Below are positions 1 through 64,000 of a DNA stretch of 64,000 nucleotides, in pieces. The translations under genes were made by a program, and so were the position numbers. Under the pieces are notes generated by a model. That model was not told the DNA's origin and ran no database searches. It was given only the letters and a program-made list of their open reading frames with translations. Source of the stretch: Centroscyllium fabricii (Eukaryota); assembly GCA_051313645.2 (NCBI GenBank), contig JBNRSN020000005.1, forward strand, positions 141,236,001-141,300,000. The letters are read 5' to 3'. Positions within the stretch are counted from its first letter, which is position 1. The number at the start of each line of letters is the position of its first letter.

Positions 1-252
1 TAGTTTCTCTATGTCCCTTTGTTAATTTACATCTTTAATCAACTTTTAATCTGTTCCCATAGTTGAAGCTCACTCCTCTCTGTTCCCATAGCCTTGGAGT
101 TTTCAAACCGTCTAGAATATGCTGCAATTATATTTGATTTAATTCTATTTGAGACATTTTCAGTTTTACCCTGTTAACCCTTTGGTGGCGTTTCTTATAC
201 CTTTTAAATTCAAAGAGTCTTTAGTCCAAGCATCCAAAATTTTACTCCAACA

Positions 253-1798
253 CAGATGAAGGGACCCAGTGTAATCTATCCAAGTTTGCTGATAACACAA
301 AGCTTGGTGGGACAGTAAGCTGTGAGGAGAACACAACGAGCCTGCAAAGGGATATAGATAAACTAAGTGAGTGGGCAGTAAGGTGGCAGATGTAATATCG
401 GGAAATGTGAGGTTATTCACTTTGGTAGGAAGAATAGAAAACAGAATATTTTTTGAATGGTGAGAAACTTTCAAATGTTGGTGTTGAGAGAGATTTGGGC
501 GTCCTCGTGCAAGAAACACAGAAAGCTAGCACGCAGGTACAGTAAGCAATAAGGAAGGCAAATGGCATGTTGGCCTTTATTACAAGGGTGTTGGAGTATA
601 AGAGTAAAGAAGTCTTGCTACAATTGTACAGGGCCTTGGTGAGACCACACCTGGAATACTGTGCACACTTTTGGTCTCCTCACCTAAGGAAGGATCTACT
701 TGCTTTGGAGGTGGTGCATCGAAGGATCACTAGATTGATTCCTGGGGTGAGAGGGCTGTCCTATGATGAGGGATTATGTTGAATGGGCCTATACTCTCTG
801 GAGTTCAGAAGAATGAGAGGTAACCTCATTGAAACATACAAGATTCTGAAATGGATTTACAGGGTAGAGGCTGAGAGGTTATTTCCCCTGGCTGGAGTGT
901 CTGGAACTAGGGGGCATAGTCTCAGGATAAGGAGTAGGATATTTAAGACTGAGATGAGGAGGAATTTCTTCATTCAGAGGGTTGTGAATCTTTGGTATTT
1001 TTTGCCCCAGAGGGCTGTGAATGCTGAATCTTTGAGTATATTCAAGTCTGAGATAGATAGATTTTTGGACTCTAGGGGAATCAAGGGATATGGCGACCGG
1101 GGCATAGAGTACAAAAGCAAGGAGGTTATGATGATCCTTTATAAAACATTGGTTTAGCCTCAACTGGAGTACTGAGTCTAGACAGAGTAGAGAGAGAGAA
1201 ACTGTTCCCATTGGTGGAAGGGTCAAGAACCAGAGGACACAGATAAGGTGATTGGCAAAAGAACCGAAGGCGACATCAGAATAAAACTTTTTTATGCAGC
1301 AAATGGTTCGGATCTGGAATGCACTGCCTGAAAGGGTGGTGAAGGCAGATTCAAGCATGGCTTTCAAAGATGAATTGGATAAGTACTGTGGTAAACCACT
1401 GTATTGTATTATAGTTCACTCTGTACTGTATTATAGTTCACTCTACCTGTTGCATGTAACCTGTCTGGACATGCCCCTGCTGACTCCGCCTGTGGCTCCT
1501 CCCCCAGACCCAGGTATAAAGGTGACCATCTCCCAAACCCCCTTCAGTCCTGGACCAGTAGATCAGTAGAGGTATGCTCCTGTTCTTGAGTGAATAAAAG
1601 CCTATCTATTACTTGTGTAACTTCTAGTCTTCTGGAGTTATTGATAGTGCATCAAGTACCAGAAGGAAAAGCATTTGCAGGGCTATGGATAAAAAGTGGG
1701 GGTGTGGGACTAGCTGAAGTTCTCTTGCAGAGACCTGGCATGAACTCGACGGGCCAAATGGCATCCTTCTGTGCTGTAACCATTCTATGATTCTATGA
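253..1798 (+). mobile_element. Two adjacent 3' fragments of CR1/HER1-type LINEs (RT C-terminus and 3' UTR), the second interrupted by a solo LTR
   Basis: ORFs 567-782 and 783-1157 give CR1 ORF2 C-terminal motifs (LYRALVRPHLEYC, GLYSLEFRRMRG, RRNFFIQRVVNLW) broken by stops; (TTCTATGA)n tail at ~1782-1798. Confidence 0.9.
1387..1654 (+). mobile_element. Solo LTR (268 bp) of a Gypsy element
   Basis: TG...CA ends, 5-bp TSD AGTAC on both sides, TATAAA at ~1514, AATAAA at ~1593. Confidence 0.9.
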
Positions 1799-2410
1799 GT
1801 GACAGAGACACAGACAGAGAGTGAAAGTGAGTGTCACACAGAGGGAAAGTCACAAAGGGCAGACAGAGTTAGACAAAGAGAGAGTGAGAAACAGACACAC
1901 AGAGAGACAGTGAGAGACTGAGAAGAGAGAGGACAGAGAAGGAGAGGACAGAGAGAGAGAGATAGAGCCAGGCAAAGAGAGAGCAGGGGGGACAGAGAGA
2001 GATATGGACAAAGAGAGAGAGAGAGATGTAGAGAGTGAGACAGAGAGAGGCCTAGAGACAGACAGAGAGAGTAAGAGATAGATAGGTAGAGACAGTCAGA
2101 GAGAGAGGGACAGAGGGTGAGAGAGAGACAGACAGAGAGAGAGTACAGCGTGAAGGAGATAGAGCCGGACAGATAGAGAGAGAGACATAAACAGAGAAAA
2201 GAAGAGCTGGAGAGACAGAGATAAAGAAAGGCTGATAGGGACATAGAGAGAGAAAGAGAGAGGGACACAGAGAGGAAAGAAAGAGAGAGAAGCTAGAGAG
2301 AGGGTGTCAGATTCTGAGAGAGAGAAAGAGAGACAGAGAGAGAGAGGGACAGAGCGAGATAGAGAATGAAACAGAGGGTGAGAGAGATAGTGAAAGATCG
2401 GGGGAGAGAA
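1797..2410. repeat. Degenerate GA-rich simple repeat
   Basis: About 600 bp of interrupted (GA)n/(GACA)n. Confidence 0.95.
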
Positions 2411-3272
2411 ATGGGGGAGTGAGGGTCCAGGTGCGTGTAATCCATTCCCAGGGACTGAGTGACAGCCACACTTTGGAACAACAGGCAACGCACATGTACA
2501 ATGGCCACTGGAAGGAGACTAAAACAAATAAGGTTTAGGCCGGTGGTGGGACAATAATGTGAGAAAATAATTTTTTTTAATTCAGAAAGTTATTTAAAGC
2601 CAGAAAAAAATACAGGAAAGTGATGTTAAATGTCCCCCGGTAAGTTCCAATTAATTTTGGCAGGTGTTCTCCCCTTTTGCCAGGTGTTGTCCCCTTTCAG
2701 AAAGAGTTTATCAGGGTTATTTAAAACATGTTATGAGAGAGGGGAAAATGTTTGCAGCCCCTGTTGGTACCTCAGAGTCTGTGAGAGACGGAAGGAATGG
2801 CAGCAGAAAAAGAGGAAAAAACTTCTCCAAAACTGATGCCAACTCATCACCAAGGCTGGGGATAGATAACATCACCGCCTTCTTAGGAAGTTTAACCACT
2901 TTATTCACACTCTTACCTGAGCTCTGTTTGGAATTAGAGGTTATTTTATTCTTTTTTTGTTCTATGTTTAACAACAGCATTGAAGAGGGAAAGATAGACT
3001 TGGAACAACTTCTTCAGTCAAAGCTGCAACGAGACTTGAACTTTTCATAAAAAATGAGTGTTAAAAACACATTTTTCTCCACTAAGCTTCGGTATGATTT
3101 TGGAAGAAACAGAAACAAAAATCAATTTTCCCCTCATCTGAACCGGTTTCAGCCAGATATTAAAGTCCAAACGCTTTTAAAGAAAGTCTGAACTACTTAA
3201 ACTATTTTAAAGTTGATATTTCTCAATATTTGATTTTGAAAGATCGACTGAAGTAAGTAGCTTTACACAAAC

Positions 3273-4180
3273 ATGGACCTAGTCCGGTCCTTCCACTCGG
3301 TGAACATCTGGGAAAATCTCCATCCCGACTCCAGTGCCTTCACCAGCGTGAGGCCTGGAGGAGGAAAGTCCAGAATCGACCGCATTTACTTTCCCTGGGC
3401 GAACATCTCCTGCTTTCCGGCGGCATCCCTGCGGCCGGTGCCATGTTCGAACCACCACCTGGTGCGGGCGGGACTCGTTCCACTCTGCATTTTAACAACT
3501 TGCTACTGGAGGACGAGCGGCTCCGCGATTCGGTCCGTCGGTTCTGGGCTGACTGGAGAAGGAAGCAGGGGGGCTTCCCCTCCTTGAGGCTATGGTGGGA
3601 TCTGGGCATGGCTCGCGTTGGGTGGTTGGAGCGTGAGGTGCTCGACCTGGAGTCAAGTTGTCGAAGACCCGGCCCTGCGGAAGGTGGATGAAGAGGAGAA
3701 GGGCTTGCTGAAGGACCTGCAGCTCGTCAGGTCCCAAGGAGCATACCTCTGGGACCTGGACAGCGGCTCACCCTTATTCAACTTGCTGTAAAAAAGACAG
3801 GAGGTCTGTCAGCAGCTCTTGGGGCTGCAGGCCGACGACGGATCTCTGAATGGATCCCGAGGGCTTCAGTGCAGAGGCCCATGCCTACTACCAGGCTCTG
3901 TTCTCTCCAGATCTGTCCAGCGACAATGCGTGCAGCCTTTTGTGGGAAGAACTGCCGGAGCTCGTTCTGGAGGGCGCTGAACAGCTGGACGCTCCGCTGA
4001 GCCTGGTAGAGCTGCCCGGTGCCCTCGGCCAGATTTCAAGGGGCAAATAACTGGCGCTGGACGGGCTGACTGTGGAGTTCCATAGGGTGATCTGGGATGT
4101 CCTGCGGGTGGGGGAGTGAATACACACGGGTCCTGGGGGAAAGTCTGGTGACCGGGGAGATGCCCCTGTAGGGGTTATCC
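3273..4180 (+). mobile_element. Degenerate Tx1-like (L1 group) LINE ORF2 fragment
   Basis: SRIDRIYFP endonuclease end, HFNNLLLEDE...FWADWRRKQGGFPSLRLWWD, YYQALFSPD and DGLTVEF motifs across frameshifts. Confidence 0.8.
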
Positions 4181-4199
4181 AACCGCCTACTTAAAGATT

Positions 4200-5083
4200 T
4201 TGCCAAAGAAACGCAGTGCACTGGAGCACAGGTAAAACAGGTCTTTGTTCGTCAAACTCCATACAACGACTGTTGGAAAAGAGCGCAAAAGCGCGAAGCA
4301 TTCTGGGAAAAGTGATGGACGGTTCCTTAGGCCACTCAGGAATCAGGACAGGGATGCTGGCTGCCCAATAGGAAAAGGTGGCGTCGCGGAGGCCTGGTAA
4401 TGAGAGAAGCCTGCGGGCCCTCTCCTCCCTGGTCAGGCTGTAAGCCTGCAGCAAGCGGCCCTTAATGGTTGAGTACTTGCCGATCTGTGGTGGGTTCCCC
4501 AGCAGGTCGAGAACTGGCGGTTCGCGGTGGTGGAGCTTGCTAGTGCTGAGACTACGTGGAGGTACTTTTCTTCATCATCTTGAACCCTGCAAAGGGTGAA
4601 TTGGGCCTCTGTTTGCGCGAACCAAGCTGGTGCTTGGTGTTCCCACAAGGTGGGGAGCTTCAAGGACACGGCGCCGGCCGACATCGGGCTGTTGCTGGTT
4701 GCCATCGGGTCGTTGCTGGCCTCTGTAGGGCTACGTGAGTCGGGGGCTTCATCCGCTGACATTTGGGGTCACCAATGTGGGAGGCTACGGTCTTCCACGT
4801 AAAGAAATAGTCAACACAGCGAGCTACAAGAAATAGGTCTTTACTCCAACTCTCACAATACAGTACTGAATTCGTAAAGGCCGCGAACCTGTGATGACTC
4901 ACGGGTTGGTCACCTGCTCGAACCTGATTCGTTTTCCTTCTCTCAGCAGCAGGCAAGTCTGAAGATGCCTTATTCTCCTCAGCTTGCAACTGTCTGTGGG
5001 GGGAGGGGAATACAGCTGTTAAAAGGGGATTATACTGGTTTATCTACATACACACACTGCTTCCCCAATGTGGCAAAGCCACA
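4200..5083 (-). mobile_element. Truncated Gypsy (CsRn1-like): 5' LTR 5083-4776, tRNA-Trp PBS, gag fragment
   Basis: TGTGG...CCACA LTR; TGGTGACCCC PBS; gag N-terminus AVSLKLPTLWEHQAPAWFAQTEAQF; homologous to 51444-53063. Confidence 0.8.
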
Positions 5084-5329
5084 CATGAATAGATATGACT
5101 CTTTTAGCTCAACTTGGGCTTTTGGATTGCTTGTTGATGCATAACTGCATAAATGAGTGATGTTTCTGAAGTTTCAATGTGTTATTATGCAGTTCTTTTC
5201 TATCCCAGTAATTTCTGACCAGTAATTTCTTTTTAAATGGGTTTGTACAAGACGAACTAAAAGCTTTTAATTAATTCAACTGTAAACAAACTTGCAGAAT
5301 GAAAATGGAAATGACAAATAAATTTCAAA

Positions 5330-5570
5330 AATAGGAAGTGTGAGATGGTGCTTTTTGGAAGGAAGAATATGGAGGCTACCTACTCTTTAGAAAATAAGAG
5401 TCTAAATGGAGTTGAGGTGCAAAGGGATCTAGGGGTATAGATTTACAAATCATTAAAAGAGCAATGCAGGTTAAAAAAAGTCATAAAAGTGCAAACAAAG
5501 CACTGCGGTTCATTTCTAGAGTAATAGAATTCAAAAGCTGAGAAGTTATAAAACTTGTATAGAACCTTCC
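5330..5570 (+). mobile_element. Short degenerate CR1 fragment
   Basis: Similarity to other CR1 RT C-terminal copies (gaagtgtgag...ttttggaaggaagaat, agggatctagggg). Confidence 0.6.
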
Positions 5571-7181
5571 CTGATAGTCTCATGATTTGAGACGGTGCAG
5601 TGACAATATGTCATTACTATATTGTCGTAAAACACAACTTCAGAAATAACTTAGGAAAAGTTACTGGTCGGCCAGCTGAGGGCGCCGACCGGGGAGTATA
5701 AATACTCGGGCATGGGCCCACCTTGGCCAGAGACAATCTGAAACCAGGAAGTTAGTGACTGCTAACTAGCTCTCTTTATGTTGTGTTATTAGTCGAATAA
5801 AGCCTTGCTTTATATTCAACCAAGAGCATAGTAAGTCTTTATTACGTCAATTTATTTGATCTATTGTCTCCACGCTTGGGTGATTCAGAACAACCAGTTG
5901 CAACTCAACCTTAGGAAGGAACTTGGCAAGGAATTGAAACCATCATGAAAAAACTCCCGAGACCCGCTTGCCTTGACCTAGACCCGAATGCACCTGCAGC
6001 AGCAAAGGTATGGAAGCATTGGTTTCATCGTTTAGCAAATTTGTTGAAGAATGTGGGGCAAATGTCTCTATTAAATTACGAATGCTTATCAACTACGTGT
6101 CCCCTCATGTATATGATTATATTGAGGACTGTACAGACTACGACACTGCTTTCCAAATTTTATAGCAGCTGTATGCCAAATCTCTGAATGAAATCTTTAC
6201 ACGACACCTACTGGCCACAACTCAGCAGCAGCTGGGGGAATCACTTGACAAATTCCTCCAGAAACTTCGTAGGCCTAGTAAAGACTGTAACTTTAAGGCT
6301 ATTACGGCTGAACAATATCAAGAGGAACTCATCGTCGATTCCTTTATCAATGGGATTGTGGCTCCTTTTATACATCAGCGCCTGCTGGAAAATAAATTCT
6401 CGATTTACAGGCTGCCTACAACCAGGCGTGCACTTTGGAGCTAGCCAAAAAAAATGAAGATGCTTATCTCCCACCGCGTGCACGGGCGATGGCTATCACT
6501 AGAAAGGAATCCTTCGATAGTTCTCGGGCGGAAGACCTCACTGATGATGACTCTACTTTAACAGACGATGACCCTACCCCTGAGGCCATCACTGATGCCG
6601 ACCCCACCCTAGCAGCATCCTGGCAATCAAACAAAAAGTGTTTCTTTTGTGGAAGTACGTTTCATTGCAGAAAATTTTGTCCGGCTCGAAATGTGACCTG
6701 CAACTATTGCAGCAAAAAAGAACACTTCTCCAAGGTATGCCAGTCAAAAGCCTCTGTTAGCAAGAAAGGCCGCTCCCCTAGAGTATACCAGTCGAGAGCT
6801 CCTGTCAGCTTCACAGCTGCCCTCTATGGAACTGCTGCTCCCCCGAGAACCTCCCGTCTGGCTGCAGCTGCTGAGGATAAAACTGCCCCTCCCCCTATCA
6901 CAGCTATTTTACCACAAAGTTTGTCCTATGCAGCCATGAAAGTTTCGATCAATGGACACACTCTGAGCGCATTAATTGAATCCTGCAGCTCTGAAAGCTT
7001 CATCAGTAATCGGGCTTTCAGCAGGTTAAAACTGCATATTTTCCCCTCAGAGAGAGAGATTGCGATGGCTTTGGCGACTCTGACTACCAATTCTTCTGGA
7101 TTCTGTCTTGTCACCCTCATCCTCAATGGTCGCACCTATCCCTCTACCCGGCTTGGAATACTCGAACATTTATGCAGTGAT

Positions 7182-7802
7182 ATAGTATACAAAAGTAGGG
7201 AGGTAATGTTAAACTTGTATAACATGCTGGTGAGACCTCAGCTAGAGTACTGTGTGCAATTCTGGTCACCGCACTTCAGGAAGGATGTGGTTGCCCTGGA
7301 GAGGGTGCAGAGAAGGTTTACCAGGATGATACCTGGTCTGGGGGACTTATGCTACGAGGAAAGGCTGGACAGGCTGAGGTTGTTTGCCTTGGAGAAGAGA
7401 AGATTGAGGGGTGACATGATTGAGGTGTACAGGATCATGAGAGGACACGATAGGGTGGATAAAGGGGCATTGTTTCCCTTGGTGGGAGAGTCAAATACTA
7501 GGGGACATAGATTCAAGATTATGGGGGGGAGGTTTAGGGGGGAGGTAAGGAAAAATGTCTTTACTCAGAGGGTGGTGGAAGTGTGGAACTCCCTGCCTGT
7601 AAGGGTGGTGGAGGCAGAAATCATCGCAACATTTAAAAAATATTTGGACCAGCACATGAAGGACCGTAAGATACAGGGTTATGGGCCAGGTGCGGGCAAA
7701 TGGGGTTAGCATAGTGAGGAGTTTCCTGGGCCGGTGCGGACTGGATGGGCCGAATGGCCTTTATCCGCACTGTAAAGTTTCTATGATTCTATGATTCTAT
7801 GA
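7182..7802 (+). mobile_element. 5'-truncated CR1 inserted in the old Gypsy protease region
   Basis: YKSREVMLNLY...RPQLEYCVQFWSP to stop 7709; (TTCTATGA)n tail 7778-7802. Confidence 0.92.
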
Positions 7803-8007
7803 TGTGCTTCTGGGATAAGATTTCCAGAAGCAGCACAAACGTCTCACTTTTGAGTTTGGAGGGTCGAGGCCAGAGCTTACTATTTCTAAGGCGCCATTTT
7901 GTGCGCTTCCAGTGGCCTTGCTCGGCGAGCCCTCCATATTTCCCAATCTCTCCCCCCGCTGTAAACCCATAGCCAGCAGATAATGGCAATTCAGCCAGGA
8001 TGATCGA

Positions 8008-8845
8008 GTTGGCCAGATCACCAACAACGACGAGTCAGCCTACAGGGATGAGATCCAGCACCTTGTGGGTTGGTGTGCCAACAACAACCTGGCACTGAAC
8101 ACCAAGAAAACGAAGGAGATCATAGTGGACTTCCGGAGGACTGGAAGCAGAAGACACACACCCATCTTCATCCAAGGGGCTGAGGTGGAAAGGGTGTCCA
8201 GCTTCAAGTTCCTCGTAGTCCACATCTCGGAAGATCTCTCCTGGTCATTAACACCTCCTCTCTGGTTAAGAAGGCCCAACAGCGCCTGTACTTCCTTAGG
8301 AAGCTGAAGAAAGCCAGGCTGTCATCCGGCATCCTCTCCAACTTCTACCGCTGCACAATAGAAAGCATACTGACAAGCTGCATCACTGTCTGGTATGGTA
8401 ATTGCACTATCTCGGACCGGAAAACCCTGCAGCGGGTAGTCAAAACTGCCCAACGAATTACCGGTACACAGCTACCGTCAGTGGAAAGCATCTACCTCAA
8501 ACGCTGCTTACGGAGGTCTATGAACATTATAAAAGACCCCACACACCCCAGCCACAGTGTGTTCGCCCCTCTGCCCTCCGGGAGACGCTACAGAGCAATT
8601 TGCACCCGCACGACTAGATTTCAGAACAGCTTCTTCCCCAGTGCTGTCAGCCTCCTGAACTCTAAAAAGAAACTCCGGTACCTGCACGCCTGATAATGAA
8701 CTTTACTGTATGCAATTTATTTATGTAATTTATTTCTTTTGTCTACACTACTCTCGGGAGAGTCGAGTCTTCGTCTCGTTGTATTGTACTAGTACTCTGC
8801 AATGACAATAAAACTTGAATTGAATTGAATTGAATTGAATTGAAT
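8008..8845 (+). mobile_element. Rex1/Babar LINE 3' fragment
   Basis: WCANNNLALNTKKTKEIIVDFRR, FKFL, PLPSGRRYR...FQNSFFP motifs; (TTGAA)n tail. Confidence 0.9.
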
Positions 8846-9226
8846 TTATCAGGCAGAAATCTCTCGCCTCTTAGCTGACGGAATCATAGAGCCATGTTCG
8901 TCACCCTAGCGGGCTCAAGTCATCGTTGTGAAGAACTCTTTAAAACAAAAGAAACATCTGTGTATTGACTACTTGCAGACTATCAACCAATATACTGATC
9001 TGGATGCCTACCCGCTACCACGCATGGATGATATGGTCAACAACCTTGCCAAATACAAGGTATTCTCAACCATCAATTAAAAAATCGCATACCATCAGGT
9101 ACCAGTGAAAGACTCAGACAAGAAGTATATGGCCTCTGAGACCAATGGTCGGCTTTATCAGTTTTGTCGCCTTCCATTTGGGGTCACTAATGGGGTGGCT
9201 GTCTTTGAACAAGCAATGGATGACTT

Positions 9227-12200
9227 AAGAACATAAGAACATAAGAAATAGGAGCAGGAGTAGGCCAATCGGCCCCTCGAGCCTGCTCCGCCATTGAACA
9301 AGGTCATGGCTGATCTGATCCTAACCTCAATTTTATTTTTACTCTCCATCCTGCCCAAACCCATGTGATCACCCGGGAGAGGCGGAAAACCTGCTAAAAA
9401 ACCCAATGGCCAACTTGGGAGAAAAAATCTGGGAAATTCCTCTCCGACCCATCTAGGCGATCGGAAACTGGTCCAGGAGATCACATGGCCGATCTGAATC
9501 TAGCCTCAGGTCAACTTACCTGCCCGCTCACCATAACCCCTAATTCACTTTACTGCCAGGAAACTGTCTATCTTTGTTTTAAATGAATTCAATGCAGTAG
9601 CCTCCACAGCTCTCTGAGGCAGCAAATTCCACAGCCCCACCACCCCCTGAGTGAAGAAGTTTCTCCTCATCTCAGTTTTGAAATGGTAGCCCCTTATTTT
9701 AAGATCATGCCCCCTAGTCCTAGCTTCACCTACCATTGGGAACCTCCTCACCGCATCCACCCGATCAAGCCCTCTCACAATCTTATATGTTTCAATAAGA
9801 TCGCCTCTCATTCTTCTGAACTCCAATGAGTAGAGGCCCAATCTACTCAGCCTCTCATCATATGTCAGCCCCCTCATCCCCATAATTAACCTAGTGAACC
9901 TTCTTTGCACTGCCTCGAGAGAAAGTATGTCCTTTCTTAAATATGGATACCAGAACTGCACGCAGTACTCCAGGTGTGGACCCTATACAACTGCAGCAAG
10001 ACCTCCCTGCTTTTATACTCCATCCCCTTAGCAATAAAAGCCAACATTCCATTGGCCTTCCTGACCACCTGCTGCACCTGCATATTAACTTTTTGTGTTT
10101 CCTGCACCAGGACCCCCAGATCCCTTTGCACTAAAGTACTTTCCAGTTTCTTTCCATTTAGATAATAACTCGCTCTATTATTTTTCCTGCCAAAGTGCAT
10201 AACTTCACACTTTCCAGTATTATATTCCATCTGCCAAATCTCCGCCCACTCACTTAGCCTATCTATGTCCTTTTGCAGGTTTTTAATGTCCTCCTCACTC
10301 ATCACCCTCCCTCCCATCTTTGTGTCATCCGCAAACTTCGATATGTTGCACTCGGTCCCTTCCTCCAAATCATTATTATACATTGTAAAGAGTTGGGATC
10401 CCAGCCCCGACCCCTGCGGAACACCACTAGACACTGACTGCCAGTCTGAGAAGGAACCATTTATCCCAACTCTGTTTTCTAGTAGAAAGCCAATCCTCCA
10501 CCCATGCCAGAATATTACCCCCAAACCCATGATTTTTTATCTTGAGTAATAATCTTTTGTGTGGCACCTTGTCAAATGCCTTTTGGAAGTCTAAAAACAC
10601 TACATCCACTGGTTCTCCTTTATCCACCCTTTATGTTATGTCCTCAAACAACTCTAGCAAATTTGTCAAACATGACTTCCACTTTGTAAAACCGTTCTGA
10701 TGTCCTGTTAAATTATGTTTATCCAAATGCCCTGTTACTGTTTCCTTAATAATGGATTCTAACGTTTTGCCAACCACAGATGTTAGGCTAACTGGTCTAT
10801 AATTTCCAGCCTTCTCTCTATTACCCTTTTTAATCAAAGGTGTTACATTAGCAGGTTTCCAATCTGCCGGGACCTTTCCCGAGTCCGGAGAGTTTTGAAA
10901 AATTATTACCAATGCATCCACAATCCCTACCGCCACTTCCCTCAAGACCCTAGGATTTAAGCCATCAGGTCCAGGGGACTTATCCTCCTTAAGCCCCATT
11001 ATTTTACCGAGTACCACTTCCTTCGTGACTTTAATTGTAATTAGCTCCTCCCCCCCGAGCCACCTGTTTATCCAATGTTGGGATATTTTGAGTGTCCTCT
11101 GCTGTAAAGACTGATACAAAATATTTGTTCAGCGTTTTTGCCATCTCCATGTCCCCTATCATTAATTTCCCAGTCTCATCCTCTAAGGGACCAACATTTA
11201 CTTTAGCCACCCTTTTTCTTTTTATGTAACTAGAGAAACTCTTGCTATGTTTTTATATTTTTTGCTAATTTACTTTCATAATCTATCTTCCCTTTCTTAA
11301 TCAATCTTTTTGTTATTCTTTGCTGACATTTAAAAGCTTCCCGATCTTCTATCTTCACACTAGATTTAGCTACCTTATGTGACCTTGTTTTTAGTCGGGT
11401 ACTCTCCTTTATTACTTTACTTAGCCACGGATAGCTGTTTTTTCTTTTACACCCTTTTTTCCTCAGTGGAATATATTTTTCTTGAAAGTTGTAAAATAAC
11501 TCCTTGAATACACGCCACTGATCATGTACCGTTTTACCCTTTACTCTGTTTTCCCAGTCCACCTTAATCAAGTCTGCTCTCATACCATCATAGTCTCCTT
11601 TATTTAAGCTCAGTACGCTTGTTTGAGATCCAACCCTCTCACCCTCTAATTGAATTTGGAATTCGACCATGTTATGGTCACCCATTCCAAGGGGATCCTT
11701 TACTAGGACATTTTTTTATTAATCCTGTCCATTACACAGGACCAGATCTAAGATTGCTTGCCCCCTGGTCGGCTCAGTTACGTACTGTTCAAGGAACCCA
11801 TCCCTAATACACTCAATGAACTCTTCCTCAAGGCTGCCCTGTACAACTTGATTAGTCCAGTCAATATGAAAGTTAAAATCCCCCATAATTATATCTGTTC
11901 CCTTATTACAAGCCCCAACTATTTCCTGATTTATACTCCAACCAACTGAGTTACAACTGTTTGGAGGCCTATAGACTACGCTCACTGGTGTTTTCTTCCC
12001 TTTATTATTTCTTATTTCCACCCAAACTGTTTCACTATCCTGATCCTTTGAGCCAATATCATTTTGCTGTATTGTTGTGATTCCTTGCCTTATTAACATA
12101 GCCACCCCACCTCCCTTTCCTTCCTGCCTGTCCCTCCTAATCGTTACATACCCTTGTATGTTTAATTCCCAGTCCTGGTCACCTTGTAGCCATGTTTCTG

Positions 12201-13934
12201 TAATTGCCACAAGATCATACCCATATGTAATTATTTGTGCCGTCAACTCGTCTATTTTGTTATGAATACTACGTGCATTCAAATAAAGGACTTTCAAATA
12301 TGTTTGACAATTAATTCCTGCTTTTTCCCTTTTTACAACTTTACCTTTATCTCCATACATTCTTTCCCTTCCTGACACACTCTGTCTTTTAATTCCCCCA
12401 TTGTTACCTATGTCCATTACCTTCTCCATTGTCATATTATTTATTTGCTCTCTAGAAACCACCCCCCCCACCCCCCACGAATTAGTTTAAAGCCCTCTCT
12501 ACAGCCCTAGTTATATGATTCGCCAGGATGCTGGTCCCAGCTCAGTTAAGGTGAAGCCTGTCCCGCTGGAACAGATCTCTCCTGTCCCAGTACTGGTGCC
12601 AGTGTCCCAAGAAGCAAATCCCACTTCTCCCACACCAGTCTTTGAGCCACGCATTTAACTCCATAATTTTATTTACCCTAGCCAAATTTGCTCATGGCTC
12701 AGGTAATAATCCAGAGATTATTACCCTTGAGGTTCTATTTTTTAATTTGACCCCTAGCTGCTCATACACCTGTAAAAGTACCTTTTTCCTTGTCTTATCT
12801 ATGTCGCTGGTACCAACATGTACCAGGACAACTGGATCCACCCCCTCCCACTGCAAGTTACTCTCCAGCCCAGAAGAGATGTCCTTAACCCTAGCACTGG
12901 GCAGGCAACACAGCCTTCAGGACTCCTGCTCTCGGTTGCAGAGAACCCTAGCTATCCCCCTGATGATACTGTCCCCTACCACTACAACATTTCTATTAAC
13001 TCCCCCCTCTTGAATGGCCCCCCGTTCCATGGTGCTGTGGCCAGGTTGCTCATCCTCCCCACAGTTCCTGCTCCTGCCCTCACAGGGAGTAAGAGCCTCG
13101 AACCTGTTGGACAAGAGCAAGGTCTGTAGCTCCTCCAACACTAGCTCCTGGATTCCCGTACCTGCCTCACTCATAGTCACACAATCCTGTCCCTGACCAT
13201 GATCTACATTTAAATTAATTAATCTATTTGGTGTGGCTATCTCCTGTAAAACATAGTCCAGGTAACTCTCCCCCTCCCTGATGTGTCGCAGTGTCTGAAG
13301 CTCGGACTGTAGCTCATCAAAACGAAGCTGGAGTTCCTCATGCAACAAACACTTGCCGCAAATGTGGTCACCGCGAGCATCAATGGTGTCCATGAACACC
13401 CACATCTCGCAGCAGTAACACATCACCTGCTCACCCATTCTATATATTTAATTAAAGTTATTATTAGTTACGCAAAAACCCTTTGTCCCGATATAGCTGA
13501 ATATCACACTATTGAATAGGACTTTCCACTTATAAGATATAAAGTGTAAAAGGGGAGCAAGTGTACTTACCAACCAGCTGATTACCAACCTCCTTCAGAT
13601 TGCCCCGCCGCTCCTCCTCGGTGGTGTTGGCTGAGCATAAGATTTGGGACAGAAGCAAAACAGAGAAGCACCCCCTCACCTCCCACTTGCCCGAACTCTC
13701 CCACTTACCAAACTCTCACTAGCACTCTATGCCCTCCCCACTCCGTGCACACTGCACTAAGTCCCACCCCTTTTTAAAGCCTGATTCAACTTCCGGTTTT
13801 CTTCAAACTACTTTTAAATTAATACATTTAATATATTTTTAACTTAAACTCTCTTAAATAAATAAATAAAATAAAATATACTTTTCCAACCTTTTAAAGA
13901 TTCACCACTTTTGAACTCACTCCCAGCTCACAGC
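9227..13934 (-). mobile_element. Near full-length (4.7 kb) but disabled CR1 LINE
   Basis: ORF1 13438-~12480 with Cys finger (CYCCEMW...HICGKC) and esterase motif VVVGDSIIRG; ORF2 APE endonuclease (LYLNARS, AITETW, MGDFN) and RT (FLDFQKAFD, VPQGS, FADD) split by frameshifts; (TTCTTATG)n tail; 6-bp TSD TGACTT at 9221-9226 and 13935-13940. Confidence 0.95.
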
Positions 13935-15684
13935 TGACTTGGTCAGGCAAGAGAACTTAACAGATACTTCTCCATATTTGGACAATATCACTATTGCCGG
14001 ACATAATCAGAAGGAGTACGACGCCAACTTTCGGCACCTTTTTGATGTTCTCCATCATCGACACGTAACGTTGAACGAATCTAAATTGTTGAAATCGGTG
14101 CCATCGGTTAATGCCCTTGGCTACGGGGCGGGCAACGATGCCATTAACCAGACCCAGAGTGACTTTGTCCACTTCAGGAGCTCTCTACTCCTGCAAATCT
14201 CGGCTCTCTTCGTCGGGCACTTGGCATGTTTGCTCATTACGCAAAGTGGATACCTCACTTCTCTAATAAAATACAGCCCCTGCTTCATGCGAAGTCTTTT
14301 CCATTAGATGCAACGACTATTTCACCCTTCAACCTCCTCAAATGGCAGCTGGAGAAAGCTATGCTTCGCACTATCGAGGAAAACCTTCCCTTCGTGGTCG
14401 AGTGCGATGCATCAGAGGTAGCGATCTCGGCTACACTGAATCAAGATGGGCGACCTAGGGCAATCCTATCCAGAACCTTGCAGGGTAGCGAGCTCCATTA
14501 CCCCCCTCGTCGAGAAGGAGGCCACAGACATCATCGAAGCTGTGCACCAATGGAGTCATTTTCTTGCTCGTTGTCATTTTACACTCATAACTGACCAGCG
14601 TTCCATGGCCTTCATGTGGATAACCGGAAACGCACCAAAATCAAATGTAATATAATTCAACTTTGGCGGATGAAGTTGGCTGCCTTTCGATATAATATCC
14701 GTTATCGACCCGGCAAACAGAATGTGGCCCCACATACCTTCACACGGGCATTCTGCTCTTCAATGTCATCATCAACCCTGGTGGATCTCTATCTGGACTT
14801 ATGCCATCCGGTCGTAACTCGCATGCTGCACTTCATGCAATCCAAAAATCTACCATTCTCCACGGAAGATGTCAAGAAAGCTTGCTCCTCCTGCAGGATT
14901 TCTGCGGAATTGAAACCAAAATTCTTCCGCCCATCAGAAGGCGTACTCATACACGCTATGCAGCCCATGCAGCTACTCAGCATATACTTTAAAGAGCCAT
15001 TGCCCTCTTCTACACAAAATACCTACCTCCTTATGATGGTAGATGAGTATTCGCACATTCCCTTTGCCTTCCCCTGCCCTAATATGCTTACCTCTGTGGT
15101 TATCAAATGCCTCGATCACATCTTTTCTCTTTGTGGTAGGACCAATTTCATCCATTCCAATCGAGGTCCCTCCTTTATGTCAGGTGAACATAAAACCCAT
15201 CTCTCCTAATGAGGAATCGCCATAAGACAACACCACATCACCCAATTGGGAATGGGCAGGTCTGGTTGAGAAGGCCCAACAGCGCCTGTACTTCATAAGG
15301 AAGCTGAAGAAAGCCAGGCTGTCATCCGGCATCCTCTCCAACTTCTACTGCTGCACAATCGAAAGCATACTGACAAGCTGCATCACAGTCTGGTATGGAA
15401 ATTGCACCATCTTGGACCGGAACACCCTGCAGCGGGTAGTCAAAACTACCCAATGAATCACCGGTACCCAGCTACCGTCAATGGAAAGCATCTACCTCAA
15501 ACGCTGCCTACGGAGGTCTCTGAACATTATTAAAGACCCCACACACCCCAGCCACAGTCTGTTCGCCCCCCTGCCCTCCGGGAGACGCTACAGATCAATT
15601 CGTACCCGCATGACTAGATTTAAGAACAGCTTCTTCCCCAGGGCTGTCAGCCTCCTGAACTCTAAAAATAAACTACGGTACCTG

Positions 15685-18600
15685 TGATACCATCAATTAC
15701 TCGAGTCAGAGAGCGAGTTAACTTAGGCTTTAATAAACTTAGAACAAGCGTAAGGGATCACAGGTATCGTTAGTACAGTACAGTAGAGAGGAGGTCAGAA
15801 CCCACGAGTGCTGACCTTTATACCCCCAGGGTCAGAGGCGTGGCCTACCCGAGGTCCTCCAGGTACAGGTCTCCCAAGTCTGGCTGGGCAAGAGTAGACA
15901 CGCCCTAAGGCATGTACATACACATAGTTGGTGTTATAGCCAATATCACCACATTCACCCACTGTTAAAGAATTTCAGTACCAGGGGGGGCACAACAATA
16001 CCTAACATATGTACAGACAGTATTTACAAAGGTTCCGAGATGTTCCAAAAAAATTGTGGCCGCCTGTTCATGCCAGGTCACATTGAGCAGACCAGGCGGT
16101 CTGGCTGGCATCGCACCCTCGACGACCGTCTGAGCTGCTGGTCCTGCCGTTCGGTATCGGTACCTGGGGAAGCCGAAGGAATATACGTTAGCAGCGCGTC
16201 ACCAGGGAATACGGCGGTATGGGTCGGTGGGGGGCTGGGCACGGGCTGCGATGTGGTAGGTGCCGGCTGGGCCCACGACGAGAGGAAGGGGGGTGGGGGC
16301 GGAGTTGTGGTCGCAGGGGCGCCTGCGGGCGCCAGGTCTTTAATAGAGACTGTGTCCTTCCTGCCATCAGGGAACTCCACATAGGCATACTGCGGGTTAG
16401 CATGGAGGAGGAGTACCCTGTCGACCAGTGGGTCGGTCTTATAGTGCCGTACATGGCGCCGCAACAGTACTGGGCCCGGGGAGGCTAGCCACGACGGCAG
16501 CGACATCCCCGAGACGGACTTCCTGGGGAAGGAAAACATCCGTTCGTGCGGCGTTGCGTTGGTCGCTGTACAAAGAAGCGACTGTACGGCGTGTAGAGCG
16601 TCCGAGAGAACCGCCTGCCAGCGTGAGGCTGGAAGGCCCCTGGACCTGAGTGCCAGGCGGACCGCCTTCCAGACAGTGCCATTCTCGCGCTCTACTTGGC
16701 CATTGCCCCGGGGGTTGTAGCTCGTTGTCCTGCTCGACGAGATTCCTCTCGCGAGTAGGAACTGGCGCAGTTCGTCGCTCATAAAAGCAGACCCCCGGTC
16801 AGAGTGTATGAATGAGGGGAAGCCGAATATTGTGAATATCGGGGCGAGGGCGTTGATGACTGTGGCAGCAGTCATATCAGTGCAGGGTATCGCAAATGGG
16901 AAACGGGAGTATTCGTCCACGACTGTGAGGAAGTAGACATTCCTGTCGGTGGACGGGAGTGGGCCCTTAAAATCGATACTAAGGCGTTCGAAGGGCCGAG
17001 AGGACTTAATCAGGTGTGCCTTGTCCGGTCGGAAAAACTGCGGCTTGCATTCCGCACAGACCGGACAATCCCTGACTATCTCCCTAACCTCCGCAATACT
17101 ATACGGTAGATTGTGGGCTTTGATAAAATGATAGAAGCGGGTGACCCCCGGGTGGCAGAGGTTATTATGCAGAGCCTGCAGTCTGCCCGCCTGCACGCTG
17201 GCGCAGGTCCCGCGGGACAGTGCATCGGACGGCTCGTTGAGTCTACCTGGCCTGTACAAAATATCATAATTAAAGGTGGACAATTCGATCCTCCACCTCA
17301 AGATCTTATCGTTCTTAATTTTTCCCCGCTGTGTGTTACTAAACATAAATGCTACCGACCTCTGATCGGTGAGCAGGGTAAATTTTCTACCGGCCAGGTA
17401 GTGTCTCCAGTGGCGCACCGCTTCGATAATGGCTTGGGCCTCTTTTTCCACGGAGGAATGCCGTGCTTCCGAGCCCGAGAGGGTACGGGAAAAGAAGGCA
17501 ACGGGTCTGCCTGCTTGGTTCAGGGTCGCCGCCAGGGCGAAGTCGGACACGTCGCTCTCCACTTGGAAAGGCACGTCCTCATCAATGGCGGACATTGCAG
17601 CTTTTACTATATCGGCTTTAAGTTGCTTAAAAGCCGTTAGTGCCGCTGCCGACAGGGGAAAAACAGTGGCCCGCATCAGAGGCCGGGCTTTGTCCGCAAA
17701 TTTCGGGACCCACTGCGCGTAATACGCGAACAGCCCCATGCACCGCTTTAGAGCTTTGGGTGTCTTGGGAAGGGGATACTCAATCAGCGGGCGCATTCGG
17801 TCAGGGTCCGGGCCGATTAACCCGTTTTCCACCACACAGCCCAAAATAGCCAGGCATCTGGTGCGGAAAACACATTTATCTTTGTTGTAGGTCAAATTCA
17901 GGGATTTGGCTGTTTTCAAAAATTTAGCGAGGTTCTCGTCGTGGTCCTCGTCCGAGTGGCCGCAGATAGTGACGTTATCTAGATAGGGAAAGGTGGCCCT
18001 GAGCCCGTGTTCGTCTACCATTCTATCCATTTCCCTCTGGAAGACGGACACTCCGTTCGTCACTCCGAAGGGAACCCGAAGGAACTGGTAGAGGCGACCA
18101 TCCGCTTCGAAAGCGGTGTAGGGGCGCTCCTCTCTGAGGATTGGGACCTGGTGATATGCCGCTTTAAGGTCTATAGTCGAATAGACTTTGTATTGTGCAA
18201 TTTCATTTACCATGTCCGAGATCCGGGGAAGGGGGTACGCATCGAGGAGTGTAAACCGGTTTATGGTCTGACTGTAGTCGACCACCATCCTGTTCTTCTC
18301 CCCCGTCTTTACCACTACTACTTGGGCCCTCCAGGGGCTGCGGCTGGCTTCAATCACCCCCTCTGCCAACAGTCGCTTCACCTCGGTGCCAATAAACGCC
18401 CGGTCTGCAGCACTATACCGCCTGCTCTTTGAGGCAATCGGTGCGCAGTCCGGCGTGAGGTTCGCGAACAGTTTCGGGGGTGAGATCCGTAAAGTGGTGA
18501 GCCCACAAAGCGGGCGCTCACGGGGGGTACTCGACTCGACCGTCAGGGGTGGGAGAGGGCCGCCGTATGCCAAGGTGACACTCTGCAGGTGGCTCTGGAA

Positions 18601-20197
18601 ATCGAGCCCCAATAACACTGGGGCGCACAAGTGGGGTAACACAAACAGTTTAAAATTACAGTATTTTACCCCGCGAACTACAAGTGATACTACGCAATAC
18701 CCCACAACCTGCGCCGATTCTGAGTCCGCCGCCAAGGCGATGCGTTTTAAACAGGGGCGGATCGACAGGTGAAGACGGTCAGCAGTCTCGGGGGAAATAA
18801 AACTATCAGTACTACCCGTATCAAATAAACAGTTACAGTTTTGTTCGTTTACCTGGACGTCCATCATTGATTTCTGCAGTTCATGGGGTTTTGATTGGTC
18901 CAAAGTGATGGACGCCAGCACGGTTGATGAGTCGTCTTCATCCGAATATTCGGGGTCGGAGTCAAGTCGAAGACTCTCAAAATGGCCGCTGCCTCGTGGT
19001 GATGAACTAAGATGGCCGCTCCTCCTAGCTGTGGCCTCAAGATGGCCGCCGCCTCGTGGTGCTCCCTCGCGGTCATCTACCTCCGTGTAGTAGGAACGTG
19101 GTGCCGCTCTCGCTCCGCTGCAGATGGGGGCTGCCTTCTTTTTCTGCCCTGTTGCGCGGCACATCGCGGCATAGTGCCCCTTCTTTCCACACCCCGAGCA
19201 CGTAGCATCTTTGGCTGGGCAGCGCAGTCTAGAGTGCCTAGCTTTTCCGCAAAAGAAACACTTTTGGTTGGTTTCAGGCCTGCTTCTTCCTGCCGCTGCT
19301 GTTAGCGCTGGGGTAGGAGTTGGGGCTGGGGATGCCCACGTAGGCGCGCTTGGTTGGCCATACGTGGTGGATCTCCGATCTGCATTGTCCAGATTTACAA
19401 TCAGGGAGGCTGCTTCTTTTAACGTTAGCTCATCCCGTTCTAGCAGTCGGGCCCTGATATATGGGGAGTATACCCCTCTTACCAGAGCGTCCAGTGCCAG
19501 TTCGTTGTAGTGTTCGTCCGCCGTCAGGGGGCCAGGGGCGCAATCGCGGGTCAGCGCACAAATTTCTTTCACGAATTTGGCGCCCGGTTCCTCGGCGCTC
19601 TGGGCCCTCTGAGTCAACAAGTGCCTTAAGTGAACAGCGTTGGCTGCTGGCACAAAGTGTTCTTTCAGCTTCTTCATGGCCTGTTCGTAATCTGACTCCC
19701 CTTCGATGAGGTGGTAATGGTCAGCACTGATTCTGCAGTGTAGAATTCGGCTCTTCTGCTGATCAGTTGAAGCGGTCTTTTTCACTTCGTCGATATAACT
19801 CCTTAGCTGTTGTTCCCAGTGTTTATACCGGCGTTCGGCATCGGGAGCAGTCGCATCAATTTCCAAGATCGGGACAGCCAGAATTCGGTCCATTTTTGGA
19901 TTTTAGCGACGATCTAAGTTTATTAAATTGATACCATCAATTACTCGAGTCAGAGAGCGAGTTAACTTAGGCTTTAATAAACTTAGAACAAGCGTAAGGG
20001 ATCACAGGTATCGTTAGTACAGTACAGTAGAGAGGAGGTCAGAACCCACGAGTGCTGACCTTTATACCCCCAGGGTCAGAGGCGTGGCCTACCCGAGGTC
20101 CTCCAGGTACAGGTCTCCCAAGTCTGGCTAGGCAAGAGTAGACACGCCCTAAGGCATGTACATACACATAGTTGGTGTTATAGCCAATATCACCACA
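15685..20197 (-). mobile_element. Young intact Gypsy LTR retrotransposon (4.5 kb, 269-bp LTRs at 15685-15953 and 19929-20197)
   Basis: LTRs differ by one substitution seen; 5-bp TSD ACCTG; empty site at 28280-28284; single long ORF. Confidence 0.97.
16078..19893 (-). CDS. Gag-Pol polyprotein, 1271 aa (two Zn knuckles, protease, RT, RNase H, integrase)
   Basis: CFFCGKARHSRLRC and CSGCGKKGHYAAMC; LFDTGS; PFGVTNG...YLDN; VESDVS; H..HPG..CPVC zinc motif, IDFKG, SDRG, GQVER. Confidence 0.95.
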   Translation of the reverse strand: MDRILAVPILEIDATAPDAERRYKHWEQQLRSYIDEVKKTASTDQQKSRILHCRISADHYHLIEGESDYEQAMKKLKEHFVPAANAVHLRHLLTQRAQSAEEPGAKFVKEICALTRDCAPGPLTADEHYNELALDALVRGVYSPYIRARLLERDELTLKEAASLIVNLDNADRRSTTYGQPSAPTWASPAPTPTPALTAAAGRSRPETNQKCFFCGKARHSRLRCPAKDATCSGCGKKGHYAAMCRATGQKKKAAPICSGARAAPRSYYTEVDDREGAPRGGGHLEATARRSGHLSSSPRGSGHFESLRLDSDPEYSDEDDSSTVLASITLDQSKPHELQKSMMDVQVNEQNCNCLFDTGSTDSFISPETADRLHLSIRPCLKRIALAADSESAQVVGYCVVSLVVRGVKYCNFKLFVLPHLCAPVLLGLDFQSHLQSVTLAYGGPLPPLTVESSTPRERPLCGLTTLRISPPKLFANLTPDCAPIASKSRRYSAADRAFIGTEVKRLLAEGVIEASRSPWRAQVVVVKTGEKNRMVVDYSQTINRFTLLDAYPLPRISDMVNEIAQYKVYSTIDLKAAYHQVPILREERPYTAFEADGRLYQFLRVPFGVTNGVSVFQREMDRMVDEHGLRATFPYLDNVTICGHSDEDHDENLAKFLKTAKSLNLTYNKDKCVFRTRCLAILGCVVENGLIGPDPDRMRPLIEYPLPKTPKALKRCMGLFAYYAQWVPKFADKARPLMRATVFPLSAAALTAFKQLKADIVKAAMSAIDEDVPFQVESDVSDFALAATLNQAGRPVAFFSRTLSGSEARHSSVEKEAQAIIEAVRHWRHYLAGRKFTLLTDQRSVAFMFSNTQRGKIKNDKILRWRIELSTFNYDILYRPGRLNEPSDALSRGTCASVQAGRLQALHNNLCHPGVTRFYHFIKAHNLPYSIAEVREIVRDCPVCAECKPQFFRPDKAHLIKSSRPFERLSIDFKGPLPSTDRNVYFLTVVDEYSRFPFAIPCTDMTAATVINALAPIFTIFGFPSFIHSDRGSAFMSDELRQFLLARGISSSRTTSYNPRGNGQVERENGTVWKAVRLALRSRGLPASRWQAVLSDALHAVQSLLCTATNATPHERMFSFPRKSVSGMSLPSWLASPGPVLLRRHVRHYKTDPLVDRVLLLHANPQYAYVEFPDGRKDTVSIKDLAPAGAPATTTPPPPPFLSSWAQPAPTTSQPVPSPPPTHTAVFPGDALLTYIPSASPGTDTERQDQQLRRSSRVRCQPDRLVCSM

Positions 20198-22312
20198 ACC
20201 TGCACACCTAAAAAAGTAATTTACTGTATGCAATTTGCATGTAATTTATTTGCACTACTCTCGGGAGCGTTGAGTCTTCGTCTCGTTGAATTGTACTAGT
20301 ACTCTGCAATGACAATAAAACTTGAATGGAATTGAATTGAATTGAATTGAGCGATACAACGCCATCATCTGTAACGCTGTCCGCCTGGCACTGAGGTCAG
20401 GCAACGTACCCGACCAGCAATGGGAAACTGTACTCCCTGACGTATTATACTATATTAGGTCGCTCCTTTCTACGGCTATTAATGTCACACCTCATGAGTG
20501 ATTCTTTAACTTTCGGCGTCGCTCCTCACATGGGACATATCTACCATCATGGTTGGTGGCCCCAGTGCACGTGCTACTCCAGAGATTCGTCCGATCAGCC
20601 AAGAATGACCCCCTCATGGATGAGCTGGAACTAACAGAGGTAAACCCCACGTATACACACGTGCGGTACCCTGATGGCCGGGAGTCCACCGTCTCGCTCA
20701 AGGATCTGGCTCCCTGCCCAACCGGTCATAAGAGTCCAAATGAACAGGGATTCCGCAATGATAACACTCTACCCCCTTACGAAAATGACACCCAAACTGG
20801 GACATCGAGGGATCTGCTAGCTACGCTGCTGGATCAATTCAGGGAGTCAAGCACTCCCTGTGGGATGGCCACCCGAAACCAGGATGCCGGTCAGTCCCCA
20901 GCTATGACTCAGGATGAGGCCAGCTCGCCGCCTGTGGGGACCCGCACCCGGAGTCCAGATATTCCCCGTCCTCCACCGGATGATCAAAACGACACAGACT
21001 CTACCGGCCCACCGGTACGGGCCAAGCGACCCAGGGACCAGGACATGGAGGAAGGCGGAAAGCTTGGAGGGCTGGAAGAAGTTCCCCCACTAAGCTTTGT
21101 GTGGCTGCATTCACATGTCATTGGTATGTACCCAGGGCTGCCACCCAATTGTTGACATGTGGGTGCCAGTTGTTCTGCTGCTTTAGCCTATGGCTGTTGC
21201 CCATGAAGCAGTAATCCAGCAACAGATCAGCTCCCCCTCGGGAGAGAGACGAGACATATTCCAACTCCTGACCTGTCAGTCAGCGCTCAGTCTCCCTGGA
21301 AACATGCTGTTCCCAACTCAGACATGTTCCAGCCTTTTAAAACTGGGAAAACTGAAAGCTGATGATCTAATCTCCACCTGTCGGCTTTCAGATCTGATCA
21401 CCACATGTAGTGATTGGGAAAGATTAACAAACATCTTGATGTGCCTTAAATAGAGACTGAGACAGGTAGTTATAACTCAAACAGTTGCCTTTTAATAGCT
21501 TAGAACGGGACCACACTGGAGCCACATGTTGCCTTACAGAAATGGCTTCTCAGACTGAACAAGGAGGCGGAGCCAGGGGCGAGGTCACAGATCTGGACAA
21601 TCAATGGCACAACAGAGTGAACACAGCATTCCAGGCCAACCAAGAAAACAGCAGGGTTGCAATAGATTACAATAGGTAACTGTACACAGGTAGAATGAGG
21701 TATACTTATAAGACTTATTTCACCACACATCTGTATCAGCCCAGTAACCATTTAACACTTCTGAAAGATCAATATATTAGTTTTGATTGAGGACTGTCAT
21801 AGGTTGGCTCTTCCCCTTTAACTCTTAGGTTGGCTCTTCCCCTTTAACTGGTTATCACCTCGTTAGCTCTACTGCCTGCACCTGATTGAACAGCCCAGAT
21901 TCACCAGTGATAATCAAGAGCTGTATATAAGCTCCTACTTTCCACCTAGAGGTTGCCAGATCGTTTGTTCTTTCTGACTGTGATACCTGTGTGCAGTTCC
22001 AAGCTCTCTGATCCTGCCTGTTCGAGATACTGACCTGCTTTCAGGAATTTCGATTCTCTTCTGCCTGACCTCGTTTTAGATTTGTCGCTCCAGTGGACGG
22101 ACTACCCGGTATTGAACTGTTTCTGTATTTGGATTCTCTTCTGCCTGAACTCTGTTTTGGACTTGTTGCCTTCGTGAACTTTCTGCCGATATCGACCTAC
22201 TGTTTCCTATGTCTTCTACTGCTCAGAAATAAAGGAGTTTACTTCTACGTATGTTTTCGGTGTCTTGCATTTGGGCCCAACCTACAACCATTACAGAACG
22301 ATCTGGCCTGAA

Positions 22313-23281
22313 ATGGACCCAGCAGACACACCGAATCGTCTTGCACAGGTCGAGTGCGCTCTAAGGCACCAGGGGCAGGCCTTGGGGAAGCTATTCACTC
22401 AATTGGAGCAGCTAACCGCCGCCCTGATCCAACAGGCTGCTAAGGACGCGGAAGGGATCCCACCACCACCAGTTCTTGCTCCAGCATCGGTGTCGGCATC
22501 CATGCCTCACCCACAAGGCCTCACACCAGAACCCCGGGTCGGGGTCCCGGAGCATTATGCCGGTGAACCTGAGGAATGCAATCCCTTTCTCACAAACTGT
22601 TCCATTCTTTTTGCATTACAGCCCCACACCTTTGCCAATGAGGCGGCAAAGGTAGCCTTTGTTATTAACCACCTTACAGGAAGAGCTCGCCTCTGGGGAA
22701 CCGCTGAGTGGGAGAGAGAGACTCTGGCTTGCTCTTCCTTCCAGAGGTTTGCCATCGAATTAAGAAAGCTGTTCGGCATGGTGACCTACGGCTCTGAAGC
22801 AGCTCGGGGACTCATGAATCTGAGCCAGGGTAATCAGACAGTGGCCGACTATTCCATAGATTTCCGAATCAGAGCTCGTCAGAGTGATTGGAACTCTGCT
22901 GCATTATGTGACGTTTTTCTCCATGGGCTTGCAGAGTACATCAAGGATGAACTGGTCTCCTATGATCTCCCTTCCACCCTGGATGAACTAATTAGTCTTG
23001 CCACCAGGATTGACCTCCGTATCCAGGCGCGTCGACGTGAGAGACGACTGGGAACGACTGGTCGACCCCCTCCGAAACAGTCTCAAGAGATTTCCGTGGC
23101 ACCCAGGTCTACTGCGACAGCAAGGTCACAGTCAGTGGGGCCCGAACCGATGCAGTTGGGTCACACCAGTCTCTCATTGGAGGAGCATGAACGACGCCGC
23201 CATGGGAATCTCTGTCTGTACTGTGGTCAGGCCGGCCATTTTGTTTCCCGATGCCCAGCAAAAGGCCGGGCTCACCAGTAG
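22313..23281 (+). CDS. gag: Sushi-type Gag (retrotransposon gag domain, QGNQTVADYS motif, EPMQLG, CCHC knuckle)
   Basis: ATG at 22313 (MDPAD); CLYCGQAGHFVSRC; open to TAG 23281. Confidence 0.9.
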   Translation: MDPADTPNRLAQVECALRHQGQALGKLFTQLEQLTAALIQQAAKDAEGIPPPPVLAPASVSASMPHPQGLTPEPRVGVPEHYAGEPEECNPFLTNCSILFALQPHTFANEAAKVAFVINHLTGRARLWGTAEWERETLACSSFQRFAIELRKLFGMVTYGSEAARGLMNLSQGNQTVADYSIDFRIRARQSDWNSAALCDVFLHGLAEYIKDELVSYDLPSTLDELISLATRIDLRIQARRRERRLGTTGRPPPKQSQEISVAPRSTATARSQSVGPEPMQLGHTSLSLEEHERRRHGNLCLYCGQAGHFVSRCPAKGRAHQ

Positions 23282-26200
23282 ATGGGGTCGTACTGGTGAG
23301 CCAAACTCCTACAAGACTCTCTCCCAATACACGACCCTTGTGCCAGGCCAGACTTCTTCTTCCCAGTGGATCCCAGATTCTCGCCACCTTTATTGACTCT
23401 GGAGCCGACGTTAACATTATTGATGAGGATCTTGTCACACAGCTGGAGATTGACCGGGTTCCACTGTTGCAGCCGGTTCCTGCCAACGCCCTCGACGGCC
23501 ACCTCCTGGGAACGGTGACACATCAGACCTCACCGGTTCACATGCTTATGTCTGGTAATCATTATGAAAGTATTCAGTTTCATATCCTGAAATCACCTCG
23601 GCTTCCTTTGATTCTGGGACACACTTGGCTTCGCCGCCACAACCCCCACATTGACTGGAACACGGGAACTATTCTGGGGTGGAGTTCCTCCTGTCACCAG
23701 GTCTGTCTGAAACAGGCTATCGTCTCCTGACAGCCATTAACACCTCTTCCCGCTCCAGATCTTTCGGTGGTCCCCACTGAATACCACGATTTTAGGGAGG
23801 TATTCAGCAAGGCTAGAGCCACGTCGCTGCCTCCACATCACCCCTATGACTGCGCCATTGATCTGCTGTCAGGGTCTTCCCACCCAAGGGACGCCTGTAT
23901 TCCTTGTCTGCACCTGAGAGGGAGGCCATGGAAACATACATCAGCGACTCTATGGTGGTGGGGATCATCCATTCCTCTTCATCACCTGCTGGGGCTGGAT
24001 TCTTTTTTGTTGGTAAGAAGGACGGGTTGCTGCGACCATGCATCGACTACAGGGGTCTGAATGACATCACGATAAAGAACTGGTATCCTCTTCCTCTCAT
24101 CTCTTCTGCCTTTGAGTTGCTACAGGGGTCGATCATCTTTACCAAGCTTGACCTTCGTAACGCCTATCACCTGGTCCGGATCCGAGAGGGCGATGAATGG
24201 AAGACAGCTTTCAACACTCCCTCTGGACATTATGAATACCTCGTAATGCCGTTCGGGTTAACCAATGCCCCGGCGGTATTCCAAGCCTTGGTGAATGACG
24301 TGTTAAGAGACATGCTGAACCGGTTTGTGTTCGTTTACATGGACGACATTTTGATTGTTTCTAAGTCTTGTGATGAGCATGTTCACCATGTCCAGACTGT
24401 CCTGCAACGGCTTCTCGAGAACTCGTTATTTGTGAAGGCGGAGAAGTGTGAGTTTCACATCACTACCGTATCTTTCTTGGGGTACATCATTGCGCAGGGG
24501 AGCGTGCAGATGGATCCAGAGAAGGTGTCAGCTGTCGTGTCTTGGCCTATTCCGGAGACACGTAAACAGTTACAGCGGTTCCTGGGGTTCGCTAACTTCT
24601 ATCGAAGGTTCATTCGCGGCTACAGCACGGTAGCGGCCCCGTTATCGGCCCTTACCTCCTCTAAGGTGCCGTTTCTGTGGTCTTCTGCAGCGGAGGAGGC
24701 TTTTCGAGGTCTCAGGTCCCGGTTCACCTCTGCTCCCATTCTCCAGGTGCCTGATCCGGATCAGCAGTTCGTGGTAGAGGTGGACGCATCAGATGTTGGA
24801 GTAGGGGCTATTCTGTCCCAACATTCTGCTTCCGACCAAACGCTACATCCCTGCGCCTATTTTTCTAAACGCCTGTCCTCGGCTGAGATGAATTATGACA
24901 TCGGGAACTGGGAGTTACTGGCGGTCAAGATGGCATTGGAGGAGTGGCGCCATTGGCTAGAGGGGACCAAGCTCCCGTTCCTAGTCTGGACAGACCATAA
25001 AAACCTTGAATACATTCACATGGCCAAGAGGCTAAATTCACGGCAGGCTAGGTGGTCCCTCTTCTTTACCCGTTTCAACTTCACCCTCTCCTACCAGCCT
25101 GGTTCTCGCAATGTGAAGCCTGATGCTCTGTCCCGCCAGTTCCAGAAGGAGGAGAGTTCCGCTCCTGGATCTGACCTCATCCTTCCAGCTCCATGTCTGA
25201 TTGCTGCCGTTACGTGGGAGATCGAGGACAGGGTGAGATCAGCCGTGGAAAATCAGGCTGGACCCAACGGTTGTCCTCCTGACCGTCTATTCGTTCCCAA
25301 GGACCTTCGACCTGATGTTCTCCAGTGGGCCCATGCTTCCAAGCTTTCCTGCCATCCAGGGGCTCAAAGGACCAAGGAGGTTATACTGCGGAGGTTCTGG
25401 TGGGATACTCTGGAAGAAGACACCTGGGAGTTTGTCAACACCTGCTCGGTCTGCAACCAACACAAGCCGTCTCATCGGGCTCCCGCTGGTCTTCTGCAAC
25501 CTCTGCCGGTGCCACATCGTCCTTGGTCCCACATATCCTTGGACTTTGTTACCGGTCTGCCTCCATCCAAGGGACTAACCACTATCCTGACAGTGGTGGA
25601 CCGATTCAGCAAGATGGCTCATTTCATACCTCTGCCTAAACTGCCCTCGGCGAAGGAGACGGCTGAACTTATGCTGCAACATGTTTTCCATCTTCATGGT
25701 CTTCCTGTCGACGTAGTCTCTGATCGGGGTCCACAGTTTATGTCAGTATTCTGGAGGGATTTCTGCAGTCTGATCGGGGCCACAGTCAGTCTGTCTTCGG
25801 GTTTTCATCCGCAGTCCAACAGGCAGTCTGAACGCATGAATCAGGAGATGGAGAAGGCTCTACGATGTATGGTCTCCCAGAATCTCTCTTCCTGGTCCCA
25901 GTTACTCCTGTGGGTAGAGTACGCCCACAACACCCTGACCAGTTCTGCCACCGGACTCTCCCCGTTCCAGTGCGCCTATGGGTTCCAGCCCCCATTGTTT
26001 CCGGACATGGAGAGGGAGGTTTCCTGTCCGTCCATCCAGTCATTTATTCATCGTTGTCACCGGACATGGGACCAGGCACGGACTTTGTTGCTTCGCTCGG
26101 CGGACCGCTACTCTGCTGCTGCCAACCGTCATCGCTCGGAGGCTCCTAACTATCAGGCTGGTCAGAAGGTGTGGCTCTCCACTAAGGACCTGCCCCTCCA

Positions 26201-26732
26201 GGTGGAGTCTACGAAGCTAGCTCCCAGGTTTATCGGTCCCTTCGAGATCCAGAATGTCATCAACCCAGCGGCAGTGAGACTCAAGCTTCCTCGATCCATG
26301 CGGGTTCATCCCACTTTTCATGTGTCGTGGGACAAACCAGCACGAGAGAGTACATTGGTGCCTGTTGCCACGCCACCTCCGCCTCCTCGTATGCTCGACG
26401 GGGGGTTGGTCTACACTGTTCATTGCCTACTTCGCTCCCGTCGCCGAGGGAGAGGACTTCAGTACCTGGTGGACTGGGAGGGGTATGGTCCAGAGGAGAG
26501 GTCCTGGGTTCCTGCTCGTCACATTGCTGATCCGCAGCTTATGGCCGACTTCCACAGAAGGCATCCCGACCAGCCGAGTAGGAGGACTGCACCCCCTGGG
26601 GAGTCTGGGCAAGGGCCCAGTTCCGTGCATTCTCTTGAAACCCTGGACGAGGAGGTGCAATCCTCTGATGAGGAGAATTCCCTTCATTCTAGTGATGAAA
26701 TGGACGTGGATGAGGGTCCCGAGGAATATTAG
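23251..26732 (+). pseudogene. pol: Sushi-type pol (PR-RT-RH-IN-chromodomain) disabled by a stop at 23728-23730 and a frameshift near 23890
   Basis: IDSGA, YMDD, VEVDAS, integrase SLDFV/SDRG, chromodomain [15 protein letters not shown]. Confidence 0.9.
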
Positions 26733-27730
26733 ATCCTCCTCCGCACCACCTCCACCCACCCGAATCCGGCATTTGGTGTTTGGGACGTCGGGAGCCATCC
26801 CTTGAGGGGGGGTTCTGTCATAGGTTGGCTCTTCCCCTTTAACTCTTAGGTTGGCTCTTCCCCTTTAACTGGTTATCACCTCGTTAGCTCTACTGCCTGC
26901 ACCTGATTGAACAGCCCAGATTCACCAGTGATAATCAAGATCTGTATATAAGCTCCTACTTTCCACCTAGAGGTTGCCAGATCGTTTGTTCTTTCTGACT
27001 GTGATACCTGTGTGTAGTTCCAAGCTCTCTGATCCTGCCTGTTCGAGATACTGACCTGCTTTCTGGAATTTGGATTCTCTTCTGCCTGACCTCGTTTTGG
27101 ATTTGTCGCTCCCGTGGTATTGAACTGTTTCTGAATTTGGATTCTCTTCTGCCTGAACTCTGTTTTGGACTTGTTGCCTCCGTGAACTTTCTGCCGATAT
27201 TGACCTACTGTTTCCTATGTCTTCTACTGCTCAGAAATAAAGGAGTTTACTTCTACGTATGTTTTCGGTGTCTTGCATTTGGGCCCAACCTACAACCGTT
27301 ACAGAGGACTGGTTAATGGACAGAAAACAGAGAATAGGAATAAACAGGTAATTTTCGGGTTGGCAGGTTGTAACTAGTGGAGTGCCGCAAGGATCAGTGC
27401 GTGTGCCTCAGCTATTTACAATGTATAGCAATTATTTAGATGAGGGGATGAAGTGTAATAAATCCAAGTTTGCTGATGATACAAAGCTAGGTGAGAAAGG
27501 AAGCGGTGAGGAGGATGCAAATAGGCTGCAAATGGATAGAGACCAGTTAAGTGGGCAAGAAGGTGGCAGATAGAATATAATGTGGGGAAGTGTGAAATTA
27601 TCCACTTTGTTAGGAAGAATAGAAAAGCTGATTATTTTTTTTAAAAGTGAGACTCAGAAATGATATTCAGAGGGATTTCGGTGCTCGTACATGAATCACA
27701 AAAAGTTAACATACAAGTAGAGCAAGAAAT

Positions 27731-30298
27731 TTGTGGTAGGACCAATTTCATCCATTCCAATCGAGGTCCCTCCTTTATGTCAGGTGAACATAAAAGCCAT
27801 CTCTCCTAATGAGGAATCGCAATAAGACGACACCACATCACCCAGTTGGCAATGGGCAGGTCTGGTTAAGAAGGCCCAACAGCGCCTGTACTTCCTAAGG
27901 TAGCAGAAGAAAGCCAGGCTGTCATCCGGCAGCCTCTCCAACTTCTACTGCTGCACAATCGAAAGCATACTGACAAGCTGCATCACAGTCTGGTATGGAA
28001 ATTGCACCATCTTGGACCGGAAGACCCTGCAGCGGGTAGTCAAAACTACCCAATGAATCACCAGTACCCAGCTACCGTCAATGGAAAGCATCTACCTCAA
28101 ACGCTGCCTACGGAGGTCTCTGAACATTATTAAAGACCCCACACACCCCAGCCACAGTCTGTTCGCCCCCCTGCCCTCCGGGAGACGCTACAGATCAATT
28201 CGGACCCGCATGACTAGATTTAAGAACAGCTTCTTCCCCAGGGCTGTCAGCCTCCTGAACTCTAAAAATAAACTCCGGTACCTGCACACCTGAGAAAGTA
28301 CTTTACTGTATGTAATTTGCATGTAATTTATTTGCACTACTCTCGGGAGCATTGAGTCTTCATCTCGTTGTATTGTACCAGTACTCTGCAATGACAATAA
28401 AACTTGAATTGAATTGAATTGAATTGAATTGAGCGATACAACGCCATCATCTGTAATGCTGTCCGCCTGGCACTGAGGTCATGCAACGTACCCGACCAGC
28501 AATGGGAAACTGTGCTCCCCGACGTATTATACTATATTAGGTCGCTCCTTTCTACGGCTATTAATGTCACACCTCATGAGTGACCCTTTAACTTTTGGCG
28601 TCGCTCCTCACATGGGACATCTCTACCATCATGGTTGGTGGCCCCAGTGCATGTGCTACTCCAGAGATTCATCCGATCAGCCAAGAATGACCCCCTCATG
28701 GATGAGCTGGAACTAACAGAGGTAAACCCCACGTATACACACGTGCGGTACCCTGATGGCCGGGAGTCCACCGTCTCGCTCAAGGATCTGGCTCCCTGCC
28801 CAACCGGTCACATGAGTCCAAATGAACAGAGATTCCGTAATGATAACACTCTACCCCCTTACGAAAATGACACCCAACCTGGGACATCGAGGGATCTGCT
28901 AGCTACGCTGCTGGATCAATTCAGGGAGTCAAGCACTCCCTGTGGGATGGCCACCCGAAACCAGGATGCCAGTCAGTCCCCAGCTATGACTCAGGATGAG
29001 GCCAGCTCACCGCCTGTGGGGACCCGCACCCGGAGTCCAGATATTCCCCGTCCTCCACCGGATGATCAAAACGACACAGACTCTACCGGCCCACCGGTAC
29101 GTGCCAAGCGACCCAGGGACCAGGACATGGAGGAGGGCAGAAAGCTTGGAGGGCTGGAAGAAGTTCCCCCACTAAGCTTTGTGTGGCTGCATTCACATGT
29201 CATTGGTATGTACCCAGGGCTGCCACCCAATTGTTGACATTTGGGTGCCAGTTGTTCTGCTGCTTTAGCCTATGGCTGTTGCCCATGAAGCAGTAATCCA
29301 GCAACAGATCAGCTCCCCCTCGGGAGAGAGTCGAGTCATATTCCAACTCCTGACCTGTCAGTCAGCGCTTAGTCTCCCTGTAAACATGCTGTTCCCAACT
29401 CAGACATGTTCCAGCCTTTTAATACTGGGAAAACTGAAAGCTGATGATCTAATCTCCACCTGTCGGCTTTCAGATCTGATCGCCACCTGCAGTGATTGGG
29501 AAAGATTAACAAACATCTTGATGTGCCTTAAATAGAGACTGAGACAGGTAGTTATAACTCAAACAGTTGCCTTTTAATAGCTTAGAACGGGACCGCACTG
29601 GAGCCACATGTTGCCTTACAGAAATGGCTTCTCAGACTGAGCAAGGAGGCGGAGCCAGGGGCGAGGTCACAGATCTGGACAATCAATGGCACAACAGAGT
29701 GAACACAGCATTCCTGGCCAACCAAGAAAACAGCAGGGTTGCAATAGATTACAATAGGTAACTGTACACAGGTAGAATGAGGTATACTTATAAGACTTAT
29801 TTCACCACACATCTGTATCAGCCCAGTAACCATTTAACATTTCTGAAAGATCAATATATTAGTTTGGATTGAGGACTGGTTAATGGACAGAAAACAGAGA
29901 GCAGGAATAAACAGGTCATATTCGGGTTGGCAGGTTGTAACTAGTGGAGTGCCGCAAGGATCAGTGCTTGTGCCTCAGCTATTTACAATCTATAGCAATT
30001 ATTTAGATGAGGGGATGAAGTGTAATAAATCCAAGTTTGCTGATTATACAAAGCTAGGTGAGAAAGGAAGTGGTGAGGAGGATGCAAATAGGCTGCAAAT
30101 GGATAGAGACCAGTTAAGTGGGCAAGAAGGTGGCAAATAGAATATAATGTGGGGAAGTGTGAAATTATCCACTTTGTTAGGAAGAATAGAAAAGCTGATT
30201 ATTTTTTTAAAAGGTGAGACTCAGAAATGATATTCAGAGGGATTTAGGTGCTCGTACATGAATCACAAAAAGTTAACATACAAGTAGAGCAAGAAATT
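27731..30298 (+). repeat. Copy 2 of the 2.57-kb tandem duplication (Gypsy integrase remnant, Rex1 fragment, unassigned DNA, CR1 fragment)
   Basis: ORF pairs 20553/28635, 21190/29272 and 21485/29567; carries both empty insertion sites. Confidence 0.93.
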
Positions 30299-30717
30299 AG
30301 GAAGGCAAATAGTATGTTGGCATTTATTACATTGGGGTTGCAGTATAAGAGTAAGGAAGTCTTGATGCAATTATATAAGGTTTTGGTGAGACCACACTTG
30401 GAGCACTGTGTACAGTTTTGGTCTCCTTACCTGAGGAAGGATATATTTGCCTTGAAGGGGATGCAATGAAGGTTCACTAGATTGATTCCTGGGATGAGAG
30501 TTCTGTCCCATGAAGAGAGATTGAGTAGATTGGGCCTATATTCTCTGAAGTGATCTCATTGAAATGTATACAATTCTTAGAGGGCTTGACAGGGTAGATG
30601 CTGAGAGGCTGTTTACCTTGACTACAGAGTCTTGCAGGGGTTGGCAATTTAGGACTGAGAGGAGCAGGATCCAGGGGCCGGGTTAGCTACTTCTGTTCCT
30701 ACTTCTTGTGTTCTTAA
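29855..30717 (+). mobile_element. Degenerate CR1 ORF2 3' part and tail
   Basis: VTSGVPQGSVL, LYKVLVRPHLEHCVQFWSP, ctacttcttgtgttctt tail. Confidence 0.85.
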
Positions 30718-31185
30718 ATTAGAAAGAAGTTTCTGAGCCGCACTCCCACTTCTGGGCTCTAATTCAGTGCCAACTCTGAGCTGTTGAATCAGCCAGCCTG
30801 AAGATTGCTGTGCAACAAAGCACTCACAGGCCAAGTACGGGACTTTAGTGGTTCTTGAACTGGACTGGAACCCTAGGGTACAAATCTGGCAATTTTAATG
30901 ATACGCTTAAATATATATTTAAACAAGAACAGGAAACAGCAGAGGGGAAAACTTCAAACACGTTGAGGCCTTCCGCGAGCGGTGGGCACCAGGGGACTGG
31001 AGTGCATTATCACCCCCGGAAACCAAATTTTAATTTAATGAGTTACTGTCTTTTGTTTATTGATCGAACCAAAATAGCGACACAGTGAGCGGCTATTTCA
31101 ATATAAACTGGGGCTGGAGAGTCTTTTGGAAATGTCCTTCCTGGTTGCAGTGAGGCAGCCTGTGAGTGGTGACAGATACTAAATC

Positions 31186-31316
31186 TAATTGGATATCGAA
31201 GGAAACCAATCAGAGTTCGACGAAAAATGTTTATGACATCTTTACAAACTGACCAATCACAATCATTGCCTTCACCCATCCTTCATTTGCATGCCGCTGT
31301 GGGGCTGTCTATTTAA
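31186..31316 (+). promoter_or_regulatory. H2B promoter: three CCAAT boxes, octamer ATTTGCAT (31285-31292), TATA-like TATTTAA (31310)
   Basis: Motifs seen directly; the octamer upstream of TATA is the established H2B subtype element. Confidence 0.85.
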
Positions 31317-31369
31317 TCCGAACCCAGAACCGATTCCAGTTATTTCTTTGTCTAAAATTAAGTTTGAAG

Positions 31370-31747
31370 ATGCCTGAAGAGAAGAAGAAACCAGTTCCTA
31401 AAAAGGGGGCCAAGAAAACCCTGAATAAAGCGCCAACAAAGAGCGGCAAGAAGCGGAGAAAGTCAAGGAAGGAGAGTTATTCCATCTACATCTACAAAGT
31501 GATGAAGCAGGTTCACCCCGACACCGGCATCTCCTCCAAGGCCATGAACATCATGAACTCCTTTGTGAACGATATTTTCGAGCGCATCGCGGGTGAGGCT
31601 TCCCGCCTGGTCCATTACAGCAAGCGGCACACCATCAGTTCCCGGGAGATCCAGACCGCCGTGCGCTTGCTGTTGCCCGGGGAGCTGGCCAAGCACGCCG
31701 TGTCTGAAGGGACAAAGGCGGTGACCAAATACACCAGCTCCAAATAA
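31370..31747 (+). CDS. H2B: Histone H2B, 125 aa
   Basis: [26 protein letters not shown]...[24 protein letters not shown]; intronless; followed by stem-loop. Confidence 0.97.
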
Positions 31748-31780
31748 AACTCCACAACGGACCAACAAGACAAACACAAC

Positions 31781-31796
31781 GGCTCTTTTAAGAGCC
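31781..31796 (+). terminator. Histone 3' stem-loop (H2B)
   Basis: GGCTCTTTTAAGAGCC followed by ACCCA; weak purine-rich HDE (GAAAG) downstream. Confidence 0.95.
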
Positions 31797-31961
31797 ACCC
31801 ACAGTTTCTCTCGAAAGCTACACCTACGTCTCTGGAATGTTTTATTGTAGTTTTTTATATATTAAATGTCTTTCTGGAGTTTGGTTAATGTTTTGTTTTA
31901 ATCTGGTAGGCAGATTCTCATTAATGCAGTTTCCGGTAGGATTAACACTGAGCCTTTGTTC

Positions 31962-32372
31962 TCTGTTCTCAGCCCCGTTCATATTTCCCAGGATGTGATC
32001 AGTTACAGCGATTTAAGGGGAATAGGTCAGTTTTCAGGCGCTAGTTTCACTCTTCAGGAAGTGTTTATTCTCGGGGAATATCCGTTCATTCACCATAAAT
32101 TCTGGGTCGAGTAGCAACCCTTAATCTCACTACGATTAGTTGCACCAGGAGTCTCGGCTCCGGTTTAGCTCCCGCTGCAGCTTCTGTGAATGGAAATCAA
32201 TCCATAATCTGTGATGTTTGTTTAGAAAGATTTAGGTTGAACGTGTCTAGTTAAAAAATCTTCACTTTGGGTCTTTCGTCCCACCCGTTAGACATTTTGA
32301 AAGCGAGCAGAATGAACACGAATTTAGACCAGACTGAAACAGTCTGAAGTTTGTGACGGGAAACGCGGAACC
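31962..32372 (+). repeat. ~400-bp element upstream of H1; diverged inverted copy upstream of H2A (49283-49684)
   Basis: Shared blocks GATTTAAGGGGAATAG, CACCAGGAGTCTCGGCTCCGGTTTAGCTCC and TTGGGTCTTTCGTCCCAC in collinear order. Confidence 0.85.
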
Positions 32373-32560
32373 GAGACTAATTTTTTGACTGAAGGCCGGT
32401 TTTTGCAACATTGAAAGAGGTTTAAATTGAGACTGGAGCCTTGAATTCGGTTGAAAGTTTTTCGACAGCAAACACTCTGGTCTTAGAATCAGGAAGGACC
32501 TGGACTGGGATTCTGGAGTGCCGGATTTTCAATGGTATCGGAGAGTTTATGAGGAGAGAG

Positions 32561-32633
32561 AAACACAGAAATGCTGCAGGGACCGGGAGCGGACAGCAGG
32601 ATGTCTCCGCTCCGTCCGCTCGCTGCCTTTAAA
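32561..32633 (+). promoter_or_regulatory. H1 promoter: H1 box AAACACA and TATA-like TTTAAA
   Basis: AAACACA at 32561-32567, about 150 bp before the ATG; TTTAAA at 32628. Confidence 0.7.
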
Positions 32634-32711
32634 TTGCTCTGTGCCGCCAGCTCTCGATTCATTTCCCGCCCAGTTCTGACTGTCAGACAGATTTTCTACA
32701 GAGTTCCCGAC

Positions 32712-33275
32712 ATGAATGACACCGAAGCCGCCGAAACGGCTCCTCCTGCCGCCGCCGATCAAATTAAGACTCCCATGAAGCAGAAAACTGTTTCCCGGCC
32801 CAAGAAAGCCGGTCCCAAGTTGGGCGAGCAGATCGTCAAGATTGTGGCGGATTGCAGCGATCGTAAGGGGACGTCCATGGTGGCGATAAAGAAGGCTCTG
32901 GCTGACAGCGGCCTGGATGTGGAGCAGCTCCGGTCCCAGATCAGGGCGAGTATCAAGAGGAATGTGGAACATGGTATCTTGGTGCACACCACGGGCAAGG
33001 GCGCCTCCGGCTCTGTCAAAATGGCAAAGCAGCAAAGCCAGAGAAAAGAGGTCAAGGTGAAGAAAGCAGCGGCCAAGAAATCTCCAGCTAAGAAACCAGC
33101 AGCCAAGAAAACGGGCACCAAGAAGGCGCCAAATAAGAAAAAGGCCCCTGCGAAGAAGCCCCAAACCCCCAAGAGGGCCAGAATCGCAAAGGCGGCCAAG
33201 AGGGTGGAAAAATCGAAGGCCAAGCCCAAGTGGAAATCAGCAAAGGCTGCGAGAGCAGCGCCCAAAAAGAAGTAA
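32712..33275 (+). CDS. H1: Linker histone H1, divergent globular domain, 187 aa
   Basis: GPKLGEQI...IKKALA...DVE...GASGSVK winged-helix pattern; K/A/P-rich tail with SPAK and TPKR; stem-loop follows. Confidence 0.93.
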   Translation: MNDTEAAETAPPAAADQIKTPMKQKTVSRPKKAGPKLGEQIVKIVADCSDRKGTSMVAIKKALADSGLDVEQLRSQIRASIKRNVEHGILVHTTGKGASGSVKMAKQQSQRKEVKVKKAAAKKSPAKKPAAKKTGTKKAPNKKKAPAKKPQTPKRARIAKAAKRVEKSKAKPKWKSAKAARAAPKKK

Positions 33276-33311
33276 AATATCAAGAACAACTTGTAAACAT
33301 CTGAACCCAAC

Positions 33312-33327
33312 GGCTCTTCTCAGAGCC
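33312..33327 (+). terminator. Histone 3' stem-loop (H1)
   Basis: GGCTCTTCTCAGAGCC-ACCCA with HDE AGAAAAGAGCTG downstream. Confidence 0.95.
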
Positions 33328-33866
33328 ACCCACATCTCAGAAAAGAGCTGATCCCGGAATCAAATGATTCCTGTCCCTGCGCCGGGCTCACATTTCAGAT
33401 AGAAATCATTTCAAATAAACCCAGGATCCCTGGTGACTCGCTGACAGTCGCTCCCCCTCCTCCCCCTGTCTGCAATAAATCAGAGAATGGGATGTCCGGG
33501 CCGGGCCTCACTAACTGGGGATGTGTTCGGCTCCAGTCTCAGTTCATGGTCATTTTCATTTCACAGATTCAGGTTGAGTCTCAGTGAGACGGTAACTGGC
33601 GGAGAAACCCCACGTCACAACTCAAACCGCAGACATGAGATTGTCCAAATCAACTGGAATAAGGTGTTTGTAAACTGCTGAACCGGGCTGGGAAGGCAGG
33701 TGTGGGGAGATGGGATAGGGGCTGGCACTGAAATGGAAGGAGACGGCTCGACTTGTTACACAGGGACTGTACTTAGGCGGGAATATTACTGACTTTTAAT
33801 TGTAACAGGACCTTATTTAAAATCTCCGGGTTTCTGGAAATCCTTGAATATGAAGCCCGAGTCTGT

Positions 33867-34750
33867 AAGAACATAAGAACATAAGAAATAGGAGCAGGAG
33901 TAGGCCAATCGGCCCCTCGAGCCTGCTCCGCCATTCAACAAGATCATGGCTGATCTGATCCCAACCTCAATTTTATTTTAACTTTCCATCCCACCCAAAC
34001 ATATGTGATCACCCGGGAGAGGCGAAAAACCAGATAAAAAACCCAGTAGCCAATTTGGGATAAAAAATCTGGGAAATTCCTCTCCGACCCATCTAAGCGA
34101 TCGAAAACTAGTCCAGGAGATCACATGGCCGATCTGAACTTATCCTCATGTCCACTTGCCTGCCCGCTCACCATAACCCTTAATTCCCTTCTCTTCCAGG
34201 AAACTGTCTATCTCTGATTTAAATTTATTCAAAGTAGTAGCTTCCACAGCTCTCTGGGGCAGCAAATTCCACAGCCCCACCACCCTCTGGCTGAAGAAAT
34301 TCCTCCTCATCTCCGTCCTAAATGAGTCACCCCTTATCCTTAGACTATGACCCCTGGTTCTGGACTCTCCTACCATCGGGAACATTCTTCCTGCATCAAG
34401 TCTGCCCAGACCAGTTAGAATTTTATACGTTTCGATGAGATCCCCTCTCAATCTTCTAAACTCCAGAGAGTACAAACCCAGTCTACCCAGTCTCTCCCCA
34501 TACGTCAATCCTGCCATCCCAGGTATCAGCCTGGTGAATCTCCTCTGCACTCCCTCCATGGCAAGAACGTCCTTCCTTAGATAAGGAGACCAAAACTGCA
34601 CACAGTACTCAAGGCTTGGTCTCACCAAAGCCTTGTACAACTGCAGCAAGACCTCCCTATTCCTGTACTCAAAACCTCTCGCTATGAAGGCCAACATACC
34701 ATTTGCCTTCTTAACCGCCTGCTGCACCTGCAAGCTCACCTTTAGCGACC
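33867..34750 (-). mobile_element. 5'-truncated CR1 between H1 and H4
   Basis: ORF 34146-34793 gives CR1 C-terminus; (TTCTTATG)n tail; same 3' UTR insert as the 9.2-kb copy. Confidence 0.92.
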
Positions 34751-34906
34751 GATAAAATATAAAATATAAATTATAAAATACTTTAGTAAGCATTTGTGCG
34801 GAGCTGTGTTCTGGTTCTGTTGCCGATAAACGGTTTGAAATTGGCGGTTGTGAGAGAATTGGAGGTGGAGCTGGAAGATCAGAGGTCGCTCTCTGCTCTG
34901 TCTGTG

Positions 34907-35320
34907 ATTCAATTCAATTCAAATTGCTTTATTGGCATGACAAGATACATCCTATGTTGCCAAAGCACAGAAAAAGAACATATACAGTTTGACATACAAA
35001 TGCATAACCAGACGTATTGAATGGCTATGCAAACACATACATATATACCCGCATATAGATCTTGTATGCTCTTCCTAGCTTCAATGGTCATTGGTTGTCC
35101 GTCTGCTTATGGCAAGCTGTGATGTAGTTTGCCGCTAATTTTATACAGTCCCTCTCTTCCCCCAATAGATATGGGAGTTTTTGGTGGTCGTTCAAATTTT
35201 TGAATTCAGGGCATGTTGTTGCAAATTTTGGGAAGAAATTTCCCCTTATTCCCTGATAGTTTTCGCAAGTTGTGAGGAAGTGCAGCTCTGTCTCCACCAC
35301 TCCCTGACTGCAGTGGGAGC
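34907..35320 (-). mobile_element. 3' end of a non-LTR retrotransposon (L2/Crack-like, clade uncertain)
   Basis: C..C..VETELHFLTTC C-terminal Cys/His motif, AATAAA and (TTGAA)n tail. Confidence 0.7.
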
Positions 35321-35324
35321 ACAG

Positions 35325-35515
35325 CCTTTCCTCTCTCAGTCTGTCTCCTCCCCTCTCTGTCTGTCACTCTCAGTCTGTCTCCTCCCCTCTCTCTCTCTCA
35401 GTCTGTCTCCTCCCCTCTCTCTCTCTCTCTCTCTCTCCTCCCCTCCCTCTCTCTCTCTTTCTGTCACTCTCTGTCTGTCTCCTCCCCTGCCGTTTCCCTC
35501 ACTCTGACACTTTCT
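35325..35515. repeat. CT-rich simple repeat directly upstream of the H4 promoter
   Basis: (CT)n interspersed with CTGTCTCCTCCCCT units. Confidence 0.9.
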
Positions 35516-35518
35516 CAG

Positions 35519-35910
<392 letters not shown>

Positions 35911-35944
35911 ACCACTCGACCCTTTCCACTCCGCATAAAACAAA

Positions 35945-35960
35945 GGCTCTTTTAAGAGCC
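35945..35960 (+). terminator. Histone 3' stem-loop (H4)
   Basis: GGCTCTTTTAAGAGCC-ACCCA; HDE GAGAGAGC downstream. Confidence 0.95.
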
Positions 35961-37830
35961 ACCCAACACCTCACCGAGAGAGCAGTGACCTGGGACCCAG
36001 AGCGGGGATATATTGTGATGGGATTTGGTTTAAGATAGTTGATGAATATGGGGAGATTTCGCTATGTAAGGTCGCAATATTCCCTGTTAAATCGGATTCA
36101 CAAAGACCAGAAACGAAGGATGGAGTATACACATTTTCTTTTATTTGGACAATGACAGACAAGACAGGCTGCGGCCTGATCAGTGAAAAGGGGCCTCCAA
36201 GATGGCCGCCGGACCACATGGCATAGTGCAAAACCGAAACTAAAACTCAACTCAAAAAGCCCGCGAAGAAACCAGACATAAAGGCGCTGTTAAACCTGTA
36301 AATAAATAGCCTGCCTTTTAGAAACCGATTAGCCCGACAAAGAAATGCACCCAGTTTAAATAAACACCCAAAACAACTGCAAATACGAAGCAGCTGGCCC
36401 GTTTAACCAGCTACAGAAATTGTATACCCTTCCAGCAGAAAGCGATTAGCACCCTTGAAAACAATGGGACTCTAACCGGAGAAGTTAGAGCCACCATCAA
36501 AACTATTACCGGCAGGCTTGGCTGGACAAAAGGAGTGCAGTAACCGCTTTCCACACACAATACAGGCTCTAATGGGAAAGACATTAGACATTTCGACTTT
36601 GGGGTATAACTAGCAGGACATTGCACAGTTCGATCTCTTGGCTCTTGAAAAGCGGTTGGAAACTCTTCTCTCTTGGAACTCTTAGCGCTGAGCTCTTAGC
36701 TCTTCTCATCGGTGAGCTCTTGGAGAAGGCTCTTGGATTTCTCTCTCTTGACTCGTGGAGGCGACCTCTTGAAGCGGTGAGGTCTAGCAGTGACTTTGGG
36801 TGGGCTGTCTTTCTCGAAGACTCCAGTTCAGCTTTCTGGGTGCAGGGCAAGCAGGGTGAAGGCTCTGGCAGGACAGCAGAGTTGGGTCAGGGCAGTATCG
36901 CATCGGAAAACCATTGCCGGTGAGGTAGTTAGTTGCTGAGGCCCATTAGCGAAGCAAGGCATTCAAAGTGAGTGAGTTAGAAAAGGCTGGTTGCAGTTGA
37001 CTAAGAATAAACTAGCATTCGAAGAGTGGGAGAGCAATTAGGCTAGCAGCCCGTTACAGTTCGGCTTGAGAGGGCAGGATCGGCATACCCCAGGGTCCGG
37101 TTCAGCCAGGGAGACGGTGTGGTTGGTGCGAGGAGATAGAGCAGCCTCGAGGAATCCGTCCGGGACCAGCCCGAGCAGGAGCAACCGCTGCCCAAAGGGA
37201 GAAAACAACGAGTGGACTCCCGAATCTTCCACAGCCACGTGACGACCGACGCTGCAGCCGAAGAAGCGAGGAACTTCATAGCAGATCCCGAGTATTACCG
37301 AGTGGTGAGCATGTGCCTCGATCCTACACACCTGGACATAGCTAGGCAATAGAGGGAAGGGTGGTTTATAGGGGGTGTATTTATAGAGTCATTGCCCCGA
37401 TTTACGTTGTGCCGTGCGTTCCCCATCCCATAAGTTATCTGTGTATGTACCTATATATATCTGTTTGGGAAACAGTTGTGGATGTATCATACTGTGTCAC
37501 TCTGATGAAATACAACCTAACTGCTGTAAATATATCTCTTGGTGTAATAAACCTTTATCCTGACTGCTGTAAATATATCTCTTGGTGTAATGAAAACCTT
37601 CCAACTTTACAAACTTTTGTTCGAGTATAAAATATCTGAGTCCAATCGGTATCCATCTCTCTCTCTCTCTCTTCCTGCACCTAAGTCCAGCGTCTAGAAC
37701 CGTAAAGAGTGAGCGATTCGAACCGCTCGCGGGGAGGAGGTTATTGCACGAGGCCTAGCGGACTGCTAGCGCAAGGCAGTAACGGACCCCAAGTCATACA
37801 GTAAAATATACGGCGCACGCTCCTTACAGA

Positions 37831-39753
37831 ATGGCGACCGCGGCAGGACGCTGGCAGCAGGAGAGAGATCTATTGGACTCAGCTTTGAATAAAAGAAGCG
37901 TAATGGAGGAAAGGATTGCTGATTATGTATTCAGCAAAGTTAATTTAACAAAGCAGTGGATTGGGGACCTGTTGGCAGACAAACGCCCACTGGATGCAGC
38001 TATCCGTTGGACGGGTAGCAAGGGGCATAAAAAGGCCGTAGAGAAAGCCGTATGGCTTATGTGTTATAAAAGGCAGGTCCAGCTTTCGGACCAGGTGATT
38101 GCGGCGCAGACCGCGCAGATAAAAGGGTTGGTCCTAGAAGTGGAGGAAAAGGTCTCAGGGGGGCAGCGGTTAATCACCGCGCTAGAGGCTCTAAATAATG
38201 AGCGCCAGGTGAAGACCAACCGTCATGAGGCTAGGGTTGAGCTCCTAGAAAGACAAGTCGTGGAGGCCATGTCAAGTGAAGGGAAGCTCAGGGAAAGGTG
38301 CGTCCGCCTAAGTGGCCAATTGAAGGCACAGGAGGAGGATTTACTGGGGATGAGGGCAGCATACAAAATGTCCCTCGAGGCCAAATATGAGGACGCCGAT
38401 CATAGCGCCTGTTTAAAGGAGATTCAGGACCTCAGGGAGGCCCTGAACAGGTCAAATGGTCTGGTGTGCCTCATCGACCCATCGGTGGGTGAGGTAAAGG
38501 TAGCTCAGGAACCCCCGAAGCCAAAGTTAAGGAGGAGGGCGCCGGAGGCACCAGCCCCCGCGCTCCCCGCGCGATCACCCCACTATACGCAAGCATGGGA
38601 GAAAGGGGACAGAGAGGAGGTGGCGGCAAAGGTTCCCAAAGTGGGGAATCCAGACCCGGCACCCATGTGTCCGGTTCGAGAGACGAGGCGGGGTCCCGAC
38701 ACTGCGGCTGGGGATCCCGGGCCCGTCCTGAATGAGGTTATAGTGCCCCATAGCTCGCAACAGATAAGGAGCATGATAGGGCATTTCAAGAAGCTGTCCG
38801 CAGCAGGCGATCCGTCCCTGCATTTTAGGGAGGTCGAACAGGCCGCAGCAATTAACGGCTGTGACGAAGGGGAGCAAGCCAGGATGTTGCTTTTCTCGTT
38901 GGATAGCTCTATCCTTCAGTGTCTCTCCGACGAGAGCAAAAGGGGGGAGAATTGTTATAACGACCTGCGGGACGAGGTCCTAGAAATATTAGGGATGGAC
39001 GATGAAGGTCCGTTTGTAAGGCTGGGTAGGACCGTGCAGATGGAGGGAGAACCCCCACGGGTTTTCGCCGGGAGGCTGTGGCCTGTGTATCAGCGCAGCT
39101 GCCCAGATGTACCTGCACGGGCTGTTTTGCGCGATGCCGGGAGAGCCCAGTGGCTCCGGTGTATCGTTGCCAACAGCCTACCCGCCGTTAGAGAGCAGGC
39201 GAAGGTGTGGTTTGACCCCACCGATGCTCTAACCACAGAGGAGACGGTCCTCAACCGACTCACGGTTGGGTATAAAAATACAAGGAGTTCGGTGATGCAC
39301 TGCGATAAGGGGAAGGTGTATGCGACTAACGCAAACGCCCCAGCGCAGAGAGAGTGGTATCAGGAGGGGGGCAACCCGGGGCAGTCTACATGTCATAGAT
39401 GCGGGAAGGCAGGCCACTGGCGCAGAGACTGTAGAGCCCCGTGGAGGGAGGTCAAGGAAAGAGCTCCCGCAGCCCCAGCCCGAGCACCCACTCCCACAGG
39501 AGGTGCCGGCGCCACTCTCAGTCCCGAAACAATTGAGTCCATGCTGGAAGCCATGAAGTTTTATATGACTTCCCAGGGGAAGGTAGCCCCAACCCGAGCA
39601 CCCGCTCCCACAGGAGGTGCCGGGGCAACCTTAAGTCCCGAGATGATTGAGTCCACGCTGGGGGCCATGAAGTTGTATATGGCTTCCCAGGGGAAGGCAG
39701 CGGTGGCCACCGGTTCCGCAGGCACCGCAGCCCCTCACGTGGAAACCCAATGA
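37831..39753 (+). CDS. gag: Gag, 640 aa: N-terminal coiled coil, capsid-like region, one CCHC knuckle, 38-aa duplicated tail
   Basis: CHRCGKAGHWRRDC; heptad-rich aa ~85-210; the first ATG overlaps the PBS, so the real start may be downstream (e.g. 37903). Confidence 0.88.
   Translation: MATAAGRWQQERDLLDSALNKRSVMEERIADYVFSKVNLTKQWIGDLLADKRPLDAAIRWTGSKGHKKAVEKAVWLMCYKRQVQLSDQVIAAQTAQIKGLVLEVEEKVSGGQRLITALEALNNERQVKTNRHEARVELLERQVVEAMSSEGKLRERCVRLSGQLKAQEEDLLGMRAAYKMSLEAKYEDADHSACLKEIQDLREALNRSNGLVCLIDPSVGEVKVAQEPPKPKLRRRAPEAPAPALPARSPHYTQAWEKGDREEVAAKVPKVGNPDPAPMCPVRETRRGPDTAAGDPGPVLNEVIVPHSSQQIRSMIGHFKKLSAAGDPSLHFREVEQAAAINGCDEGEQARMLLFSLDSSILQCLSDESKRGENCYNDLRDEVLEILGMDDEGPFVRLGRTVQMEGEPPRVFAGRLWPVYQRSCPDVPARAVLRDAGRAQWLRCIVANSLPAVREQAKVWFDPTDALTTEETVLNRLTVGYKNTRSSVMHCDKGKVYATNANAPAQREWYQEGGNPGQSTCHRCGKAGHWRRDCRAPWREVKERAPAAPARAPTPTGGAGATLSPETIESMLEAMKFYMTSQGKVAPTRAPAPTGGAGATLSPEMIESTLGAMKLYMASQGKAAVATGSAGTAAPHVETQ
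37832..37849 (+). promoter_or_regulatory. Primer binding site complementary to the 3' end of tRNA-Arg(TCG)
   Basis: TGGCGACCGCGGCAGGAC is the reverse complement of GTCCTGCCGCGGTCG-CCA, the vertebrate tRNA-Arg(TCG) 3' end as I recall it; 3 nt after the LTR. Confidence 0.85.
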
Positions 39754-42700
39754 CTAAGACCCGCGCTGCCCATTTACCTGTGTCCGCTCCGTTATGATGC
39801 ATGGAGGAGACCTCTGGTGGAAATGGAGGTGGAGAGACAGGAGGGGAATTATCTGTTGGATACGGGGGCCTCATGCACCGTGATCCATACAGAGAAGCCG
39901 TTTAATTCCCCAATGTCCACCGGAGTCCCTTTTGCATTAGCAGGGTTTACGGGCAAGGAACAGGGGGGCGCGCGCTCTAGGCCACTCTCCATTCAGTTAG
40001 GAGCGCTCCACACCACTTGGGAGTGCATCCTACTGAAATGGGAAGAAGGAGGTGGCAGAGGTATAGTAGGAGCAGATTTTCTGGGAGCACACGGGATCAT
40101 GATCGACTTAAGGAACCACTGTTTATGGGCAGCCGAAAGTGGAAGAGGTGAAGTTGTGGTCATAGGGGAGGAAGAAGAGAAGGGGGCCCTATGCACCATG
40201 AAGCCGTCCGGAGGTTACGACCTCGATAGTTTGTCCAAAGGGGTTCCGGCCGACATGCAGGCGGCCGTAACGTGGAATATAAACGCCTTTGCGACCCACA
40301 AGCACGATTGCGGGAGGGTCTTAGGGTTTGAGGTTAGCGTACAGGGGGATCCCATGTCCCGACCCCAGAAACAGTATAACTTCCCTAAGGAAGCGGAGTC
40401 CGATCTGGAGACAGCGATGTCTTCACTGGTGCGGCAGGGCGTGTTGAGGCCGATAGCCACCCATGTGAACTCTCCGTTGTGGCCCGTACGGAAGCCAGAC
40501 AACTCATGGAGAGCCACGGTGGATTATCGGGTCCTCAACAGTAACATCCCCGCCTGCGCGCCCACGGTGGCAGCAGTTGCCGACCTGATCGGGAGTATTC
40601 CCGCTTCCGCCACGGTGTTTACGGTGTTGGATATTTCCAACGGGTTTTGGTCCATCCCGCTGCGGAGGGAGGATCAGTACAAGTTTGCCTTTACGTTTAA
40701 AGGGCAGCAGTACACGTGGAATTGTTTGCCGCAAGGCTTCCACAACAGCCCCAGTATTTTCCACCAATGTATGGCAGGGAATTTAAAGGAGTTTAGTCAG
40801 CCCAATCAGATAGTGCAGTATGTGGACGACTTACTCCTGTTCACGGACACGAGGGATGAGCACTTGCCATTGCTAGGCGAGCTGCTGGAATTACTGGCTA
40901 GGAAGGGTTTTAAAATAAACCCGAAGAAGGCACGGATTGGCCAGACAGAAGTAAAGTTTCTGGGTCTGACCATCCGCGCGGGGGAAAGGGCCATAGATAA
41001 GGCCAGAAGGGAGTCGGTACAGGAGCTACCGATCCCGACCACCGTAAAGGGTGTGAGGTCCTTTTTGGGATTGACCGGCTATTGCAGAGACTTCATTGAG
41101 GACTATGCAGCCACAGCAGCTCCGCTGCTCCGACTCTTACATAAGGGAGTTGGGTGGTCATGGGATGAGGGCTGCCAGGCGGCGTTTGAAAAGTTGAAAA
41201 GGGACTTGCAAACCGCGCCAGCCCTGGGGGCCATAGAGGGGGGGAAGGAGTTTTCACTGGAGGTAGCAGCCGGCGAAGACAGCTTGAGCGCGGTGCTGCT
41301 CCAAGAGCGGCACGGCAAGCTGCGTCCGGTGGTGTATTCCTCAAGGGTACTCACGGAGGTAGAGAGGGGGTTCTCCAACTGCGAACGGCATCTCTTAGCC
41401 ACGCATTGGGCCGTGAAGAGATCATTAATCTTCACGGGAACCTCTCCCATTACTCTCCTCACCCACCACACGCCCACCAGGATGCTTCTGGATGGGAGGA
41501 TAAAGGATGGGACCGTGAGCAGCGCGAGAATTGCGCGCTGGACTCTTCTGTTGTCCCAAATGGATTTAAAAGTGGAGGGTTTGTGCGAGCCTAAGCTCGC
41601 AGCAAATTTGATGTACCCCGGAACGACCCATCGGTGTTCCGTGGAGGGGTTATGGGAGGTGAACATAGGTCTGCGAGCCGGGATACATCCCACGGGCCGC
41701 GAGATCTATGTTGATGGTTCCAGCACGGTGGTGGCTGGCGAACGACTCACGGGCTGCGGGATTTTTGACCCTACGGCAGACATTGCCTTGGCGGTTAAGC
41801 TTCCCCGCACCATGAGCGCGCAGCAGGCCGAGCTGTCGGCGGTGGCGTACGTGGTAACCCACCCCGAGATCTTCCCAACCCCGTACACAATTTGCTCTGA
41901 TAGTATGTTTACGTGCAACTCGTGCACGGAGTATCTGGCCATATGGTCACGTCGCGGGTACACTTCCGCGGACGGGTGGCCATTAACGGTGAAGCCCTTG
42001 TTGGAGAAGATCCTAGCGGCAGTAGGGGAAGAAGGGGAGATCTTCATCCACAAGGTGAAGGCTCACTCTTCCACGGAACCACGTGGGGGAGGCAATCAGC
42101 GGGCGGATGCGCTGGCCAAGGAGGGTGCTCGTGAAGGCACTTTCTGGGACCCCTACGGGTCCGGACCTGTGGCAGCGATTCGGGACAAGGAGGGGAACCG
42201 CCCCAGGGTTCCCTTGCCTTTGGATCTCAAAACGGTCCAAAACCAGGATCCCGTTTTAAAAGCTGTCCTCAAAGCTATTAGTGAGGACAAGCAGGTAGAG
42301 GGCCCATATAATAGGGCGACCCTCTCCGTTAAGGAAGGAATGTTGTTCAGGGAGGAACAGTGGGTTGTGCCGCAGCAGCACAGGAGGGAATTTCTCCAAT
42401 TGGCCCACGAGGGTCCAGGAGCAGGGCACCCCGGGCCAGAGGTTACGTGGCAACGGGTGGAACAGGCAGGGTGGTGGCCGGGACTCAGGGAAGATGCCCG
42501 AGAGTTCTGCGCCAGCTGCCTGGTGTGCGCTGCAAACAACCCAGACCCCCAAAGGAGGAAAGCGCAGATGGGGCACGTCAGGAGGGTGGAGGGACCGTGG
42601 CAGTCGATCCAAGTCGACTATATAGGGCCCTTACCCACCGCCCAGGGAGGCTATAAATATTGTCTCGTCCTGGTGGACGTGTTCTCCAAATGGGTAGAAG

Positions 42701-44364
42701 CTTTCCCCTGTAGGACGGCTACGGCCTTAGGTACTGCCAGGATTTTGGTCCGGGAGGTGTTCTCACGGTGGGGACTTCCCCGTTTTGTGGAGTCCGACCA
42801 GGGGAGTCACTTCACCGGCCAGGTCATGCAGAACACCCTCATGCTCTTAGGCATTGAAGGGAAATGGCACGTAGCGCACAACCCCCAGTCGTCAGGAATT
42901 GTGGAGCGCATGAACCGTACCCTTAAGGAACGGTTGAGGAAAGAGGCGATGGGCTCGCCCCAGAAATGGGCGGAGATCCTGCCTTTAATCCTCATGGGGA
43001 TCAGGGCCAGCCAGTCGAAAAGTACGGGATATTCCCCGCACGAGCTAATGACTGGAAGGGCCATGTGTACCCCCACTCATGTACTAGCTCCGGTGCTCAC
43101 GGAAGGACAGCTCGAGGAGGTAAAGAAGGACAGGTTTGCCCAAAATCTGTTCGAGCACCTAAAGCGAGTACACGAGCAGGCAGCAGGGAACATGGGCAGA
43201 CAGCATCAGGGGAACAAGCTGTTGCTGGAGCCCCGAAGAACGCAAGAATGGGAAGTGGGAGACCTGGTCATGGTGAGGAACTATGCCCGGGTCGGGAGTT
43301 TAGAGCCACTGTACATGGGGCCCTACAGCATTGTAGATAAGGCAAGCCCCATGGTTTATGCGGTGAAGGTGCCCCGACGCACAAAGTGGTTCCATATAAA
43401 CCAATGTAAAATGTATAAGTCGGGCACGCAGGGGTCGACCACAGGGGCAAGCCCTGTGAGTGGGAACGCCCAGCCAAGTGCAGGACGACAGGTCGCGCAG
43501 GCAGGCAAAGTAGCCTGCGTGAAAGGAGAGGCCCCGATGGAGGAGAGGAGGGTCTCTCGTGCTGTGTGGGATTCGGATGGGGAGGAGCCGGACCAACACA
43601 ACCAAGTGTTGGATCCGAGTGGCCAACCCGACCAAGGGTTGGACCTGATTGACCTATGCGACCCAGTGCTAGAGTCAATCACAGGGGAGGAGGAGGGGTC
43701 GGAGGACGGGGGTTCCGTTCTCGACTCGAATGCCGACGAGGTAGGGATAGCGGGCGGAGACTCACCACCTGAGGAGATAGGTGAGGTGAGGTCAGAAGCC
43801 GCAAGAGATCCCAGTCCCGGGGAAGCGAAGCTGAAGGAGGGAGGGTCGGTGCTGGCAGCTGTGAAGGAGTCACAGGCTGCAGCACGATCCAGCCCGGCCT
43901 TCAGTTCGTCGACGAGGCGAGAGGAGGGAGCGTCGATGCTGACAGATGTGACGGGGTCACAGGCTGTAGCACGACTTGGCCCGGTCCTCAGGTCGTCGAC
44001 CCAGGGGGCTCTCGGTCCCAGGGAAGCGAAGCTGGAGGGAGAGGGGTTGGGGCTGGCAGCTGTGAGGGAGTCACAGGCTGCAGCACAACCTGGCTCGGTC
44101 CTCAGTTCATCGGCCCAGGGAGCAGTACCTAAAGGCACCCTCCGTCGATCGGAAAGGGTACCTCCGCCCAGGAAAGCTTGGCCAGAACCGTCATATGCCC
44201 TCAGGAACAGGAAAAGCCCCCGCAAAAGGATAATTATCCACCCCCGACAAGCAGCACCAGGCTGCGGAGAATCAAAAGCAGCGACAGGCTGCGGGGAACC
44301 AAAGGGAAGGGTCAGCAAGGCACCGCCACGGGGAGCGGCCCACTACGACCCTGACAGGGGATAG
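39754..44364 (+). CDS. pol: Pol: protease, RT, degenerate RNase H (tether), retrovirus-type RNase H, integrase, ~300-aa C-terminal extension; in frame with gag
   Basis: LLDTGAS; LPQGF..YVDD; tether FSLEVAAG..RPVVYSSR; IYVDGSS..SAQQAEL..CSDS..KVKAHS..GNQRADALA; HEGPGAGH..CLVC, QVDYIG, SDQG, GIVER; no stop from 39754 to 44364. Confidence 0.95.
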   Translation, partial: LRPALPIYLCPLRYDAWRRPLVEMEVERQEGNYLLDTGASCTVIHTEKPFNSPMSTGVPFALAGFTGKEQGGARSRPLSIQLGALHTTWECILLKWEEGGGRGIVGADFLGAHGIMIDLRNHCLWAAESGRGEVVVIGEEEEKGALCTMKPSGGYDLDSLSKGVPADMQAAVTWNINAFATHKHDCGRVLGFEVSVQGDPMSRPQKQYNFPKEAESDLETAMSSLVRQGVLRPIATHVNSPLWPVRKPDNSWRATVDYRVLNSNIPACAPTVAAVADLIGSIPASATVFTVLDISNGFWSIPLRREDQYKFAFTFKGQQYTWNCLPQGFHNSPSIFHQCMAGNLKEFSQPNQIVQYVDDLLLFTDTRDEHLPLLGELLELLARKGFKINPKKARIGQTEVKFLGLTIRAGERAIDKARRESVQELPIPTTVKGVRSFLGLTGYCRDFIEDYAATAAPLLRLLHKGVGWSWDEGCQAAFEKLKRDLQTAPALGAIEGGKEFSLEVAAGEDSLSAVLLQERHGKLRPVVYSSRVLTEVERGFSNCERHLLATHWAVKRSLIFTGTSPITLLTHHTPTRMLLDGRIKDGTVSSARIARWTLLLSQMDLKVEGLCEPKLAANLMYPGTTHRCSVEGLWEVNIGLRAGIHPTGREIYVDGSSTVVAGERLTGCGIFDPTADIALAVKLPRTMSAQQAELSAVAYVVTHPEIFPTPYTICSDSMFTCNSCTEYLAIWSRRGYTSADGWPLTVKPLLEKILAAVGEEGEIFIHKVKAHSSTEPRGGGNQRADALAKEGAREGTFWDPYGSGPVAAIRDKEGNRPRVPLPLDLKTVQNQDPVLKAVLKAISEDKQVEGPYNRATLSVKEGMLFREEQWVVPQQHRREFLQLAHEGPGAGHPGPEVTWQRVEQAGWWPGLREDAREFCASCLVCAANNPDPQRRKAQMGHVRRVEGPWQSIQVDYIGPLPTAQGGYKYCLVLVDVFSKWVEAFPCRTATALGTARILVREVFSRWGLPRFVESDQGSHFTGQVMQNTLMLLGIEGKWHVAHNPQSSGIVERMNRTLKERLRKEAMGSPQKWAEILPLILMGIRASQSKSTGYSPHELMTGRAMCTPTHVLAPVLTEGQLEEVKKDRFAQNLFEHLKRVHEQAAGNMGRQHQGNKLLLEPRRTQEWEVGDLVMVRNYARVGSLEPLYMGPYSIVDKASPMVYAVKVPRRTKWFHINQCKMYKSGTQGSTTGASPVSGNAQPSAGRQVAQAGKVACVKGEAPMEERRVSRAVWDSDGEEPDQHNQVLDPSGQPDQGLDLIDLCDPVLESITGEEEGSEDGGSVLDSNADEVGIAGGDSPPEEIGEVRSEAARDPSPGEAKLKEGGSVLAAVKESQAAARSSPAFSSSTRREEGASMLTDVTGSQAVARLGPVLRSSTQGALGPREAKLEGEGLGLAAVRESQAAAQPGSVLSSSAQGAVPKGTLRRSERVPPPRKAWPEPSYALRNRKSPRKRIIIHPRQAAPGCGESKAATGCGEPKGRVSKAPPRGAAHYDPDRG

Positions 44365-47300
44365 GTAGGCCGCCCGGGAGAGGCGGCACTGTATATAATG
44401 AAAAAAAATAAGTTTGGTAGTGTCAAGGGAGTAGCCCGAATTAAGTTTCAATTTTTGTTAAAGGTAAAGGGGAGTGTTTAGGTAATATGGGATCTGTCCA
44501 GGAGGCGTGCACATCTCACCACAGCCAGGCGCTCTTGGGAGGCCGGCAACCCCTTTGTTTGATTACAGAACCCAGAGAGGCGGGGATTCTGATGACGTGT
44601 GCGGGCATCAAAGATGGACTGGCCTGCCGGGGCCACACCGGGGAGTAAGGACGGCTGGGAACGGACCCAATGGAGCATCCCAGCACGTCGGAAATCTGCT
44701 TGTGGAGAGACTTGGTTTTATGTGCCCCGGATCAAGACCATCGCACCCAGGACCGGCGCTATCATCGGTAAAAGGACTTACTTCCGTTGAGGGATAGGAA
44801 GATCACAGCGAGCCGATGGTGGTGGCTGCAGAAGACCGCCAGAACACTGTACAAACTTTGGGGACAAATGGGGGGATTCATGAGGGGAGAAATGTGTGTG
44901 TTTATATGTTCCGGATGGTTGTGTGATGTCTTTCAAGTTAATAAATGATACGAACAGGTGGAGACGAAGGCATCGGCCTGGCAGACGTGGAAGGAACCAG
45001 GAGGTGTAAGACATGGTGGTGTAAATATACGATTGCCCAGGGTAAAGGCAATGCGAGGTTGATCAAAGGGAATGGGAACCGCATGTGTCATGGGGCAAGA
45101 GTTAATTTAGGTAACCAGGAGAGTTGAGGTGTGGAGAATCGGGAATCTTGCTCAACCTTTCTTAATTGATTCGCTAAGCAGGGTTATGCTAATCAACAGG
45201 AGGGACTGTAAGGTCGCAATATTCCCTGTTAAATCGGATTCACAAAGACCAGAAACGAAGGATGGAGTATACACATTTTCTTTTATTTGGACAATGACAG
45301 ACAAGACAGGCTGCGGCCTGATCAGAGAAAAGGGGCCTCCAAGATGGCCGCCGGACCACATGGCATAGTGCAAAACCGAAACTAAAACTCAACTCAAAAA
45401 GCCCGCGAAGAAACCAGACATAAAGGCGCTGTTAAACCTGTAAATAAATAGCCTGCCTTTTAGAAACCGATTAGCCCGACAAAGAAATGCACCCAGTTTA
45501 AATAAACACCCAAAACAACTGCAAATACGAAGCAGCTGGCCCGTTTAACCAGCTACAGAAATTGTATACCCTTCCAGCAGAAAGCGATTAGCACCCTTGA
45601 AAACAATGGGACTCTAACCGGAGAAGTTAGAGCCACCATCAAAACTATTACCGGCAGGCTTGGCTGGACAAAAGGAGTGCAGTAACCGCTTTCCACACAC
45701 AATACAGGCTCTAATGGGAAAGACATTAGACATTTCGACTTTGGGGTATAACTAGCAGGACATTGCACAGTTCGATCTCTTGGCTCTTGAAAAGCGGTTG
45801 GAAACTCTTCTCTCTTGGAACTCTTAGCGCTGAGCTCTTAGCTCTTCTCATCGGTGAGCTCTTGGAGAAGGCTCTTGGATTTCTCTCTCTTGACTCGTGG
45901 AGGCGACCTCTTGAAGCGGTGAGGTCTAGCAGTGACTTTGGGTGGGCTGTCTTTCTCGAAGACTCCAGTTCAGCTTTCTGGGTGCAGGGCAAGCAGGGTG
46001 AAGGCTCTGGCAGGACAGCAGAGTTGGGTCAGGGCAGTATCGCATCGGAAAACCATTGCCGGTGAGGTAGTTAGTTGCTGAGGCCCATTAGCGAAGCAAG
46101 GCATTCAAAGTGAGTGAGTTAGAAAAGGCTGGTTGCAGTTGACTAAGAATAAACTAGCATTCGAAGAGTGGGAGAGCAATTAGGCTAGCAGCCCGTTACA
46201 GTTCGGCTTGAGAGGGCAGGATCGGCATACCCCAGGGTCCGGTTCAGCCAGGGAGACGGTGTGGTTGGTGCGAGGAGATAGAGCAGCCTCGAGGAATCCG
46301 TCCGGGACCAGCCCGAGCAGGAGCGACCGCCGCCCAAAGGGAGAAAACAACGAGTGGACTCCCGAATCTTCCACAGCCACGTGACGACCGACGCTGCAGC
46401 CGAAGAAGCGAGGAACTTCGTAGCAGATCCCGAGTATTACCGAGTGGTGAGCATGTGCCTCGATCCTACACACCTGGACATAGCTAGGCAATAGAGGGAA
46501 GGGTGGTTTATAGGGGGTGTATTTATAGAGTCGTTGCCCCGATTTACGTTGTGCCGTGCGTTCCCCATCCCATAAGTTATCTGTGTATGTACCTATATAT
46601 ATCTGTTTGGGAAACAGTTGTGGATGTATCATACTGTGTCACTCTGATGAAATACAACCTAACTGCTGTAAATATATCTCTTGGTGTAATAAACCTTTAT
46701 CCTGACTGCTGTAAATATATCTCTTGGTGTAATGAAAACCTTCCAACTTTACAAACTTTTGTTCGAGTATAAAATATCTGAGTCCAATCGGTATCCATCT
46801 CTCTCTCTCTCTCTTCCTGCACCTAAGTCCAGCGTCTAGAACCGTAAAGAGTGAGCGATTCGAACCGCTCGCGGGGGAGGAGGTTATTGCGCGAGGCCTA
46901 GCGGACTGCTAGCGCAAGGCAGTAACGGACCCCAAGTCGTACAGTAAAATATACGGCGCACGCTCCTTACAGCTAAGACTCACTAACGGGGGCGGGGATA
47001 TGTTGTGGTCGGAGAGAGTATTTCTCTTCTCTCTGGGACATTATTTCCGCACTGGGTGTAGTCTTTTAGTACGATCTAAAACAAATTGTAAATTAATAAA
47101 ACTTAAATAAACATTTTATTTTCCGTGTTGATGATGCACTCCAGTCGCCGCGGCGCCCGCCCTGGGTGTAAAGACAGCGAGGTCACCCTCACATGAACAC
47201 CAGTCTCCATTCCGGCTCTCCTCACATTTATTTAAATACCGGTATCTGCAATAGTGTAAAACGGGAGATAGCGTGTCGGCACCATTGAAGTCAATGCGAA

Positions 47301-47512
47301 TATTCATCGGGAGAGACTAAAACCGGCTGCCGATTCCCTCCCGTTTCACACGAGCGCACAAAGTGAAGACCATTCCCCATCTGACAGAGCCGAGGAAGAG
47401 TGGATTTAAAGCCCGATTGTAAACCAGCACCGGGAATGTCTGCCACTATAAAAGAGAGGTTATTACTTCTTGTGACAAACAAGCTTTCTCTCAAAGTCCG
47501 TTACATTGAAAG

Positions 47513-48149
<637 letters not shown>

Positions 48150-48177
48150 ACCCGGCTTCAGCACCAAATACAACAAC

Positions 48178-48193
48178 GGCTCTTTTCAGAGCC
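48178..48193 (+). terminator. Histone 3' stem-loop (H3)
   Basis: GGCTCTTTTCAGAGCC-ACC; HDE GGAAAGAG downstream. Confidence 0.95.
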
Positions 48194-48534
48194 ACCAAAT
48201 CGCCAAAGGAAAGAGCCGCGATCTCCGGAACCAGTAACTTGCGGGTGAGAAGCCGTGTTTTATGTGATGCCACAGGTTTACTGAAAGGGTGCAGGATAAC
48301 TGATCTAGAATTCATAAACTGCTCAGCACTCATTTTCCCCTCTGATGTGCCTGACAATAAACATTCCAGATTTGTGTAGTTGGGTCAACGGAAAGAAGCC
48401 AGCATCTAAACCCAGGAAAGACTAGACTCGAAAGAAGCCCTTATATTACTAAATTAATTAATCAGCTCCAAAGCTGCTCAGATAACTTAGACCCCTTGAA
48501 ACGGTAACCACCCCTTTTCACGGATTGTGTGGGT

Positions 48535-48550
48535 GGCTCTGAAAAGAGCC
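48535..48550 (-). terminator. Histone 3' stem-loop (H2A)
   Basis: Reverse strand GGCTCTTTTCAGAGCC-ACCCA; GAAAAGGGG downstream. Confidence 0.95.
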
Positions 48551-48580
48551 GTTGGGTTATTAGATTCAATGTTGATCGCT

Positions 48581-49215
<635 letters not shown>

Positions 49216-49282
49216 GTATTTGTTACACCAACAACGCGGCTTCAGTAAATAATACGGTCTTGAGAGAAAAAATGACAAATTC

Positions 49283-49684
49283 TCAATTCCGCATTTCCTG
49301 TCACAAATTTCACACGCGATTTTACAATTCGGTCTCAATTCCGGTTTATTCTGTTCGCTTTGAAATTCTCTAACGAGTGGGACGAAAGACCCAAGCACAG
49401 TATTCCAGCTCAATCTTTCTAAAACAAACATCAGATTGTGGATTGATTTCGATTCACAGAAGCTACAGCAGGAGCTAAACCGGAGCCGAGACTCCTGGTG
49501 AAATTCGTCGAACGGTGACATGATGGGTTGCTGCAGTATCTGGGGTTTATGCTGAATGAACTGCTTTCCCGAGAATAAATACATTGAATAAGAGTGAAAG
49601 TAGTGTCTGAAAACTGAGCTATTCCCCTTAAATCGGCTCTGACTGACCATATTGTGGGAAATATGAACGGGGTTGAGAACAGCT
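49283..49684 (-). repeat. Inverted, diverged copy of the 31962-32372 element
   Basis: Reverse complement aligns block by block with the H2B-H1 spacer. Confidence 0.85.
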
Positions 49685-49686
49685 TA

Positions 49687-50058
49687 CACAGAAACACAGA
49701 AGATAGGAGCAGGAGTCGGTCATTCGGCTCTTCGAGCCTGCTCCGCCATTTTTGATGAGATCATGGCTGATCATTTAAACCCAGCACCCCCCTCCCACCC
49801 TCTCCCCATATCCCCCGACACCCCCAACTCCAAGAACTATATCTGACACACATACTCATGGGCAATTTTTAGTATCTCCAATTCACCTGACCTGCGTGTC
49901 TTTGGATGGTGGGAGGAAACCGGAGTACCCGGAGGAAACCCACACAAACATGGTGAGATCATGCAAACTCCACGCAGAGAGGTCCCGGGCCAAGCAGGAT
50001 TCGAACCCAAGAGCTCCTTATTGCGAGGCAGCAGTGCTAACCACTGCGCCACCGTGTC
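49687..50058 (-). mobile_element. tRNA-derived V-SINE (HE1-like) with CR1-type tail
   Basis: A box TGGCGCAGTGG, B box GGTTCGAATCC, V-domain GGAGTTTGCATG...GGGTTTCCTCCGGGTACTCCGGTTTCCTCCCAC, tail matching CR1 3' ends. Confidence 0.9.
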
Positions 50059-50350
50059 GTTACAAAGGGTCAGATAATCACCCGACCAAATTAAAACAGA
50101 AATCAGACATTTAGTATTAAAAAGTCACGACAATAAAACAATTAGACTCTTACTGATACTGTGTTATTGAGATTGAATCGGTAACGCAGCGTAACGGTGC
50201 GAGGTGGCTAAAGTTGGAAGTATCTGTCTCACTCGGGAAGTCTTGGGGGAGAAAAAGGGAGATACCGCTGACAAGAAATAGCCATGGGGAATGTTATCCA
50301 GATTAAATCAGTAACGTAGAGCAACATTGTGAAAGTCGGTATAAGTTGCA

Positions 50351-50632
50351 AGTATCCACCTCACTCGGGACGAGTCTTGTCTCCTCGTGGGACAGCTCCT
50401 GGACCTGGCCAAAGTGGCCATCAACAGGTCCAGGCAGAGGGCAGCCGAGGGGGCCGTCCAGCCCGATTGCCTGTCTCCTTTTCGCAGCCATGTTCGCGCC
50501 CGGGTGGCCCTGGAGATGGAGCACGCGGGGTCCGCCGGCACGCTCGAGGCCTTCTGAGCCAGGCTGGAGTGCATCATCTCCTCGGCCCATGAAATTTTAA
50601 TTTAAGTTGTTAAGCTTTGTTTATCGTTTCTT
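50351..50632 (+). mobile_element. Tx1-like LINE 3' end
   Basis: LLLDLAKVAINRSRQRA...RARVALEMEHA motif; flanked by 9-bp direct repeat TAAGTTGCA. Confidence 0.65.
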
Positions 50633-50710
50633 TAAGTTGCAGCTAAGTGGTATACCAAAAGAGAGGGAGGAGTGTTGCGAAAAGAGAGATACCTCTGACA
50701 ACAAATAGCC

Positions 50711-51443
50711 ATGGGCTGGAATGAGAGCGAATGCCAGTGGTTGACCTACTGGAAGAGGGGTGATACCACACTAGCGCCAGCTCCACCCGAAAAACCTGAA
50801 CACGAGCAGACACCCTGCAGGGGTGGAGCAGGAGAAAATGATTGGTGGAAGGCCTGCAAGCCAAACACAACAACTATCCCAGCGCCGACAGCGCCATCTA
50901 CAACAAAACCAACGACATTACAAACCACAGCCACCACAATGCCAAAACCATTGGAATGTCCAGAGGCACCTCCAGCACCAAAAGGAGGACTGCTTTAGTG
51001 GACAATAGCAGAATATTATATGATAACGTGCACCATGAGCTTGTACCAGTGTTATTGAATTTGTCAATATATCCCCCAGCATGGTGTAGCCCACAAGCCA
51101 AGCGGTTGCATAAAAACAGGCATCAAGAATGCGGAGAAGGAGGGTTAGAAGGGAAAGAAGTGTACTAGGAGATACGGGAGCAGTATTTAACACAGGGACA
51201 TCACCAGTTAATGCCTTAGACATCAAGGCAGTGGATAGGGGACTCGAAAGTCTGAGTGAAAAATTGAAACAGGTATTGAAGCAGTCATACACTGAGGCTG
51301 AACAAGAGAGTCAGCTAGGAACCCACACTGTGGAAACCCTATTGGGAATTACCCATATCCTAGAAACCCACGCAAAACCCACCAACCGTCTAATCAATGC
51401 CTTTGAGTATAATGAAGGGCAAACTAAGGCGGAAATGTTGTAT
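50711..51443 (+). pseudogene. Env-like viral glycoprotein relic with two frameshifts, truncated by an LTR insertion
   Basis: Cys/Trp-rich start, Thr/Pro mucin-like stretch, N-glycosylation sequons (NES, NTT, NLS), polybasic RRRRVRRER site, small-residue segment, then a heptad-like helix. Confidence 0.6.
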
Positions 51444-51656
51444 TGTGGTGTTGCCACATTGGGGAAGCACTGTGTGTACGTAGATAAACCTGTATAATCC
51501 CCTTTTTACCGCTGTATTCCCCTCCCCCCGCAAGCTGAGAGGAATAAGGCATGTTCAGACTTTCCTGCTTTGAGAGAAGGAAAACCAATCAGGTTCCAGC
51601 AGGTGACCAACCCGTGAATCATCACAGGTTCACAGGATTTATGAATTCAGTACTGT

Positions 51657-51935
51657 TGTGGCGACACGCCCACCAGGACCATCAAATCCACCTCGGGAGT
51701 ACTGTGAGACGGCCCCGCCCGCCGGGCGGCGTGATGACGTCACCGCGACTTCCAGCGTGATGACGTCGCCAGGTGGCCACCCGGCAGTGACGTCACCAAC
51801 CGCGGGTCCTTTAAATACCTTGGTTCCAGGTGGCTCAGTCTCTTTGCTACCTGGCCATAGTTGTGTTAACATTAAATGATTGTTTTCCGAATCCTCTGTG
51901 TCCAGCGTGGTTCTTCAGGCCTGCATGCCTCTACA
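51657..51935 (+). mobile_element. Solo LTR (279 bp) nested inside another LTR
   Basis: TG...CA, 4-bp TSD CTGT, empty site in the 4.86-kb homologue; TTTAAATA and ATTAAA. Confidence 0.88.
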
Positions 51936-52063
51936 CTGTATTGTAAGAGTTGGAGTAAAGACCTATTTCTTGTAGCTCGCTGTGTTGACTATTTCTTTAC
52001 GCAGGAGACCGTAGCCTCCCACATTGGTGACCCTGAATGTCGGCAGCTGAAGCCGAAGAAATA

Positions 52064-52599
52064 GGCTCTAACTGACCATATTGTGGGAAATATGAACGGG
52101 GTTGAGAACAGCTTACACAGAAACACAGAAGATAGGAGCAGGAGTAGGCCATTCGGCCCTTCGAGCCTGCTCTGCCATTTTTGATGAGATCATGGCTGAT
52201 CATTCAAACACATCACCCCCCCCCCTACCCTCTCCCCATATCCCCAACACCCCCAACTCTAAGAACTATATCTCACACACATACTCATTGGCAATTTTTA
52301 GTATCTCCAATTCACCTAACCTGCATGTATTTGGGTGGTGGGAGGAAACCGGAGTACCCGGAGGAAACCCACACAAACATGGGGAGAACATGCAAACTCC
52401 ACACAGAGAGGTCCCGGGCCAAGCAGGATTCGAACCCAAGAGCTCCTTATTGCGAGGCAGCAGTGCTAACCACTGCGCCACCGTGTCGTTACAAAGGGTC
52501 AGATAATCAACCGACCAGATTAAAACCGAAATCAGGCATTTAGTATTAAAAAGTCACTACAATAAAACAATTAGACTCTTACTGATACTATGTTATTGA
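52064..52599 (+). repeat. Local duplicate of 49635-50170, including a second V-SINE (52115-52487, minus strand)
   Basis: Collinear similarity extends beyond both SINE ends. Confidence 0.9.
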
Positions 52600-54226
52600 T
52601 GTTTTCTTTACGCAGGAGACCGTAGCCTCCCACATTGGTGACCCCGAATGTCGGCGGCTGAAGCCCCCGACTCACGCAGCCCTACAGAGGCCAGCAACGA
52701 CCTGATGGCAACCAGCAGCAGCCCGATGTCGGCCGGCGCCATGTCCTGGAAGCTCTCCACATTCTGGGAAGACCAAGCACCAGCTTGGTTCGTGCACACG
52801 GAGGCCCAATTAACCCATCGCAGGGCTCAAGACGATGAAGAAAGGTACCTCCACGTAGTCTCAGCACTAGCAAGTTCCACCGGTGCTAAATTTATCAACC
52901 TGCTGGGGAATCCACCACAGACCGGCAAGTACTCAACCATTAAGGGCTGCTTGCTGCAGGCTTACCGCCTGTCCAGGGTGGAGAGGGCCCACAGTCGTCC
53001 CTCGCTACCAGGCCTCGGCGACGTCACCTCGACCCAGTTGATGAGCCGGATGCTTGCGCTGAGCAAACCAAATTTGCAGTACCATAGCGTGGAGGAAGAA
53101 CTCATGGAATATATACAGGATAGATTTCTAGATCAGTATGTTGAGGAACCAACTAGGAAACAGGCTATTTTAGGTCTAGCATTGTGCAATGAGAAAGGGT
53201 TCATTAATAACCTTGTAGTAAAGGGGTCTTTAGGAAAGAGTGACCATAATATGATAGAATTTTATATTGAGTTTGATTGAGTTTGAAAGTGATTGAGTTA
53301 AATTCAAAATTAAGGTCTTACATCTAAACAAAGCAAACTATGTAGGCATGAAGGTCGAGCTGGATAAGGCAGATTGGGAAAGTACATTAAAAGGTATGAC
53401 GGTAGTGAAGCAATGGCTAGCATTTAAAGAATTGAAACATAATTTACAACAAATATACATTCCTTTAAGGCACAAAAAACCTACAGGAAAAGTGGTCCAA
53501 CCGTGGCTAATGATAGTATTAGATCAAAGGAAGAGGCTTATAATGTTGTCAAAAAGAGCCGTAAGCGTGAGGATTGGGAGGATTTTAGAATTCAGCAAAG
53601 GAGGACCAAGAGATTGACAAGGAAAGAGAAAAAGGAATATGAGACTAAATTAGCAAGAGACATAAAAACAGATTGTAAACATTTCTATCGGTATTTAAAT
53701 AGGAAGAGATTAGTGAAAGTAAATGTGGGTCCATTAGAGGCAGAGACAGGAGAAATTATAATGAGCAATAAGGAAATGGCAGAGTCATTACACAAGTGCT
53801 TTGTACCTGTCTTCACAGTATAGGACACAAAAAACATTCCCGGAATAATGGGGAACCAAGAGTCTAGAGAGAATGAGGAACTTAAAGAAATTACTATAAA
53901 TAAAGACTATGGGGCAAAAATTGGGTCGCGCACATTTTCGGCCGGTAAAGTGGGCACAGCGCTAAAATTAGCGTCGGGCGCAAAGCTGCGCCCGGTTCCG
54001 CAATATTTGGCTTTTGTGCCCGGTAGGAGATTGCAGCGCTAAATCAGTCATTGCTCGGCACTCTTAGGGCGCAAACGGTGAAAACCCACGCGCTAGTGGC
54101 GAGCGCGGGTGCAGCATGGGCACAGCGCAGGCGCAGTGCTTCATCTGTCAGTCAGTGGCTGGCCAGACATGCTGGCGCCAGCCATCTCTTACAGTGGTAG
54201 GGTCTTCCTCTGATTCCAGGCACACC

Positions 54227-56000
54227 ATGCTCATTTCCTGCCGGACTGCTGCTGTGGTCCCAGGGAGGGAGCTGAAAGATTTCGCGACAGGGCCTCGAAG
54301 GCCCTGCTCACTGCAGTGGAGGCACTCAGAGCCATTTTGTTTTCCCAAAGTGGCAGGAAACCTGTGCCACAGGCGTGTAGGCGACTGTGGAGGGAGGTGG
54401 CTCGCCATGTCAGTAGTCACAGCATGGTGCCCAGGATCATGTTTCAGTGCAGAAAATAATTCAACGACCTCACTAGGGGTGTTAGGGGGAGTGTCTTTTT
54501 GTATATCTCTCCATCTTTCCATCTCAACCAAACTGTATGGCCAGCGGGTTCTAAACCTCAAATGCAGAACACTCAGCCAGAACTTAATGCCCCTCAGGGT
54601 CTTTGCACAGCCTTATGTTTCAGGGCTTTGCATAGCATTTTGCTGAAAGACAGTTTACATGCAGTAAGAGCTATTCAGCCTGATGCTCCAGGGTTTTGCA
54701 TGGGGTTTTGCTGAAAGACAGTTTGCATGCAGTAAGGGCTATTCAGCCATGGCTGGCAATTCAGATGAAATAGTTGCTGTCTTGTAACTCAGATTCTGTC
54801 TTTTCCGTTGCAGGCAAAACTGGCACACAATCATCGTGAGCAGGACCGCATGGGTGGCGGTCCACCTGATCTGGTGGAGCGAAGTCCCCTGAAGGTGCAC
54901 GTGCAGCGTATTATGGGCAACTGCCTCGGTGCTCCTGTCGCCACAGGAGATGCCGACCCTGTCCTGGGTAGCAGTGGTGAGTTCCTGACCTTCCTCTCCT
55001 CTCTCCTTCCTCTTGGTCCTCACAACAGCAGCCTTTGGCACTTTCCATCCAAAGAAGTCGGTGCCTGCACTCATTGCTCCTTGCTGCCACCTTGTCCTCA
55101 CGCTACCACCTTGTCCTCACGCTAAACCCACTCTGGTACCTCTGTCGTTTCAGATGGTGAATCATCAGCTGAAGAGGCGGCCCCTCAACCTTCGCAGGAG
55201 ACGGATTCAGAAGGGCAGGAGGAGGAAGAGGAAGAAGCAGCAAGATGCCCACTTTCTACCGATGAAGGCCATGGATACAGGGGGAGCCTGCCTTCCATGC
55301 AGGGGAGTGAGGAGTGGTGGTGGCATGCCGAGGGTGCTCCAGGCCCCAGCAGGGTGCAGCAATAGAAGGGGGGAGGGCAGATCCAAAGCGTGTTGCCCGG
55401 AGGAAGAGTGGGTCATCGACCCCTGATGGCCTGATCGCAGAGGACGAGTGGGTCCTCTCACAAATGAGAGCTGAGGCGGGGCAGCAGCACAATGAGCTCA
55501 TGCAAGTGGTGGGGTGGTTGCCTGAAGCCATGCAGGACATGGCGCAAGCCACGCAGATGTTCACTGCTGCAGTGCAGTCAGTGGGTGCTGCGGTGCAGCC
55601 GCTATTTGACGCCATGCGTCAGCTGACTGGTGACGTCCTGTCTTCGGGCACCATTTCCCTGGGCTCTGACCGCACCACAGCAAGCCAGCAATCTGTGCTC
55701 CAGCAGATTGCTGGGGAAGATGAGGTGCAGGCCCCTGGGCGTGACACTGCATTGGTGGAATAGGGAGGTGCTAGCCTCTCTCACCAGGGCAGCATTGCTG
55801 CTGCCAGCAGTGCCACTTGTCCACTGCTGCTGGGCCCGCCCCTGCACCAGACTGCTGCCACCCATGCAGAGGTCGAGCAGTCTGAAGCTGGGCCTTCCAA
55901 GCCCAGAGCTGGTCAAGGCCGGCCTTCGAAGGCTGTGGCAGTGTCAAGTTCGGACACTCCGCAGCCTTCCACCAGCATTGCTGCACCCACTGGGGTGACA
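54227..56000 (+). pseudogene. Harbinger Myb/SANT-like accessory gene, spliced, disrupted
   Basis: RFRDRASKALL...LWREVARHV...QCRK*FNDL at ~54277-54477; acceptor ttgcag then AKLAHNHREQDRMGGGPP at 54814. Confidence 0.7.
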
Positions 56001-56409
56001 TTAAGGAGGAGTATTAGGGTGGGGAGGGGGGAACGGTGGAAGGGCAGGAGCTCACCGGAGGCTTAGAAGTAGCTGCTTGACGTCACAAAGACCAGTGACG
56101 TGTTTTGAAAGGTCGAGGTTCGTGGCCAGTTATACTTAGCATTCTTTTGGGGGTGTTGTTGTTGGGGCGGTTTGCCAGTTATGTTCATAATTCGTTTGGG
56201 GTATTGTTGTTGGCTTTGACAGCCAGTTATGTTTACCATTCTTTTGGGGGGGTTGTTGTTGGGGTGGATTTTGTACAATAAACAGTTCTTTTAATGAAAA
56301 TGTTCATGGTTCCCGTTTGCCATCATTGATACCTTGAGTGGCTTAACGGTAAGGGGTTAGTCTCAGTCAGGTCTTTCTTAAGGGCAGACCTCTTTTCATC
56401 AGCAGGGGC

Positions 56410-57550
56410 CTAGAAGCGGCTGTCTATGAGCCTCCGACGCACAGCCCTTCCACTTTCCACATGCCTCCTGCGTTGGCGCTGCTGTTGATGCTCCTCATCT
56501 TCCTGCTCCTCCAACTCCTCCTCCTCCTCCTCTGGTGCTGCAACAATGTCTGGCAGTAGTAGCTGGATCCTCAGGATTGCCAAGATATGCAGCATGCAGC
56601 GGACAACGACGAAGCAGGACACTTCGTCAGGCGCGTACTGGAGGGCTCCTCCAGAATGGTCCAGAGAGCGGAACCATTGTTTGAGCACGCCAATTGTCTG
56701 CTCAATGAGGTTCCTAGTCGCCTGATGGCTCTCATTGTATCGAAGCTCAAAAGGGGTTTGGGGCGCACGGAGCGGGGTCATCTGCCAGGTGGTCAGAGCA
56801 TATCCCTTGGCCCCGAGAAGCCATCCAGCTGGGTGATTCGGTGCCTGAAAGAAGTCTGCCACAGTAGTCTGGCACAGTATGAAGGCATCGTGGGTGCTGC
56901 CTGGATAGTACGCATTCACAGCGAGGATCAGCTGTCGGTGGTCACACACCAGCTGTACGTTTAGGGAATGGAAACCCTTTCTGTCGCGGTATTGCTCAGC
57001 ATTGTGATACGGCGGCCGCAAAGCCACATGCATGCAGTCAATGGTGCCCTGCACCATGGGGAATCCCTGCACATTGGCAAACCCCTCATGGCATTCCTGC
57101 TGCTTGTTCGGGGCCATGGGGAATGATATATACTGTTGCCTCCTTCTGTATAGGATTTCTGTGACCTGATGGATGGAGCAATTGCGAGATGTTAGCTAAG
57201 TCCCCAGTACCTGCCTGAAATGAGCCAGTGGCATAAAAGTTGAGAGCCACAGTAACCTTCATTGCCACCGACAGAGAAGTCCAGGTCCTCTGTTGAGGCT
57301 GCAGGTCTGGCTGAAGCAGCTGGCAGAGCTCCGTGACCACCTCCTTCCTGAAGCACAGTCTGCACAGACACTGCTCCTCAGACATAATCATGTATGAGTA
57401 TTGCTGTCCAAAAACCCTGCCATGGTAAGGTCTCCGGTGCACACGTCTGTCTGCCCTCCCGCGCCTGGCCATGACTGGTGCTCACTGTCGGCGTCTCTGT
57501 AGGCGTCTCTGTGCCCTGCCAATGTAATGCAGCAGGACACCACCCCCATC
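56410..57550 (-). pseudogene. HARBI1-like DDE transposase, frameshifted, catalytic Asp lost
   Basis: GTIDCMHV, RKGFHSLNVQLVCD, PGSTHDAFI, LLGAKGY (normally LLGD), IEQTIGVLK; N-terminal part in ORF 57086-57472. Confidence 0.88.
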
Positions 57551-58679
57551 CAGTGCAGCTCCCATCGTGTCAAAGGAAGCAAAGCACAGAAGGCCAGAAA
57601 GTCATAGTACCTACAAACCTATGACCAGAGGGCCAAAGTATGTCAGAAAGCAGTGAGCCAGACAACAAACACTCTTTCCTCTCTCCAAATCCCTCCCTCT
57701 CTCCGAATGCAGGCAAAATGGCTGCCACAAGAAATGCAGGAAGTGTGCCCCTTTAAATAGCGCCCTCGCGGACCCACAGCGCATCGGATGCGTTCCAGGA
57801 ACCTGTCGCGGGCAGCCCTGGGGAGGTGGGCACCACTGAATTTCCGGTCCAGCCCTCAGGAAGGGCGTTGCACGACAGAATGACATCAGGATCACCGTGC
57901 GCCGAGCAGCAGACGCTATCATTCAGCGCCGCCGGCGAACGCCTAGCGAATTTTGCGCCCAGCCCTGAAATCGCTGTGCCCCTTTTGGCCTCTCTTAGTG
58001 CGCTAACGGCTGGTGTAATCAAGCCAATTTCTAGCCCATAGTACTGGAGAAATTAATGGGACTACGTGGCAACAAATCCCCTGGACCTGACGACCTGCAT
58101 CCTAGGGTTTTAAAAGAGGAAGCTGCAGAGATAGTGAGGGCACTGATATTAATCTTCCAGAATTCCCTAGATTCTAGAACAGTCCCCGAGAATTGGAAGG
58201 TAGAAAACATAACCCCACTATTTAAGAAAGGAGGAAGAGAGAGAACGGGGAATGATAGGCCAGTTAGCCTGACATCAGTTGCAGGCAAAATGCTAGAATC
58301 TATAATTAGGGACGTGGTAACAGGACACTTAGAAAATCATAATATGATTGGGCCGAGTCAACATGGTTTTCTGAAAGGGAAATCGTGTTTGACAAATCTG
58401 TTAAATATGTAACTAGTTGGGTGGATAAGGGGAAACCAGTGGATGCAGTGAATTTGTATTTTCAAAAAGCATTCAATAATGTGCCACACAAGAGTTTGTT
58501 ACACTAAATTAGGACTCATGGTATTGGGGTAATATATCAGCATGAATTGAGGATTGGTTAATGGGCAGAAAACAGAGTAGGAATTAACAGGTCTATTTCA
58601 GGTTGGCAGGTTGTAACTAGTGGGGTGCCACAAGGATCAGGGTTGGGGTCCCAGCTATTTACAATCTATATTAATGATC

Positions 58680-61600
58680 CAGATGAAGGGACCCAGTGTA
58701 ATCTATCCAAGTTTGCTGATAACACAAAGCTCGGTGGGACAGTAAGCTGTGAGGAGAACACAACGAGCCTGCAAAGGGATATAGATAAACTAAGTGAGTG
58801 GGCAGTAAGGTGGCAGATGTAATATCGGGAAATGTGAGGTTATTCACTTTGGTAGGAAGAATAGAAAACAGAATATTTTTTGAATGGTGAGAAACTTTCA
58901 AATGTTGGTGTTGAGAGAGATTTTGGCGTCCTCGTGCAAGAAACACAGAAAGCTAGCACGCAGGTACAGTAAGCAATAAAGAAGGCAAATGGCATGTTGG
59001 CCTTTATTACAAGGGTGTTGGAGTATAAGAGTAAAGAAGTCTTGCTACAATTGTACAGGGCCTTGGTGAGACCACACCTGGAATACTGTGCACACTTTTG
59101 GTCTCCTCAGCTAAGGAAGGATCTACTTGCTTTGGAGGTGGTGCATCGAAGGTTCACTAGATTGATTCCTGGGGTGAGAGGGCTGTCCTATGATGAGGGA
59201 TTGTGTTGAATGGGCCTATACTCTCTGGAGTTCAGAAGAATGAGAGGTGACCTCATTGAAACATACAAGATTCTGAAATGGATTTACAGGGTAGAGGCTG
59301 AGAGGTTATTTCCCCTGGCTGGAGTGTCTGGAAATAGGGGGCATAGTCTCAGGATAAGGAGTAGGATATTTAAGACTGAGATGAGGAGGAATTTCTTCAT
59401 TCAGAGGGTTGTGAATCTTTGGTATTTTTTGCCCCAGAGGGCTGTGAATGCTGAATCTTTGACTATATTCAAGTCTGAGATAGATAGATTTTTGGACTCT
59501 AGGGGAATCAAGGGATATGGCGACCGGGGCATAGAGTACAAAAGCAAGGAGGTTATGATGATCCTTTATAAAACATTGGTTTAGCCTCAACTGGAGTACT
59601 GAGTCTAGACAGAGTAGAGTGAGAGAAACTGTTCCCATTGGTGGAAGGGTCAAGAACCAGAGGACACAGATAAGGTGATTGGCAAAAGAACCGAAGGCGA
59701 CATCAGAATAAAACTTTTTTATGCAGCAAATGGTTCGGATCTGGAATGCACTGCCTGAAAGGGTGGTGAAGGCAGATTCAAGCATGGCTTTCAAAGATGA
59801 ATTGGATAAGTACTGTGGTAAACCACTGTATTGTATTATAGTTCACTCTGTACTGTATTATAGTTCACTCTACCTGTTGCATGTAACCTGTCTGGACATG
59901 CCCCTGCTGACTCCCCCTGTGGCTCCTCCCCCAGACCCAGGTATAAAGGTGACCATCTCCCAAACCCCCTTCAGTCCTGGACCAGTCGATCAGTAGAGGT
60001 ATGCTCCTGTTCTTTAGTGAATAAAAGCCTATCTATTACTTGTGTAACTTCTAGTCTTCTGGAGTTATTGATAGTGCGTCAAGTACCAGAAGGAAAAGCA
60101 TTTGCAGGGCTACGGATAAAAGGTGGGGGTGTGGGACTAGCTGAAGTTCTCTTGCAGAGACCTGGCATGAACTCGATGGGCCAAATGGCCTCCTTCTGTG
60201 CTGTAACCATTCTATGATTCTATGAGTGACAGAGACACAGGCAGAGAGTGAAAGTGAGTGTCACACAGAGGGAAAGTCACAAAGGGCAGACAGAGTTAGA
60301 CAAAGAGAGAGTGAGAAACAGACACACAGAGAGACAGTGAGAGACTGAGAAGAGAGAGGAGAGAGAAGAGAGAGGACAGAGAAAGAGAAGACAGAGAGAG
60401 AGATAGAGCCAGGCAAAGAGAGAGCAGGGGGGACAGAGAGAGATATGGACAAAAAGAGAGAGAGAGATGTAGAGAGTGAGACAGAGAGAGGCCTAGAGAC
60501 AGACAGAGAGAGTAAGAGATAGATAGGTAGAGACAGTCAGAGAGAGAGGGACAGAGGGTGAGAGAGAGACAGACAGAGAGAGAGTACAGCGTGAAGGAGA
60601 TAGAGCCGGACAGATAGAGAGAGAGACATAAACAGAGAAAAGAAGAGCTGGAGAGACAGAGAGAAAGAAAGGCTGATAGGGACATAGAGAGAGAAAGAAA
60701 GAGGGACACAGAGAGGAAAGAAAGAGAGAGAAGCTAGAGAGAGGGTGTCAGATTCTGAGAGAGAGAAAGAGAGACTGAGAGAGAGAGGGACAGAGCGAGA
60801 TAGAGAATGAAACAGAGGGTGAGAGAGATAGTGAAAGATCGGGGGAGAGAAATGGGGGAGTGAGGGTCCAGGTGCGTGTAATCCATTCCCAGGGACTGAG
60901 TGACAGCCACACTTTGGAACAACAGGCACAGCACACGTACAATGGCCACTGGAAGGAGACTAAAACAAATAAGTTTTAGGCCGGTGGTGGGACAATAATG
61001 TGAGAAAATATTTTTTTTTAATTCAGAAAATTATTTAAAGCCAGAAAAAAATACAGGAAAGTGATGTTAAATGTCCCCCGGTAAGTTCCAATTAATTTTG
61101 GCAGGTGTTCTCCCCTTTTGCCAGGTGTTATCCCCTTTCAGAAAGAGTTTATCAGGTTTATTTAAAACATGTTATGAGAGAGGGGAAAATGTTTGCAGCC
61201 CCTGTTTGTACCTCAGAGTCTGTGAGAGACGGAAGGAATGGCAGCAGAAAAAGAGGAAAAAACTTCTCCAAAACTGATGCCAACTCATCACCAAGGCTGG
61301 GGATAGATAACATCACCGCCTTCTTAGGAAGTTTAACCACTTTATTCACACTCTTACCTGAGCTCTGTTTGGAATTAGAGGTTATTTTATTCTTTTTTTG
61401 TTCTATGTTTAACAACAGCATTGAAGAGGGAAAGATAGACTTGGAACAACTTCTTCAGTCAAAGCTGCAACGAGACTTGAACTTTTCATAAAAAATGTGT
61501 TAAAAACACATTTTTCTCCACCAAGCTTCGGTATGATTTTGGAAGAAACAGAAACAAAAATCAATTTTCCCCTCATCTGAACCGGTTTCAGCCAGATATT

Positions 61601-62874
61601 AAAGTCCAAACGCTTTTAAAGAAAGTCTGAACTACTTAAACTATTTTAAAGTTGATATTTCTCAATATTTGATTTTGAAAGATCGACTGAAGTAAGTAGC
61701 TTTACACAAACATGGACCTAGTCCGGTCCTTCCACTCGGTGAACATCTGGGAAAATCTCCATCCCGACTCCAGTGCCTTCACCAGCGTTAGGCCTGGAGG
61801 AGGAAAGTCCAGAATCGACCGCATTTACTTTCCCTGGGCGAACATCTCCTGCTTTCCGGCGGCTTCCCTGTGGCCGGTGCTGTGTTCGAACCACCACCTG
61901 GTGTGGGCGGGGCTCGTTCCACTCTGCATTTTAACAACTTGCTACTGGAGGACGAGCGGCTCCGCGATTCGGTCCGTCGGTTCTGGGCTGACTGGAGAAG
62001 GAAGCAGGGGGGCTTCCCCTCCTTGAGGCTATGGTGGGATCTGGGCATGGCTCGCGTTGGGTGGTTGGAGAGTGAGGTGCTCGACCTGGAGTCAAGTTGT
62101 CGAAGACCCGGCCCTGCGGAAGGTGGATGAAGAGGAGAAGGGCTTGCTGAAGGACCTGCAGCTCGTCAGGTCCCAAGGAGCATACCTCTGGGACCTGGAC
62201 AGCGGCTCACCCTTCTTCAACTTGTTGGAAAAAAGACGGGAGGTCTGTCAGCAGCTCTTGGGGCTGCAGGCTGACGATGGATCTCGGAATGGATCCCGAG
62301 GGCTTCAGTGCAGAGGCCCATGCCTACTACCAGGCTCTGTTCTCTCCGGATCTGTCCAGCGAAGATGCGTGCAGCCTTTTGTGGGAAGAACTGCCGGAGC
62401 TCGGTCTGGAGGGCGCTGAACAGCTGGACGTTCCGCTGAGCCTGGTAGAGCTGCCCGGTGCCCTCGGCCAGATCTCAAGGGGCAAATAACTGTGGCTGGA
62501 CGGGCTGACTGTGGAGTTCCACAGGATGATCTGGGATGTCCTGCGGGTAGGGGAGTGAATACACACGGGTCCTGGGGGAAAGTCTGGTGACCGGGGAGAT
62601 GCCCCTGTAGGGGTTATCCAAGCGCCTACTTAAAGATTTTGCCAAAGAAACGCAGTGCACTGGAGCACAGGTAAAACAGGTCTTTGTTCGTCAAACTCCA
62701 TACAACGACTGTTGGAAAAGAGCGCAAAAGCGCAAAGCATTCTGGGAAAAGTGATGGACGGTTCCTTAGGCCACTCAGGAATCAGGACAGGGATGCCGGC
62801 TGCCCAATAGGAAAAGGTGGCGTCGCGGAGGCCTGGTAGTGAGAGAAGCCTGCGGGCCCTCTCCTCCCTGGACA
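58680..62874 (+). repeat. Segmental duplication copy 2 (CR1, solo LTR 59814-60081, GA repeat 60224-60850, Tx1 fragment, gag remnant)
   Basis: Collinear with 253-4434. Confidence 0.97.
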
Positions 62875-64000
62875 ATTCAATTCAATTCAATTCAAGTTTT
62901 ATTGTCATTGCAGAGTGCTAGTACAATACAACGAGACGAAGACTCGACTCTCCCGAGAGTAGTGCAAATAAAATAAATAAATTACATGCAAAATGCATAC
63001 AGTAGAGTACATTATCAGGCGTGCAGGTACCGGAGTTTCTTTTTAGAGTTCAGGAGGCTGACAGCCCTGGGGAAGAAGCTGTTCTGAAATCTAGTCATGC
63101 GGGTGCAAATTGCTCTGTAGCGTCTCCCGGAGGGCAGGGGGGCGAACAGACTATGGCTGGGGTGTGTGGGGTCTTTAATAATGTTCATAGACCTCCGTAA
63201 GCATCGTTTGAGGTAGATGCTTTCCATTGACGGTAGCTGTGTACCGGTAATTCGTTGGGCAGTTTTGACTACTCGCTGCAGGGTTTTCCGGTCTGAGATA
63301 GTGCAATTACCATACCAGACAGTGATGCAGCTTGTCAGTATGCTTTCTATTGTGCAGCGGTAGAAGTTGGAGAGGATGCCGGATGACAGCCTGGCTTTCT
63401 TCAGCTTCCTTAGGAAGTACAGGCGCTGTTGGGCCTTCTTAACCAGAGAGGAGGTGTTAATGACCAGGAGAGATCTTCCGAGATGTGGACCCCGAGGAAC
63501 TTGAAGCTGGACACCATTTCCACCTCAGCCCCTTGGATGAAGATGGGGGGGTGTCTTCTGCTTCCAGTCCTCCGGAAGTCCACTATGATCTCCTTGGTTT
63601 TCTTGGTGTTCAGTGCCAGGTTGTTGTCGGCACACCAACCCACAAGGCGCTGGATCTCATCCCTGTAGGCTGACTCGTCGTTGTTGGTGATCTGGCCAAC
63701 CACCGTGGTGTCATCCGCGAACTTGATGATCGTGTTGGAGCCATGGACAGCCGCACAGTCGTGAGTGAAGAGGGAGTAGAGGAGGGGGCTGAGCACACAA
63801 CCTTGTGGGACCCCCGTGTTCAGGGTAAGGGGGGGGGGAGGTGAGGTTGCCTAACTTCACAGACTGTGGTCTGTTGGTTAGGAAGTCCAGGGTCCAGTTG
63901 CAGAGGGAGGTGGTCAGGCCGAGGGTGAGGAGTTTGGTAGACAATTTGCTGGGGACGATGCTGTTGAATGCTGAGCTGTAGTCAATAAACAGCATTCTGA
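62875..64000 (-). mobile_element. Rex1/Babar LINE running off the window, absent from duplication copy 1
   Basis: (TTGAA)n tail at 62875-62894; [34 protein letters not shown]. Confidence 0.93.

Follow-up and report, generated by a model that had tools for sequence, protein, structure and literature searches.

The gag gene of the element described here, which probably belongs to a shark or ray genome, ends in a TGA followed by CTA-AG and, in the same frame, by pol. This single in-frame stop is conserved, and the interval between it and the first ATG of pol is under coding constraint. We consider it probable that this TGA ends gag by design throughout the family, with Gag-Pol being made by readthrough of UGA, a reading drawn from sequence comparison.

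The window, that is, the whole stretch of 64,000 nucleotides analysed, contains the element on its forward strand at 36065-46971, between the two copies of a 4-bp target-site duplication (36061..36064 and 46972-46975). The 5' LTR (36065..37828, 1764 bp, with TG...CA ends) and the 3' LTR (45207..46971, 1765 bp) show 8 differences and are 99.5% alike. The primer-binding site (37832..37849) overlaps the gag start codon and shares 13 of 17 letters, as read by eye, with that of snakehead retrovirus (SnRV, locus L079). Its primer may be an arginine tRNA, as in SnRV; no tRNA gene for comparison occurs in the window. The gag gene (37831..39753, 640 aa, starting at ATG 37831) carries a single CCHC knuckle at about 39388-39435 and, close to its end, a 114-bp duplication (39471-39698). 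In the gag frame, pol (39754..44364) encodes a protease with its catalytic Asp codon at 39859, a reverse transcriptase (RT), a tether, RNase H, an integrase, and a low-complexity tail of about 310 aa; its dual RNase H (Pfam RT_RNaseH at 470-602 and RNase_H at 650-792) is common to all retroviruses. A stretch of 842 bp (44365..45206), with no ORF of at least 150 codons, follows and includes a short purine tract (45198-45205) upstream of the 3' LTR; neither an ORF nor a remnant of env was found in the element. It is a young, env-less endogenous retrovirus with LTRs, possibly of class III or snakehead-retrovirus-like by its RT.

Across the junction, the codons of the gag frame read ACC CAA TGA (39751-39753) CTA AGA CCC ... 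GTG (39817) GAA ATG (39823), so that, as an earlier note on this DNA had claimed, gag ends in ACC CAA TGA and its frame runs on without a stop into the protease. The stop-to-stop ORFs 37783-39753 and 39754-44364 share one frame, and from ATG 37831 onwards gag, the stop, and the 1536 codons of pol sum up to 2177 codons, stop included, in agreement with the Gag-Pol of about 2177 aa proposed in that note. The note added that the ORF track hides this continuity by starting pol at 39817, the position of the GTG; the frame is open from 39754. The two remaining frames contain many stops at the junction, and no slippery heptamer of the form XXXYYYZ was found in 39501-39830. The TGA-CTA at 39751-39756 corresponds to a type II readthrough signal, defined as UGA followed by CUA or CGG, and the whole TGA-CTA-AG (39751..39758) is a candidate signal of this type. 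As a measure of how often such a context would arise by chance, CTA accounts for 20 of the 2178 codons of gag and pol (0.9%), and CTA or CGG for 1.8% of pol codons.

The conservation of the junction was followed in 1335 contigs of run X1 aligned over 39700-40100, with differences counted at a frequency of at least 2%. The 30 differences found, at 27 places, all fall within 39792-40068, and none within 39700-39791; 23 of these 27 places are third codon positions. No alternative letter at this threshold was seen at TGA or CTA among the aligned contigs, and all four variable places between the stop and ATG 39823 are third-position and synonymous. Some contig ends diverge before 39751 (six in X1, one in X16, and one more at 39750), which points to a diverged subfamily whose gag ends differently and which rejoins the element at the T of the stop. 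The codon preceding the stop is AAG in this subfamily and AGA in one contig, so that, in the CAA-TGA-CTA junction of the earlier note, TGA and CTA hold and CAA varies. In the diverged X16 copy, 4 of 11 differences are unlisted and could fall in 39752-39762; the X18 contigs cover regions other than the stop, and an identical low-depth record in X15, which may be the window's own source, was not counted as an independent copy. Further away, a skate Gag cluster with 60% identity was compared at the protein level, where the stop codon itself is not visible: three of its four members end at the same codon with a tail of equal length, the fourth being a truncated model of 334 aa, and the skate relative begins at the same Met as the gag ATG at 37831. 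No longer fused protein was found among the Gag relatives searched, a weak observation. Within the limits of the X16 and skate data, the stop and its context are kept and the downstream frame is under coding constraint, in accordance with a type II signal.

According to the proposed mechanism, most ribosomes would halt at the TGA and release the 640-aa Gag, whereas a few percent of them would read UGA as an amino acid, the CUA behind it being proposed to weaken termination, as in the type II signals of Beier and Grimm. Continued translation would then give rise to the Gag-Pol of 2177 residues, from which the protease would free itself. UGA-CUA is the type II consensus (PMC3159437), and UGA-CUA by itself gives 1.5% readthrough in reporters (PMC4132726). 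A stronger mammalian motif, CUAG, has G as the fourth base after the stop; here, the element has an A instead, as does Sindbis virus. On the other hand, the gag-UGA-pol junction of Tca2 alone did not direct readthrough (PMC2194720).

The alternative that deserves most attention, even though we regard it as unlikely, is that Pol does not depend on readthrough at all: a spliced or separately initiated RNA, or a near-cognate start (CTG 39766 or 39778), could serve instead, as a separate start does in foamy viruses. In-frame CTG codons do lie upstream of the protease core, foamy viruses do use a separate pol start (PMC8278194), Tca2 has a minor promoter within its junction (PMC2194720), and in one lokiretrovirus consensus, Lro, an ATG stands two codons past the same stop. 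However, pol has no ATG before 39823, and a start there, only 12 residues ahead of the protease Asp, would cut the protease: this distance is 19-29 residues in the 16 reference loci where pol starts at a Met of its own, and the Pfam RVP match begins at pol residue 17, upstream of that ATG. Moreover, the pol frame does not stay open ahead of pol in foamy-type reference loci but does so for 656 codons in the element, no AG in 39600-39900 is preceded by a pyrimidine share above 0.63, and a separate start leaves the CTA after the stop unexplained in both the element and lokiretroviruses. Since the ATG is so close to the Asp and the variants upstream of it are synonymous, readthrough is the best explanation. 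Somewhat less probable than a separate start is a bypass of the stop on the gag-pol RNA by another signal, such as a distant RNA element, an element-encoded factor, or termination-reinitiation. Such a conclusion was reached for Tca2 (PMC2194720), and many windows of the element are more structured than the junction; against it, the context is of the textbook type II, UGA-CUA recurs in 7 lokiretrovirus consensus junctions and in the lokiretrovirus contig L001, and UGA-CUA alone works in reporters (PMC4132726).

The two remaining possibilities concern the nature of the codon itself. If the TGA were a nonsense mutation confined to this copy or to a non-autonomous subfamily, and active elements had a single gag-pol ORF, there would be parallels in the 9 of 16 Gag-containing lokiretrovirus consensus entries with a single Gag-Pol ORF, and in the coelacanth gene model P0004, with Gln at the position equivalent to the stop. 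This reading is largely refuted, and very improbable, given that the stop shows no other letter among the aligned contigs, that it occupies the same position in the diverged subfamily and in the skate family, and that pol is under purifying selection; a sense codon in other copies, named in the earlier note as an observation that would refute readthrough, was found neither in the aligned contigs nor in the skate Gag ends. Decoding of UGA as selenocysteine, for which the codon itself and a poxvirus precedent (PMC8310308) could be invoked, is the least credible of all: the stop lies in a linker rather than in an active site, and a search of 35800-47200 up to E 1 yielded no SECIS or other Rfam match, a histone stem-loop excepted.

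In type II signals, an extended 3' stem after a spacer of 8-12 nt is frequent, but not obligatory. The fold of 39754-39850 suggested in the earlier note turned out to be ordinary (z -0.33, with 72 of 200 shuffles equally good), as were local folds of 71-147 nt (z -0.81 to +0.81), and the downstream 100 nt considered there would be too short, any stimulatory structure needing about 230 nt. A long-range stem that begins 8 nt past the stop, with predicted arms at 39762..39790 and 39944..39972, is predicted in every context of at least 250 nt (z -3.41, 0 of 200 shuffles), but its window ranks only 9th of 54 element windows by z-score. Four natural variants break the upper part of this predicted stem, and no compensatory change was seen in it. 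Variants appear depleted in the arms before correction for base composition (1 of 23 vs 22 of 82 places, p 0.015); at A/T third positions the difference is not significant (1 of 6 vs 17 of 39 variable, p 0.21). These folding models weakly suggest that the stem may help readthrough.

Retroviral readthrough has been described as a matter of UAG-G plus a pseudoknot, fish and frogs supplying a small number of UGA exceptions in mixed contexts, and signals outside gammaretroviruses have never been tested (PMC13517186). The literature searched, Repbase reports and subscription journals aside, contained no account of UGA-CUA between a retroviral gag and pol, and it is absent from a 2026 review. UGA at gag-pol is already known; what is new is the UGA-CUA context in the element and in lokiretroviruses. 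This conserved junction adds an alphavirus-type signal to retroviruses in a short sequence that can be tested in reporters, and corrects the annotation of pol in the element family and in several lokiretroviruses, where it was started at an internal ATG or TTG that cuts the protease. Lokiretroviruses are sister to other retroviruses, and the shared context is thus relevant to the question of how Gag-Pol originally arose. Production of the enzymes in this way may be widespread on the deepest branches of the retroviruses. It is conceivable, though we would put it forward only tentatively, that UGA-CUA-(A/G)G is an old, overlooked gag-pol signal that dates back to the root of the retroviruses and was passed on to lokiretroviruses and to the cartilaginous-fish lineage of the element, and that this codon position has since switched among type II (UGA-CUA), the type III UAG-G found in snakehead retrovirus, and a sense codon. 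The main alternative is convergence on a short, strong motif. If the signal were ancestral, readthrough of this alphavirus type would be a candidate for the original way of making retroviral Pol.

Among known systems, lokiretroviruses share the junction. Six of their seven separately annotated gag genes end in TGA-CTA-(A/G)G and continue in frame into pol (PMC7947760 supplement), and TGA-CTA-RG closes gag in the same manner in contig L001, the only one of 78 loci in a metagenome scan (RT identity 26-34%) with an intact in-frame gag-stop-pol; many of the others have no open RT frame or are cut by contig ends. Viral-contig scans with single queries yielded no relatives of the element. L001 also has a dual RNase H and a related integrase, being the best of 8 reference loci for the integrase of the element (256 bits vs 139 bits for SnRV) and scoring 90 bits vs 50 bits for SnRV over the tether. 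In contrast, lokiretroviruses are 35% identical to the element in RT, have no detected Gag similarity to it, bear an Env like the fusion glycoprotein of Mononegavirales (PF00523), also present in L001, which the element lacks, include nine consensus entries without a gag-pol stop, and have reported hosts outside cartilaginous fishes (PMC7947760). The best named hits of the element are annotated NYNRIN-like, and a lokiretrovirus identity based on them was dropped after RT comparison. In the best RT tree, the loki-type rows, only three in number, group into a clade (99/99) that excludes the element; forcing it into this clade costs 12 lnL and is not rejected (p-AU 0.142), and the integrase tree leaves it unplaced. 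The quick RT tree had 59 rows, with 33 of 92 left out as redundant or short, and the careful one 32.

By RT, the nearest of the 8 references is snakehead retrovirus (45%, vs 30-37% for the others), and the RT tree, which contains no ERV-L reference, places the element outside the clades of foamy, gamma, and delta viruses, at an open fork next to SnRV and to frog and coelacanth rows. Snakehead retrovirus (10,688 nt, as in PMC12193657) has a similar primer-binding site, a dual RNase H, and a single in-frame stop 32-36 codons before the protease Asp, as the element does; in it and in the clade Huo class III ERVs, gag and pol likewise share a frame that a single stop interrupts, but the codon differs, SnRV having TAG-GGC, env, and accessory genes where the element has TGA-CTA and no env. 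Foamy-type pol, by contrast, has its own ATG about 20 residues before the Asp (12 in the element) and a frame other than that of gag. In gammaretroviruses such as MoMLV, a single in-frame stop determines the balance between Gag and Gag-Pol by the same logic, and TAG-G is present in all ten gamma-type reference loci whose gag is in frame, unlike in the element, which also falls in a different RT clade. The comparison made in the earlier note with gammaretroviruses reading UAG with a pseudoknot is too narrow: opal stops are also found at gag-pol in SSSV (UGAAGA), ZFERV (UGACGA), and RMEV (UGAAGU) (PMC13517186), although in contexts other than UGA-CUA, in XtERV-S (TGA; PMC8278194), and, as TGA-CTA, in lokiretroviruses. 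Outside retroviruses, alphaviruses such as Sindbis virus carry UGA-CUA-A in frame before the polymerase (PMC3159437, PMC13517186), followed a few bases past the stop by a long-range stem whose possible counterpart in the element is predicted only; the element would place the same kind of signal at a retroviral gag-pol junction.

In this young, env-less LTR retroelement (36065-46971, forward strand), the gag frame starts at an ATG at 37831, encodes a Gag of 640 aa, and runs through ACC CAA to a TGA at 39751-39753, after which it continues as CTA AGA CCC and stays open through 44364. The in-frame gag-TGA-CTA-pol layout described in the earlier note is thus borne out, as is the length of its proposed fusion product (about 2177 aa), since 2177 codons are counted from the gag ATG. 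Both alternative frames are closed by stops at the junction, a scan of frames and heptamers found no slippery heptamer there, and frameshifting is excluded because gag and pol share one frame. By chance, a CTA would follow the stop about once in 100 cases (20 of the 2178 element codons). The gag ATG itself overlaps the primer-binding site (A-TGG, 37829-37849), 2 bases past the LTR, and the Gag of a skate begins at the equivalent Met, so that the first Gag residues would be dictated by the tRNA primer.

Copies were compared over 39700-40100 in contigs from four sequencing runs, where contig depth does not equal copy number and rare variants are lost. In the largest set (X1, 1335 contigs), 30 differences at a frequency of at least 2% fall at 27 places, all within 39792-40068, and none at that threshold touches TGA or CTA. 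Relative to the window copy, 18 of these 30 are A>G or T>C, and 3 are C>T or G>A. The 11 contigs of X16 span the stop with no listed difference; one diverged X16 record lists 7 of its 11 differences, all from 39792 on, and the other 4 may fall just after the stop. The single X15 contig is identical across the stop, being possibly the window's own source, and X18 has no coverage there. In six X1 contigs and one X16 contig, the match begins at the first base (T) of the stop; upstream, their gag end is diverged and has AAG as its last codon; a further contig has AGA. The conserved side of the stop context is therefore the 3' one, and the preceding CAA, which had been counted as part of the leaky context, is not required. 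In the skate Gag cluster, three of four proteins end at the same codon after a tail of equal length, the stop being deduced there from proteins alone, and the fourth is a truncated 334-aa model; a weak search found no longer, fused Gag relative. Aligning other copies, as had been proposed, yielded no listed change of the stop, and the X1 and X16 contigs together with the skate Gag ends argue that it is family-wide rather than copy-specific.

Regarding how Pol is made, the downstream frame offers its earliest ATG at 39823 and a GTG at 39817. The ATG lies 12 residues ahead of the catalytic protease Asp, a distance that is 19-29 residues in the 16 reference loci where pol begins with a Met of its own, and the protease profile match begins upstream of the element's ATG. 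Between the stop and this ATG, each of the four variable places is a third codon position and leaves the amino acid unchanged (third positions make up 23 of the 27 variable places overall), which indicates that the segment just past the stop is translated in the frame of pol. With frameshifting excluded, UGA readthrough is the most economical explanation. UGA-CUA matches the type II readthrough consensus (PMC3159437) and by itself gives 1.5% readthrough (PMC4132726). The remaining rivals are a Pol start at a CTG, a pol-specific RNA, and a non-canonical bypass of the stop like that of Tca2 (PMC2194720). Where gag lies in frame (11 of 37 reference loci), the stop stands 27-32 residues before the Asp, versus 36 in the element. 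We consider type II readthrough of a family-wide stop the probable mechanism.

The fold proposed earlier for 39754-39850 proved ordinary. In contexts from 250 nt up, a long-range stem is predicted between 39762-39790 and 39944-39972, beginning 8 nt past the stop. Its pairs have high probabilities in each of four wider contexts, and its layout resembles that of alphavirus readthrough. The 39754-39985 fold has a z of -3.41, with none of 200 shuffles as good. Counting against the stem, 8 of 54 element windows score lower, four natural variants break its upper part (the basal arms hold only one, which keeps pairing), and no compensatory changes were seen. Variant depletion in the arms gives p 0.015 for all third positions and p 0.21 (not significant) for A/T third positions. 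This predicted stem is a lead only.

The element is a young insertion, flanked by a 4-bp target duplication, whose LTRs (36065-37828 and 45207-46971, both with TG...CA ends) show 8 differences (99.5% alike). Between them lie the primer-binding site, gag, pol and 842 bp without ORF; neither an env ORF nor a remnant was found in the element. The catalytic motifs are present in Pol, which comprises protease, RT, tether, RNase H and integrase; tether and RNase H form the dual RNase H of retroviruses. Unlike the Pol of relatives, which ends near the integrase end, it runs about 310 residues further as a low-complexity, internally repeated tail (87/114-bp repeats, 43430-44364), overlapped by a 328-codon antisense ORF (43356-44342) without Pfam match. 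The insertion lies about 150 bp past a histone H4 gene with a 3' stem-loop (35599-35986), upstream of which is a linker histone ORF (32553-33275). This H4 encodes Trp and Ser in place of the canonical Arg45 and Thr54, and is perhaps a decaying copy. The window also holds two gypsy-type LTR retrotransposons with long open pol frames (16078-19902, reverse strand; 22178-26732, forward strand), one of them with a chromodomain, a DDE transposase ORF (56410-57195), several nested repeats and LINE fragments.

The sole Gag relative found is that of the skate Rhinoraja longicauda (60% identity), and named relatives of its Pol (43-45%) come from coelacanth and frogs, so that the host is probably a cartilaginous fish. 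Among eight reference loci, the RT is nearest (45%) to snakehead retrovirus (SnRV), a locus recognized by its 10,688 nt (PMC12193657) and UAGGGC junction. RT trees (a quick one of 59 rows and a careful one of 32) place the element outside the foamy, gamma, delta and loki-type clades; it branches next to SnRV and the frog and coelacanth rows at an open fork. A lokiretrovirus identity was dropped on this basis, yet joining the element to the loki RT rows is not rejected (p-AU 0.142); tether and integrase are nearer to a lokiretrovirus contig (L001) than to SnRV, but the integrase tree leaves the element unplaced. With these reservations, it would be a class III, SnRV-like endogenous retrovirus (clade Huo, PMC8922424). 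A coelacanth gene model has Gln-Gly in place of the stop and the codon after it, 36 residues ahead of the protease Asp, which would be compatible with a junction of the TAG-G type in its lineage.

The same stop context recurs in lokiretroviruses. L001 (MDSQ01000497.1), a near-complete lokiretrovirus in a metagenome assembly and presumably host DNA, whose gag is frameshifted and whose pol contains a stop, combines an RT of loki type with an env that matches PF00523. Its gag end is joined in frame to pol by GCA-TGA-CTA-AGT, and a local hairpin (z -2.56) is predicted after this junction. In the consensus entries seen from PMC7947760, 16 of 24 bear a Gag-containing protein (nine single Gag-Pol ORFs, seven separate Gags). 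Six of the seven separate gags (Bsp, Ofa, Dcl, Lro, Pyo, Sau) end in TGA, then CTA plus AG or GG; Tfu, annotated to a TAA, carries the same word with N upstream, and the word also occurs in one further entry that lacks a Gag annotation. Read by eye, the post-stop frame leads into the annotated pol or a homologue of the L001 pol start. In Lro, an ATG two codons past the stop would also permit reinitiation. Neither the main text of PMC7947760, searched whole, nor the Odin paper (PMC9040795) mentions readthrough, stop codon or frameshift.

We found no published description of the UGA-CUA context, which the element shares with lokiretroviruses, at a retroviral gag-pol junction; Repbase entries may already note such junctions; lokiretroviruses and sharks are absent from the available part of a 2026 review (PMC13517186). 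Readthrough is routine as a mechanism; our searches turned up no earlier report of the match between this lineage and lokiretroviruses, which is cheap to test. An opal stop between gag and pol is already known: that review gives UGA for SSSV (UGAAGA), ZFERV (UGACGA) and RMEV (UGAAGU), UAGGGC for SnRV, and epsilonretroviral readthrough as untested, and XtERV-S likewise has a TGA between gag and pol (PMC8278194).
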